NCBI GenBank assembly: GCA_947481985.1 | Contig: CANKIK010000023.1 | Location: forward strand, 1 to 42,065 | Length of the DNA stretch: 42,065 nucleotides | Source: Planctomycetaceae bacterium | GTDB lineage: Bacteria; Planctomycetota; Planctomycetia; Pirellulales; UBA1268 | Reading direction: 5' to 3' | Shown: positions 1 to 42,065 of the stretch, piece after piece | How the letters are laid out: the number at the start of each line of letters is the position of its first letter | Position numbering within the stretch: the stretch's first letter is position 1 | Notes under the pieces: model-generated | Seen by the model: the letters and a program-made list of their open reading frames with translations, nothing else | Told to the model about the DNA's origin: nothing | The model's database searches: none | Position numbers and translations under genes: made by a program

Positions 1-102
1 CCTCACTCCTACTGTGGCATGCGGCGGGCGGGAGTCAAAAAAAGAGTTTGGGTCCGGTCACGCCGGTCGTGCGCGTCGCGCGAGTCATGCCGGTCTCCGC
101 AT

Positions 103-142
103 GATCAGGTCGGATCAGGTCGGATCAGGTCGGATCAGGCCA
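103..142. repeat. 10-bp tandem direct repeat GATCAGGTCG, 3 perfect copies plus 1 degenerate
   Basis: Read directly: gatcaggtcg at 103-112, 113-122, 123-132, then gatcaggcca at 133-142. Further atcagg hexamers at 152-157 and 161-166 inside the carA 3' codons. Lies immediately 3' of the carA stop (plus 154-156, tca). Confidence 0.8.
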
Positions 143-153
143 TGATCCGGCAA

Positions 154-1296
154 TCAGGCCATCAGGCGATGGAAGGCGCCGAACAGATACCCCGCGTCGT
201 GCGGGCCGGCGGCCGCCTCGGGGTGATACTGGACGCTCGCGGCCGGCAACGAGCGATGGCGGACACCCTCAATCGTGCCGTCGTTGAGGTTGCGGTGCGT
301 GACCACAAGATCCGCCGGCAACGTCGCCTCGTCGACTGCGAAGCCGTGATTCTGCGAGGTGATCTCCACCTTGCCGGTGTCGAGGTTCATCACCGGCTGG
401 TTGGCGCCACGGTGGCCAAACTTCAGTTTGAATGTCTTCGCCCCACAGGCCAGTGCCAGCAACTGATGGCCCAGGCAGATGCCAAACAGCGGCACTGCGC
501 CAATCAGCCCCCGGACCGTCTCGACACATCCCAGCAGCACCTCGGGATCGCCGGGCCCGTTGGAAAGGAAGACGCCGTCGGCTTTGAGCGCCAGCACCTC
601 GGCGGCGCTGGCTCGCCCGGGGAGCACCGTCACCCGGCAGCCACTGCTCACCAGATGCCGAGCGATGTTCCATTTCATCCCGTAATCGAGCGCCACGACA
701 TGCTTCAGCGGCCCTAGCACTTCCGCTGCGGGCATCACGCCCCCCTCGGTGGGCTGGACCAGCGACAGTGCCGATTCATCAAGCGGCTCCGTCCATTCGC
801 GCTGCGTCTTTGGCATCACTTCCGCCACCAGATCGCGGCCCACAAGGGGGAGCGCGGAGCGGGCCATCTCCACCAACTTTGCTCCATCGAGCACCTCGCT
901 CGATACGATGCCCGTCATGGCACCGCGGATCCGCAGACGGCGAACCAGCGCCCGGGTGTCGATTCCCGAAAGGCCCACCACGCCGGCGGCGGCGAGGTAG
1001 TCGTGGAGCGTGCCGGTGGCGGTGAAATTGCTGGCGATCCGGCTCGCTTCGCGGACCACAAAGCCGGCCATGTGGATCCCGCCACTCTCGACGTCGTCAT
1101 GATTGACGCCGTAGTTGCCGATCTGCGGCGCGGTCATGCAGAGGATCTGGCCGCGGTAACTCGGATCGGTGAGAATCTCCTGGTATCCGGTCATCGAAGT
1201 GTTGAAGCACACCTCGCCGGAGGAGGTGCCCCGACCTCCGAACGAATCACCGAAATAGATCGTGCCGTCCTCCAGTGCCAGGGCCGCACGTGCCAC
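154..1296 (-). CDS. carA: carbamoyl-phosphate synthase small (glutamine amidotransferase) subunit
   Basis: Translation matches CarA end to end (LALEDGT..FNTSMTGYQEILTDPSY..; GATase catalytic Cys in GICLGHQLLALA). The track ORF runs to 1368. I place the start at GTG 1294-1296, preceded by AGGAGG with a 5-nt spacer, giving 380 aa, the typical CarA length. Confidence 0.9.
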   Translation of the reverse strand: MARAALALEDGTIYFGDSFGGRGTSSGEVCFNTSMTGYQEILTDPSYRGQILCMTAPQIGNYGVNHDDVESGGIHMAGFVVREASRIASNFTATGTLHDYLAAAGVVGLSGIDTRALVRRLRIRGAMTGIVSSEVLDGAKLVEMARSALPLVGRDLVAEVMPKTQREWTEPLDESALSLVQPTEGGVMPAAEVLGPLKHVVALDYGMKWNIARHLVSSGCRVTVLPGRASAAEVLALKADGVFLSNGPGDPEVLLGCVETVRGLIGAVPLFGICLGHQLLALACGAKTFKLKFGHRGANQPVMNLDTGKVEITSQNHGFAVDEATLPADLVVTHRNLNDGTIEGVRHRSLPAASVQYHPEAAAGPHDAGYLFGAFHRLMA

Positions 1297-1429
1297 AACC
1301 GCCTCCTCTTGTTGCCGAACAGCAGAATCACCGCATCCGATTGACCGCAAACGGCCCAATCGTACCACGCCCCAGCCGGCTGTCAGGCCGGGGGGGCTGG
1401 AATGGCAGACAACGGCGAAACCAACGCGA

Positions 1430-2287
1430 TCACTTGGCCAGGGTGGGGGTCGGCTCCGGGGCCGGATCCTCGACCGCAGCCTTCTCCGCGGCAGTCAGTT
1501 CCAGGCCAGCGACTGGAGTGCCGTCTTCCTCGAGTTTTCCCGCCGCCCACAGCGTGCCGCGGGTCACAAGCCCGAGGAATTCCGGGGTTGCCACCGTCTC
1601 GGCGTAGTGGCCGATGGTCGTCCCGAAGACACGCGTCTTGCCAAACTGATTGGTCCAGATGCAGGTCTGCATGGCATTGCGGTCGGTGCTCATCGCCTCG
1701 CCGAGCGACGTGGCGGATGGCCACACCTTGTCAGAGTAGTAGAGCTCCTCCTTCGGCACTTCCCATTCCAGCGGCAGCCCGGTGAGGATCGGGTGCTTTG
1801 CCTTCAGCGAGCAGGTGTAGGCGTAGTGGGCGCCGTGGCCGGGAGAGGTGATCCCGCAGAACTTGAACCAGTCGTCGTTCCCGGCCCGGTAGCAGTGCAT
1901 TGCGCAGTGCATGAGGACGGCCGGCACCCCCTTCTCATGCTCAGCGAGGATCTTTTGAAGGAACGCTGGATCCTTGACGTCGGAGAAGCATTCGTTGTGG
2001 AAAACGACGTCGTAGCCCTTCGACCAATCGGGCTTCTCGTAGATGGAGATCGGGTGGTTGGTGGTCGTGCCCCCCTCGTGGACGACCGTGGTCCGGATCC
2101 GCGCCCGCGCCGCCATGCCACGGCTGATCAGCGCCTTCTGGGCGTCGTAATCGTGGCAGCAGCCGCCGGTGATATAGAGCACCTCCAGCGGACGGTCCTT
2201 GCCGGCCGGTGGCTCGGCAGCGGGAGCGATGGGGGCGAAGGCGACAGTGCAGGCGACAAGCGCGCAGGAGAACAGTCGGCAAAGCAT
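1430..2287 (-). CDS. ThuA-family protein (class I glutamine-amidotransferase-like fold), secreted
   Basis: Start at ATG 2285-2287, preceded by GGAGGAAATCACG. N-terminal signal peptide MLCRLFSCALVACTVAFAPIAPAA. Blocks align to ThuA family: LYITGGCCHDYD, VPAVLMHCAMH, HPILTGLPLEWEV..ELYYS, KTRVFGTTIGHYAETVATPEFLGLVTRGTLWAAG. The upstream part of the track ORF (2288-2587) looks non-coding. Confidence 0.75.
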   Translation of the reverse strand: MLCRLFSCALVACTVAFAPIAPAAEPPAGKDRPLEVLYITGGCCHDYDAQKALISRGMAARARIRTTVVHEGGTTTNHPISIYEKPDWSKGYDVVFHNECFSDVKDPAFLQKILAEHEKGVPAVLMHCAMHCYRAGNDDWFKFCGITSPGHGAHYAYTCSLKAKHPILTGLPLEWEVPKEELYYSDKVWPSATSLGEAMSTDRNAMQTCIWTNQFGKTRVFGTTIGHYAETVATPEFLGLVTRGTLWAAGKLEEDGTPVAGLELTAAEKAAVEDPAPEPTPTLAK

Positions 2288-2835
2288 CGTGATTTCCTCC
2301 AAAGGGATGGGGAGAATACCACGGCGGCCCTCCAGGGATACAACCACTCCCGCTGCAGTCCATGACCAGAGGGAGCAGAGGGGGCAGAAGCACGTCTTGT
2401 GCCGACACCAAACCGATTCGTCTGATCTGCTTGCCGGATCGGCTTTTGCGCGCAATCCGTGGAATCTGCTGCGGTCGCTTTGTCGGAGCGCGGTATACTT
2501 GGGGCGTCGCCGAGTCGTGGCCGAAAAAAGCCGCGAACGGGGGAACCAAACCAGTGTGGTCGATTGCTGTTGCGAAGCGGCGGCCACACCCGGGGCGTAG
2601 GTTCAGAAATGAACCAGGGTACTTTCAAGCCCGAGCCCGTCAGCTAACCCCGTAGGCATGGTCGGACGCGGTGTCCGGCCCGATTTGAAAGGGCATTCTT
2701 TCGCTCCCTCGCAGGAGCGCGAAGGCCCTGGGTTTGCTACGGGCGTCGTTCCTCCCGGTGGCCATCGTGCGCCCCCGCCTGAGCCTCCGACGCCGGAGGG
2801 CTTGTGACGTGTCTTTCCAAAGTCCCCTGACGGGG

Positions 2836-5115
2836 ATGCTCTGTTTCGCGGTCCATCCCACTGACCTTGCGGTTCTCTGGCCAAGGTCACTCCCACTGGC
2901 GGCGCTTCCCCAGATCGTCACTGCCTGGTGGCCCGCCTGGATCCTCACCGCGATCGCTGTGCTTTTCTGGATCTGCTTCCGCTGGATTCCCAACGACCGG
3001 ATCGGCGTGGTGGAGAAGTGGTGGTCGCTTGCCGGCAGCGTGACGGAAGGACGGATCGTCGCCCCGGCCGCCGAGGCAGGCTACCGGGCGGAGATCCTCC
3101 GCGGTGGCCTTCACTTCGGCTGGTGGCGGTGGCAGTACGCCATCCACACCGTGCCCTTAGTAAGTATCCCCGAGGGGAAGATTGGCTATGTGTTTGCCCG
3201 TGACGGCGAGCCGCTGCCCGCCAGCCAAACGCTCGCCCGGGTGGTCGACTGCAACAACTTCCAGGATGCCCGCGGCTTCCTCGGGCTCGCCCCGGCCGCC
3301 GGTGCCACCATCCCAGCCCGGATCGCCGCCGGGCAGAAGGGGCGCCAGCGGGCCATCCTCCGCGAGGGTGTGTATGCGATCAACCCGGCGCTGTTCACAG
3401 TCGTCAGTGAAAACGCCGTCTTTGGGCTGAAGGCCGTGCAGACCCGGGCGGAACAGGAGTCGCTCGGTCGCTGGCTCGCCGAACTCCGTGCCGCCTCTGG
3501 CTTCGACCCCGTCGTCGTCGGCAAGGGAACCGCCGTAGCGAGTATTCCTGATCACGATTCGCTCGCCACAGTCGCCATCACGGAGGAGGCCCCTGCCGAC
3601 TCGATCGCCATTATCACAGTCCATGATGGTCCGTCGCTGTCGCCGGGCGAGATCATCGCGCCGACCGTCGGCGGCGATCTGGCCGATCCGAACTACCACA
3701 ACAACTACCAAGACACCGAGGCCTTTCTCCGTGCCGGAGGCCGCCGTGGCCGGCAGCACATGCCCCTCACCGACGGCACCTACTTTGTGAACCGCTGGTT
3801 CGCGACGGTGGAGATGACGCCGAAGACGGTCGTGCCGATCGGCTCAGTGGGCGTGGTGGTCAGTTACATCGGCCGCACGGGCGCCGACATCTCCGGATCG
3901 GCCTTCCGCCACGGCGAGCGGGTGGCCGAAGGGGAGCGGGGCGTGTGGGAGCGGGCCCTCGGCCCGGGCAAGTACGCCTTCAACAGCTACTCCGGCAACG
4001 TCGTTCTCGTGCCGACGACCAACTTCGTCCTCCACTGGGTGACCGGTCGGAGCGAGTCGCACCGCTACGACGAGAGCCTGAAGAGCATCGATCTGGTGAC
4101 GAAAGACGCCTACGAGCCGTCGCTCCCCCTCTCGGTGGTCGTGCACATCGACTACCAACGGGCCCCGAGCGTCATCCAGCGGTTCGGGGATGTCCAGCGG
4201 CTGATCACGCAGACTCTCGATCCGATGCTCTCTGCCTACTTCCGCGATATCGCCCACAAGAAAACGATGCTCGAACTCCTCCACGACCGCGACCTGATCC
4301 AGGCCGAGGCGCGAAAAGAGCTGCATACAAAATTTCAGCAGTTCGACATCGAGTGCGTCGACGTCCTCATCGGTAAGCCGGAGACTGGCAAAGAATCAGG
4401 CAAGATTGAGACGCTGCTTGACCAGCTCCGCGAGCGGCAGCTCTCCGTCGAGCAACTTGAGACCTTCGAGCGGAAGCGCGTGGCTGCGGAGAAGATGCGT
4501 TTGCTGGCCGAGGCACAGGCCCTGGCGACGATGCAGACGCAGCTCACCAACGCCCGTGTCGAGGCCCAGATCGCCGAGCAGCAGGGGGAGGCCGACCTCT
4601 TCCGGGCCCGGAAATCAGCCGAGCAGATGGTGGTCATGGCCGAGGCCGATCTGTCGCGATCGCGCCTCCAGGCGGAACAGCGCGTGCTTCTGGCCGAGGC
4701 TGATGCGAAGCAGAAAGAACTCGAGGGGCGTGGCGAGGGGCAGAAGGTGATGCACATCGGCCTCAGCGAGGCCGCCGTGCAACTCAAAAAGATCTCCAGC
4801 TACGGCGACCCGCGACTCTACGCCCTCGCCGAGGTAGCCGGCAGCCTGTCGGCGAGCGTGCAACCGCTGGTGCCGCAGCGGCTCTTTATCTCCGGCGGCG
4901 GGGATGGCAAGGGCGAACAGGCCTCCGGTCAGGGGATGCTCGGCCTGCTTGTCAGTCTCCTCGTGGCCGAGAAGAGCGGCCTGGGAGGGATTGGGATCGA
5001 CGAGGCCGATCCGCTCAAACGCTTCGCCGACCGGATGTCGGAGAAGGTGCTCGAATCGATGGAGCAGGCGGAGGGACACGACACACGGCCGGCGGATCCG
5101 CCGGTCGGGGCGTGA
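2836..5115 (+). CDS. flotillin-family (SPFH/band-7, YqiK-like) membrane protein
   Basis: N-terminal TM helix (WPAWILTAIAVLFWICF) followed by an SPFH core (IPNDRIGVVEKW..). Long EA-rich coiled coil typical of flotillins (AEAQALATMQTQLTNARVEAQIAEQQGEADL..AEADLSRSRLQAEQRVLLAEADAKQKELEG). First canonical ATG is 2836; the track ORF begins at TTG 2734. Confidence 0.85.
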   Translation: MLCFAVHPTDLAVLWPRSLPLAALPQIVTAWWPAWILTAIAVLFWICFRWIPNDRIGVVEKWWSLAGSVTEGRIVAPAAEAGYRAEILRGGLHFGWWRWQYAIHTVPLVSIPEGKIGYVFARDGEPLPASQTLARVVDCNNFQDARGFLGLAPAAGATIPARIAAGQKGRQRAILREGVYAINPALFTVVSENAVFGLKAVQTRAEQESLGRWLAELRAASGFDPVVVGKGTAVASIPDHDSLATVAITEEAPADSIAIITVHDGPSLSPGEIIAPTVGGDLADPNYHNNYQDTEAFLRAGGRRGRQHMPLTDGTYFVNRWFATVEMTPKTVVPIGSVGVVVSYIGRTGADISGSAFRHGERVAEGERGVWERALGPGKYAFNSYSGNVVLVPTTNFVLHWVTGRSESHRYDESLKSIDLVTKDAYEPSLPLSVVVHIDYQRAPSVIQRFGDVQRLITQTLDPMLSAYFRDIAHKKTMLELLHDRDLIQAEARKELHTKFQQFDIECVDVLIGKPETGKESGKIETLLDQLRERQLSVEQLETFERKRVAAEKMRLLAEAQALATMQTQLTNARVEAQIAEQQGEADLFRARKSAEQMVVMAEADLSRSRLQAEQRVLLAEADAKQKELEGRGEGQKVMHIGLSEAAVQLKKISSYGDPRLYALAEVAGSLSASVQPLVPQRLFISGGGDGKGEQASGQGMLGLLVSLLVAEKSGLGGIGIDEADPLKRFADRMSEKVLESMEQAEGHDTRPADPPVGA

Positions 5116-5168
5116 ACGATCGCCGTCACGGGACTCGAACCCCGTGTCGCTGACGCCGTTCACCGCTG

Positions 5169-5210
5169 GCTGCCGGGGGTGTTTCGCTCACCCCCGGCAG
5201 CTTTTTTGTT
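5169..5210 (+). terminator. Rho-independent terminator of the flotillin gene
   Basis: Perfect 11-bp GC-rich inverted repeat gctgccggggg (5169-5179) / cccccggcagc (5191-5201), 11-nt loop, then TTTTTTGTT (5202-5210). Confidence 0.85.
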
Positions 5211-5353
5211 GAGAAGACCCTCCTGACGCGGATCTTCTTCGCTGCCATGCAAAGAGGGCCAAAGAGCCGTCTGCCAAGGCGATCTTCAGTAGACTGCTGT
5301 GGGTTTGCGTCCCGGCCAAGGCCGGGTGAAGAGCCTCCTGGGGGGAATGGCCG

Positions 5354-7378
5354 GTGAGTTGTCATCGCAGAGGCCGGTGGATCGCAATCGCAGCGTTGTG
5401 GATGGCTGGCGCGGCCGGATGGAGTGGCCCACGGGGCTTGCAGGCTCAGGCCCCTGTTTTGCAGCCGTTGACCGGGGAGCAGCGCCAGTCGCTTGAAGAC
5501 GGCTTGCGGGCATTAAACCTTTCGCTTGAACCTGCCCAGGGGCCAGTCCCCCAGGATCGCGCCGACGCAGCGATCTTCGCCAAGGGCCTGACGTGGGCGC
5601 TGCGGTATGACGCTGAATTCTCCGCCGCAGAAGTAACGCAACTCAATCAGGCGCTGAAGCGCGGCAGCGAGCGATTGGCAGCCCTCGTCGACGGCCGGCG
5701 CCCCTGGGCCGAGCGACGCGGAAAAATAGTCCTGGGGTATGTCTCGCGCATCGACGGCTCCCTGCAGCCGTACGGTCTCATCGTGCCGAAAACCTACGAC
5801 CCGCAGAACGCGATGCGGCTCGATGTCGTGTTGCACGGGAGTACCCGCCCCGTCGGCTCCAGCGAGTTGAACTTCATGGCCCGTTTCGATGAAGGGGACG
5901 AGCCGAATGCGCATCCGCCTGACGTCTCATGGATCGAACTCCATCCACTCGGCCGGGTCGAAAACTGCTATCGCTGGTCGGGCGAGAGTGACGTCTTTGC
6001 AGCCATCGAAGACGTCGCTCGTCGCTACCACATCGATCGCGATCGGATCGTCCTCCGTGGCATGTCGATGGGAGCTTCGGGAACGTGGCATCTCGGCCTC
6101 AAGCACCCGGATCAGTTCGTGGCGCTCGGGCCGTATTGCGGGTATGTCGACACGCATCGGTTCTCCGAAACACCGATCCCCTCGTTTATCAAGGTTGGCC
6201 CCTTGCCGGAGCATGAGGAACTTGGCCTGCACATCCTCGACTCCGTCGACTATGCCGCCAACGCCAGCGTCGTTCCGGCCATCGCATGCATGGGGGACCA
6301 GGATGTCTTCTTTCAGGCTCACGTGCTGATGGAAGAGGCGCTGCGGCGCGAGGGACTGGAGATGATCAACCTGATCGCGCCGGGAACAGGCCATGTCATC
6401 GATCCCGCCACGCATGCCGAGCAGATGCGGCAAATCGGCGCGCACGCCGATCGCGGCCTGAACCACTCCCCAAGGGAGTTGCGGTTTGTCACCTGGACTT
6501 TGAAATATGGCCGCTGCCATTGGCTCCAAGTGCTCAGTCTCGATCGCCATTACGCCAGAGCGGAATTCGCTGCCCGAGTGCGTGGCGACAGCCTTGAGGT
6601 CGCCGAACCGCTGAATATCAATCGATTTTCCATCGATGTCGCCAAGCTGCCCCGGACGGTGGAGACCATCCGGATCGGAGCCACTGCGCTCGCACTTCCC
6701 CTCTCCGGAGTGCCGCCACGCAGCCCGCTTGTTTTTTTTCGGCATCAACAGGCGTGGAGCATTGCCGGCGATGATTCGGTCCCGAAAGCGGGCAAACGCC
6801 CCGGGCTCCAGGGCCCGATCGACGATGCATTCACCGCGCCGTTCCTCTGCGTGCGCGGAACTGGAACACCCTGGAACCAGGCCGTGCACGAGCACGCCAT
6901 CAACAGCTTGAATCGATTTGCCGATGAGTGGCACCGCTACTTTCGCGGCGACCTGCCGATCAAGGACGACTCGGCGGTGACCGCAGAGGATCTCCAGACC
7001 AAGAACCTGATTCTCTTCGGCGATCCGGGGAGCAATGTGTTGATCGCAAGCGCCCTGCCTCGGCTTCCGATGGAGTGGACGAGACAGACCCTCCGATTGG
7101 GAGGACAGGACCACCCGGCTGCCAACCACATGCCCGCACTGATTGCCCCCAATCCACTGCCCGGCGCAGCGGAGCATTACGTTGTCATCAACAGCGGCCA
7201 CACCTTCCGCGGGGCAGATCTGGGCGCCTTGAACTACCTCCTCTTCCCGCGCTGGGGCGACTGGGCCGTGATCCAAGTCCCCGCTGCCCACCCCGCCGAA
7301 GAACCGCTCCCGGACCAGGTCTTGGATGCCGGATACTTCAACGAGCAATGGCAAGGCACGTTGGGGACCGCCCCCTAA
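5354..7378 (+). CDS. secreted alpha/beta-hydrolase-fold serine hydrolase (esterase/peptidase-like) with large C-terminal extension
   Basis: GTG start with signal-peptide-like N-terminus (RRGRWIAIAALWMAGAAGW..AQA). GxSxG nucleophile motif GMSMGASGTW, with LDVVLHGS upstream. Ends at TAA 7376-7378. The 669-aa minus-strand ORF 5927-7936 is its antisense shadow. Confidence 0.7.
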   Translation: MSCHRRGRWIAIAALWMAGAAGWSGPRGLQAQAPVLQPLTGEQRQSLEDGLRALNLSLEPAQGPVPQDRADAAIFAKGLTWALRYDAEFSAAEVTQLNQALKRGSERLAALVDGRRPWAERRGKIVLGYVSRIDGSLQPYGLIVPKTYDPQNAMRLDVVLHGSTRPVGSSELNFMARFDEGDEPNAHPPDVSWIELHPLGRVENCYRWSGESDVFAAIEDVARRYHIDRDRIVLRGMSMGASGTWHLGLKHPDQFVALGPYCGYVDTHRFSETPIPSFIKVGPLPEHEELGLHILDSVDYAANASVVPAIACMGDQDVFFQAHVLMEEALRREGLEMINLIAPGTGHVIDPATHAEQMRQIGAHADRGLNHSPRELRFVTWTLKYGRCHWLQVLSLDRHYARAEFAARVRGDSLEVAEPLNINRFSIDVAKLPRTVETIRIGATALALPLSGVPPRSPLVFFRHQQAWSIAGDDSVPKAGKRPGLQGPIDDAFTAPFLCVRGTGTPWNQAVHEHAINSLNRFADEWHRYFRGDLPIKDDSAVTAEDLQTKNLILFGDPGSNVLIASALPRLPMEWTRQTLRLGGQDHPAANHMPALIAPNPLPGAAEHYVVINSGHTFRGADLGALNYLLFPRWGDWAVIQVPAAHPAEEPLPDQVLDAGYFNEQWQGTLGTAP

Positions 7379-7475
7379 CAGCCCGTGGAAAAAGTCATCC
7401 ATGACCTTTTTCCACTTGAAAAACCTCCGGTTTTCTCGAGTGCTACGCACTCGCGACTGCCTCGTGCAGTCGGAT
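7379..7475 (+). other. conserved multi-hairpin 3' element, copy 1 (candidate structured RNA / complex terminator)
   Basis: AT-rich island in a high-GC region, starting 8 nt after the TAA. Hairpins: TGGAAAAAGTCATCC/ATGACCTTTTTCCA (7386-7414); CACTTGAAAAACC-TCC-GGTTTTCTCGAGTG (7415-7444); CGACTGC-CTCGT-GCAGTCG (7454-7472). About 82% identical over 97 nt, no indels, to the reverse complement of 26221-26317. Confidence 0.6.
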
Positions 7476-7582
7476 CGGCAGTTTATCCACGGCCCCCTAA
7501 CCGGCGACAGCACCGGGCCGCTCACCGGGATCGTTGCCTGACAACAGCCTTTCAGGGCCGAAGCATCCTCTGGGGAACTGAT

Positions 7583-8041
7583 CATGCTCGCGAAGCACTG
7601 GTTGCTGGTAGTGGTGATGCACGGCACGACCTCGTTCGCCGAGGCTTCGACTGCCGACTCGAGGGCATCGTCTGGACGACCGGCGAGAACGATGCCTTCT
7701 TTGGCCCCTTCGCCCAGCACCATGCTGCGACGTTCCAAGCGCTTGTCGAACAGACGCGAATCGACCTGAAACAACCGCAACTGCCTTGGGTGATTGCCGC
7801 ACTGCACAGGAACGCGCCGTGGGGAAACGGAAGCGCGGTCAACGCCGGACTTACGCAACGTGCGCGGACACTTTCTGGCATCGAGGTGGTGGAGACATCG
7901 CAACTCCCCTACCTTCGCGCCCAGTACGGCACCCACGGCACACTCCTCCTCGGAGAGAAACTCGCCGCTGCATTCCTGCCTTCCCTGCAGCCAGCCCTTG
8001 CGCCTGCAAAACCAGAGAGCCAGTCAACCGGGGAAAGATGA
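7583..8041 (+). pseudogene. truncated sialate-O-acetylesterase-like SGNH hydrolase (DUF303/SASA family), C-terminal part only
   Basis: Frame-2 translation carries the C-terminal SASA-family blocks: LEGIVWTTGENDA (cf. WYQGESD), QPQLPWVIAAL (cf. QPELPF..QL), GTHGTLLLGEKLAAAF (cf. D..H....G...LG.RLA). The N-terminal GQSNM block is absent in all frames. There is no ATG/GTG/TTG in frame between 7560 and 7690. The frame is the same as the upstream hydrolase, separated by a single TAA and the hairpin element. Confidence 0.5.
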
Positions 8042-8053
8042 CTCAAACCACCA

Positions 8054-9400
8054 TCAGATGTCGGCCAGCCGCCCCGTGCTGTCGCCGAGTGACGGCACCG
8101 GGCAGCCGAGCCCGTCGAGCATTGCCAGGTAAAGATTCGTCAGCGGCGTCCCCTTGGGATGGACAACGTGACGGCCGGGCTGGAGCGCGCCACCACCACC
8201 ACCCGCCAGCAGGATCGGCAGGTCGTCGTGGTTGTGGCGATCGCCGTCGCCGATGCCGCTGCCGTAGAGCACCATACAGCGGTCGAGGAGGACGCCGTCC
8301 CCCTCTGGAGTGCGGGCGAGCTTCTCGAGCAGGTAGGCCAACTGCGTGACGTGGAACCGGTTGATGGACTGGATCTTTGACTGCTTGGCGCCATCCCTGC
8401 CATGGTGGGAGAGATCGTGGTGGCCTTCCGGGACCCCGATGAAGGAGTAACTCTTGTTGCTCCCCTCGTTGGCGAAGACGAACGTCGAGACCCGCGTGGT
8501 GTCGGTGAGGAAGGCGAGCACGAGCATGTCGGCGAGGATCCGCAGGTGCTCCTCATAGCCCTCCGGTGCGCCATCCGGCCGCTGCATGGCAATCTCTGCG
8601 GATCGACTGCCGGAGAAGCGCTCCAATCGCTGCTCGAGTTCCCTGACGGCCGTAAAGTACTCGTCGAGTTTCCTCCGGTCAGCACTCCCCACGACCCGCT
8701 CCATGCCCTGGGCCTCCTCGCGGACATAGTCAAGGATGCTCCTGGAGTGGAGCTCCCGCTTCGCCCGGGCCTCGTCCGACTCACCCGGCCGACCGGCAGC
8801 AAACAGCCGGTCGAAGATGAGTTTTGGGTTGCTCTCCTTGGGGACCGACTGCGTGTCGCTCCGCCAGGCGATGTTCGCGGAATAGACGCAGCTGTAGCCG
8901 GAGTCGCAGTTGCCCGACTGCCCCCCTCCCTCGGTGCCGATCTCCAGCGACGGCAGCCGGGTGCGGCGCCCCAGATGGGCCGCGGCGAGTTGGTCGACCG
9001 AGACGCCAGCCCGGATGTCGGCTCCGGCGGTCTTGCGGGCCTGCATGCCGGTGAGGAACGTCGCCAGGGCGCGGGCGTGGTCGCCGGCGCCGTCGCCATT
9101 GGCTTCGGCCTTCTTCTGGGCCAGCCCCGAATGGATCGAGAACTTGCCATAGACGCCGCACAGTGGCTCGAGCGTCGCGGGGAGATCGAAACCCGCACCT
9201 TCGCAGGTGGGAGTCCAAGCATTCATGTGCTTGCCGTTGGGGACGTACAGAAATGCCGCCCGCAATGGCGAGAGGGACTGCTCCGCGCCGGCCGTGGCGG
9301 CGAGACTGGTGCGCACCGGCACCATGGCATCCAGGAGCGGCAATCCAACCGCCGTTCCGAGTCCCCGCAGGACGGTCCGACGCGACAATGGCTGCAGCAT
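8054..9400 (-). CDS. DUF1552 domain protein (Tat-signal secreted)
   Basis: ATG at 9398-9400 with GAGGA 8 nt upstream. N-terminus MLQPLSRRTVLRGLGTAVGLPLLDAM is a twin-arginine signal typical of DUF1552. Gene lies directly downstream of its usual DUF1592-family partner. Confidence 0.8.
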   Translation of the reverse strand: MLQPLSRRTVLRGLGTAVGLPLLDAMVPVRTSLAATAGAEQSLSPLRAAFLYVPNGKHMNAWTPTCEGAGFDLPATLEPLCGVYGKFSIHSGLAQKKAEANGDGAGDHARALATFLTGMQARKTAGADIRAGVSVDQLAAAHLGRRTRLPSLEIGTEGGGQSGNCDSGYSCVYSANIAWRSDTQSVPKESNPKLIFDRLFAAGRPGESDEARAKRELHSRSILDYVREEAQGMERVVGSADRRKLDEYFTAVRELEQRLERFSGSRSAEIAMQRPDGAPEGYEEHLRILADMLVLAFLTDTTRVSTFVFANEGSNKSYSFIGVPEGHHDLSHHGRDGAKQSKIQSINRFHVTQLAYLLEKLARTPEGDGVLLDRCMVLYGSGIGDGDRHNHDDLPILLAGGGGGALQPGRHVVHPKGTPLTNLYLAMLDGLGCPVPSLGDSTGRLADI

Positions 9401-9501
9401 GGCTTTGGTCCTCGTGAGCTCCGGCGCCGCTTCCTGCGGTCACCCTATGGTCGGATGGGTGGGGAGGGGAGTCAATCGCGGTCACGCCCCCCGCCCCACA
9501 G

Positions 9502-11748
9502 TTATCGGCCTTCTTCCGACTCCCGCTGGCGAAAAGCGGGGCTGGTGACGATCTGGCCGACGAGGACGGAGAACCGGTCACCCCCGGCAGCGGTGGCGGA
9601 GGCAATCCGCTCGACGGCGCAGGCGTCGTAATATTCAAGCCCCCGCCCCAAGGCGTAGGTGAGGAGTTTCTCGGTGAGACAGCGGCGGAACTCGTCCTGC
9701 CGCGAAAGCAGAACCTGACGGAGTTCGGCCGGCCCTGCGAACCGCCGGCCGTCTGGCAGTTCGCCGGAAGGATCGATCGCCACTCCCCCCTCCTCCGTCC
9801 GCCAACTGCCGATGGCGTCGTAGTTTTCCAGGCCGAAGCCGAGGGGATCCATCAGTTTGTGGCAGGCGGCGCAGGAGGGATTGCTGCGGTGCTGCTCCAT
9901 CCGCTGCCGGAGCGTGCCGGAGAGCGCCTCCTGCGACGAGGGGAGTTCGGGGACGTTCGGAGGGGGCGGGGGAGGGGGCGCCGCAAGGAGATTCTCGAGC
10001 ACCCAGCGGCCCCGCTTCACGGGGCTGGTGCGGGTGGGATTGCTCGTCACAGCGAGGATGCTTGCCTGGCCGAGGAGGCCGCCACGCTGCCCCCGATCGA
10101 CGCTCACGCGACGGAATTCCTCCCCAGTGATCCCCTCGATGGAATAGTGCTTCGCCAGCCGTTCATTGACGAACGTCGTGTCGGCATCGAGAAACTCGAG
10201 GATGCTTCGGTCCTCGTTGATGATGCCCCAGAAGAATTCCTCCGTCTCGCGGCGCATCGCCCCGCGCAGCGCCTCATCGAAGCCGGGGAACCGCTCCCGG
10301 TCCGGCGAGAAGCTCGCCAGCGTCCGCAATTGCAGCCACTGTCCGGCGAAGTTGTCGACCAGCGCCCGGGCCCGGGGATCGCGCAGCATCCGCTGCGTCT
10401 GGGCGGCGAGTTGCTCGTCGGTATGGAACTCTCCCCGCCCCGCCGCTGCGTCTAGCTCATCGTCGGGCATGCTGCTCCAGAGAAAATACGACAGCCGGGC
10501 CGCCAGTTCGTGGTCGTCGAGCCGACGCACCGCGCCGGGAGGTGGATCCTCCTCCACCAGAAACAGGAACGATGGCGAGACGAGCATCGCCGTCAGCGCC
10601 ACCTGCATCGACCGCTCCACCCCCTCGCCCTGGGCGCGCGCCGCGGCGAAGATGCCCGCCAGCCGATCGACCTCGGCGTCGTTGGCTGGCCGGCGGAAGG
10701 CGCGGGAGGCCAGGGGACGAAGATTGTCGGCCGCGAGGCGACGCTGCGCGGCGATGTCGAGCGTTGCCGGGATCGGCTTGGCAAACAAACGCCGATGGGA
10801 AGCCGGCAGAGTCTCGGGCACAACGCCGATCGGCCCGATGACCGACAGCGCCTCGACATGGAGATTGCGGTCCCGCTGTCGGGGATTCTCCGCTTCGGGG
10901 TGGTAGTAGTCGTTGAGAAAGGCCACGGCGAACCGCTGCCGACCGGCCGGCACCTTGATGCGGAATTCGTATTCCTTGGGATTGCGGGGCCGGTTGGGGA
11001 CATCCACAACCTGCTCCTCGCGGCCGGCGATCCGGAATCCCATCCGCACCGGATCGGGGCCGGCCTGGTCGCCGGAGGCGCGGGCCCGGAACAGGTATTC
11101 GCCCTCCGCCGGGAACTCAAAATCCTGGCCGATCTCCCCCTGCGAACCGAGCGTGCCCCCGCCACCTTTCTGCACGGGTGCATCGGCGAGTTCGCCGGTG
11201 ACGATCGCCGCCCGGGCCACTGTCTCCGCCGCCTCAAGCGCCCTCTCAAAAAGCACCGGAGGCATGGAGAGGACGTCGCCGATGTTGTCGAATCCGTAGC
11301 CGACGTCGTCGGTGGGAAAATCGTCCGCCACCCGCAGGTCGACCCCCAGCAGGTCGCGGATGGTGTGGTTGTATTCCGAACGGTTGAGACGGCGGAGTGT
11401 CACCCGTCCCGGCCGCTCCCCCTGGGAACAGTCCGGCGAGAGTGCAAACGAGCGGATCCAGTTGCCGATCAGCCGGCGTTCCTCGAGGGCCGGCTGCGGG
11501 GCATCCCCCGGCGGCATCACCCCCCCTTCCACCTGCCGCAGTGTCCGCTGCCAGAAGGGGCGGTCGACTGACTTCGCCACATCGCTCCGGCGGTCGTCCA
11601 GTCGCACGCCGGCCTGGGCATCGTCGGCGGAATGGCAGGAGACACAGTACGTCTGCAGGAGCGGTCGCACATCGCGGTCGAATTCCGCCGGATCGTCGGC
11701 CGCCGCCCGGGCGCAGCAAAGCACCATCCAGGCGCAGCAAAGCGTCAT
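9502..11748 (-). CDS. DUF1592/DUF1595/DUF1588/DUF1585/DUF1587 family protein with N-terminal cytochrome-c-like (CxxCH) module
   Basis: Motifs DPAEFDRDVRPLLQTYCVSCHS and RLNRSEYNHTIRDLLGVDL (DUF1587). Canonical partner of DUF1552. Start uncertain: chosen ATG 11746-11748 gives signal-like MTLCCAWMVLCCARAAA. The track ORF extends to 11958, and an ATG at 11880 is also possible. Confidence 0.75.
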   Translation of the reverse strand: MTLCCAWMVLCCARAAADDPAEFDRDVRPLLQTYCVSCHSADDAQAGVRLDDRRSDVAKSVDRPFWQRTLRQVEGGVMPPGDAPQPALEERRLIGNWIRSFALSPDCSQGERPGRVTLRRLNRSEYNHTIRDLLGVDLRVADDFPTDDVGYGFDNIGDVLSMPPVLFERALEAAETVARAAIVTGELADAPVQKGGGGTLGSQGEIGQDFEFPAEGEYLFRARASGDQAGPDPVRMGFRIAGREEQVVDVPNRPRNPKEYEFRIKVPAGRQRFAVAFLNDYYHPEAENPRQRDRNLHVEALSVIGPIGVVPETLPASHRRLFAKPIPATLDIAAQRRLAADNLRPLASRAFRRPANDAEVDRLAGIFAAARAQGEGVERSMQVALTAMLVSPSFLFLVEEDPPPGAVRRLDDHELAARLSYFLWSSMPDDELDAAAGRGEFHTDEQLAAQTQRMLRDPRARALVDNFAGQWLQLRTLASFSPDRERFPGFDEALRGAMRRETEEFFWGIINEDRSILEFLDADTTFVNERLAKHYSIEGITGEEFRRVSVDRGQRGGLLGQASILAVTSNPTRTSPVKRGRWVLENLLAAPPPPPPPNVPELPSSQEALSGTLRQRMEQHRSNPSCAACHKLMDPLGFGLENYDAIGSWRTEEGGVAIDPSGELPDGRRFAGPAELRQVLLSRQDEFRRCLTEKLLTYALGRGLEYYDACAVERIASATAAGGDRFSVLVGQIVTSPAFRQRESEEGR

Positions 11749-11963
11749 CAGGGCGCAGCACCACTCCGCCGGGAGCGCGACCACCAGTCGCCAGGTGCGC
11801 TTCCCCCCTCCTCCACTGCCTGCTCGCCACGGCCAAGCGTGGAGATCGGGAACGCGGCCGGTCGGCAGGAAGGGGGGCATGGCTGTCTCACTCACGGCGG
11901 ACCAGAGCCCAATTCTACCCTCCCGCCTCCGCCCGGAGCTCAGGCGGCACTCCACCACCTCCG

Positions 11964-13082
11964 TCAGGGCCGCTTTTCTGCCTCAGGCAATGCCGCGGGA
12001 GCTCCACTCCCCGGCGGTGCGAGCAACCGACCGATCCGCCGTCCGGGGGAGGTCATCGCCACGGCTGCCAGATCGGCGATCGTCACCCACTTCCGGTTTT
12101 CTGCGCGTGGCCCCAGCCGGGTTGCCTGGCAGACAGCCACCGTCAGGTCGATGCGATGATGCGTGACGGTATAGGTGAGTCTGCCGATCGTCCGGCGGCG
12201 ACCGCAGCCGAGCGGCCTGAGCAGACTCCGCGCCGGCAGGCGAGGAAAATCCCACAGTCCCTCCCACCACTCTCCCGGCGCCCGCTGCACCAGCAACACC
12301 CGTTGGCCCCGCCGGGCCACCAGCGCCGTCTCCGTCCGCACCACCGTCGCCCGCCGCGCCGTCTTGGCCGGGATCACCGCGGTCCGCACGGTGCGGTGGG
12401 CGTCACAGTGGTCGGCCAGCGGACAGCGGGTGCACAGCGGCTCCCGAGGCGTGCACACCAGCGCCCCCAGATCCATCAGGGCTTGGTTCCAGCGGCCTGC
12501 GGCAGAATGCGGCAGCAACGCCAAGGCGATCCCCCAGATAGCGGCATCGCCGCCGGTGCCGCCCAGCGGATCGCTGTAACCAGCCAACCGCGCGAGCACC
12601 CGTCGCGAGTTGGCCTCCACAATCGGCTCCGGTTGATCGAAGGCGATCGAGAGGATGGCACCTGCGGTGTAGCGGCCGATCCCCGGGAGAGCACGCAACG
12701 CATCGATCGATGCCGGCAAGCGGCCGTCGTGATCGGTGACGATCCGTCGCGCCGCCGCCTGCAGTTGGCGGGCACGCCGGTAGTAGCCGAGTCCCTCCCA
12801 GGCATGAAGGACGTCGGCCTCAGACGCCGCGGCCAGATCAGCCACCGTGGGGAACTGCCCGAGGAACCTCTGAAAATACCCGACGACCCGCTCCACCTGG
12901 GTCTGCTGGAGCATCACCTCACTGACCCAGGTCCGGTACGGATCCCTCCCCCGGCGCCAGGGAAGATCGCGACCGACACGGTCGTACCACGCCAACAGTT
13001 CCCGGGTCACGTCGGCCCTGCCTGCCAGCAGACTGGCGGGCAGGGGACCATCCGGCGACGACCTCAATGCGACCTTCGCCAT
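11964..13082 (-). CDS. mutY: A/G-specific adenine DNA glycosylase
   Basis: Start MAKVALRSS.. at ATG 13080-13082. HhH-GPD fold (VSEVMLQQTQVERV..LPGIGRYTAGAI) and 4Fe-4S cluster loop CTPREPLCTRCPLADHC. 372 aa. The track ORF to 14117 is N-terminal junk overlapping other genes. Confidence 0.9.
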   Translation of the reverse strand: MAKVALRSSPDGPLPASLLAGRADVTRELLAWYDRVGRDLPWRRGRDPYRTWVSEVMLQQTQVERVVGYFQRFLGQFPTVADLAAASEADVLHAWEGLGYYRRARQLQAAARRIVTDHDGRLPASIDALRALPGIGRYTAGAILSIAFDQPEPIVEANSRRVLARLAGYSDPLGGTGGDAAIWGIALALLPHSAAGRWNQALMDLGALVCTPREPLCTRCPLADHCDAHRTVRTAVIPAKTARRATVVRTETALVARRGQRVLLVQRAPGEWWEGLWDFPRLPARSLLRPLGCGRRRTIGRLTYTVTHHRIDLTVAVCQATRLGPRAENRKWVTIADLAAVAMTSPGRRIGRLLAPPGSGAPAALPEAEKRP

Positions 13083-13553
13083 GACCCCTTGCCAACAGGT
13101 TTTCGTTCCGTTCCAACCAATGGCGCCGCGGAAGCGCCTGTGGGGAAGTGTACCCCTGTGGGCCAAAGCGTACCCTGTCCCCTTCGACTCTCCGGCTCCA
13201 CCATGCCCGCATCTGACGACCCGCCCGGCTCCGGCGAGACTCCGCCCGGATCTGGACAAGCGCCTCGCCGCCGGCGCAGCGCCACCTCCGCCCGCCCCGG
13301 AAAACGCGATCCGGCGGGAAGTCGGCCGGCAAAGCGCGCAGCCACCGACAAGGGACTGCGCGTCGCCCTCTTCGTCCCTCCGACGAGCGGTAGTACAGAA
13401 CTCGATTCCCCCCAGGACGATCTCCCGGCCGGTGGGACAGCAGCCGTCCCTTGCGGAGTTGCCGGAGTGCCGCTGCCCGCCGGAGCCCTCTACGAGTTCG
13501 TCCACCCGCGGTGTGCGCGGCGGCGGCAGGAGGATATTGAAGAGGTAGAGGCA

Positions 13554-13943
13554 ATGGTGGAATCGGGCGAAGCCGACGTGGCCCGCGACGAACTGGTGTG
13601 GTTGCTCTCCGAGTGCCCCGACTTCCTCGAAGCCCACCTCCACCTCGGACTCCTGGCTCTGGAGGAAGACGATCCGAAACTCGCCCGCGGCCACTTCGGC
13701 CGTGCCGTCGAGCTCGGATTCCGCGCCGTCGAGGCGGCCGGGAATCCCCGGCCGCTGCCCTACACACTCCCCGGCAATCGGGTGTTCTTCGAGGCGGCAA
13801 AAGGGCTGATCCATGCACTGATGGAGACCGGACGGCGCGGCATGGCCCAGGACACCGCCCGGAAGGTGGTGGCCCTCGACCCTTCCGATCCGCTCGGGCT
13901 TTCCAGGCTGGCGGCAGCCCCGCCGGGAGGTACCGATGGCTGA
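13554..13943 (+). CDS. hypothetical small protein (helical/TPR-like), translationally coupled to tmk
   Basis: ATG 13554 preceded by GGCAGGAGGATATTGAAGAGG. Stop TGA 13941-13943 overlaps the tmk start (ATGGCTGA). Sequence MVESGEADVARDELVWLLSECPDFLEAHLHLGLLALEED.. An in-frame ATG at 13203 would add a basic, low-complexity N-terminal extension; this is undecided. Confidence 0.5.
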   Translation: MVESGEADVARDELVWLLSECPDFLEAHLHLGLLALEEDDPKLARGHFGRAVELGFRAVEAAGNPRPLPYTLPGNRVFFEAAKGLIHALMETGRRGMAQDTARKVVALDPSDPLGLSRLAAAPPGGTDG

Positions 13944-14586
13944 TGGGAAAAGTTCCCTCTCCGCCAGGACCAGTAACGCACGGTTCATCGTCCTTGAGGG
14001 GATCGACGGTTCCGGCAAGTCGTCGCAGGTCGGAGGGCTCGGAAACTGGTTGCGCGGCCAAGGGAAGTCGGTCGTCGTCTGCCGCGACCCCGGTGCCACT
14101 CCCGCCGGTGACGCCATCCGCCAGATCCTCCTTCATCGCCGGGAGATCGATCTGGCTGCAACTACAGAGATGCTTCTCTACATGGCTGCCAGAGCGCAGC
14201 TCGTGGCCGACGTGATCGCGCCGGCGCTGGCCCGGGGGGAGTGGGTGATATCGGATCGGTTTCTGCCGGCCAACATCGTCTACCAGGGGCATGCCGGCAG
14301 CCTCGATCCTGAGGTGATCCGGAGGGTGGGCGAGGTGGCCACCAACGGCATCGAGCCCGATCTCGTGCTGATCCTCGACATTGATCCCGCCCAGGCCGCC
14401 CTCCGTATTGACCGGGAACTGGACCGCTTGGAGAGCCGGGGAGACGACTACCGCCGTCGGCTCCGGGACGGGTATCTGCGCGAGGCCGCCGCCGCCCCGG
14501 GCAGATATGTCACGATCGACGCCTCGAGCGGAATCGACGATGTCGGTCGGGCAATCCGCGACGCGGTCGCGAAGCACTGTTTCTGA
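13936..14586 (+). CDS. tmk: thymidylate kinase
   Basis: FIVLEGIDGSGKSSQ P-loop, DR(F/Y) motif and lid region. 216 aa. Classic tmk-holB synteny. Confidence 0.93.
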   Translation: MADGKSSLSARTSNARFIVLEGIDGSGKSSQVGGLGNWLRGQGKSVVVCRDPGATPAGDAIRQILLHRREIDLAATTEMLLYMAARAQLVADVIAPALARGEWVISDRFLPANIVYQGHAGSLDPEVIRRVGEVATNGIEPDLVLILDIDPAQAALRIDRELDRLESRGDDYRRRLRDGYLREAAAAPGRYVTIDASSGIDDVGRAIRDAVAKHCF

Positions 14587-14612
14587 CGACAACCTCCCGG
14601 GGCAAGCACGCG

Positions 14613-15719
14613 ATGGCATGGCAGGGCATCGAGGGGCATGACGATGTCGTCGCCCGGTTCGTGGCCGCCGCATCCAGGGGCCGCATCGCAGGCGCGTTCC
14701 TGTTCATCGGCCCCGACGGAGTAGGGAAAGGACTGTTCGCCAGAACGCTTGCCAAAGCGCTGGTCTGCCCTGCGCCACGGCCGGGGCTCGAGCCGTGCGG
14801 CAACTGTCCGTCGTGCATCCAGGCCTCCGCAGGCAGCCATCCAGACATCGACGTCGTCGAGAAACCCGAAGACCGGGCGACGATTCCCCTGGAGGTGTTT
14901 ATCGGCGACCGTGAACACCGGATGCGTGAAGGACTCTGCTGGCGGATTCTCCTCGCGCCAGCACTTGGCCGGCGGAAGGTGGCGATCATCCTCGACGCGG
15001 ATCACCTCTCCGATGAGGCGGCTAATTGCTTGCTAAAAACGCTCGAAGAGCCCCCTGACTCTTCCGCCATCATCCTTGTGGGGACGGCTCTGGAACGACA
15101 GCTGCCGACGATCCGCTCCCGTTGTCAGATCATTCGCTTTGCGCCACTCGAAAGCGGCACCGTCGCCACCATCCTCCGCCGTGACATCGCCTCCGGAGCA
15201 ATCGAGGCTGCCGGTATCGACGATGCCACCATCGACAGCTGTGCCGCCCGCAGCGGCGGCAGTCTCTCCCGGGCACGCCTGCTCCTCGACCCCCACCTGG
15301 CCGGATTCCGCGCCCGCCTCCTCGACATGCTCTCCCACCGGCCACTGCACGGCGTCGACCTGGCCCGGGAAGTGCAACAGCTCGTTGAGGCGGCTGGGAA
15401 GGATGCCCCACCCCGGCGGGCCCGGTTGCGGGTCGTCCTCGGGGCAGCCCTCGACTTCTTCCGTGCGTCATTGCGAAGCAGCGCGGGCTCCGCGGACGCC
15501 GGACGGGATGGCGAACGACAGCCGACTGCCGATCCGGAGTTGCAGCACGCCGTGGCAAGTTGGGGGGGAAGCGCCGAACAGGCTACGGTCGGAATCCGCT
15601 GCACGCTCGACGCCCTCGACGGGATCGAGCGCAACGCCCACCTTCCCACGCTCGTCGATGCCTGGACGGTTCATCTGGAGCCAGCCGCTCCCCCGGCCCC
15701 CCCCGGCAAAGGCCGCTGA
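14613..15719 (+). CDS. holB: DNA polymerase III delta' subunit
   Basis: AAA+ clamp-loader motifs FLFIGPDGVGKGLFA, CGNCPSCIQ zinc module, ILDADHL, SRC motif TIRSRCQ. Located directly after tmk. Confidence 0.88.
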   Translation: MAWQGIEGHDDVVARFVAAASRGRIAGAFLFIGPDGVGKGLFARTLAKALVCPAPRPGLEPCGNCPSCIQASAGSHPDIDVVEKPEDRATIPLEVFIGDREHRMREGLCWRILLAPALGRRKVAIILDADHLSDEAANCLLKTLEEPPDSSAIILVGTALERQLPTIRSRCQIIRFAPLESGTVATILRRDIASGAIEAAGIDDATIDSCAARSGGSLSRARLLLDPHLAGFRARLLDMLSHRPLHGVDLAREVQQLVEAAGKDAPPRRARLRVVLGAALDFFRASLRSSAGSADAGRDGERQPTADPELQHAVASWGGSAEQATVGIRCTLDALDGIERNAHLPTLVDAWTVHLEPAAPPAPPGKGR

Positions 15720-15909
15720 TCTTTGACGTTGCCCCAGAGGTGGCAATGCGGAGGAAATGGGAGACCTGCACGGATGACGGAATATGCCGGCATCGTCCCG
15801 TGCAGATCGATTTTTCCCACCATGCCTGTCGATCCAACCGGGAGGAACGTGCGGGGACTGGAAGGGCCAGTCCCTGGAGGCGTTCGCCGCCTGGAAAAGT
15901 TGGATCGGC

Positions 15910-18615
15910 ATGTCGCAGCAGCGTGGGGGACGGATCGTCGCGGCTTCCTTCCTCGCCGGCCTCGTGGCCGCGACGGGAGTCGGGCCGTTGGTCCTTGTCC
16001 CGCTGCACGAGTCACTCTTCGCCGAGGAGAACCTGCCACGTCATCGGCAAGCGGAGTTTTATCCCGACCAGCCGCCGGCGGCGCCGATCTCCGACGCCGC
16101 GCCGCCGTCCCCCAAGAGCAACGGCAAAACGTGGCAGGGCACCGGCGACCTCCGCAGGCTCGCTCCTGCCTCCCAAGGTGTCGTTCCTGTACAGAAGGCG
16201 CAGGCCAGCCACCGTCCAGTAGTGCTCGTCGCAGCCCCGGTGACGAAAACCGCCAGCCCGCTGCTGACGCGCACTTCGGCAGTCCCGCCGCCGGTGGTCC
16301 CGCGCATCGATACCGCCCGGCGGATTCCCAATCAACCTTCTTCCACGGGCGTCGGTCGTCGTTCTCCTCAGGTGATCGCAGTCCAGTTCGCTGAACCGCT
16401 GTCGGCTGGCCAGGACCTCGCTGCGGCAGCGGCCAGCGCCCCACCGCCGGCTGTGGCATCCCCCGAAACAAAGCCTGTCGCCCCCCGGATCGACCGCCAC
16501 TCCGACCCGGACAGCATCAACTGGTCGCACGCCCCGACCGATGCGGTGCAACCTCTCGAGCCCCCCGCCCCCGGCTCTCGAAGGGGGCCGGTGGCCGATT
16601 GGCTCCGCGACTCGTTCGACGACATCAAGTCGGCACGATCCCAGACGGTCCCCTTCCCGCGGAGGCCGACTTCGTCGACGGCCACCGGCAGTGGTCGGTT
16701 GATCGAGCGGCTCCGGCTCGGGGAACGTCTCCTGGCCCGCGACCGCAAAGACGCTTCGGCTCCGACAGCGCCCCACGGCGAAGACTATGCCACCGGCATC
16801 TGCGACTGGCCGGTGGCGATAAAACTCCATCAGCAGATCGACCTGCTCGCCAAGCCAGGGGGCAGTGAAACAACTGCCTCGGTCCGTTGGGCCGCCGACA
16901 CCGGCGCGATCCTCAAGCGATTGCGGGGGACAAGGGGACCGTGTGACCCGACCGCCGCCACCGGGCTGGCGGCGCTTGAATCGACGGCCGACGCCGGCAT
17001 GCGACTGGCCGACTCCACTACAGACGCCACTCGCGCCGCCACGCTCCGCCGAGCGGCGTTGGCCGTGCAGCGCCGATCCGCGGTCTGGAAGGGAGCGATC
17101 GATGTCTGCACGCAGGCGGCCGACAGATCAGATGCCGCCGCCAGAGAACGATCTGGCGACCTGCTCGCCGAGAGCCGGCTGGAGGCCGACATCATCGCCG
17201 TGCTGGCCGCCCTGGAACGGCTCGAGGAATCGGGCTCGGCCGCCGATGCAGCCGCCATCGCTGCTGCCGTGGCTCGGATCGAGGATGGTCGCTCGACGAG
17301 TGCGGATCGGTTTGCCGATGCGGTCCGCACCCACTACTCCGCCGCCAATGTCCGGGTGGCTGTGCACCAGAAATTCCTCGAGCGGTTGCTCCCTGTCACC
17401 AGCGTCACGACCGCTCCGGTTGATGACAGGGTCCTGGGCCGTCAGGTCCGGGGAACGAGCACCCTCGAGCGTTCCACCGGCGTCCGGTTCGTGCCCGACA
17501 CCGACGGAATCTCCATGAATCTTGAGATTCGGGGCGATGTCGCCTCGCGGACGGTCACCGCATCGGGGCCGGTGTCACTGACGTCGAAGGGTTCTTCCTC
17601 GTTCACTGTCCGCAAGCCGGTGACGATTGGCGAACAAGGTCTTGTCTTCGGCGCAGCCCGCGGTTCGGCCTCGTCTCGCTCGCACTTATCCAATATCCAG
17701 ACCAGTTTCGACGGCGTCCCAATCATGCGGTCCCTGGTGCGGAACATCGCCCGCAACCAGCACGACGAACATCTCCCCGAAGCCAACCGCGAGGTGATCG
17801 ACAAGATCATCGCCCGCGCCTGCCGTGAGGTCGATCAGCAGGCTGAACCGCAGTTCACACAGATGGCCGATAAAATCCGTCTCCAGGCGTGGGAACCGCT
17901 GGAGCGCTTGGGGCTGGAGCCGACCGCGCTCGCCCTCGAGACCACCGCGGGGGTCGCCACGGCCCGGCTCCGACTGGCAGCCCAAGACCAACTTGCGGCC
18001 CACACACCGCGGCCGCGGGCCCCGGCCGGCTCGTTGCTCAGCGTGCAGGTTCACCAGTCGGCGGTCAACAACGCGCTGGAACGACTGGGGCTGGCCGGAC
18101 GGCAACTGTCGCTGGAGGAACTGGTGACGCTGCTCTGTGAGCGCGCGGGGATTGAGCCCCGTGTGCCCGAGGAGACTCCCGAAGGGGTGGAGATCACCTT
18201 CGCCGCAGAACAACCGCTGTGGGTGGAGTACCGCGACGGGTTGGTGCACGTCCGCATCTCGCTGGACTCGATCGAGAGTGGCCGCCGCAGCTGGCGGGAC
18301 ATCGTCGCCTCAGTCACCTACCGACCGAAGGCAGTCTCGCCGCAAATCTTCCTGGAGCGAGAGGGTCCTGTGCATATCGGGGGGCCGGGCCACCAGGGGC
18401 GCGCTGAACTGGCACTGCGGGCGATCTTCGGGAAGATCTTCCCCAAGGAGCGTCCGCTGCCGCTGCTCCCGGAGACGATTGCCTCCAATCCTCGAATCAC
18501 CGATCTGGCGGTTCTTCAGGCCGCCAGCACCGACGGCTGGTTTGCGATCTCGCTCGGTGAGTTGCCAGCCCCCGTGGCCGTCGCCGCGCCGGCCCGCCGC
18601 ACCCTGCGGAAGTGA
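15910..18615 (+). CDS. hypothetical Ala/Pro-rich exported or membrane-anchored protein (~900 aa)
   Basis: Long ORF with sustained coding-like composition. Probable start at ATG 15910, giving MSQQRGGRIVAASFLAGLVAATGVGPLVLV (N-terminal anchor or signal). The track start 15784 adds an implausible leader. No recognisable catalytic motif. Confidence 0.6.
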   Translation: MSQQRGGRIVAASFLAGLVAATGVGPLVLVPLHESLFAEENLPRHRQAEFYPDQPPAAPISDAAPPSPKSNGKTWQGTGDLRRLAPASQGVVPVQKAQASHRPVVLVAAPVTKTASPLLTRTSAVPPPVVPRIDTARRIPNQPSSTGVGRRSPQVIAVQFAEPLSAGQDLAAAAASAPPPAVASPETKPVAPRIDRHSDPDSINWSHAPTDAVQPLEPPAPGSRRGPVADWLRDSFDDIKSARSQTVPFPRRPTSSTATGSGRLIERLRLGERLLARDRKDASAPTAPHGEDYATGICDWPVAIKLHQQIDLLAKPGGSETTASVRWAADTGAILKRLRGTRGPCDPTAATGLAALESTADAGMRLADSTTDATRAATLRRAALAVQRRSAVWKGAIDVCTQAADRSDAAARERSGDLLAESRLEADIIAVLAALERLEESGSAADAAAIAAAVARIEDGRSTSADRFADAVRTHYSAANVRVAVHQKFLERLLPVTSVTTAPVDDRVLGRQVRGTSTLERSTGVRFVPDTDGISMNLEIRGDVASRTVTASGPVSLTSKGSSSFTVRKPVTIGEQGLVFGAARGSASSRSHLSNIQTSFDGVPIMRSLVRNIARNQHDEHLPEANREVIDKIIARACREVDQQAEPQFTQMADKIRLQAWEPLERLGLEPTALALETTAGVATARLRLAAQDQLAAHTPRPRAPAGSLLSVQVHQSAVNNALERLGLAGRQLSLEELVTLLCERAGIEPRVPEETPEGVEITFAAEQPLWVEYRDGLVHVRISLDSIESGRRSWRDIVASVTYRPKAVSPQIFLEREGPVHIGGPGHQGRAELALRAIFGKIFPKERPLPLLPETIASNPRITDLAVLQAASTDGWFAISLGELPAPVAVAAPARRTLRK

Positions 18616-18870
18616 CGCCAGCGAGGCCGCTCTCTGGCAGAGTCGTCAGCAGCGCCACGCGTCGTCGGGAGCGAAGGCCCGGACAGGGGGCACCTTCACC
18701 CTCCACCACGACAACCTCCCCATCCCTGCCGCCATCCCGCTCTTTTGGGAAGAATTCTCCAGGCACGCTCCACACACCGGCTCAAGCGGTCCTCCCGTTG
18801 CACTGCAGGGCCGGCGGACGAAAAATTGCAGGCTCCCCCCTCCCCCACACGCTCCCTCCGGAACCGACCA

Positions 18871-20280
18871 ATGGCTACTCCCTCCACCCGCACCGAGACC
18901 GACAGCATGGGGGCCGTCGAGGTCGCCTCCGACCGCTACTGGGGCGCCCAGACGGAGCGTTCCCGAGACAACTTTAAAATCGGCCTCGATCGCTTCGAGT
19001 GGGGCCGGGCGGTGAAGAAGGCCCTCGGGATCCTCAAGAAATCGGCGGCGCTTGCCAACGGTGAGCTCGGGCAGATCCCCGCCGAGCGGGTGCGGCTCAT
19101 CGTCCAGGCGGCCGACGAGGTGATCGCCGGGAAACTCGACGACCACTTTCCGCTGGTGGTCTTCCAAACCGGCAGCGGTACACAGTCGAACATGAACGCC
19201 AACGAGGTGATCTCCAATCGCGCTATCGAGATCGCTGGCGGTGTGATGGGGTCGAAGTCACCGGTCCACCCCAACGACGACGTCAACCGCGGCCAGTCGT
19301 CCAACGACACCTTCCCCACTGCCATGCACATCGCCGCCGTCGAGGTGATCCACGATCGCCTCCTGCCGGCGGTGCGGTCACTCCGAGACGTGTTTGCTGA
19401 CCTCTCCCAGCGGACGGCGAGCGTCGTCAAGATCGGCCGCACCCACCTCCAGGATGCGACCCCAATCACCCTCGGCCAGGAGATCTCGGCCTGGCAATCC
19501 CAACTCGACGACCGGATCGCCTCCATCGAACGGTCACTGCCCGGCCTCTATGAACTGGCAATCGGCGGCACGGCCGTCGGCACCGGGCTCAACGCCCACG
19601 CGAAGTTTGGCGACGTCGCGGCGAAGTTCATTGCCAGAGAGACCGGCCACCCCTTCGTCTCGGCGAAGAACAAGTTTGCTGCCCTCTCAGCCCACGATGC
19701 CCTCGTTGATGCAAGCGCCGCCGAGCGCAGTCTGGCGATGGCGCTGCTGAAGATCGCCAATGACATCCGCTGGCTGGCCTCCGGGCCACGCTGCGGGATC
19801 GGCGAGATCTCGATCCCAGAGAACGAACCGGGCAGCTCGATCATGCCGGGCAAGGTCAACCCCACGCAGTGCGAGGCGATGACGATGGTCTGCGTCCAGG
19901 TGTTCGGCAACGACGCCGCAGTGGCCTTCGCCGGCTCACAGGGCAACTTCCAACTCAACGTCTACAAGCCGGTGATGATCCACAACGTGCTGGAGTCGGC
20001 CGACCTCATGGCCGACGCCTGCGACTCGATGCGGATTCACTGTGCGGTCGGCATCCAGCCGAACCTCGCCCGCATCCGCCACAACCTCGACGAGTCGCTG
20101 ATGCTCGTCACCGCCCTCAACACCCACATCGGCTACGAGAAGTCGGCGAAGATCGCGAAGAAGGCCCATCAGGAGGGGACGAGCCTCAAGGCAGCCGCCG
20201 TCGCCTCGGGGCACGTTACGGCAGAGCAGTACGACCAGTGGGTTGTCCCGGCAGAGATGACCCGGCCGCTGTCGACGTGA
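18871..20280 (+). CDS. fumC: class II fumarate hydratase
   Basis: Start [18 protein letters not shown] at ATG 18871. Fumarase/aspartase signature [20 protein letters not shown]. 469 aa. Confidence 0.93.
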
Positions 20281-20298
20281 TGGCCCTCTGGTCGACGG

Positions 20299-20362
20299 CC
20301 AGACGCAACCGCCAGACGCAACCGCCAGACGCAACCGCCAGACGCAACCGCCAGACACCCCG
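20299..20362. repeat. 13-bp tandem repeat CCAGACGCAACCG, 4 full copies plus a partial
   Basis: Read directly at 20299-20311, 20312-20324, 20325-20337, 20338-20350, then ccagacaccccg. Begins 19 nt after the fumC stop. Confidence 0.85.
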
Positions 20363-20401
20363 CCGGGCGAACCGGTGGCACTTGCCGCGACGGGCCTGGC
20401 G

Positions 20402-20429
20402 GCTGCACGGCCCCAGATGGCCGTGCAGC
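20402..20429. terminator. GC-rich hairpin between convergent fumC and glnB (putative bidirectional terminator, no U-tract)
   Basis: Perfect inverted repeat gctgcacggcc (20402-20412) / ggccgtgcagc (20419-20429), 6-nt loop. Extendable by 2-3 bp (g401-c430, c400-g431). Confidence 0.5.
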
Positions 20430-20437
20430 CGTGAAAT

Positions 20438-21108
<671 letters not shown>

Positions 21109-21138
21109 TGGTGACTCGGCTTGCCCCTGCCGCGGGGG

Positions 21139-22584
21139 TCAGCCGGGGTGTGGCCCAAGTCCACGAGGATCACCTGCCTGAGGTTCCTCGACCGGGCGGC
21201 GGAATGTGGCCCCGTCGAGGGAATGCCCCTTCATCAGCCGGTAGAGGGTGCCCCGCGGCAGGCGGGCCTCGCGGGCGGCGGCGGAGACGTCGCCCTGGTG
21301 GCGGGTGAGGAGATCGCTGAGGAATTGACGCTCGAAGCGGGCGATCTGTTCGGCCCGCTGCGCAAAGAACCCCACCGCCCCGGCTTCGGCGCCGGCCGAT
21401 CGCCCCGCGGCGGTGACGACCTCGTCGGGAAGATCCTCAACCCCCACCACTGCCGCCCTCGACATAGCGATCGCCCGGCGAACGATGTTTTGCAGTTCGC
21501 GGACATTCCCCGGCCAATGGTAACTGCGGAGCACCTGGTAGGCATCCGGGGAGATGCCACCGATCTGGCGGCTCATTTCCTGGCTGGCCCGGTTGGCGAA
21601 CGACTCGGCGAGCAGGCCGATGTCGTCACCACGGCTCCGCAGCGGAGGCATGTCAATCCGCACGACATTGATCCGGTAAAAGAGATCGCGGCGGAATTCC
21701 CCTTTCGTCACCATCTCATCGATATTTCGCGACGTGGCTGCCACGACGCGGACGTCGACGGCATTCTCCTGTCTGGCACCGACGCGGCGGACGCGCCGTT
21801 CCTGGAGCACGCGGAGCAGTTTGGCCTGGAGCGGGAGCGGTAATTCCCCCACCTCGTCCAGGAATAAGGTGCCGCCATCGGCGAATTCAACCAGCCCCAT
21901 CCGTCTGGCATCGGCGCCGGTGAAGGCCCCCCGTTCATGGCCGAACAGTTCACTTTCCAGCAGCGCGTCTGGGATGGCACCGCAGTCGATCGGGACAAAC
22001 GGTCCCGCTGCACGCCGGCTGCGACGGTGAACGGCGCGGGCAACGAGTTCCTTGCCGGTTCCTGTCTCGCCGGTGACGAGCACATCCACGTTGCTGGCCG
22101 CCACCCGGTCGATGATCGAGTACACCTGCCGCATCGGTGGGCTCTCGCCAAGAAACCCTTCGAATGAATAGGGGCGCTCGACCACGCGGCGGAGCACCTG
22201 CTCGGCATCCCGGCGGCGGCTGGAGGCCAGGAGCCTTGCCAGACTGTCCTCCAGTTCGTCCTCGATACGGGCGAGGTCGAGATAGTCACCCGCACCGGCC
22301 TGAAGACATGCCCTGGCGGTTTCGACGTCCGGCCTGGAATCGATGACCACCAGTGGCAATTGGGGGTCAGCCGCGGCGATCGCCCCGTGGAGCCGCACCG
22401 CCAACTCACCGGCGCGTGTGGTGACGACCCCCAGATCCCAGGAGTCACGGGCGACGCTGTCGAGCACGCGCTCCAGCGACGGTTCGACCCGGACTTCCAT
22501 CGGCTGCAACCGGGCCACCAACCGGGCGTAGGGCAAGCCGCCAGAGCCGGCGGAATCGGCGATGAGGATCCGCGGCTGACGCAT
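21139..22584 (-). CDS. sigma-54-dependent transcriptional activator (NtrC/Fis family) with atypical receiver-like N-domain
   Basis: AAA+ sigma-54 interaction domain (VLVTGETGTGKELVARAVH, GAFTGA, ESELFGHERGAFTGA, R-finger region), C-terminal Fis-type HTH (AAAREARLPRGTLYRLMKGH). The N-terminal receiver-like domain (ILIADSAG..DLGVV..) lacks the conserved Lys. Start taken at ATG 22582-22584 (MRQPRILIAD). The track ORF to 22869 is a UTR extension. Confidence 0.85.
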   Translation of the reverse strand: MRQPRILIADSAGSGGLPYARLVARLQPMEVRVEPSLERVLDSVARDSWDLGVVTTRAGELAVRLHGAIAAADPQLPLVVIDSRPDVETARACLQAGAGDYLDLARIEDELEDSLARLLASSRRRDAEQVLRRVVERPYSFEGFLGESPPMRQVYSIIDRVAASNVDVLVTGETGTGKELVARAVHRRSRRAAGPFVPIDCGAIPDALLESELFGHERGAFTGADARRMGLVEFADGGTLFLDEVGELPLPLQAKLLRVLQERRVRRVGARQENAVDVRVVAATSRNIDEMVTKGEFRRDLFYRINVVRIDMPPLRSRGDDIGLLAESFANRASQEMSRQIGGISPDAYQVLRSYHWPGNVRELQNIVRRAIAMSRAAVVGVEDLPDEVVTAAGRSAGAEAGAVGFFAQRAEQIARFERQFLSDLLTRHQGDVSAAAREARLPRGTLYRLMKGHSLDGATFRRPVEEPQAGDPRGLGPHPG

Positions 22585-22861
22585 GGCGGGATGGGGTGGA
22601 CCGACGTCTGTGGATCCGAGAACTCTCCCGGACCGGGTCGCACCGGCCGCCTCTCCAGTGTGACTTGCCAGGGAGTATGCAGGCCCCGGGGCCAACGGGC
22701 AAATCGGGCCTGTCAAAAGCAGACCGATCGCTGCCCGCCGCCGCGGCCTCTGGTACATTCCGGTTTTCGGGCAGTCCGCCACTCCAGCCGCCGTTTCCAG
22801 GCGACCGCGGGCCGCCCGACCGCCGCCGGGGCGCACCCCGGGAGAGGAGATTCTGTCAACG

Positions 22862-25048
22862 ATGGCCATCGATCCCTACGCAGCCTGTCCGGGGGGCACC
22901 GGAAAGAAGATCAAGTTCTGCTGCGCCGATCTGGTCGGCGACCTGGAACAACTCGACCGTCTGCTCGAGGGTGAGCAGGTGTCGGCGGCGTTGGAGCAGG
23001 TCGAGCGGTTGTTGGCGAAGACCCCAAACCGGGCCTGCCTCTTCGCCACCCGCACCAAACTGCAATTGGCCTCGCGAAAATTCACCGAGGCTGCCACCGG
23101 CAGCGCGGAATTCCTCGCTGCCTTCCCCGACAACGGACTGGCCCTGGGCCAGTCGGCTGTCACCGCAGCGATCGCCGGGAAAATGCCGGAGGCGGCGGCG
23201 TTGTTTGACCGCGCCCGCGAGGTCGCCGGCAAGGAGGTCGGTCCTGAACTGGAGCGGATCGCGGCCACGCTCGTCCAGGTGGCAGCGCAGTCCGGACAGA
23301 CGGGATTCTCTCAGGGAATCGTGGAGTGGCTCTCCGATGCGGGAATCGGCACCGCCGAGGACCGGAACATGCTCGCCGCAGCGGTCGGACAGGCGGGCGT
23401 GCCCGCCGCCCTGCGGACCCGAGTGCTCTTCGAATCATGCCCGGACGACTCGCCGTGGCGTTTTGAGTTCGACATCAATCTCAAGGCTGCCCGCGAATGG
23501 CGTCTCTCCAAGGCGTTAACGGGCTTCCGTAGCCTGAAGAAGTTGGCCTCCCAGAGCCCGGAATTGGCTGCCAATCTGGGGCGTGTCTGCGAACTGCTGG
23601 CGCTGCCGTTTGAGGCCGCGGAAAACTGGCTGGCAGTGGCGCGGCTGCGGTCGGCCGACCATGACGCGGCCGTGGAAGCCACTGGCCGGGCGATGGCACT
23701 GGAGACGGAGGCCGACCAGGACCGCTCGCCGGTGATTCCCTTCGTCCGGTCGGCAGCGATGCTGCCGGCTGCTGAGGCCAGTGGCAACGGCCTCGACCTG
23801 ATGGAGGACAAATTCCGCCATGACGGCCGGTTCGAAACCGCCCCCTTCGACCGCTCGGAATGGGTTTCCCGCGGTGCGGTACCGCCACGATCGGTGTGGC
23901 GGGTCTACGACGCGCCCGGTGGCGATATGGCCGTCCCCGGCCGGTTGCTGGCCACACTTCTGGTCTTCGGTCGCCAGACCGACCGCGAGGCGGAATTGGT
24001 GCTGCAAGGGTTCGAGCCAGACGTCGCCGGAGCGGTGGCTGTCGTGGAGCCGATCTCCACCGTGGCGTTCAGCAGACTCCCCGACAATGGCCGATTGCCG
24101 GTGGCCACGCCGACGACTTGGCTGCTCTCGACCCAGTTTCGCATCGTCCCCCCCACGGTGCCTGCCGGCGGTACCCCTGTCGGCCAGCCTGGTCCGCTCG
24201 ACATCATGCTTGAAGGCCAGCGGCAACGGCTCTGGACGAGGTTTCTTGATCTCTGGCCCGACACCGCACTGCCTGAACTTCTCGGCAAGACTCCCCAGGA
24301 TGCGCTCCACGATGCCGACGGCGCTCGCCGCGTCGAGGCATTGCTCGTGGAGGGGGAGGCGACCAGCCGCCGCCGAGACGCCACCGAGGCCTGGGGCGCT
24401 CTGCGCGGACGACTCGGGCTCAAACCAGAACCGGCGATCCACTCCCAGAAACCACTGGAGGAAGTGCCGCCGATGCGGTGGCACCGCCTGGCACTGGATG
24501 GAATCGCTCTCGATGAACTCCGTGGCCTGTTCGTCACGGCGGTCGATGCGGGATTCGACCTGGCTGCCGAGCGGGCGGCCGAGGCGATCATCCTCCGGAC
24601 CGATTCGGCGCCGGAGGATCGCTGGGAAGCTCTCGGTCTCCTCGAGGAGCGGGCCCTGGAGAGCGTCCGCAAGTTGGAGATCATCGCCGAACTCCGGGGG
24701 CTCGCCGGGCAACTCAAGGCCAACGATGGCATGATCGACGTCTCCGAAATGCGCATCAGGCTGCAGCGCGGTGATCAGGCCGACATCATGCGGCTCCTGG
24801 ATCATCTCCGCCGCGATCACTCCCGCGACGCCAAGGTGCTGGAAGCCCTCGCTGAGGTCTTGATGGAGGCGGGAGTCGACCTCCCCGGGCTGACCTCGGC
24901 ACGGGGCGGGCCTGCCGGCATGGGCTCATCAGCGGCACCCGCGGGAATGTCGTCCCCTGGCTCCGCACCGGCAGCCGGTGGAATCTGGACGCCGGGTGGC
25001 GCCCAGCCAGCCCCGGCAGGAGAGAAAAAGACCATCTGGACACCGTGA
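22862..25048 (+). CDS. hypothetical SEC-C-motif protein with helical repeat body (728 aa)
   Basis: N-terminus AACPGGTGKKIKFCCADL resembles the SecA C-terminal zinc-binding SEC-C motif, with CPGG in place of CPCG. The rest is helical, Ala/Leu/Glu/Arg-rich and TPR-like. C-terminal Gly/Pro/Ala-rich tail. Stop TGA 25046-25048 lies 1 nt before the ribD ATG. Confidence 0.65.
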   Translation: MAIDPYAACPGGTGKKIKFCCADLVGDLEQLDRLLEGEQVSAALEQVERLLAKTPNRACLFATRTKLQLASRKFTEAATGSAEFLAAFPDNGLALGQSAVTAAIAGKMPEAAALFDRAREVAGKEVGPELERIAATLVQVAAQSGQTGFSQGIVEWLSDAGIGTAEDRNMLAAAVGQAGVPAALRTRVLFESCPDDSPWRFEFDINLKAAREWRLSKALTGFRSLKKLASQSPELAANLGRVCELLALPFEAAENWLAVARLRSADHDAAVEATGRAMALETEADQDRSPVIPFVRSAAMLPAAEASGNGLDLMEDKFRHDGRFETAPFDRSEWVSRGAVPPRSVWRVYDAPGGDMAVPGRLLATLLVFGRQTDREAELVLQGFEPDVAGAVAVVEPISTVAFSRLPDNGRLPVATPTTWLLSTQFRIVPPTVPAGGTPVGQPGPLDIMLEGQRQRLWTRFLDLWPDTALPELLGKTPQDALHDADGARRVEALLVEGEATSRRRDATEAWGALRGRLGLKPEPAIHSQKPLEEVPPMRWHRLALDGIALDELRGLFVTAVDAGFDLAAERAAEAIILRTDSAPEDRWEALGLLEERALESVRKLEIIAELRGLAGQLKANDGMIDVSEMRIRLQRGDQADIMRLLDHLRRDHSRDAKVLEALAEVLMEAGVDLPGLTSARGGPAGMGSSAAPAGMSSPGSAPAAGGIWTPGGAQPAPAGEKKTIWTP

Positions 25049-25049
25049 C

Positions 25050-26186
25050 ATGCCTGCTGACTTCGTCCCCGCGATGCGGCGGGCCCTCGAACTCGCCCGC
25101 CGCGGTGAGGGGCTCGTGGAGCCCAACCCGCAGGTGGGAGCGGTGGTCGTCGATGGCCATGGTCAGATTGTTGGCGAGGGTTGTCACGAGCGATTCGGTG
25201 GCCCCCACGCCGAGGTGATGGCCCTGGCCGCCGCGGGAGCCGCGGCACGGGGCGCCACGCTCCTGGTGACACTCGAGCCCTGTTGCCATCACGGCAAGAC
25301 CCCCCCCTGCACCGACGCCGTCATTGCAGCCGGTATCTCCAGGGTGGTGGTGGCGACCCGCGACCCCTTCCCGGCAGTCAACGGCAGCGGGATCGCCGCC
25401 CTTGAAGCCGCGGGGATTCCCGTCGAGACCGGGCTGATGGCGCCCGAGGCCGAGCGGCTCATCGCCCCATTCCGCACGCTGTTGACCGCCGGCAGGCCCT
25501 GGGTGATCGCCAAGTGGGCGATGAGCCTCGACGGCCGAATCGCCACCGCGACCGGCGAGAGCCAGTGGATCTCCGGGGAGGCGTCGCGGGGCGCCGTGCA
25601 TCGCCTCCGCGGGCGAATGGATGCGATTCTCATCGGCATCGGCACGGCGCTCGCCGACGATCCACTGCTCACCGCCCGCCCCGCAGGACTCCGTCGAGCG
25701 CTGCGGATCGTCGTCGACTCGGCAGCCCGCCTCCCCCCGACCAGCCGGCTTGTGCAGACAGCCCCCGAAATCCCGCTGCTGGTGGCCGTCGGGCCCGACG
25801 CCCCGGCCCAACGCACCAACCACCTGGAGTCGCTCGGCTGCCTGGTATGGCGGGGCAGCGAAGCCGACCGCGGGCTTCGCCTGCGGGAGCTCCTGCATCA
25901 CCTCGGTCAGCAACGCCTGACAAACCTCTTGGTGGAGGGGGGGAACGGGGTGCTCGGGAGCTTCTGCGACCTCAAGTTCGTCGATGAAGCTTGGGCGTTT
26001 GTGGCCCCGAAACTCATCGGTGGAGCCGCCGCACCAGCCCCGCTTGGCGGCCAAGGCCACCCCCGTCTGGCCGACGCCCCACGGATCGCTGTCGAGGAAT
26101 TGGCGAGCCTCGACGGCGACGTTCTCATCCGTGGCACCGTGATCCACGGCGAGGGCCGCGTCACAGAGGCGACAACGACTTCCTAA
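25050..26186 (+). CDS. ribD: bifunctional riboflavin biosynthesis protein RibD (deaminase/reductase)
   Basis: CMP/dCMP-type deaminase zinc motifs HAEVMAL and PCCHHGKTPPC. C-terminal RibD reductase domain (WVIAKWAMSLDGRIA..). Start at ATG 25050 (MPADFVPAMRRALELAR). 378 aa. Confidence 0.9.
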   Translation: MPADFVPAMRRALELARRGEGLVEPNPQVGAVVVDGHGQIVGEGCHERFGGPHAEVMALAAAGAAARGATLLVTLEPCCHHGKTPPCTDAVIAAGISRVVVATRDPFPAVNGSGIAALEAAGIPVETGLMAPEAERLIAPFRTLLTAGRPWVIAKWAMSLDGRIATATGESQWISGEASRGAVHRLRGRMDAILIGIGTALADDPLLTARPAGLRRALRIVVDSAARLPPTSRLVQTAPEIPLLVAVGPDAPAQRTNHLESLGCLVWRGSEADRGLRLRELLHHLGQQRLTNLLVEGGNGVLGSFCDLKFVDEAWAFVAPKLIGGAAAPAPLGGQGHPRLADAPRIAVEELASLDGDVLIRGTVIHGEGRVTEATTTS

Positions 26187-26220
26187 AAACTGGATTTTCC
26201 CGGCTGCGGTTCACCAACTG

Positions 26221-26317
26221 CCTCGACCGCACGAGGCGGTCGCGCGAGCAAAGCACTGGAAAAAACCGGCGGATTCTCCAGTGAAAAAAGGTCAGGGATG
26301 ACTTTCTCCACGGACAA
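26221..26317 (-). other. conserved multi-hairpin 3' element, copy 2 (candidate structured RNA / complex terminator)
   Basis: Reverse complement of 26221-26317 aligns without gaps to 7379-7475, with 10-mer blocks at 9/10, 9/10, 9/10, 7/10, 8/10, 8/10, 7/10, 9/10. It begins 7 nt after the stop (tag, plus 26318-26320) of the minus-strand PSCyt1-WD40 gene, in the same orientation. Compensatory changes: GACTGC/GCAGTC becomes GACCGC/GCGGTC, and CACTTGA/TCGAGTG becomes CACTGGA/TCCAGTG. Confidence 0.6.
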
Positions 26318-29068
26318 CTAGGGCTGGGAAGCCGCGGGCACAATCCCCTGGAGGGCGAGGAGTTCGCGAACAACCGCCTCAACCTCGGCCTGCTTCGCCG
26401 CCGCCAGAGCCTCCGCCGTGGCGGCCACCGACGCCGCCCCCTCGACCACCTGCGCCGCTTCGGCGAGGGGGCCGTCCATCTCGGCCACGGCAGCCACCAG
26501 CGCCGGCATCTCACCTTTGCGCTTCTCCATCATCGCCACGCTGTCGGCAGCCGCCTTCTCCCAGGTAGCCCGCTCAGCCGCCATTGCGTCCATCCCTTCC
26601 CGCATCCCCTTCACCTGTGCCGCCTTGGCCGCCAGCGTGTCGATGAGGACCTTATGGGCGGCGGCGAGCTCCGCGTCGCCTGCCGCGAGATCGAGCGCGG
26701 CCTTCGTCTGGGACGCCGCCTGCTCGAGGATGCTCGAGGCTTTCGTGATGATCTCAATCGTTCCCTGCTGGGCCAGCAGTTCCTGCTGGCGTTTGGCGAT
26801 CTTCTCCAGCAGCCCGGCATGCTCGCCGGCAGCAGCGGCAAGCGCGGAAGAGAGTTCCTCCACGGCCTTTACGCGCACTGACTTTTGGGCCTCGATCCCC
26901 CGACGGGCCTGTTCATCCCCAGACAACTTTCCGCGGGCCTCGGCCACACTCGCTTCGACCTGGCGGACGACCTGCTCGCGGGCGGAAACCGCCCCCGAGA
27001 GTTCGGTGTACTTCTGCATGAACGCCGCTTCACCCTGCCAGCGGGCCAGTTCGGCCTGCGCTCGATCGAGCTCGGCAGACAGTTCCACCACCTTGGTGGC
27101 AGCCACTGCAGCGCTGGCCTTGAGGGCCTCAAGCCCGGGCGTCATCTCGGCCACCTTCGCCGCCATCTGGTCGGCAGAGAGCTGCGCTTGATCGCGTTGC
27201 AGGGTCGATTGTGCGAGTTGCTTCTCGCTCGCGGCCATCCGATCAGCCGAGGCCGCCAACTCGATTTCCCTGGCGGCGATCGCCTCCCGCTGCAGCCTGA
27301 GCTTCTCGGCTACCTCTGCCAGCGTGTTCTTGGCGGCCTCGTCTGCGGGGTTCTGGGCCACTACAGACAGCGCCTGGGCGTGAGACTCCAGGGCCGGTGC
27401 GAGGTCACGGGCCGCCGCGACGGCCGCATCGGTGGCGGTCACATAGGCCGAAGCGGATTCGGTCTTCACAACCAGGGCGGCGTCAAATCCTTTCTGCATC
27501 TCCGCCAAGGTCCCGTCGGCAGAGGTCTTGGCCTGCACCACCCCGTCAAAGGCCTGCTGCATCCCGGCCAACTGCCCGGCAACCTCGGCAGCCACCGCTC
27601 TGGCCGGGTCCACCGCCGGGGAACGCTCCAGCACAGCCTTCTCGGCAGCCGCGATTCGCACCGCAATCGGCTCCGGATTAGACGACAGTCCGCCGGCACG
27701 GGTGGCATCTGCGGCCTTCCAGACGCGGATCTCACCGGTCCAGTCACCGACGATCACCGCATCGGTCTCATCACAGAACGATACTGCCAGACCGAGATCG
27801 GTACAGGGCTCAAACGCCTTCTGCTGAGTGCCATCCTGGGCCCACAACTTCGGCTGTTTGTCGCGGCCGATGCTGACAATCCGTCCGTCTCGGGTGAACT
27901 CGACTCCCGCCACACCGCCGGCGTGCGCGTTCCAATTCTTGACCTGTCCGCCATTCTCCATCTCCCAGAGGCGGATCGTGCCATCCTCACTCCCCGTGGC
28001 AAGGAGGTTGGAGTCGCCGCGCCAAGAGACCGCCGTGATCCCGGCGGTATGGCCGGCGAGAGTCAGGTAATCGCGGCCGGTCTGCGACTCCCACACCATC
28101 ACCCCGCCGTTGCGATCGCCCGTCGCCAGGAGCACTCCGTCAGGACTGAACGAGGCGGCCGTGACCCAGTCCGTATGCTTCTTCATCTCGTAGAGACGTT
28201 CCCCCGTCTCCGTCGAGTAGATCCGCACCACCCGCTGCGGCCCACCCAATGCCACGAAGCGGTGATCGGCACTGATGTCGGCGGCCAAGACCGTGTCGAG
28301 CTCGTCGCCGATCTCCATCACCCGTCGCCCGCTCGCCACGCTCCACACCACGACCTTCCCGGCGGCGCCCCCCCGACCGCCACCGGCGAGCACGAGGCTG
28401 CCGTTGCGGCTGAACTGCAGCACCTGCGGCCGCCCCTCAGGGAAGGGGAGCACGCCGGCGAGCTGCTGGGTGTCGGTGCGGTACAGCAGGACCTGTTTCT
28501 GTCCGCACACGGCTGCCAACGGAGCCCAGGGACTGGTGGCGATCGAGGTGCAAGCGCTGAGGCTGCGGGTGTGGACCGCCGGTTCCAACGGAAGATGTGC
28601 CGGGAGAGGGACAACCTGCGGCCGTTCAGTCGGCGCGGCGTCCATGGCAAGGTTGAATTTCTTTTTCTTCGGTGCCGCCGCCTTGCTCCCCCGGGTCTCG
28701 AGCACACCCCCATCGATCCATCTTTTCAACACGGCCCGCTCCTCCTCCGGGATCGGCGGGGAGTCTGGCGGCATCTTCGGCTCATCCTCTTGGGTGACGA
28801 GCTTGTAGAGATAACTGGCAGACGAATCGCCCGGCTCGATCGAACCACCCGATCCCCCTCCCGCCATCAAGCCGGTGTAGGTGGTGATGTCGAGGCCGCC
28901 GGCCTTCTTGTCAGGATTGTGGCAACTCCCGCACCGCTGCCGGAGCAGCGGGAGCACGTTGTCGTCGAACGTGACTGCCTCATCGGCAGCCATGGCACGA
29001 GCCGTCGGCAGGCCGACTGCCCAAAGCGTCGCCCAAAGCGTCGCCAACAGGATCCGTGTGGTGCTCAT
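26318..29068 (-). CDS. secreted PSCyt1 (planctomycete cytochrome-c-like) domain, WD40-repeat and long coiled-coil fusion protein
   Basis: ATG 29066-29068. Signal peptide MSTTRILLATLWATLWAVGLPTARA. PSCyt1-type block FDDNVLPLLRQRCGSCHNPDKKAGGLDI. WD40 repeats (LLATGDRNGGVMVWES, LLATGSEDGTIRLWEM). C-terminal ~450-aa Ala/Glu/Gln-rich coiled coil. Confidence 0.85.
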   Translation of the reverse strand: MSTTRILLATLWATLWAVGLPTARAMAADEAVTFDDNVLPLLRQRCGSCHNPDKKAGGLDITTYTGLMAGGGSGGSIEPGDSSASYLYKLVTQEDEPKMPPDSPPIPEEERAVLKRWIDGGVLETRGSKAAAPKKKKFNLAMDAAPTERPQVVPLPAHLPLEPAVHTRSLSACTSIATSPWAPLAAVCGQKQVLLYRTDTQQLAGVLPFPEGRPQVLQFSRNGSLVLAGGGRGGAAGKVVVWSVASGRRVMEIGDELDTVLAADISADHRFVALGGPQRVVRIYSTETGERLYEMKKHTDWVTAASFSPDGVLLATGDRNGGVMVWESQTGRDYLTLAGHTAGITAVSWRGDSNLLATGSEDGTIRLWEMENGGQVKNWNAHAGGVAGVEFTRDGRIVSIGRDKQPKLWAQDGTQQKAFEPCTDLGLAVSFCDETDAVIVGDWTGEIRVWKAADATRAGGLSSNPEPIAVRIAAAEKAVLERSPAVDPARAVAAEVAGQLAGMQQAFDGVVQAKTSADGTLAEMQKGFDAALVVKTESASAYVTATDAAVAAARDLAPALESHAQALSVVAQNPADEAAKNTLAEVAEKLRLQREAIAAREIELAASADRMAASEKQLAQSTLQRDQAQLSADQMAAKVAEMTPGLEALKASAAVAATKVVELSAELDRAQAELARWQGEAAFMQKYTELSGAVSAREQVVRQVEASVAEARGKLSGDEQARRGIEAQKSVRVKAVEELSSALAAAAGEHAGLLEKIAKRQQELLAQQGTIEIITKASSILEQAASQTKAALDLAAGDAELAAAHKVLIDTLAAKAAQVKGMREGMDAMAAERATWEKAAADSVAMMEKRKGEMPALVAAVAEMDGPLAEAAQVVEGAASVAATAEALAAAKQAEVEAVVRELLALQGIVPAASQP

Positions 29069-29109
29069 GTCGTTGATGCGGAAGGGGTGATGGGTCGGCA
29101 GGAACGGGG

Positions 29110-29148
29110 CTTGAGAACCTCGCTTGAGAACCTCGCTTGAGAATCAGT
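29110..29148. repeat. 13-bp tandem repeat CTTGAGAACCTCG, 2 copies plus a degenerate third overlapping a stop codon
   Basis: cttgagaacctcg at 29110-29122 and 29123-29135, then cttgagaatcagt from 29136. Lies in the 75-bp spacer between the PSD1 gene stop (tca at 29144-29146) and the PSCyt1-WD40 start. Confidence 0.8.
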
Positions 29149-31603
29149 GATTGAAAACAAATTCTCGGGAATTGAGCAGCGCCCAGAAGCCATCTTCGAG
29201 GGCCTGCTGCGGACTGGGATCCTCGGCGACGACTTTCGCAAGCCCAGCCCTCTCCTTCTCCGTCGGCATCCGGGTCATGGTCCGTCGATACATTTCGTCA
29301 ATGATCGCCTCAGGAGGCTGATTGGCGTCGAGCATCTTCTTGACGAGCCCACCGGCCTGGATCTTCCCCCCAACGGTGTCGCCGTTGAGGAGGTGGAGTG
29401 CCTGCGAGAGATTCGGCTCCATCTTCACCTCACACGAACAGACGGTACCGCGGTTGGCCCGCCCGAAGGTGGTGAGGAAGTAAGTCGACGTGTTTCCGTC
29501 AGCGATCTGCACCGCCCGCGCTCCCAGCGGCAGCCCGGAGAATTTGTTTCTGGTCTCGGTGGCGCTGGTCACCATGTCGAGGAGAATCTCCGCGCGGACG
29601 CGGCGGAGAAGTGCGTGGGAGAAGTTCCGCTCGTCGGTGGCGTTGGTCTCGTTGGTCTTCGTCGAGAGTTGGTAGGTCCGCGAGATGCAGATGTCACGGA
29701 CAAGTTTCTTGAAGTCGTACTTGTAGTCCACAAACCGCCGGGCAAGTTCCTCGAGGAGTTCCTTGTTGACCGGCGGATTGCTGATGCGGACATCGTCGAC
29801 GTCGTTGATCAGGCCGGGGCCAAAGAAATGAGCCCAGACGATATTCACCAGATTCTGCGAAAAGAACGTGTTGCCGGGGCTCGTCAGCCAGCCGGCCATC
29901 ACTTCGCGGCGGTCCTTGCCGGCGGTGTCGGGAGCCTCTCCACCAAGGAATTTTGGGGGAATAACGCGGCCGCCGATGGGGTGCTTTACCTCGCCACCAC
30001 CGGAGTTAAAGACGATCGTCTCCCGGGGGTCTTCCCCCGGCTTGCGACCGATCTGGGCGAAAAAATTGGCGAATCCGTAGTAATCGTCCATCGTCCAGCG
30101 ATCGAACGGGTGATTGTGGCACTGGGCACACTGGATCCGCATTCCCATGAACACCTGGGCGACATTCTCTGCCACCTTCAGCGTGTCGGTCTCGTTTTGG
30201 TAGTAATTCGTGGCGGCGCTGGCGAAAGTCCCGCCTCGGGCCGAGAGCAGGTCGCGGACCATGGCATCGACCGGCACGTTGCTCTGGATCTGCTGCTGCA
30301 ACCAGGTGTAGTAGAGGAGCATCGCCTTGTAACTGATCTGCTGCGAAGTGCGGATCATGAGCAGTTCCGACCACTTCATGACCCACATCTCCACAAACTC
30401 CTTCCGCTCAAGCAGTGAGTCGACCAGGTGCTCCCGCTTGGCGGGATCAGCGCTGGCCATGAAGGAGCGGTACTCATCGGATGTGGGAAGGGTGCCGCAG
30501 ATGTCGAGGCTAACGCGACGGAGATACTCCTCGTCGGTGCACAGTTCCGAAGGATTGATCCGCAACTTGAGAAGTTTTGCGTTGACCAGTTGATCGACGT
30601 AGTTGTTTGCCGGGGGATTGGCCCACTGGAAGGCAAGTGCCTTGGGGAGCACGATGACGTGCGATCCGACGGTGTGGGTGTCATAGCGGGCCATGATGAA
30701 GGCCTCGCCCCGATTCTTGGCCGTCACCATGCCATCTTGGGTGATGACCGCGGAGTTGTCGTTATTGCTGGAGAACACCGCCAAGTTCGAGACGTCCCGA
30801 TCGGTGCCGTCGGCATACTTGGCGCGGACGATGAACCGTTGCGTGGCGTTTTCCCCGTCGAGGACGGCGGTCGGCGGGTCGATCTCCACCTTCACGACAG
30901 CCGGCACCGGACCGGGATCCTTTTCGGCGCCGCTCTCCAGCCAGCGGAGGAGCGTGGCGTGGTACGGGTCACCCTTCTTGATTTTCGCACCACCAGTGTG
31001 GGGAACGTCGTTCACCGACTTCTCCATCAGCAGGCTCTCCTCGACCAGCGCCAGATTGAGGCGGCGGCCGCTGATCTCCCGGGTGAGGCGGTGATGATCG
31101 CCATCGGGATCGAACCCGAACAGCGACAACCGGAATCCATCCTTCCCACGGGCGGCGCCGTGGCAACTGCCGGTATTACAACCAGATCGCATGAAGACCG
31201 GCATGACATCGAGTTTGAAGCTGATGGGCGGATCCTCTGCGGCCCGTTCGACATGCACCGGGACGGTGAGCGTCGTCTCGCCAACGGTCACCTTGAGCGC
31301 GGTGTCCCCATCCGCGATCGGCCGGAGCATCCCCCCCTCGATCACCGCCCGATCAGGGTGCTCGACTGCAAACGTCGCTTCGGCCGTCACGTCACGAGTC
31401 AGTCCGTCGGCGGAGGTGGCCTGCACAATCACCCCCTGGCGATCGCGGAGCGTCGTGAGGTGAATCGACGTCGGGTAGACGGCCAATTCTTCGGCACCTG
31501 CCCCACGGGCGGGCCGGGGTGAGACGCCGAGGAGACCGCAGCCCAGTGTGAGTGCGATAGCCAGGATTCCACGACAAAGACGCTGGGACAAAGTGGCAGT
31601 CAC
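29144..31603 (-). CDS. PSCyt2/DUF1549 plus DUF1553 (PSD1) family protein with N-terminal Ig-like domain
   Basis: Signal peptide. BIG-like N-domain. DUF1549-type block KLDVMPVFMRSGCNTGSCHGAARGKDGFRLSLFGFDPDGDHHRL. DUF1553-type block RIQCAQCHNHPFDRWTMDDYYGFANFFA. Start is GTG at 31601-31603 (no ATG nearby). Confidence 0.85.
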   Translation of the reverse strand: MTATLSQRLCRGILAIALTLGCGLLGVSPRPARGAGAEELAVYPTSIHLTTLRDRQGVIVQATSADGLTRDVTAEATFAVEHPDRAVIEGGMLRPIADGDTALKVTVGETTLTVPVHVERAAEDPPISFKLDVMPVFMRSGCNTGSCHGAARGKDGFRLSLFGFDPDGDHHRLTREISGRRLNLALVEESLLMEKSVNDVPHTGGAKIKKGDPYHATLLRWLESGAEKDPGPVPAVVKVEIDPPTAVLDGENATQRFIVRAKYADGTDRDVSNLAVFSSNNDNSAVITQDGMVTAKNRGEAFIMARYDTHTVGSHVIVLPKALAFQWANPPANNYVDQLVNAKLLKLRINPSELCTDEEYLRRVSLDICGTLPTSDEYRSFMASADPAKREHLVDSLLERKEFVEMWVMKWSELLMIRTSQQISYKAMLLYYTWLQQQIQSNVPVDAMVRDLLSARGGTFASAATNYYQNETDTLKVAENVAQVFMGMRIQCAQCHNHPFDRWTMDDYYGFANFFAQIGRKPGEDPRETIVFNSGGGEVKHPIGGRVIPPKFLGGEAPDTAGKDRREVMAGWLTSPGNTFFSQNLVNIVWAHFFGPGLINDVDDVRISNPPVNKELLEELARRFVDYKYDFKKLVRDICISRTYQLSTKTNETNATDERNFSHALLRRVRAEILLDMVTSATETRNKFSGLPLGARAVQIADGNTSTYFLTTFGRANRGTVCSCEVKMEPNLSQALHLLNGDTVGGKIQAGGLVKKMLDANQPPEAIIDEMYRRTMTRMPTEKERAGLAKVVAEDPSPQQALEDGFWALLNSREFVFNH

Positions 31604-31672
31604 GGCAAGGATCTCGTGGGGAGAAAAACTGGTCGGTTCCGACGGCAGCCAGTGGGGGTTCCACCAACTGCA

Positions 31673-34111
31673 TCACTTGGCGGCAGGTGGCTTGCCCTGG
31701 AGACGTAGTTTCTCCAGTCTCGAAAGCGGCTTTTCAGGGGTGGCAACAGGCGGGGCAACGGGAGCGGGAGGTGCCGCAGCGTCGGGCACCGGTGCCGGCG
31801 GGGGGGGCGGCGGGGTCGTCGGAGCAGCAATCTGGAGTTCTGTCTGGCCACCCCGGACCGTCACCGGTTCACCCTTGATGGTGGTCACCATCTCCACGAA
31901 CGGCGTCTTGTGGTTCCCGACGGGGCTCTTGTCGTTGGTCTTTACTTGAAACACCAACTCGACAGTCTCTTTGGTGAATTTCAATTCCTCTGCCGTGGTC
32001 TCGGCGGGCAATCCCTGGAGACGAGCCACCGCTTCCCCTTCGAAGGGGATCTTCTGCTCAAGCGTGCACACCACTTGGGCAACTTGCCCCTGTTCGCACG
32101 AGGCCCGAGCCAGGGAGGCATTCGTGAACGGCTCCGCAATCTCGATGGTCGCCAATTGCGACGCCGCCCACGCTGGGCCAGCGGAATCGGCTTGGGCGAT
32201 GCAGTACACCGGCCAGATCCCTAAAGCCGCGTTGCCGTCGGCGTTGATCGTGTAGAGCCCCTCGGACTGCTCAGCAGCAATGGTGATGCTCGGACCGGCG
32301 CCCACACCGGGCGAGCGGAAGGGAAACTCGACCGTCACCGGCTGTGCATAGCCCTCGGCACGCTTCACCACAACTTTCAGATTCATGGTGCCATTGCGGC
32401 AAAGGGGCGCCAGCGGCTGCACCAACTCAATCTGAAAGGGAAGTGAATCGACCACGGCCACCGCCAGTTTGTCGACTTTTGCGCCGTAATACACAGCGTT
32501 GTTGGGCTGTCCGAGAACGAAGTCCGAGAAGTTCTCAAAACCGCCGCGGATCTTGAGGCTTTCATCTTTCGCTCGGGCCTCGAAGGCGATCAGGCCTCCG
32601 GCGATCGCCGCATCGGGGGCGGCCTCAAAGACAACTGGCATCTGCGACACCGCCGCTGGCATCTCCCGGTGATGCGCCGTGATGCCGGCGGGCAGGGGCC
32701 CCGGTTCGAGGACAAGGTCGCCGCCAAAGTTGGCACGCGACGCGTTGACCAGCACGGCGTAACGATTGCCGCGGGGCACCATGATCTGTTGGCGAGTCTG
32801 GGAGTAGCGATCAATCCGGGGGATCGACAGCGAGAGCGCTGGGGACACCGGTTGCAATTCGACCCGGTAGACGAAGTCGGCACGGCCGCGGCCGAGGTGG
32901 TCAGTGACCCGGATCACGTACTGTCCATCCTCCGGAACCTCAAAGCGGAGATAGGAGTCTGGGCCACGGGAGTCGTCGTTGCCGGCGATGCCGGCCCCGT
33001 CAGCACGAAGAATATTGAGAACCGGATCGAGGCCGCTGCGGATCCGCCGGGCGTAGCACTCGACCTCAAACACCTGCCCCTTGGTGGCAGCGAATTTGAA
33101 ACAATCGACATCCCCCTCAGTGCCGATGATTCCGTTGAAAGAGGCGGCGGAATCGGCGGTCGTGGCGGAGGCAGGATCGTTGTTCGGCTCACTCTCCAGG
33201 AGGTTGCCGAACTGTGAGATCCGCAGGGGAATCGATGTCGGGCAGATCCCTTGCGGGTCGCGGGCAAACAAAGGCAGGACCGTGCCAGTGGCCGGGACAG
33301 TCACCTCCTGCGTCAGCGGCCCCGCAGCATCCCCCAGAAACGTCACCGTCAGGGCCTCCCCCGTCTTCCCGCCGGCTGGGTAAACAGCCGTGGGCCTGGG
33401 GAACGTTCCCACGTGGAGCCGGTAGCGGCAATTTCCGTCGCCGGCATAGCTTGTCTCCCGCACCTGGACGTAATACGTGCCATCCTCGGGGGCGATGAAA
33501 CTCAGGACTCCGTCCTGCTGGGCGACCGGCGCGTCATCGACGGTTGCCACTTCAAACCGCTTGGAGTCAAGGATCGATACGGCTGGATCAAAGAGGTAAC
33601 TTCCCAGCCGCAGCGCCTCGACATCGACCCCCAATCTCTGCCCCTTCTGGAGCAGGATGGCAAACAAATCGACATCTTCGTTTTCGACAATCCCCTGGAC
33701 TGTCGAATTGAGTTCCACGGCCTGGGCCTCAGCCAGCGATCCATTCGGCTCCTTCTCGTCGACCAGCGGCAGGGCGCCAACCAGGAACGAGCGGAAGTCA
33801 GAGATCCCCGACTTGCAGCGAACCTGCACCAACTGCTCCCCGAGAGGGCAGTCCTCGGGAATGAAGATCGTGGCCTTAAAGGAGTTGTCGTCGACGGGGG
33901 TGATTCCCCGAACGACAAAGCCTGTGGCAGGACCAGAGGCTGAGCCGTGGAAGAGCAATTCCTCGGCGTCCTTCAACCGTGCTCCCTGGAACGTCAACTC
34001 GCGATCGCCACCCCGCTGCACGCCCCGCGGGAGAATGATGCCCAACTGCGGAAACGACGCCAGCGCCGGAGCGGCGCTGAGCCCGAGAGCCACTAGCACC
34101 ATCCCCACCAT
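31673..34111 (-). CDS. secreted protein with two PPC (pre-peptidase C-terminal)-like domains and Pro-rich C-terminus
   Basis: Signal peptide MVGMVLVALGLSAAPALA (ATG 34109-34111; a second ATG at 34102). PPC-like blocks EPNGSLAEAQAVELNSTVQGIVENEDVDLFAI and EPNNDPASATTADSAASFNGIIGTEGDVDCFKF. C-terminal PPPPPPAPVPDAAAPPAPVAPP tail. Confidence 0.7.
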   Translation of the reverse strand: MVGMVLVALGLSAAPALASFPQLGIILPRGVQRGGDRELTFQGARLKDAEELLFHGSASGPATGFVVRGITPVDDNSFKATIFIPEDCPLGEQLVQVRCKSGISDFRSFLVGALPLVDEKEPNGSLAEAQAVELNSTVQGIVENEDVDLFAILLQKGQRLGVDVEALRLGSYLFDPAVSILDSKRFEVATVDDAPVAQQDGVLSFIAPEDGTYYVQVRETSYAGDGNCRYRLHVGTFPRPTAVYPAGGKTGEALTVTFLGDAAGPLTQEVTVPATGTVLPLFARDPQGICPTSIPLRISQFGNLLESEPNNDPASATTADSAASFNGIIGTEGDVDCFKFAATKGQVFEVECYARRIRSGLDPVLNILRADGAGIAGNDDSRGPDSYLRFEVPEDGQYVIRVTDHLGRGRADFVYRVELQPVSPALSLSIPRIDRYSQTRQQIMVPRGNRYAVLVNASRANFGGDLVLEPGPLPAGITAHHREMPAAVSQMPVVFEAAPDAAIAGGLIAFEARAKDESLKIRGGFENFSDFVLGQPNNAVYYGAKVDKLAVAVVDSLPFQIELVQPLAPLCRNGTMNLKVVVKRAEGYAQPVTVEFPFRSPGVGAGPSITIAAEQSEGLYTINADGNAALGIWPVYCIAQADSAGPAWAASQLATIEIAEPFTNASLARASCEQGQVAQVVCTLEQKIPFEGEAVARLQGLPAETTAEELKFTKETVELVFQVKTNDKSPVGNHKTPFVEMVTTIKGEPVTVRGGQTELQIAAPTTPPPPPPAPVPDAAAPPAPVAPPVATPEKPLSRLEKLRLQGKPPAAK

Positions 34112-34338
34112 CGTCCGGAGGATGGCTCCGCACTGCGGGGAGGAGCAACTCGCGACCACATTGCGTGACCACCGAACCCCAACCCCGTCAACGCGACTTG
34201 AGCCCGCAAGCATGAACATCCGGGAAGACCTTGCGGACTTCCTTCGCTCCTGGAGGTGGGAATCTGGGAACAGGCCCCATCGCCATCCGCAGTGCCAGCC
34301 CAGGGCCACCACGGATCAACGGAGGGTCGGCCGCGATA

Positions 34339-35646
34339 TCAGGCAAGAAGTTCCTTGCGCACCTTGCCACCATCGACAATCTCGATGGGACGATCACCAG
34401 GTGCCATCAACTCCTTGTCGGCCACGATCCCCAGCCGGTCGTAGATCGTGGTCGCCCAATCCTCAACGGTGAGCGGATCGTCCTCGGGCTCACTGGCTGT
34501 GGCATTGCTCGAACCGTAGACGATGCCCTTCTTCAATCCGCCGCCGGCCATGACGACGCTGTACACCTTCGGCCAGTGATCGCGGCCGGCAGTGGCGTTG
34601 ATCTTCGGTGTCCGTCCGAACTCAGAACCGACACAGACCAGCGTCGAGTCGAGCAGGCCGCGCTGGTCAAGGTCGCGGATCAGTGCCGCAAACCCTTGGT
34701 CGAAGGCGGGAAGCTGGCCCTTCATCGACCCGGCGATATTGTCGTGCATGTCCCAACCGCCGTAGGTCAGCGTCACAAACCGCACGCCACTCTCGACCAA
34801 CCGACGGGCCAGGAGCATCCGCATCCCCGCCTGGTTGCGGCCATATTCGTCTTTGATCGCGTCGGTTTCCTTGGTCATGTCGAAGGCCTGACGGGCCTTC
34901 TCGGAGCTGATCAGGCTGTAGGCTCGGTCGTAGAAGGTATCGAGAGCGTCGAGGGAGTCGCTCTTTTCTTTCTCCCGGAAATGATCGTTGACCACGTCCA
35001 GCATCCGCCGCCGCTTGTCGAAGCGCGGCTCATCGACGCCCCCCGGAAGGCTCAAGTCCTTGACCTGGAAATTGCCGTCGGCGGGGTCGCTCCCCAGGCT
35101 GAATCCGGCATAGGACGAACTGAGATAGCCGGTGCCGGCGAATTCGTTGGGCTGCCCGGGAATGCAGACGTAGGGGGGGAGATTGTTGCGGGGGCCGAAT
35201 TCATGGGCCACGACCGATCCCATGCTCGGGTATTGCAGGGCCGGGCTGGGCCTGTACCCAGTGAACATGTTGTGGGTCCCACGCTCGTGGGCCGCCTCGC
35301 CGTGGGTCATCGAGCGGCAGATGGCGATCTTGTCGGCGATCTTTGCCGTGTTGGGAAGCAGTTCACCGACCCGAACTCCAGACACGTTGGTGTCGATGCT
35401 TCCCAGCGGACCGCGGTACTCAACCGGGGCGAAAGGCTTGGGGTCAAACGTCTCCTGATGCGCCATGCCGCCCGGGAGGAAGATATAGATCACCGACTTC
35501 GCCGTGCCTTCGTGGCTGGCGTAATTCTTGATGTCGCCTCGGGCACTCTGCATCCGGAAGTAGTCGCCGAGGGAAAGCCCCAGGCCCCCCACCGTCCCGA
35601 CCGAGAGGAATCCACGGCGGGATAGTTCGTTTCCATTGCACTTCAT
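34339..35646 (-). CDS. DUF1501 domain protein (sulfatase-like fold, Tat signal)
   Basis: ATG 35644-35646 with AGGAG 10 nt upstream. Twin-arginine signal SRRGFLSVGTVGGLGLS. DUF1501 blocks (IFLPGGMAHQETFDPKP, TEFGRTPKIN, GRDHWP). Usual partner of PSD1-family proteins. Confidence 0.88.
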   Translation of the reverse strand: MKCNGNELSRRGFLSVGTVGGLGLSLGDYFRMQSARGDIKNYASHEGTAKSVIYIFLPGGMAHQETFDPKPFAPVEYRGPLGSIDTNVSGVRVGELLPNTAKIADKIAICRSMTHGEAAHERGTHNMFTGYRPSPALQYPSMGSVVAHEFGPRNNLPPYVCIPGQPNEFAGTGYLSSSYAGFSLGSDPADGNFQVKDLSLPGGVDEPRFDKRRRMLDVVNDHFREKEKSDSLDALDTFYDRAYSLISSEKARQAFDMTKETDAIKDEYGRNQAGMRMLLARRLVESGVRFVTLTYGGWDMHDNIAGSMKGQLPAFDQGFAALIRDLDQRGLLDSTLVCVGSEFGRTPKINATAGRDHWPKVYSVVMAGGGLKKGIVYGSSNATASEPEDDPLTVEDWATTIYDRLGIVADKELMAPGDRPIEIVDGGKVRKELLA

Positions 35647-35763
35647 GGCAGACTCACTCCTGCGGAACTGCGAGGCGGATCGACCTTGTAGAAGTGTTAC
35701 ACCTTTATGAGTGGATGTCGAGCGACTCCCCCCCTCCAATGGAGCCCTGCCAAAACTGTCTGA

Positions 35764-35808
35764 AACGCAAAAAAGAAGCCCTGCAACGACCCGAAGTCGT
35801 TGCAGGGC
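35764..35808 (-). terminator. Rho-independent terminator of the 812-aa gene
   Basis: Perfect 13-bp inverted repeat gccctgcaacgac (35778-35790) / gtcgttgcagggc (35796-35808), loop ccgaa. On the minus strand it is followed by TTCTTTTTTGCGTTT (plus 35764-35777 aaacgcaaaaaagaa). Confidence 0.85.
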
Positions 35809-35868
35809 AATGATTTGAACCGCGACAGGAGGCGGTGGCGAGGATCCCTGTTTGGCCGACAGAATCTG

Positions 35869-38307
35869 TCAGCGGCTGGCTGGCATGTCCCGGATCACGT
35901 TCCGCCAATGGGTCACGGTGGCATCGGGCCGCGTCGATGTCTCGGCCACGGCGACCCGCAGCGACTTCATCGCCTCCAAGATCACGCCAGTTGTTTTCAG
36001 TAACTCGCGGGTCTGATCCGTGTCACCATCAGGACCGATCTCGGTCGCTCGATCGACAAACCCGTTTTGCTGCTGGAGGACACCGACCCGCACCCCGTAG
36101 TTCACCCAGGGCTGAAGGGCGTCTATCAAGCCTGCGAAGTCGAGGGCGGCCGCCGCCGCCAGAGGCTCCTCAAACCTGGAGAGCTGCGAACCGGTTTCGA
36201 GTCTCGACTTCGACAGCATCCGCCCGGCCTGCTTGGGGACAAGGCTAAAGACGACGGCGTCGTCGCCGATCCCGATCACCGGTTGAATCTGCTCGTCGAT
36301 CCCGGTGCTGGCCAGCGGGAAACTCCACAGCGTTCCCCCTTCGACCTTCGATTTTTCCGGGGCAGGCACCTGATAGCCCTCCGGCACCGATCCCGGATTG
36401 AGGCCCCGCAGTTCGTCGACGAGATCGTCGGCGAGGGCGAAGAGTTCGTTCATCCCTTCGCGGAAGAGTTTCGGGTCGTCGAGTTTCAACGCCACCGCCG
36501 GCTCCAGAAGCGGCAAGGGCTCGGCCGATTCTGGCAGGTCGCGTTGCAGCCTCCGGGCCTTGCTCTTGGCATCGATCACGAAGCCGATCTGGCCGTCGGC
36601 GAGGGCCGGGAGGAGCTTTGTTCGCAGGCTACTCACCAACCGCTCGGCGAGGGGTGAGAGCCGCTCGGTGTAGTGTTCCATCCGCTCCCTGTCATCTGCG
36701 TCCACCTTCGGAAGCATGTTCCGCTGGAAGAAGGTCCACGCCATCCGCCCCCAGGAGACCAGGTCGTCGAACTGCTCGGGATCGGTCTTCGTCCGCATCA
36801 CCAGCGAGGCCAGCGGCGCGCCACCGGCATGCTCCAGCAGACCGAGCCGCCGGGAGCCGTCCAGAATTGTGTTCTTCGACCAATCCCAGGAGTAGCCCTC
36901 GTAGCCATCGGTCGAGAGGTAGGAGTAGCCCATCGTTGCCCCAGGGACTGGCAAGCGCTTCTTGTAGCCGGTGGCCACCTTCTCCAATGCCTCGCGGGCT
37001 TCACGGGCGGCCCCTTCCGAAAGCCCCGCGGAGTCGGCGATCGAATCGGTCAGGTCGGCGAGTTGCTCGATGTCGGCTGCCGAAGGGGCGACCGCCCTGG
37101 CCAGCGCCTCGCTCATGTACGTGATGGCGGTGATCCGCTTGTCTTTGTGCTCGCGGAGCGGCTCGAAGGGCTTGGTCATCACCAGCCCGTCCTGGCTCCC
37201 CGCTGGAGAGGCCAGTTTCTCGAGGTGATCGGCTGAATCGCCGATCGAGAGAATGACACGGTCTCCCACCACCCCCAACGCGATCACGATGTCGATCCCC
37301 TGGAGCCGATCGCGGACCTTCTCCAGGTCGTCCTCGTCGATCCCCTCCTGACTGCGGAGAAGTGAGTCCCAGGGAACCATCGCGCCGTCGATCGTGAACG
37401 TCATCACATCGCCGCTGGGGAGCTTCTTGCGGGAGAGGGCGTTGGCCAGGTCGGGATTGGTCTGCGTGACGAGTTTGAGAAGCACCTCCACCCGCTTCAC
37501 CTGCGAGTTTGCGGCCTCGACCTTGCCTGTCTTGAAGCCCCAGACGAGATCGGGGATGACGATCTTGTCGGCGTTGTCGGCCAGTGCCTGCAGCACCATC
37601 CGGGCCGCGAACTGCTCGCCCCCAGACTCGACGTTGAGCTCAAACTCCTCTGCCTCAAGGACCTGCCTCGCCACCGGGACGATCGACTGGCCGCGGTTCA
37701 CCGAGGAATTGTCATCATCGTCATCGTCATCGTCCTCATCATCATCGTCGTCGTCCATCTCCTCAGCATCGAGACTGTTGAGCGCAGGGTTCTCCAGGTC
37801 GATCCGAATGTGCTCCGGGCCGCGCGTCATCTGCAGGATGTTGGCAGCATTTTGGGCCTGCTGCACTTTCTGAATGAGCTCCAGGAAAGTGATGCACGAC
37901 GGCTCGCCATAGAGGAATGTATCGGTGGAGACCATGTCGCGGAGGAGTTCCACTGCCTGCTGGTTCTCCGGAAGTTCCAGGTAGGTACTGAGCATCGACA
38001 GCGGACTACCGGGCTGCGATTTCTGCTCCTCGAGTTGTTCGAGGGCCTGGATGACGGCAGGCAATTTCCGCAGCGTGGCCACGGCGTTGCTCTTGAGAAG
38101 CAAATCGAGTTGCTCCTCGAGCCGCAGGGTGGCCGACACGAAGGCCGCATCCTTGGGAATCATCGACACACCCCCGTCGAGGATGTCGGCTCCCCGAGCC
38201 TGGCCGCCAGCGGCCAGCGCCAAGCCGGCGAGCAGCGCAGCGGCAAACTGGCGGCGGGGGAGCGACCGAGAGGTCAGGCGAATGCTGAAGATGTTGTTGC
38301 GGGCCAT
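35869..38307 (-). CDS. hypothetical secreted protein with poly-Asp/Glu tract (812 aa)
   Basis: Start ATG 38305-38307 with AAGGA 7 nt upstream. Tat-like signal MARNNIFSIRLTSRSLPRRQFAAALLAGLALAAGGQARGA. Internal run DDDDDDEDDDDDDDD encoded by an imperfect GAY triplet repeat at 37711-37755. No recognised domain. Confidence 0.7.
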   Translation of the reverse strand: MARNNIFSIRLTSRSLPRRQFAAALLAGLALAAGGQARGADILDGGVSMIPKDAAFVSATLRLEEQLDLLLKSNAVATLRKLPAVIQALEQLEEQKSQPGSPLSMLSTYLELPENQQAVELLRDMVSTDTFLYGEPSCITFLELIQKVQQAQNAANILQMTRGPEHIRIDLENPALNSLDAEEMDDDDDDEDDDDDDDDNSSVNRGQSIVPVARQVLEAEEFELNVESGGEQFAARMVLQALADNADKIVIPDLVWGFKTGKVEAANSQVKRVEVLLKLVTQTNPDLANALSRKKLPSGDVMTFTIDGAMVPWDSLLRSQEGIDEDDLEKVRDRLQGIDIVIALGVVGDRVILSIGDSADHLEKLASPAGSQDGLVMTKPFEPLREHKDKRITAITYMSEALARAVAPSAADIEQLADLTDSIADSAGLSEGAAREAREALEKVATGYKKRLPVPGATMGYSYLSTDGYEGYSWDWSKNTILDGSRRLGLLEHAGGAPLASLVMRTKTDPEQFDDLVSWGRMAWTFFQRNMLPKVDADDRERMEHYTERLSPLAERLVSSLRTKLLPALADGQIGFVIDAKSKARRLQRDLPESAEPLPLLEPAVALKLDDPKLFREGMNELFALADDLVDELRGLNPGSVPEGYQVPAPEKSKVEGGTLWSFPLASTGIDEQIQPVIGIGDDAVVFSLVPKQAGRMLSKSRLETGSQLSRFEEPLAAAAALDFAGLIDALQPWVNYGVRVGVLQQQNGFVDRATEIGPDGDTDQTRELLKTTGVILEAMKSLRVAVAETSTRPDATVTHWRNVIRDMPASR

Positions 38308-38455
38308 CGTTGGTCCTTTCGCGAGAGCCGGCTTGAGGCTGCGGAGGGGGTGTAAATCAACGGTGACTCCCCACCCCTCACCGCCGTAGGATATGCCAAC
38401 TGCACCGGCTGGCAAACCTGAATCCGCGGCGGAACATCTTTCTTTGGGAGCGGAC

Positions 38456-39346
38456 GTGCGGATCGGCCCCACTCTGATCGTCGACACCTTCGCCGAGGCT
38501 TTCCGCCTCCGGTACGCCAGGCTGATCGTCACCGCCCACGATTTCCACTGGCTGGAAGCGGCCCTGCGGGCGGCATGCGGCTACGGCACGAGCGTCCTGG
38601 GATGCGATGCCGAGGTCGGCATCGAGGCCAAAATCCCCCCCGCCTCGTCGCCCGACGGCCGTCCGGGGGCGGCAGTTCTCGCCTTCTCTTTCGCCGCTGA
38701 AGGCCTGGCAAAAGCGATCGGCAACCGCACCGCTCAGTGCCTCCTCACCTGTCCGACGGCCAGCGTCTTTGACGGCCTCCCTGAAGCCGAGGAACGCGCC
38801 CCGCTCGGCAGCCACGTTCGCTTTTTTGGCGATGGTTTCGAGAAATCGAAAGTCATCGACGGCCGTCGGTACTGGCGGGTGCCGGTGATGGATGGGGAAT
38901 TCCTCGTCGAAGAGACCTGCGGCATCGCCAAGGGTGTCGGCGGTGGCAACATCATCCTCCAAGGCGGATCGCTCGCGGGGACGCTGGCAGCCGTGCGCCG
39001 GGCTGTGGGAGCGATCGAGGCCCTGCCGGGGGTGATCGCCCCGTTTCCCGGGGGAGCGGTACGGTCGGGGAGCAAGGTGGGGTCCCGCTACCAGGGCTTG
39101 CGGGGCTCTACCAACGAGGCTTTCTGCCCCGGCCTCATCGGCCGCGTCGAGTCGGAACTCGTCAGCGGTACGGCCTGCGCCGTGGAAATCGTCATCGATG
39201 GCAGCGACGAGGAACGCGTGGCGGCGGCGATGGCAGCCGCCATGCAGGCGGCCGCCGGGCCAGAACTGCTGGCGATCTCGGCCGGCAACTACGGTGGCAA
39301 GCTGGGCAAGTTCCACTTCCATCTCCGCCCTTTGATCGCCGGTTGA
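38456..39346 (+). CDS. ftr: formylmethanofuran--tetrahydromethanopterin N-formyltransferase (Ftr / FhcD-type)
   Basis: Family blocks DTFAEAF, CDAEVGIE, SPDGRPG, QCLLTCPTASVFDG, RFFGDGFE, GRRYWRVPVMDGEF, GGN, PGVIAPFPGGAVRSGSKVGSRY, STNEAFCP, EIVIDGSDEE, ISAGNYGGKLGKFHFHL. Start chosen at GTG 38456 (GGGAG 5 nt upstream). This puts DTFAEAF at residue 10 and gives 296 aa, as in archaeal Ftr. The track ATG 38393 has a 1-nt SD spacer. Confidence 0.85.
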   Translation: MRIGPTLIVDTFAEAFRLRYARLIVTAHDFHWLEAALRAACGYGTSVLGCDAEVGIEAKIPPASSPDGRPGAAVLAFSFAAEGLAKAIGNRTAQCLLTCPTASVFDGLPEAEERAPLGSHVRFFGDGFEKSKVIDGRRYWRVPVMDGEFLVEETCGIAKGVGGGNIILQGGSLAGTLAAVRRAVGAIEALPGVIAPFPGGAVRSGSKVGSRYQGLRGSTNEAFCPGLIGRVESELVSGTACAVEIVIDGSDEERVAAAMAAAMQAAAGPELLAISAGNYGGKLGKFHFHLRPLIAG

Positions 39347-39447
39347 TCTTCTCCGCCGCCGGCCGGTTGTGGTATTCCCCCTCCCCCGTCCCGTTCCGCG
39401 CCCGGCGCAACCGGTGCTCCGACGCCGTCCATGCAGAGGCCCCAGCG

Positions 39448-42065
39448 ATGTCCACACGCCCCTCCCGTCAGGAGTTCGTCATCTCGCCGCGGGCCGCCAA
39501 CCTGCGCTTCATCCTTACCGCCTGCGGCTGTGCCTGCGCTGGCTTCGGCCTGGTGTGGGGAGGACTGATGGCCAGTGGAATGCTCCGGCGGGTGCCCCGC
39601 GCCACGGATACCAATGCCGTCCTCGCTACCCAGCCCGCGCCGGGCAATGGGTCGGCCATCGACCCCACAAGCGATACCGGAACTCGCTCGACATTCGAAC
39701 CGGCCGTCTTCCCTGCGGACATTGCCACAAACGTCCTCCCATCAGCAGACAGCGGCCTTTCAAACCAGCCCCTTGCCGCCGCGAGCCTGGGTGCCAGCCG
39801 CTACGCCGGCAGGGGAGGATTCGGAGGCAATGCCGGCACTCCTCCTGAGCCGGTGGTGAGCAGGCGCCCATTCCCCTCTGGAGTCATGCCCGCGATGGCT
39901 GTGGAACCGTTGGATTCGCCAACGGAGGAACAAGGACCGCTCGATCCACTGCCTGCCGACCAAGAGAACGACTCCCCAAACAGCGAGATGATCGACGACC
40001 CCGCAACTCCGCCAAGGGGGCGCAACCCCATCCGCTCCGGGCGAGCGGACGACAAAGCGCTCGATGGAGCCCTGGATGCATTGCCCGCGGGGGACGATCT
40101 GGCAGACACTGACTTCGCCCCCCTCCCTGCAGACTCCGCCGCCAACGATTCTGAACTGACTGCTCCCCCCGCCGACGAGCCGCTCCCTGACAGTACAGGG
40201 AATCTTCTGGAATCGGGCACAGACGACACCGAACCGCTCCCCGAGGATCCGGGCGATCTCGACGCCGGCAGTCCGGTCCCTTTCCCACCCCTTGCCACCC
40301 CCTTACCGGCCGCCGCTCCGCAGGCCACCCCCCTTCCAGTGCCGCCTGCTGCCCGCCTTGCTCCCTCCCCCGTGCATCCGTACGCCGCCGCCGCTCCCAC
40401 CGGCCCGCCTCCAACAACCGGCCGAATGATGCCGGCAGCCCGCGCTGCGCCGCACTCCCGGGCCAGCGGCTTTACCGACTCCGGTTTCGATCACGATCCC
40501 GAGGCGCCGATCCCTGTTCACGCGCTTCCCAATCAGCCTCCGTTGCAGGCCACCTCCGGCATGCCATTCGCTGCCGCGCCCGCTATCGGCCCCACCACAG
40601 GTCCTGGCAATCCTGACTCTGCCCCCACTTCCACTCGGCTTGTGTCCTCGGCTCAAGGCCGGCCCGGTGCCATGCAATTGGAAGGGGTGCAGACTCCGCA
40701 ACTGGCCGTGGAGAAACGGGGCCCACGCGAGATTCAGGTGGGGAAGACGGCCCGCTTCGAAATCCTCGTCCGCAATGTCGGCAGCGCCGTGGCCAACGAT
40801 GTCGTCCTCCGCGACACAGTTCCCTTTGGAACGTCGCTGGTGGCCACCACTCCCCCAGCCACGCCGACCGGCGCTCCTCCGGGCCAAGCCGCCACGGGCG
40901 AATTAGTGTGGCTCCTGGGCAGCCTGCCCCCCGGCGGACAGGCGCGCGTAGCACTCGATCTGATGCCGACAACCGAAGGCGATGTGGGGAGCGTGGCGAG
41001 CGTCAGTTTCCGCGCTGATGCGTCGGTGCGATCACGGGCCACGCGACCGGCGCTGGAGATTTCCGCCGAGGTTCCGGCACCAGTTCTGGTGGGACGCGAC
41101 TCCCGGATGACGATCACCGTCTCCAATCCGGGCAGCGGCGCGGCGACCGGAGTGGTCCTTGAGGGCATCGTGCCAGAGGGCCTGGTCCACCGGGCCGGCC
41201 GCGAACTCGAATTCGATGTTGGGTCGTTGCCGCCGGGGGAGTCCCGGACGATCGACCTGGTACTCGCCAGTACCGGCCCCGGCGTCCACGACCTCCGCCT
41301 CATGGCCCGTGCCGACGGGCAGATCGAGGTCGAGGCGACGGTAAAGGTGGCGATTACCGCCCCCACGCTCGATCTCGCCGTCCAGATGCCCCTGCGCCGC
41401 TACCTGCAACGACCGGCCACCTGTGTGCTCTCGATGACCAATGCCGGTACGGCGCCGGCCGTCGGCGTAGAGCTCGCCGCTCAGTTGCCGCCAGGGATGA
41501 AGTTTGTCCGTGCCAACAATGCCGGCTACTACGAGGAACGCACCCATCGCGTCCTGTGGAGCCTTGAGGAGTTGCCCGCCGCAGAGACCGGCGAGGTGGA
41601 GATGGTGGTGATGCCGATCGCCCTGGGCGCTCAAAAGATCGTCGTGGCGGCACGCACAGCCGCCGGGCTCTCCGATCAGGTGGCCCACACCGTCGAGGTC
41701 GAGGGGCTGGCTGCACTGACCTTCGACGTCGCCGACAGCGAAGACCCGATCGAGGTCGGCGGAGTCAGCGAATACCTGATCCGCGTCGGCAATCAGGGAA
41801 CGAAGCCCGCCAGCGGCGTCCGAGTCGTCGCCACACTGCTCGGCGACATGGAGCCAGTCGACGCCAGTGGCCCCTCTCCGCACCGGGTCAACAATCTGAC
41901 GGTCTCCTTCGAACCGCTGGCGAAGCTGGCGCCCTCCGAGGAGGCGCTCTACCGGATCCGCGTCCGGGGCCGCCGCGAAGGGGACCAGCGCGTCCAGGTG
42001 CAACTGACCAGCGACGAGCAACCGGCGCCGATCACCAAGGAGGAGATCACCAGGGTGTACGCCGA
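39448..42065 (+). CDS. DUF11-repeat (conserved repeat domain) cell-surface protein, 5' partial (runs off window end)
   Basis: Open frame from ATG 39448 to the window end with no stop, so it is absent from the complete-ORF track. N-terminal TM anchor FILTACGCACAGFGLVWGGLMA. About 300-aa Pro/Ala/Asp-rich disordered region. Then repeated DUF11-like modules (..VRNVGSAVANDVVLRDTVP.., ..VSNPGSGAATGVVLEGIVPEGL.., ..MTNAGTAPAVGVELAAQLPPGM.., ..RVGNQGTKPASGVRVVATL..). Confidence 0.75.
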   Translation, partial: MSTRPSRQEFVISPRAANLRFILTACGCACAGFGLVWGGLMASGMLRRVPRATDTNAVLATQPAPGNGSAIDPTSDTGTRSTFEPAVFPADIATNVLPSADSGLSNQPLAAASLGASRYAGRGGFGGNAGTPPEPVVSRRPFPSGVMPAMAVEPLDSPTEEQGPLDPLPADQENDSPNSEMIDDPATPPRGRNPIRSGRADDKALDGALDALPAGDDLADTDFAPLPADSAANDSELTAPPADEPLPDSTGNLLESGTDDTEPLPEDPGDLDAGSPVPFPPLATPLPAAAPQATPLPVPPAARLAPSPVHPYAAAAPTGPPPTTGRMMPAARAAPHSRASGFTDSGFDHDPEAPIPVHALPNQPPLQATSGMPFAAAPAIGPTTGPGNPDSAPTSTRLVSSAQGRPGAMQLEGVQTPQLAVEKRGPREIQVGKTARFEILVRNVGSAVANDVVLRDTVPFGTSLVATTPPATPTGAPPGQAATGELVWLLGSLPPGGQARVALDLMPTTEGDVGSVASVSFRADASVRSRATRPALEISAEVPAPVLVGRDSRMTITVSNPGSGAATGVVLEGIVPEGLVHRAGRELEFDVGSLPPGESRTIDLVLASTGPGVHDLRLMARADGQIEVEATVKVAITAPTLDLAVQMPLRRYLQRPATCVLSMTNAGTAPAVGVELAAQLPPGMKFVRANNAGYYEERTHRVLWSLEELPAAETGEVEMVVMPIALGAQKIVVAARTAAGLSDQVAHTVEVEGLAALTFDVADSEDPIEVGGVSEYLIRVGNQGTKPASGVRVVATLLGDMEPVDASGPSPHRVNNLTVSFEPLAKLAPSEEALYRIRVRGRREGDQRVQVQLTSDEQPAPITKEEITRVYA

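Follow-up and report, generated by a model that had tools for sequence, protein, structure and literature searches.

A probable MITE-like family of palindromic elements with CTAG ends located at gene stop codons in Planctomycetes

The Correia elements of Neisseria, together with RUP and ERIC, are palindromic, 100-150 bp long, inverted at their ends and accompanied by a short duplication that contains TA, the Correia target being TA. These repeats are gene-adjacent and co-transcribed, and they form long hairpins able to affect mRNA processing or termination; Correia elements additionally contain promoter and IHF sites. Among the other short extragenic palindromes, the GTAG-tagged REPs supply TAG stop codons to the ORFs that flank them (Di Nocera et al. 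2013, PMC3733652), and the planctomycete R. baltica is reported to contain REP and RAYT systems (PMC3733652). The insertion sequence IS5 is reported to duplicate CTAG (PMC10379815). Here we describe two related segments in a 42,065-nt stretch of DNA from a Planctomycetaceae bacterium (contig CANKIK010000023.1; this whole stretch is referred to as the window), and we propose, with a probability of roughly three in four, that both are copies of a non-autonomous, non-coding mobile DNA element of the MITE type, about 126 bp long and with a G+C content below that of its host.

The longest repeat in the window aligns positions 7373-7472 (plus strand) with 26224-26323 (minus strand) over 100 nt at 81% identity with zero indels, in agreement with the ungapped alignment described in a first-pass annotation of this DNA. 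The two segments share a 21-nt core (AAAGTCATCCNTGACCTTTTT) that occurs twice in the window, against zero occurrences expected from shuffled sequences. The extent of about 97 nt originally given to the repeat is too short, as alignment of the wider family shows a unit of about 126 nt. The features of the two copies and of the genes that adjoin them are as follows.

5354..7378, plus strand: host gene at copy 1, Peptidase_S9 / alpha-beta hydrolase (Pfam)
7375..7500, plus strand: copy 1, full element of subfamily A, 126 nt, delimited by the family alignment and boundaries
7375..7378, plus strand: putative left target-site duplication of copy 1, CTAA, with TAA (7376-7378) serving as stop codon for the S9-peptidase-like ORF 5354..7378
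7379..7394, plus strand: left terminal inverted repeat of copy 1, CAGCCCGTGGAAAAAG (family consensus CTGTCCGTGGAAAAAG)
7385..7415, plus strand: hairpin H1 of copy 1, GTGGAAAAAGTCA-TCCA-TGA(C)CTTTTTCCAC, a 13-bp stem with a single bulged C
7413..7442, plus strand: long hairpin H2 of copy 1, CACTTGA...TCGAGTG, with an inner stem at 7420-7434 (AAAACC/GGTTTT); subfamily A only
7437..7453, plus strand: competing hairpin of copy 1, CGAGTGC-TAC-GCACTCG, seen in the MFE fold
7454..7472, plus strand: hairpin H3 of copy 1 (H4 in the first-pass annotation), CGACTGC-CTCGT-GCAGTCG
7480..7496, plus strand: right terminal inverted repeat of copy 1, AGTTTATCCACGGCCCC (family consensus ACTTTATCCACAGCCTG)
7497..7500, plus strand: putative right target-site duplication of copy 1, CTAA
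24978..26186, plus strand: convergent ribD (deaminase and RibD_C domains), with its stop codon 9 nt from the right end of copy 2
26196..26321, minus strand: copy 2, full element with a degenerate 3' end, 126 nt
26318..26321, minus strand: left terminal tetramer of copy 2, CTAG, with TAG serving as stop codon for ORF 26318..29068
26281..26311, minus strand: hairpin H1 of copy 2, GTGGAGAAAGTCA-TCCC-TGACCTTTTTTCAC, with two G.T pairs
26224..26242, minus strand: hairpin H3 of copy 2, CGACCGC-CTCGT-GCGGTCG
26196..26209, minus strand: decayed right end of copy 2, CCGCAGCCGGGAAA (consensus CCACAGCCTGCTAG); the right duplication is not recognisable
26318..29068, minus strand: host gene at copy 2, PSCyt1 and WD40 (Pfam)

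Copy 1 is matched by the family profile at 7376-7498 (nhmmer, E = 1.5e-23), has a G+C content of 0.53 compared with 0.66 for the window, and folds with a z-score of -6.6. It is bounded by CTAA on both sides, and its ends (CAGCCCGTGGA and TCCACGGCCCC) agree as inverted repeats at 12 of 17 positions. Copy 2 is matched at 26321-26200 (E = 5e-19) and takes up nearly all of the 131-nt gap between the convergent WD40/PSCyt1 and ribD genes. Both copies abut stop codons and are co-oriented with the upstream gene, as had been noted, with the refinement that the element in fact starts on the stop codon itself (CTAA at 7375-7378 and CTAG at 26321-26318). The hairpins previously called H1, H2 and H4 are all present, as is the competing CGAGUGC-UAC-GCACUCG hairpin in the MFE fold of copy 1, and the pair-preserving differences between the copies are real: an H3 pair is T-A in copy 1, whereas copy 2 and the subfamily consensus both have C-G and locus L007 a one-sided C.A intermediate, and a T.G pair in the long H2 stem corresponds to G-C. 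A profile search (nhmmer) reveals no third copy in the 42-kb window, and an end-like match at position 39179 lies inside coding sequence and is attributed to chance.

The description of the repeat as a two-copy element is true of the window only. The family was sampled by one scan of species-representative genomes for the exact 21-nt core, the counts being lower bounds, and this identifies at least 101 stretches with the core in other genomes. Among the matches listed, nearly all are from freshwater Planctomycete MAGs (Pirellulales, Planctomycetaceae), and four MAGs contain at least 13, 8, 8 and 8 exact-core copies, respectively, in unrelated contexts. Several of the carrier MAGs are deposited as 'Kuenenia' or 'Chitinophaga', yet have about 68% G+C and planctomycete genes. 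About 18 of the listed matches are cut by true contig ends or lie within about 120 nt of them, a clustering that is accounted for by the tendency of a multi-copy repeat to break short-read assemblies. When 851 kb of fetched loci were searched with the family profile (nhmmer) 122 matches were found, and 54 of the 77 copies that could be delimited are 126-127 nt long with sharp boundaries; other lengths include 51-, 60- and 170-nt forms. The elements are without coding capacity and have a G+C content of 0.57 compared with 0.68 for the fetched loci, and decayed copies drifting towards host composition are seen in L006 (downstream of 2892), L036 (at 876) and L012 (at 6559).

The family has a common layout consisting of CTAG, CTGTCC, the H1 hairpin (GTGGAAAAAGTCA-TCCA-TGA(C)CTTTTTCCAC), one to three internal palindromes, CACTTTATCCACAGCCTG, and a closing CTAG. 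The consensus terminal inverted repeats are CTGTCCGTGGAAAAAG at the left and CTTTATCCACAGCCTG at the right, and 13 of 17 positions are shared between the consensus CTGTCCGTGGAAAAAGT and the reverse-complemented 3' end, CAGGCTGTGGATAAAGT. The left inverted repeat is directly adjoined by its own inverted copy, forming H1, and the internal palindromic modules vary among subfamilies. Minimal 51-nt forms in L009 and L044 consist of the two ends only, placed back to back; L025 contains the 60-nt form, and L060, L012, L006 and L047 contain tandem copies with one common CTAG. The 170-nt relative is present in Thermodesulfobacteriota and 'Deltaproteobacteria' MAGs, and its modules other than H1 are unrelated. 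The H1 core with its bulged C is identical in all members including the Thermodesulfobacteriota relatives, an invariance that is imposed by the exact-core scan.

The terminal tetramers have the consensus CTAG (39 copies) or CTAA (10 copies), with GTAG in two, and were compared pairwise in 73 elements, with expectations obtained by permutation. The left and right tetramers are the same in 30 of the 73 (15.3 expected; p < 5e-5), and there are seven identical pairs other than CTAG (1.7 expected; p = 0.0007), these being CTCA, CTGA, CTAA (three, including window copy 1), CTCG and CTGT. There are no inverted matches between non-palindromic end tetramers in these 73 elements. Position 4 of the tetramer (G or A) is concordant between the ends (Fisher p = 1e-6), and positions 3 and 4 co-vary between them; position 1 never does, and the duplication could therefore be of 3 bp and not 4 bp. 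From these statistics, and not from the reading of an empty allele, we conclude that the end tetramers represent a target-site duplication of CTAG/CTAR. The assemblies include no filled/empty pair at high nucleotide identity, and BLAST with joined flanks among the loci gives no spanning match, so that the duplication is inferred statistically and not seen as such. An apparent 155-nt difference at L109 is a scaffold gap of Ns and not an insertion. Two other types of duplication were set aside: a 2-bp TA duplication at CTAG as in IS630/Tc1, because position 4 co-varies between the ends, and a 6-bp NCTAGN duplication as in IS481, because a constant C follows the left CTAG and a variable base follows the right one. 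The first-pass annotation had stated that there are no terminal inverted repeats or target duplications, which is contradicted by the inverted ends and flanking CTAA sequences of copy 1 and by the family, in which both features are clear. It had further concluded that the repeat is not a REP or MITE, and as to the MITE this is wrong, given the inverted ends, the CTAG/CTAR duplications, the 51-nt forms and the CTAG-sharing tandems.

Both copies in the window differ in their occurrence from the corresponding loci of related species. Copy 2 is absent in all of L102-L107: it is missing from the syntenic loci (PSD1 gene, WD40 gene and convergent ribD) of relatives at 82%, 80% and 74% protein identity, and also from a fourth relative (L106/L107, 63% identity) in which the upstream PSD1 gene is kept and another set of genes replaces ribD downstream of the WD40 orthologue. 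The element-free WD40 orthologues at 82% and 80% identity have the same Gln-Pro codons followed by TGA and then by unrelated spacers of 51-86 nt. Copy 1 is absent from the two closest relatives (L115 and L116, 74% aa identity), in which the host orthologue ends with QWQAP followed by TGA. Within species the copies examined are fixed, and are present in all seven assemblies of the window's species and in all four of the species represented by L084. Apart from an autonomous partner, all of the MITE features tested are present in the family, namely small size (below about 300-500 bp), inverted ends, duplication (on statistical grounds), dispersal, and presence/absence between species.

The association with stop codons extends beyond the window. 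We scored a stop contact where a GC3-rich open frame, 80 or more codons long, finishes precisely on a terminal tetramer, and found 24 copies with a stop exactly on the left tetramer and 10 with a stop exactly on the right tetramer, from a gene on the opposite strand. At L084 two convergent genes end on one element, with a stop codon at each terminus. The excess of left over right contacts (24/96 versus 10/66) is not significant (Fisher p = 0.17), and hence pointing with the gene is not a rule for the element. In four copies (L011, L050, L077 and L098, of which L050 and L098 are orthologous) the frame is shifted and continues for nine codons inside the element, as far as the TGA of the H1 loop, such that the gene gains a nine-residue tail, PAARGKSHP for example. 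Outside of the elements there are 91 CTAG sites in 648 kb, 12 of which are gene stops. Many copies sit exactly on stop codons because C-TAG and C-TAA are often gene ends, and insertions at C-TAG stops are tolerated because the duplicated target keeps the stop codon. The CTAA and CTGA left ends are explicable in the same way, since the path from TAG to TAA to TGA passes through functional stops.

An alternative explanation is that the repeats are a functional structured RNA, such as a complex terminator, a 3'-UTR stabiliser or sRNA, or a riboregulator, that is selected at gene ends in gene orientation. This was the interpretation offered in the first-pass annotation, of which the dispersed multi-hairpin family, the stop-codon association and the pair-preserving changes all stand, and the dedicated structured RNA is not supported; we consider it very unlikely. 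Both window copies are co-oriented with the abutting gene and copy 1 folds strongly, pair-preserving differences occur between subfamilies as well as between the window copies, and there is the modest excess of stop contacts at the left end, all of which would be consistent with an RNA. However, that excess is within the range of chance and ten genes terminate at the other end of the element, sister species have the orthologous genes without it, and copies decay and lose their stems in place. Substitutions breaking the stems in additional copies had been named in advance as evidence against an RNA, and these are seen both in the decayed copies and in a within-species comparison in which two substitutions in L120 disrupt H1 and H2 pairs. 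The more stable fold is that of the reverse complement in 53 of 75 distinct elements and that of the forward strand in 18, with mean fold energies of -57.0 and -54.5 kcal/mol respectively, and in 46 distinct H2 stems there are 32 A.C mismatches versus 16 G.T, an A.C mismatch being a G.U pair on the other strand; the earlier argument that the G.U pairs are permissible only in the gene-sense orientation is not supported by either comparison. The pattern of an intrinsic terminator (a G+C-rich stem followed by a U tract) gives one weak match per copy, located inside H1 in copy 1 and inside H2 in copy 2, a yield no greater than that of shuffled sequences. Searches of Rfam 15 with both window copies at the gathering threshold, and by E-value around copy 1, give no match, and the best score for the other subfamilies tested is to Ms_IGR-8, with 28 bits against a threshold of 44. 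Because the reverse strand folds better, A.C outnumbers G.T, the terminator matches are weak, Rfam matches are lacking and the L120 stems are broken, we see no evidence of per-copy selection as RNA; transcript-level effects on host genes are possible. A further alternative, that the two segments are similar by chance or through a local duplication or inversion without a wider family, draws on there being only two copies in the 42-kb window, and is refuted by the zero core matches expected in shuffles and the more than 100 copies elsewhere in unrelated contexts, leaving it a negligible probability.

The folded structures themselves have features that raise a different possibility. RNAalifold across all subfamilies recovers H1 alone because the internal modules are not column-homologous, and H2 was therefore analysed sequence by sequence. 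The 15-bp H2 stems are nearly perfect and quite different between subfamilies, and the H2 loop GCC(G/A)AGG is conserved above stems that differ at about half of their positions (chance P about 0.01). The sequence CATCC is displayed in the loops of both H1 and H3. These conserved loops, together with an H1 whose bulged stem is shared across phyla, are more than a simple deletion-derived MITE would require. They suggest that a protein may read the folded hairpins, and they keep alive the idea of a REP/REPIN-like element whose movement or maintenance depends on a single-strand HUH tyrosine transposase (RAYT or 'TIRYT') that would recognize the folded H1 next to the CTAG tag. Such an element would fit with an H1 whose palindrome is imperfect, whose bulge and loop are invariant, and which is positioned 6 nt from a conserved tetranucleotide and kept across two phyla, with the CATCC and GCCGAGG loops kept over varying stems, with the occurrence of clusters and tandems, and with the TAG stops supplied by GTAG-tagged REPs and the presence of REP and RAYT systems in R. 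baltica (PMC3733652). However, the tag is CTAG rather than GTAG, the tetramers at the two ends vary together as direct repeats and never match as inverted ones, as expected of a target duplication and unlike the GTAG...CTAC of REP dimers, the unit has a constant size of 126-127 nt and terminates in inverted repeats, and an unsystematic look through the fetched loci revealed no copy-flanked tyrosine-transposase gene; we regard this explanation as unlikely. It seems similarly doubtful that the repeats are a CTAG-tagged, hairpin-guided element handled as folded single-stranded DNA by an HUH-type or other enzyme, or a 3'-end RNA module recruited by the host, with homing to stop codons in either case; such readings are suggested by the invariant bulged H1 in two phyla, the recurrence of CATCC in loops, and a GCCGAGG loop that is kept while its stems co-vary freely.

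We also looked for an element that could mobilize the MITE-type repeats. Searches for lone ends or inverted end pairs 0.7-3 kb apart revealed no autonomous element with the same ends in about 650 kb of loci, and a metagenome scan for the right end without a preceding hairpin gave one chance match inside a CDS. No match was found when the E. coli IS5, IS30 and IS1 transposases were compared (phmmer) with 1,050 ORFs of the loci, and clustering of the neighbouring ORFs in search of a recurrent partner gave only large planctomycete families. BLAST of the consensus against plasmids gave nothing, and a scan of viral contigs had no matches. The ends of E. coli IS5 (GGAAGGTGCGAA...), which was the one set of IS5-family ends compared, are unrelated to those of the element. 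An integron attC site was discarded on inspection, since neither GTTRRRY / RYYYAAC core sites nor a cassette array are present.

The repeats are best described as a new MITE-like family, probably of IS5 type with a CTAG duplication, and we found no earlier description of it in the searchable literature. The element is inserted at the very rare CTAG, or less often at CTAA, which is present as a direct repeat on both sides. In the mechanism that we envisage, a transposase acting in trans would move it by way of a staggered cut of 4 bp (possibly 3 bp), like that of the IS5 group, and insertions inside coding sequence would be removed by selection. Only those source copies with intact palindromes would keep transposing, which may be the origin of the pair-preserving differences, as opposed to selection acting on each insert. 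Copies would be co-transcribed with the upstream gene and would probably fold at the 3' end of the mRNA, any effect on termination or stability being a by-product.

The family is a new one of an ordinary kind of element and not a dedicated regulatory RNA, and its stop-codon habit is explicable. It accounts for a recurrent, strongly folding gene-end sequence in abundant freshwater Planctomycetes that would otherwise be liable to annotation as an RNA gene or terminator, and, with many copies at contig ends, it accounts in part for the fragmentation of MAGs. A rare palindromic target, CTAG, that overlaps TAG stops guides a mobile element precisely to gene ends, where the last codons are sometimes rewritten. 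The family also provides a handy marker for strain typing, and a test case for the upkeep of palindromic modules with conserved loops in non-coding mobile DNA.

Comparison with described systems shows several partial similarities. As with intrinsic terminators, the hairpins lie just 3' of stop codons, and copy 2 lies between convergent genes, but the element is without a G+C-rich stem and directly following U tract, and both orientations occur. The palindromic unit size, inverted ends and gene-adjacent placement are similar to those of Correia, RUP and ERIC, although exact overlap with stop codons is much more prominent here; the sequence, host phylum and target differ from those of Correia, and its promoter and IHF sites are not seen. 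The GTAG REPs and REPINs with their RAYTs (PMC3733652; Bertels and Rainey 2011) are likewise extragenic palindromes with a TAG-containing terminal tetranucleotide that is often the stop of a neighbouring ORF; single copies, dimers and clusters all occur, and Planctomycetes are among the hosts. In contrast to these, the element described here is tagged with CTAG (39 copies, versus two with GTAG), has end tags that are direct and not inverted, is a 126-nt unit of three or four hairpins as compared with one 20-40-nt hairpin, and had no associated RAYT noticed in our unsystematic look at the fetched loci. The IS5-group MITEs, with their 4-bp target duplication of CTAG/YTAR, are alike in being small, non-coding and multi-copy, with inverted ends, direct CTAG/CTAA repeats, ends-only minimal forms, and a presence that varies between related species. 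They are unlike it in that no parent IS or transposase was identified here and the ends do not resemble those of E. coli IS5; moreover, the left end with its own inverted copy forms a 13-bp bulged hairpin, and palindromes with conserved loops follow one another through the interior.

CTAG is an extremely rare tetranucleotide in these genomes, and the termini of the ~126-nt palindromic element account for most of its occurrences in the window and in the Planctomycete loci with an exact match to the core of H1, the bulged hairpin at the element's left end (L001-L101). Outside the elements there are 91 CTAG sites in the 648 kb that these loci and the window comprise, which by rough arithmetic is a ~20-fold depletion relative to the expectation from base composition.

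The elements at L032 2511-2638 and L089 5312-5437 are orthologous insertions whose flanks share 80-90% identity, but they fall into different or hybrid subfamilies. This mismatch suggests that the same CTAG was hit more than once or that copies have undergone conversion. At L072 55-296 a single element is split after H1 by an expanded minisatellite (many repeats of CACTCGCTTC), beyond which the remainder of the element continues. At L017 (~220-330) the H1 core lies immediately 3' of the end of a tRNA-like sequence (GGTTCGAGTCCTGCCGGGCGTAC) and is enclosed by a larger stem, CTTCACGC...GCGTGAAG; the usual element ends are missing. This occurrence is possibly a solo hairpin, or else a relative that has diverged.

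The sister-species loci orthologous to the copy 1 site (L115 and L116) lack the element but differ from one another. L115 (4517-4815) contains an additional AT-rich segment of ~250 nt, 3' of the S9-peptidase gene, that is missing from L116 (4517-4564); it carries the inverted repeats TTAATCTGTGGA ... TCCACAGATTAA, and is probably a small mobile element different from the CTAG element family. The gene downstream of copy 1 in the window, ORF 7385..8041, has no counterpart at the orthologous position in the sister species. It may be a 5'-truncated gene, and its SASA match corresponds to the C-terminal half only (profile positions 118-225 of 226). This match and two features located away from the element are:

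7585-8041, plus strand: partial SASA carbohydrate-esterase domain inside ORF 7385..8041 (E = 2.8e-11)
2498-2673, plus strand: aptamer of a c-di-AMP riboswitch (ydaO/yuaA type), matching the Rfam model over its full length at 66.8 bits (gathering score 38)
20295-20359, plus strand: tandem array of ~5 copies of the 13-nt unit ACCGCCAGACGCA

A 793-aa ORF (2734..5115) begins shortly downstream of the aptamer, and the stop codon of ORF 18745..20280 immediately precedes the tandem array.

In the last ~50 nt of the L019 contig, read on the reverse strand, the sequence immediately after H1 is CTGTCTCTTATACACATCTGACGCTGCCGACGA, a Nextera/Tn5 adapter and thus sequencing-adapter contamination at a contig end of a deposited MAG. 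The organism names look wrong for a group of MAGs that carry the element. They were submitted under the names 'uncultured Chitinophaga sp.' and 'Candidatus Kuenenia stuttgartiensis', but their G+C content is ~68% and they contain genes typical of the Pirellulales type (PSCyt/PSD1, DUF1552). The misnamed-looking MAGs form two sets:

Set 1, CAZMOU01: L006-L013, L047, L084, L096, L099
Set 2, CAMARC01, CALQRA01 and CAMCCR01: L007, L009, L017, L032, L036, L040, L041 and others

A 170-nt relative of the element, with the end sequences CAGGATGTTGAAAAAG and CAACGGCCTG, is found in Thermodesulfobacteriota / 'Deltaproteobacteria' MAGs (L029, L037, L038, L063, L071 and L074), the L029 version being shorter at 103 nt. 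It has the H1 core and CTAR ends in common with the Planctomycete element, but the other internal hairpins differ and its right end itself forms a hairpin.

Follow-up and report, generated by a model that had tools for sequence, protein, structure and literature searches.

The convergent junction between ribD and a gene encoding a 916-aa PSCyt1-WD40 protein in a Planctomycetaceae bacterium holds an element that is very probably one copy of a non-coding MITE of about 127 bp, moved by a DDE transposase encoded elsewhere into sites of the form (C)TAG, TAA or TGA. Two copies of the element are present in the window, by which is meant the whole stretch of 42,065 nt that was analysed. They belong to a previously uncatalogued MITE family of freshwater Planctomycetota, and the kind of selfish DNA that this family represents is already well known. 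The family accounts for a multi-hairpin sequence that recurs after stop codons in freshwater planctomycete MAGs. It also accounts for many contig breaks and for spurious ORF starts, such as that of a 218-aa “SASA” call described below. There is a caution in this for annotators: the hairpins are not to be read as terminators or as riboswitch-like RNAs.

Two copies of the element in the window

An inverted-repeat search of the window paired positions 7373–7472 on the plus strand with 26224–26323 on the minus strand, over 100 nt, without gaps and with 81% identity (complementarity). The next-longest inverted repeat in the 42 kb was 41 nt. A preliminary description of this DNA had regarded the sequence at the ribD junction (here copy 2) as the same element as one at 7379–7475 (copy 1), lying on the minus strand, and this was borne out by the inverted-repeat search, by MAFFT and by a profile of the family. 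When the alignment of copy 2 to copy 1 was recomputed with MAFFT, the same ungapped alignment was obtained and there was no collapse. The sub-motifs AAAGTCATCCNTGACCTTTTT and CGCGACYGCCTCGTGCRGTCG occur exactly twice each in the window when up to three mismatches are allowed; the expectation from shuffled sequences is 0.00–0.01. The profile, built from 59 family members and run with nhmmer, found exactly two matches in the window, at 7376–7498 (+) with E = 3e-22 and at 26320–26202 (−) with E = 4e-17, the latter corresponding to profile positions 2–121. Both copies are of subfamily A, and in both the gene upstream has its stop codon within the CTAG or CTAA with which the copy starts. At about 127 nt the element exceeds the length first given for it, the earlier coordinates having cut off both of its ends.

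Copy 2 extends over 26195–26321 on the minus strand (about 127 nt), as judged from the nhmmer match and the family alignment, with the 3′ boundary placed to within about 3 nt. Its 5′ flanking CTAG, a target-site duplicate, lies at 26318–26321 (−), and the TAG at 26320–26318 is the stop codon of the PSCyt1-WD40 gene. The element was formerly held to start 7 nt past this TAG, which is not so; the terminal CTAG (26321–26318, minus strand) includes it. The placement at the PSCyt1-WD40 stop was right, and the 3′ end was wrong by about 25 nt, since a degenerate right inverted repeat carries the element on to about 26195. The element had also been said to fill most of the 131-bp convergent spacer, and it does occupy nearly all of the interval between the ribD stop (26184–26186) and that of the 916-aa gene (26318–26320).

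Hairpin 1 of copy 2, GTGGAGAAAGTCATCCCTGACCTTTTTTCAC (26281–26311, −), was found in the folds and in the family alignment, with two G.U positions relative to the consensus. Its 5′ arm and the preceding TTGTCC make up the left terminal inverted repeat. The middle hairpin, CACTGGAGAA / TTTTTCCAGTG (26254–26283, −), was recognised from the sequence, the folds and the alignment of subfamily A. It has a stem of 10 bp with one G.U, and where it stands the consensus of subfamily A has two small hairpins, H2 and H3. The outer stem CACTGGA/TCCAGTG noted earlier is present in the sequence, and can be extended to a 10-bp stem with one G.U; the inner stem AAAACC/GGTTTT ascribed to copy 1 is there as well. 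Hairpin 4 of copy 2, CGACCGCCTCGTGCGGTCG (26224–26242, −), is identical to the subfamily A consensus, and copy 1 has a compensatory U-A where copy 2 has C-G. It is followed by the degenerate right terminal inverted repeat, AGGCAGTTGGTGAACCGCAGCCGG compared with GGCCGGCACTTTATCCACAGCCTG in the consensus (26199–26223, −). In place of the 3′ CTAG duplicate, which is lost, the sequence is now GAAA; the 5′ end has stayed intact. Because the right repeat has decayed and the 3′ duplicate is lost, copy 2 is an old, partly decayed and now immobile relic, fixed in the species.

The limits of copy 1, previously 7379–7475, were corrected to 7375–7500 (+), a length of 126 nt with CTAA on both sides (7375–7378 and 7497–7500). 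The TAA at 7376–7378, within the 5′ CTAA, is the stop codon of a gene for a 674-aa Peptidase_S9-like protein. Hairpin 1 of this copy, GTGGAAAAAGTCATCCATGACCTTTTTCCAC, lies at 7385–7415 (+) and hairpin 4, CGACTGCCTCGTGCAGTCG, at 7454–7472 (+). When metagenomes were scanned with the C-terminus of the peptidase, copy 1 was absent downstream of 10 orthologous peptidase genes (52–75% amino-acid identity), and it is not a fixed part of the peptidase gene. A precise empty site was not obtained from those 10 orthologs, in which homology stops at the conserved C-terminus and the flanks are unalignable.

Copy 1 is bracketed by a 10-nt direct repeat, GCCCCCTAAC (7370–7379 and 7492–7501), which exceeds the 3–4 bp duplication of the family and could be chance in GC-rich DNA or the trace of a microhomology-mediated event. 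An ORF at 7385–8041 (+) has its GTG start inside hairpin 1 of copy 1. Its similarity to the SASA carbohydrate esterase domain is confined to the C-terminal half of that domain (profile positions 118–225 of 226), and in one public annotation it appears as a 218-aa SASA protein; it is probably a 5′-truncated gene remnant adjoining the MITE. Elsewhere in the window there is a c-di-AMP riboswitch (RF00379) at 2498–2673 (+), scoring 66.8 bits against a gathering threshold of 38, just upstream of a 793-aa SPFH/Band_7 ORF (2734–5115). Directly after the fumarase gene (18745–20280), five tandem repeats of a 13-nt unit, ACCGCCAGACGCA, occupy 20295–20359.

The family and its subfamilies

Further copies were collected by searching one genome per species for the exact 21-mer AAAGTCATCCNTGACCTTTTT of hairpin 1. 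More than 101 matching stretches were obtained, spanning at least 20 MAG assemblies, with up to at least 14 loci in a single MAG. Since every copy was collected through this 21-mer, the conservation of that core is inflated. Among the matches listed, about 90 were in GC-rich MAGs, mostly labelled Planctomycetota (Planctomycetaceae, Pirellulales, Planctomycetia), a few having other labels, and many lay within about 100 nt of a contig end. The family profile gave 115 matches in the window and 717 kb of fetched loci. The records of some host MAGs (L007, L009, L017, L032, L036, L040, L041, L050, L056 and others; L006, L010, L012, L013, L047) give the name Candidatus Kuenenia stuttgartiensis or Chitinophaga. 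These names look wrong; L056 is syntenic with the GC-rich planctomycete window.

The 59 distinct full-length copies measure about 126–127 nt from CTAG to CTAG, and have conserved ends and a variable middle. Their order is CTAG, CTGYCCGTGGAAAAAGTCATCCNTGACCTTTTTCCAC, the variable middle, (G)CACTTTATCCACAGCCTG and CTAG. From 5′ to 3′, the flanking CTAG is followed by the left repeat CTGYCCGTGGAAAAAGTC and by this repeat once more, internal and inverted; one or two more hairpins come next, then the right repeat (G)ACTTTATCCACAGCCTG and the second CTAG. Hairpin 1 is thus the left repeat paired with its own internal inverted copy. The terminal inverted repeats are about 19 nt long and imperfect: CTGTCCGTGGAAAAAGTC and the reverse complement of the 3′ end, CAGGCTGTGGATAAAGT(G), agree at 14 of 19 positions, including one further base per side. 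In the two window copies the left repeats are within two mismatches of the consensus; the right repeats are more decayed, and neither comes within two. The element has no ORF of its own, either in the 126–127 nt form or in a form of about 51 nt, which consists of just the two repeats joined (L009, L025, L044).

At least three subfamilies were distinguished, which differ in the middle hairpins. There are two or three internal hairpins, and their stems covary between subfamilies. Within subfamily C, columns 55/75 of the alignment are TA in eight copies, AT in eight, CG in one and GC in one, and columns 54/76 are GC in eight and CG in nine. Tandem copies with a single shared CTAG were seen at four loci (L060, L012, L006, L047). 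At L021, L046 (about 4700–4960) and L094 another MITE-like repeat, unrelated and about 200 nt long, with inverted repeats CTTCGACTTTTGCAGT and CTAG/CTGA flanks, is nested beside the element; it is absent from the window. The attC sites of integrons were considered and rejected as the identity of the element, since the copies are dispersed and not in cassette arrays, and the consensus is without R″/R′ core sites.

Target-site duplication and the putative transposase

The 5′ and 3′ flanks of 70 full copies were compared by permutation. The flanking tetranucleotides were concordant at positions 2, 3 and 4 (p = 0.023, 0.0002 and <0.0002, respectively), and there was no concordance at any of the eight positions to either side of the tetranucleotide. 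Concordant pairs other than CTAG, namely CTAA/CTAA, CTGA/CTGA, CTGT/CTGT and CTCG/CTCG, occur in all three subfamilies, and therefore were not inherited from a master copy. This concordance indicates a target-site duplication of 3–4 bp (CTAG, then CTAA and CTGA); the two lengths are indistinguishable because position 1 is nearly always C. Among 91 5′ flanks there were 39 CTAG, 9 CTAA, 8 CTGA, 1 TTAG and 1 TTAA.

It is from these features that we infer the mechanism of transposition and the type of the transposase, which is possibly IS5-like. The inverted repeats of the element may resemble the ends of the IS5 family. The duplication, of 3–4 bp as deduced here, is TA-centred and mostly CTAG or CTAA, and in this it is like that of IS5, which duplicates 5′-YTAR-3′ (PMC5009759). 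Unlike IS5, the element also has CTGA and other non-YTAR flanks, of which CTGA counts against a YTAR target; TTAG and TTAA are rare, so that the target looks asymmetric, and no transposase gene is linked to the element. The partner enzyme would come from IS630/Tc1, with duplication of the TA in CTAG, or from IS481, with a 6-bp NCTAGN duplication, rather than from an IS5-like source, only on an assumption that we consider unlikely. The IS630 family prefers CTAG, and IS481 shares this preference. Against IS630/Tc1, the concordance includes the fourth base (G or A, p < 0.0002), which is outside a TA duplication. The 6-bp duplication of IS481 needs identity at both positions −1 and +4, where identical pairs numbered 20 and 33, compared with 19.1 and 35.6 expected. 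IS481-type elements duplicate NCTAGN and can take a stop codon from the target (PMC2516522).

Still less likely, to the point of being very improbable, is a REP/REPIN-like or IS200/IS605-type palindrome that a Y1 (HUH) transposase would mobilise in single-stranded form, by recognising sub-terminal hairpins and cleaving at a conserved tetranucleotide, here CTAG, without duplication of the target. There are indeed sub-terminal hairpins at both ends of the element, and in subfamilies B and C the loop of the 3′ hairpin shares a CATCC motif with that of hairpin 1. The shortest form, about 51 nt in length, amounts to one palindrome between tetranucleotide tags, and REPs tagged with GTAG are known to supply TAG stops (PMC3733652). 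The flanks, however, co-vary within copies (p < 0.0002 at position 4), as is predicted by target duplication and not by an element-encoded cleavage site joined to a target. The tag is CTAG, not GTAG or CGTC, and the full element of 127 nt has true terminal inverted repeats; a REP or REPIN would be a palindrome of 20–40 nt with a GTAG or CGTC tag and no duplication. The loci, which were not designed to capture such a gene, contained no RAYT-like or TnpA-like ORF.

An autonomous parent of the MITE was sought in 111 fetched loci and the window. No two ends lay at a spacing typical of an IS, and no IS with ends matching CWGKCYGTGGAWAAAGT was found there. All-against-all BLASTP of 3081 ORFs from all loci revealed no repeated transposase-like ORF, and blastn of the element against a plasmid database gave no match.

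Stop codons and scarce target sites

Genes at the loci were called with a frame caller based on GC3 minus GC2, which replaced an analysis of longest ORFs that was too noisy in GC-rich DNA. In 53 of 88 cases the gene next to the 5′ end of the element is on the same strand and ends towards it, and 27 of these 53 genes have the terminal TAG, TAA or TGA of the element as their stop codon. On the 3′ side, the stop of 9 out of 36 convergent genes falls within the terminal CTAG. A few genes continue into the element as far as a TGA inside it.

The presumed target sequences are rare in this DNA. The window has 4 CTAG where base composition leads one to expect 133, 9 CTAA (72 expected), 3 TTAG (67) and 6 TTAA (36); CTGA and TCAG are near expectation. 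Because CTAG and YTAR sites are almost absent from this genome of 66% G+C, stop codons represent a large share of the targets that can be tolerated. The position after stop codons is better explained by a preference for CTAG, CTAA and CTGA targets amid very rare sites than by termination. More generally, where G+C is high and CTAG/YTAR extremely scarce, a target-specific transposon can be driven towards stop codons, which the duplication then rebuilds.

The following sequence of events is proposed. A DDE transposase from elsewhere would bind the two inverted repeats, and the element would be inserted into (C)TAG, TAA or TGA with duplication of 3–4 bp. The duplication would rebuild the stop codon of the upstream gene, leaving that gene unharmed and the element flush against it. 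Each insertion would also make a second copy of a rare target, and would therefore account for tandem and nested copies with a CTAG in common. The asymmetric duplicates are oriented: about 20 copies carry TAA or TGA on the 5′ side, and about three carry TTA or TCA. A simple symmetric-target model predicts neither these oriented duplicates nor the 5′-biased overlap with stops. That the end of a repeat supplies a stop codon is not new in kind, since it has been documented for GTAG REPs, the termini of which often supply TAG stops (Di Nocera et al., PMC3733652).

Hairpins and the question of a role in RNA

The preliminary description had suggested that the element may terminate transcription of both convergent genes, and this was not supported. 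A scan with a terminator consensus found one weak site per region, compared with 0.3–0.5 in shuffled sequences. The promoter/terminator scan of both regions revealed no G+C-rich stem directly followed by a U-tract, and no promoter-like sites. The nearest U-rich run, UUUAU, is 3–4 nt past the 3′ hairpin in subfamily B and about 11 nt past it in subfamily A. With respect to gene context, 21 copies of the family are convergent, 19 co-directional, 17 anti-directional and 7 divergent; the copies avoid promoter-side spacers and have no preferred orientation relative to the flanking genes (19 vs. 17). Comparison of the element with Rfam 15 yielded nothing at the gathering threshold, the best sub-threshold matches having at most 18 bits and E values of at least 0.4.

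One of these sub-threshold matches was to the TwoAYGGAY RNA motif, at 7383–7438 (−) of the window, with 18 bits against a gathering threshold of 43 and E = 2.3. On the minus strand, the loop of hairpin 1 reads AUGGAU and that of the 3′ hairpin in subfamilies B and C reads CUGGAU. The likeness to TwoAYGGAY is probably coincidental.

We consider it improbable that the element is instead a 3′-UTR RNA structure selected by the host, either a bidirectional intrinsic terminator or an mRNA-stabilising cluster of hairpins similar to REPs, with its place after stop codons reflecting that function. Copy 1 folds far better than shuffled sequences (z = −6.6), as such a role would have it, and copy 2 on the minus strand gives a modest z = −2.7. 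The stems covary between subfamilies, the 3′ ends of genes are favoured (21 convergent and 7 divergent copies), orthologous copies persist between species, and copy 2 retains hairpins 1 and 4 through G.U and compensatory changes despite the decay of its transposon ends. The absence of a G+C-rich stem followed by a U-run, the weak terminator scan, the lack of orientation bias and the lack of an Rfam family all speak against it. Strand-specific selection for an RNA was tested by the ratio of G.U to A.C. The raw value, 63:16, owes its excess to two invariant G.U columns at helix ends, in helices that had themselves been predicted from the plus strand; with these columns dropped, it was 25:16 and not significant. 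Inverted repeats, duplicated flanks, tandems that share a CTAG and copies at contig ends are features of transposons and not of terminators, and covariation between the arms of a DNA palindrome can also come from template-switch mutation.

In the middle hairpin, compensatory change between subfamilies is unmistakable, and therefore the formation of this hairpin is being maintained. Such maintenance could reflect the needs of transposition, template-switch mutation in palindromes, or selection at the level of the host. A host-level role of the hairpins in stabilisation of 3′ ends or in termination, which might come about as a side effect, is speculative.

Age, retention and mobility

A locus in a different MAG, L056, is syntenic with positions 18193–26386 of the window at 71–87% DNA identity, and at its own ribD/PSCyt1-WD40 junction it too has the element, oriented as in the window. 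There the stop of the PSCyt1-WD40 ortholog is a TGA 20 nt upstream of the element (L056 1–230 vs. window 26150–26380). The gene in the window is without 19 nt at this place and reads on to the TAG of the element, the end of which therefore serves as a back-up stop. Several copies in addition to copy 2 have been retained orthologously between species that are 71–92% identical in DNA. Look-ups of exact proteins placed the species in more than 50 assemblies, and both copies, with identical spacing, were in all strains read; copy 2 is identical in six strain assemblies. The family may be largely inactive, or may be retained for a reason.

It is conceivable that the family is tuned to stop codons, with its asymmetric C+TAG/TAA/TGA target and a 5′ end that abuts the stop, being in effect a transposon directed at stop codons, and that old copies such as copy 2 have been co-opted in freshwater Planctomycetota as structured 3′-UTR modules. 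We regard this as improbable. If true, it would explain both the persistence of copies at orthologous junctions and the hairpins that have outlasted the transposon ends, and the co-opted module would combine a back-up stop codon with stabilising or terminating hairpins.

No clean empty site was found among the peptidase orthologs, strain assemblies and pairs of loci examined. An apparent indel of 155 nt among strains proved to be a run of Ns. The pair L079/L081 was rejected since synteny breaks at the site, and the pair L050/L098 since it differs by an unrelated 773-nt gene indel. The case for mobility consequently rests on the statistical evidence for target-site duplication, on the tandem and nested copies and on the patchy distribution of the family.

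Comparison with known systems

The element shares with the GTAG REPs and REPINs (PMC3733652) the character of an extragenic palindrome near gene 3′ ends, in which a terminal tetranucleotide often gives a TAG stop, and its 51-nt form is a single palindrome. It differs from them in its CTAG tag, its length of 127 nt, its terminal inverted repeats and the duplication of its flanks.

A sister family was encountered in MAGs of Thermodesulfobacteriota/Deltaproteobacteria (L029, L037, L038, L063, L071, L074), found only through the shared 21-mer. It has the core of hairpin 1, AAAAAGTCATCCATGACCTTTTT / GTTGAAAAAGTCATCCATGACCTTTTTCAAC, with a compensatory change in the stem, GTTG...CAAC, where the planctomycete element has GTGG...CCAC. 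Its 5′ flank is likewise CTAG, CTAA or CTGA, and its end, CAGGATGTTGAAAAAGTC, resembles the right inverted repeat of the planctomycete element. In contrast, it is longer, has other internal hairpins and resides in hosts of a different phylum. If a partner transposase were found, the family would serve as a marker of transposon activity and of horizontal exchange among lake Planctomycetota, possibly with Thermodesulfobacteriota.

Among bacterial MITEs, the element may be compared with the Correia/NEMIS elements of Neisseria, the RUP elements of pneumococcus and those derived from the IS5 family. Like these, it is within the range of about 100–150 bp, has no ORF, and possesses imperfect terminal inverted repeats, a short TA-containing duplication and internal hairpins. 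The many dispersed and mostly intergenic copies, the subfamilies with differing internal segments and the tendency of copies to break short-read assemblies are also common to both. It differs in having no sequence similarity to any of them, in its uncultured freshwater planctomycete hosts, and in the position of its gene-proximal 5′ ends, about half of which lie exactly at the stop codon of the neighbouring gene.
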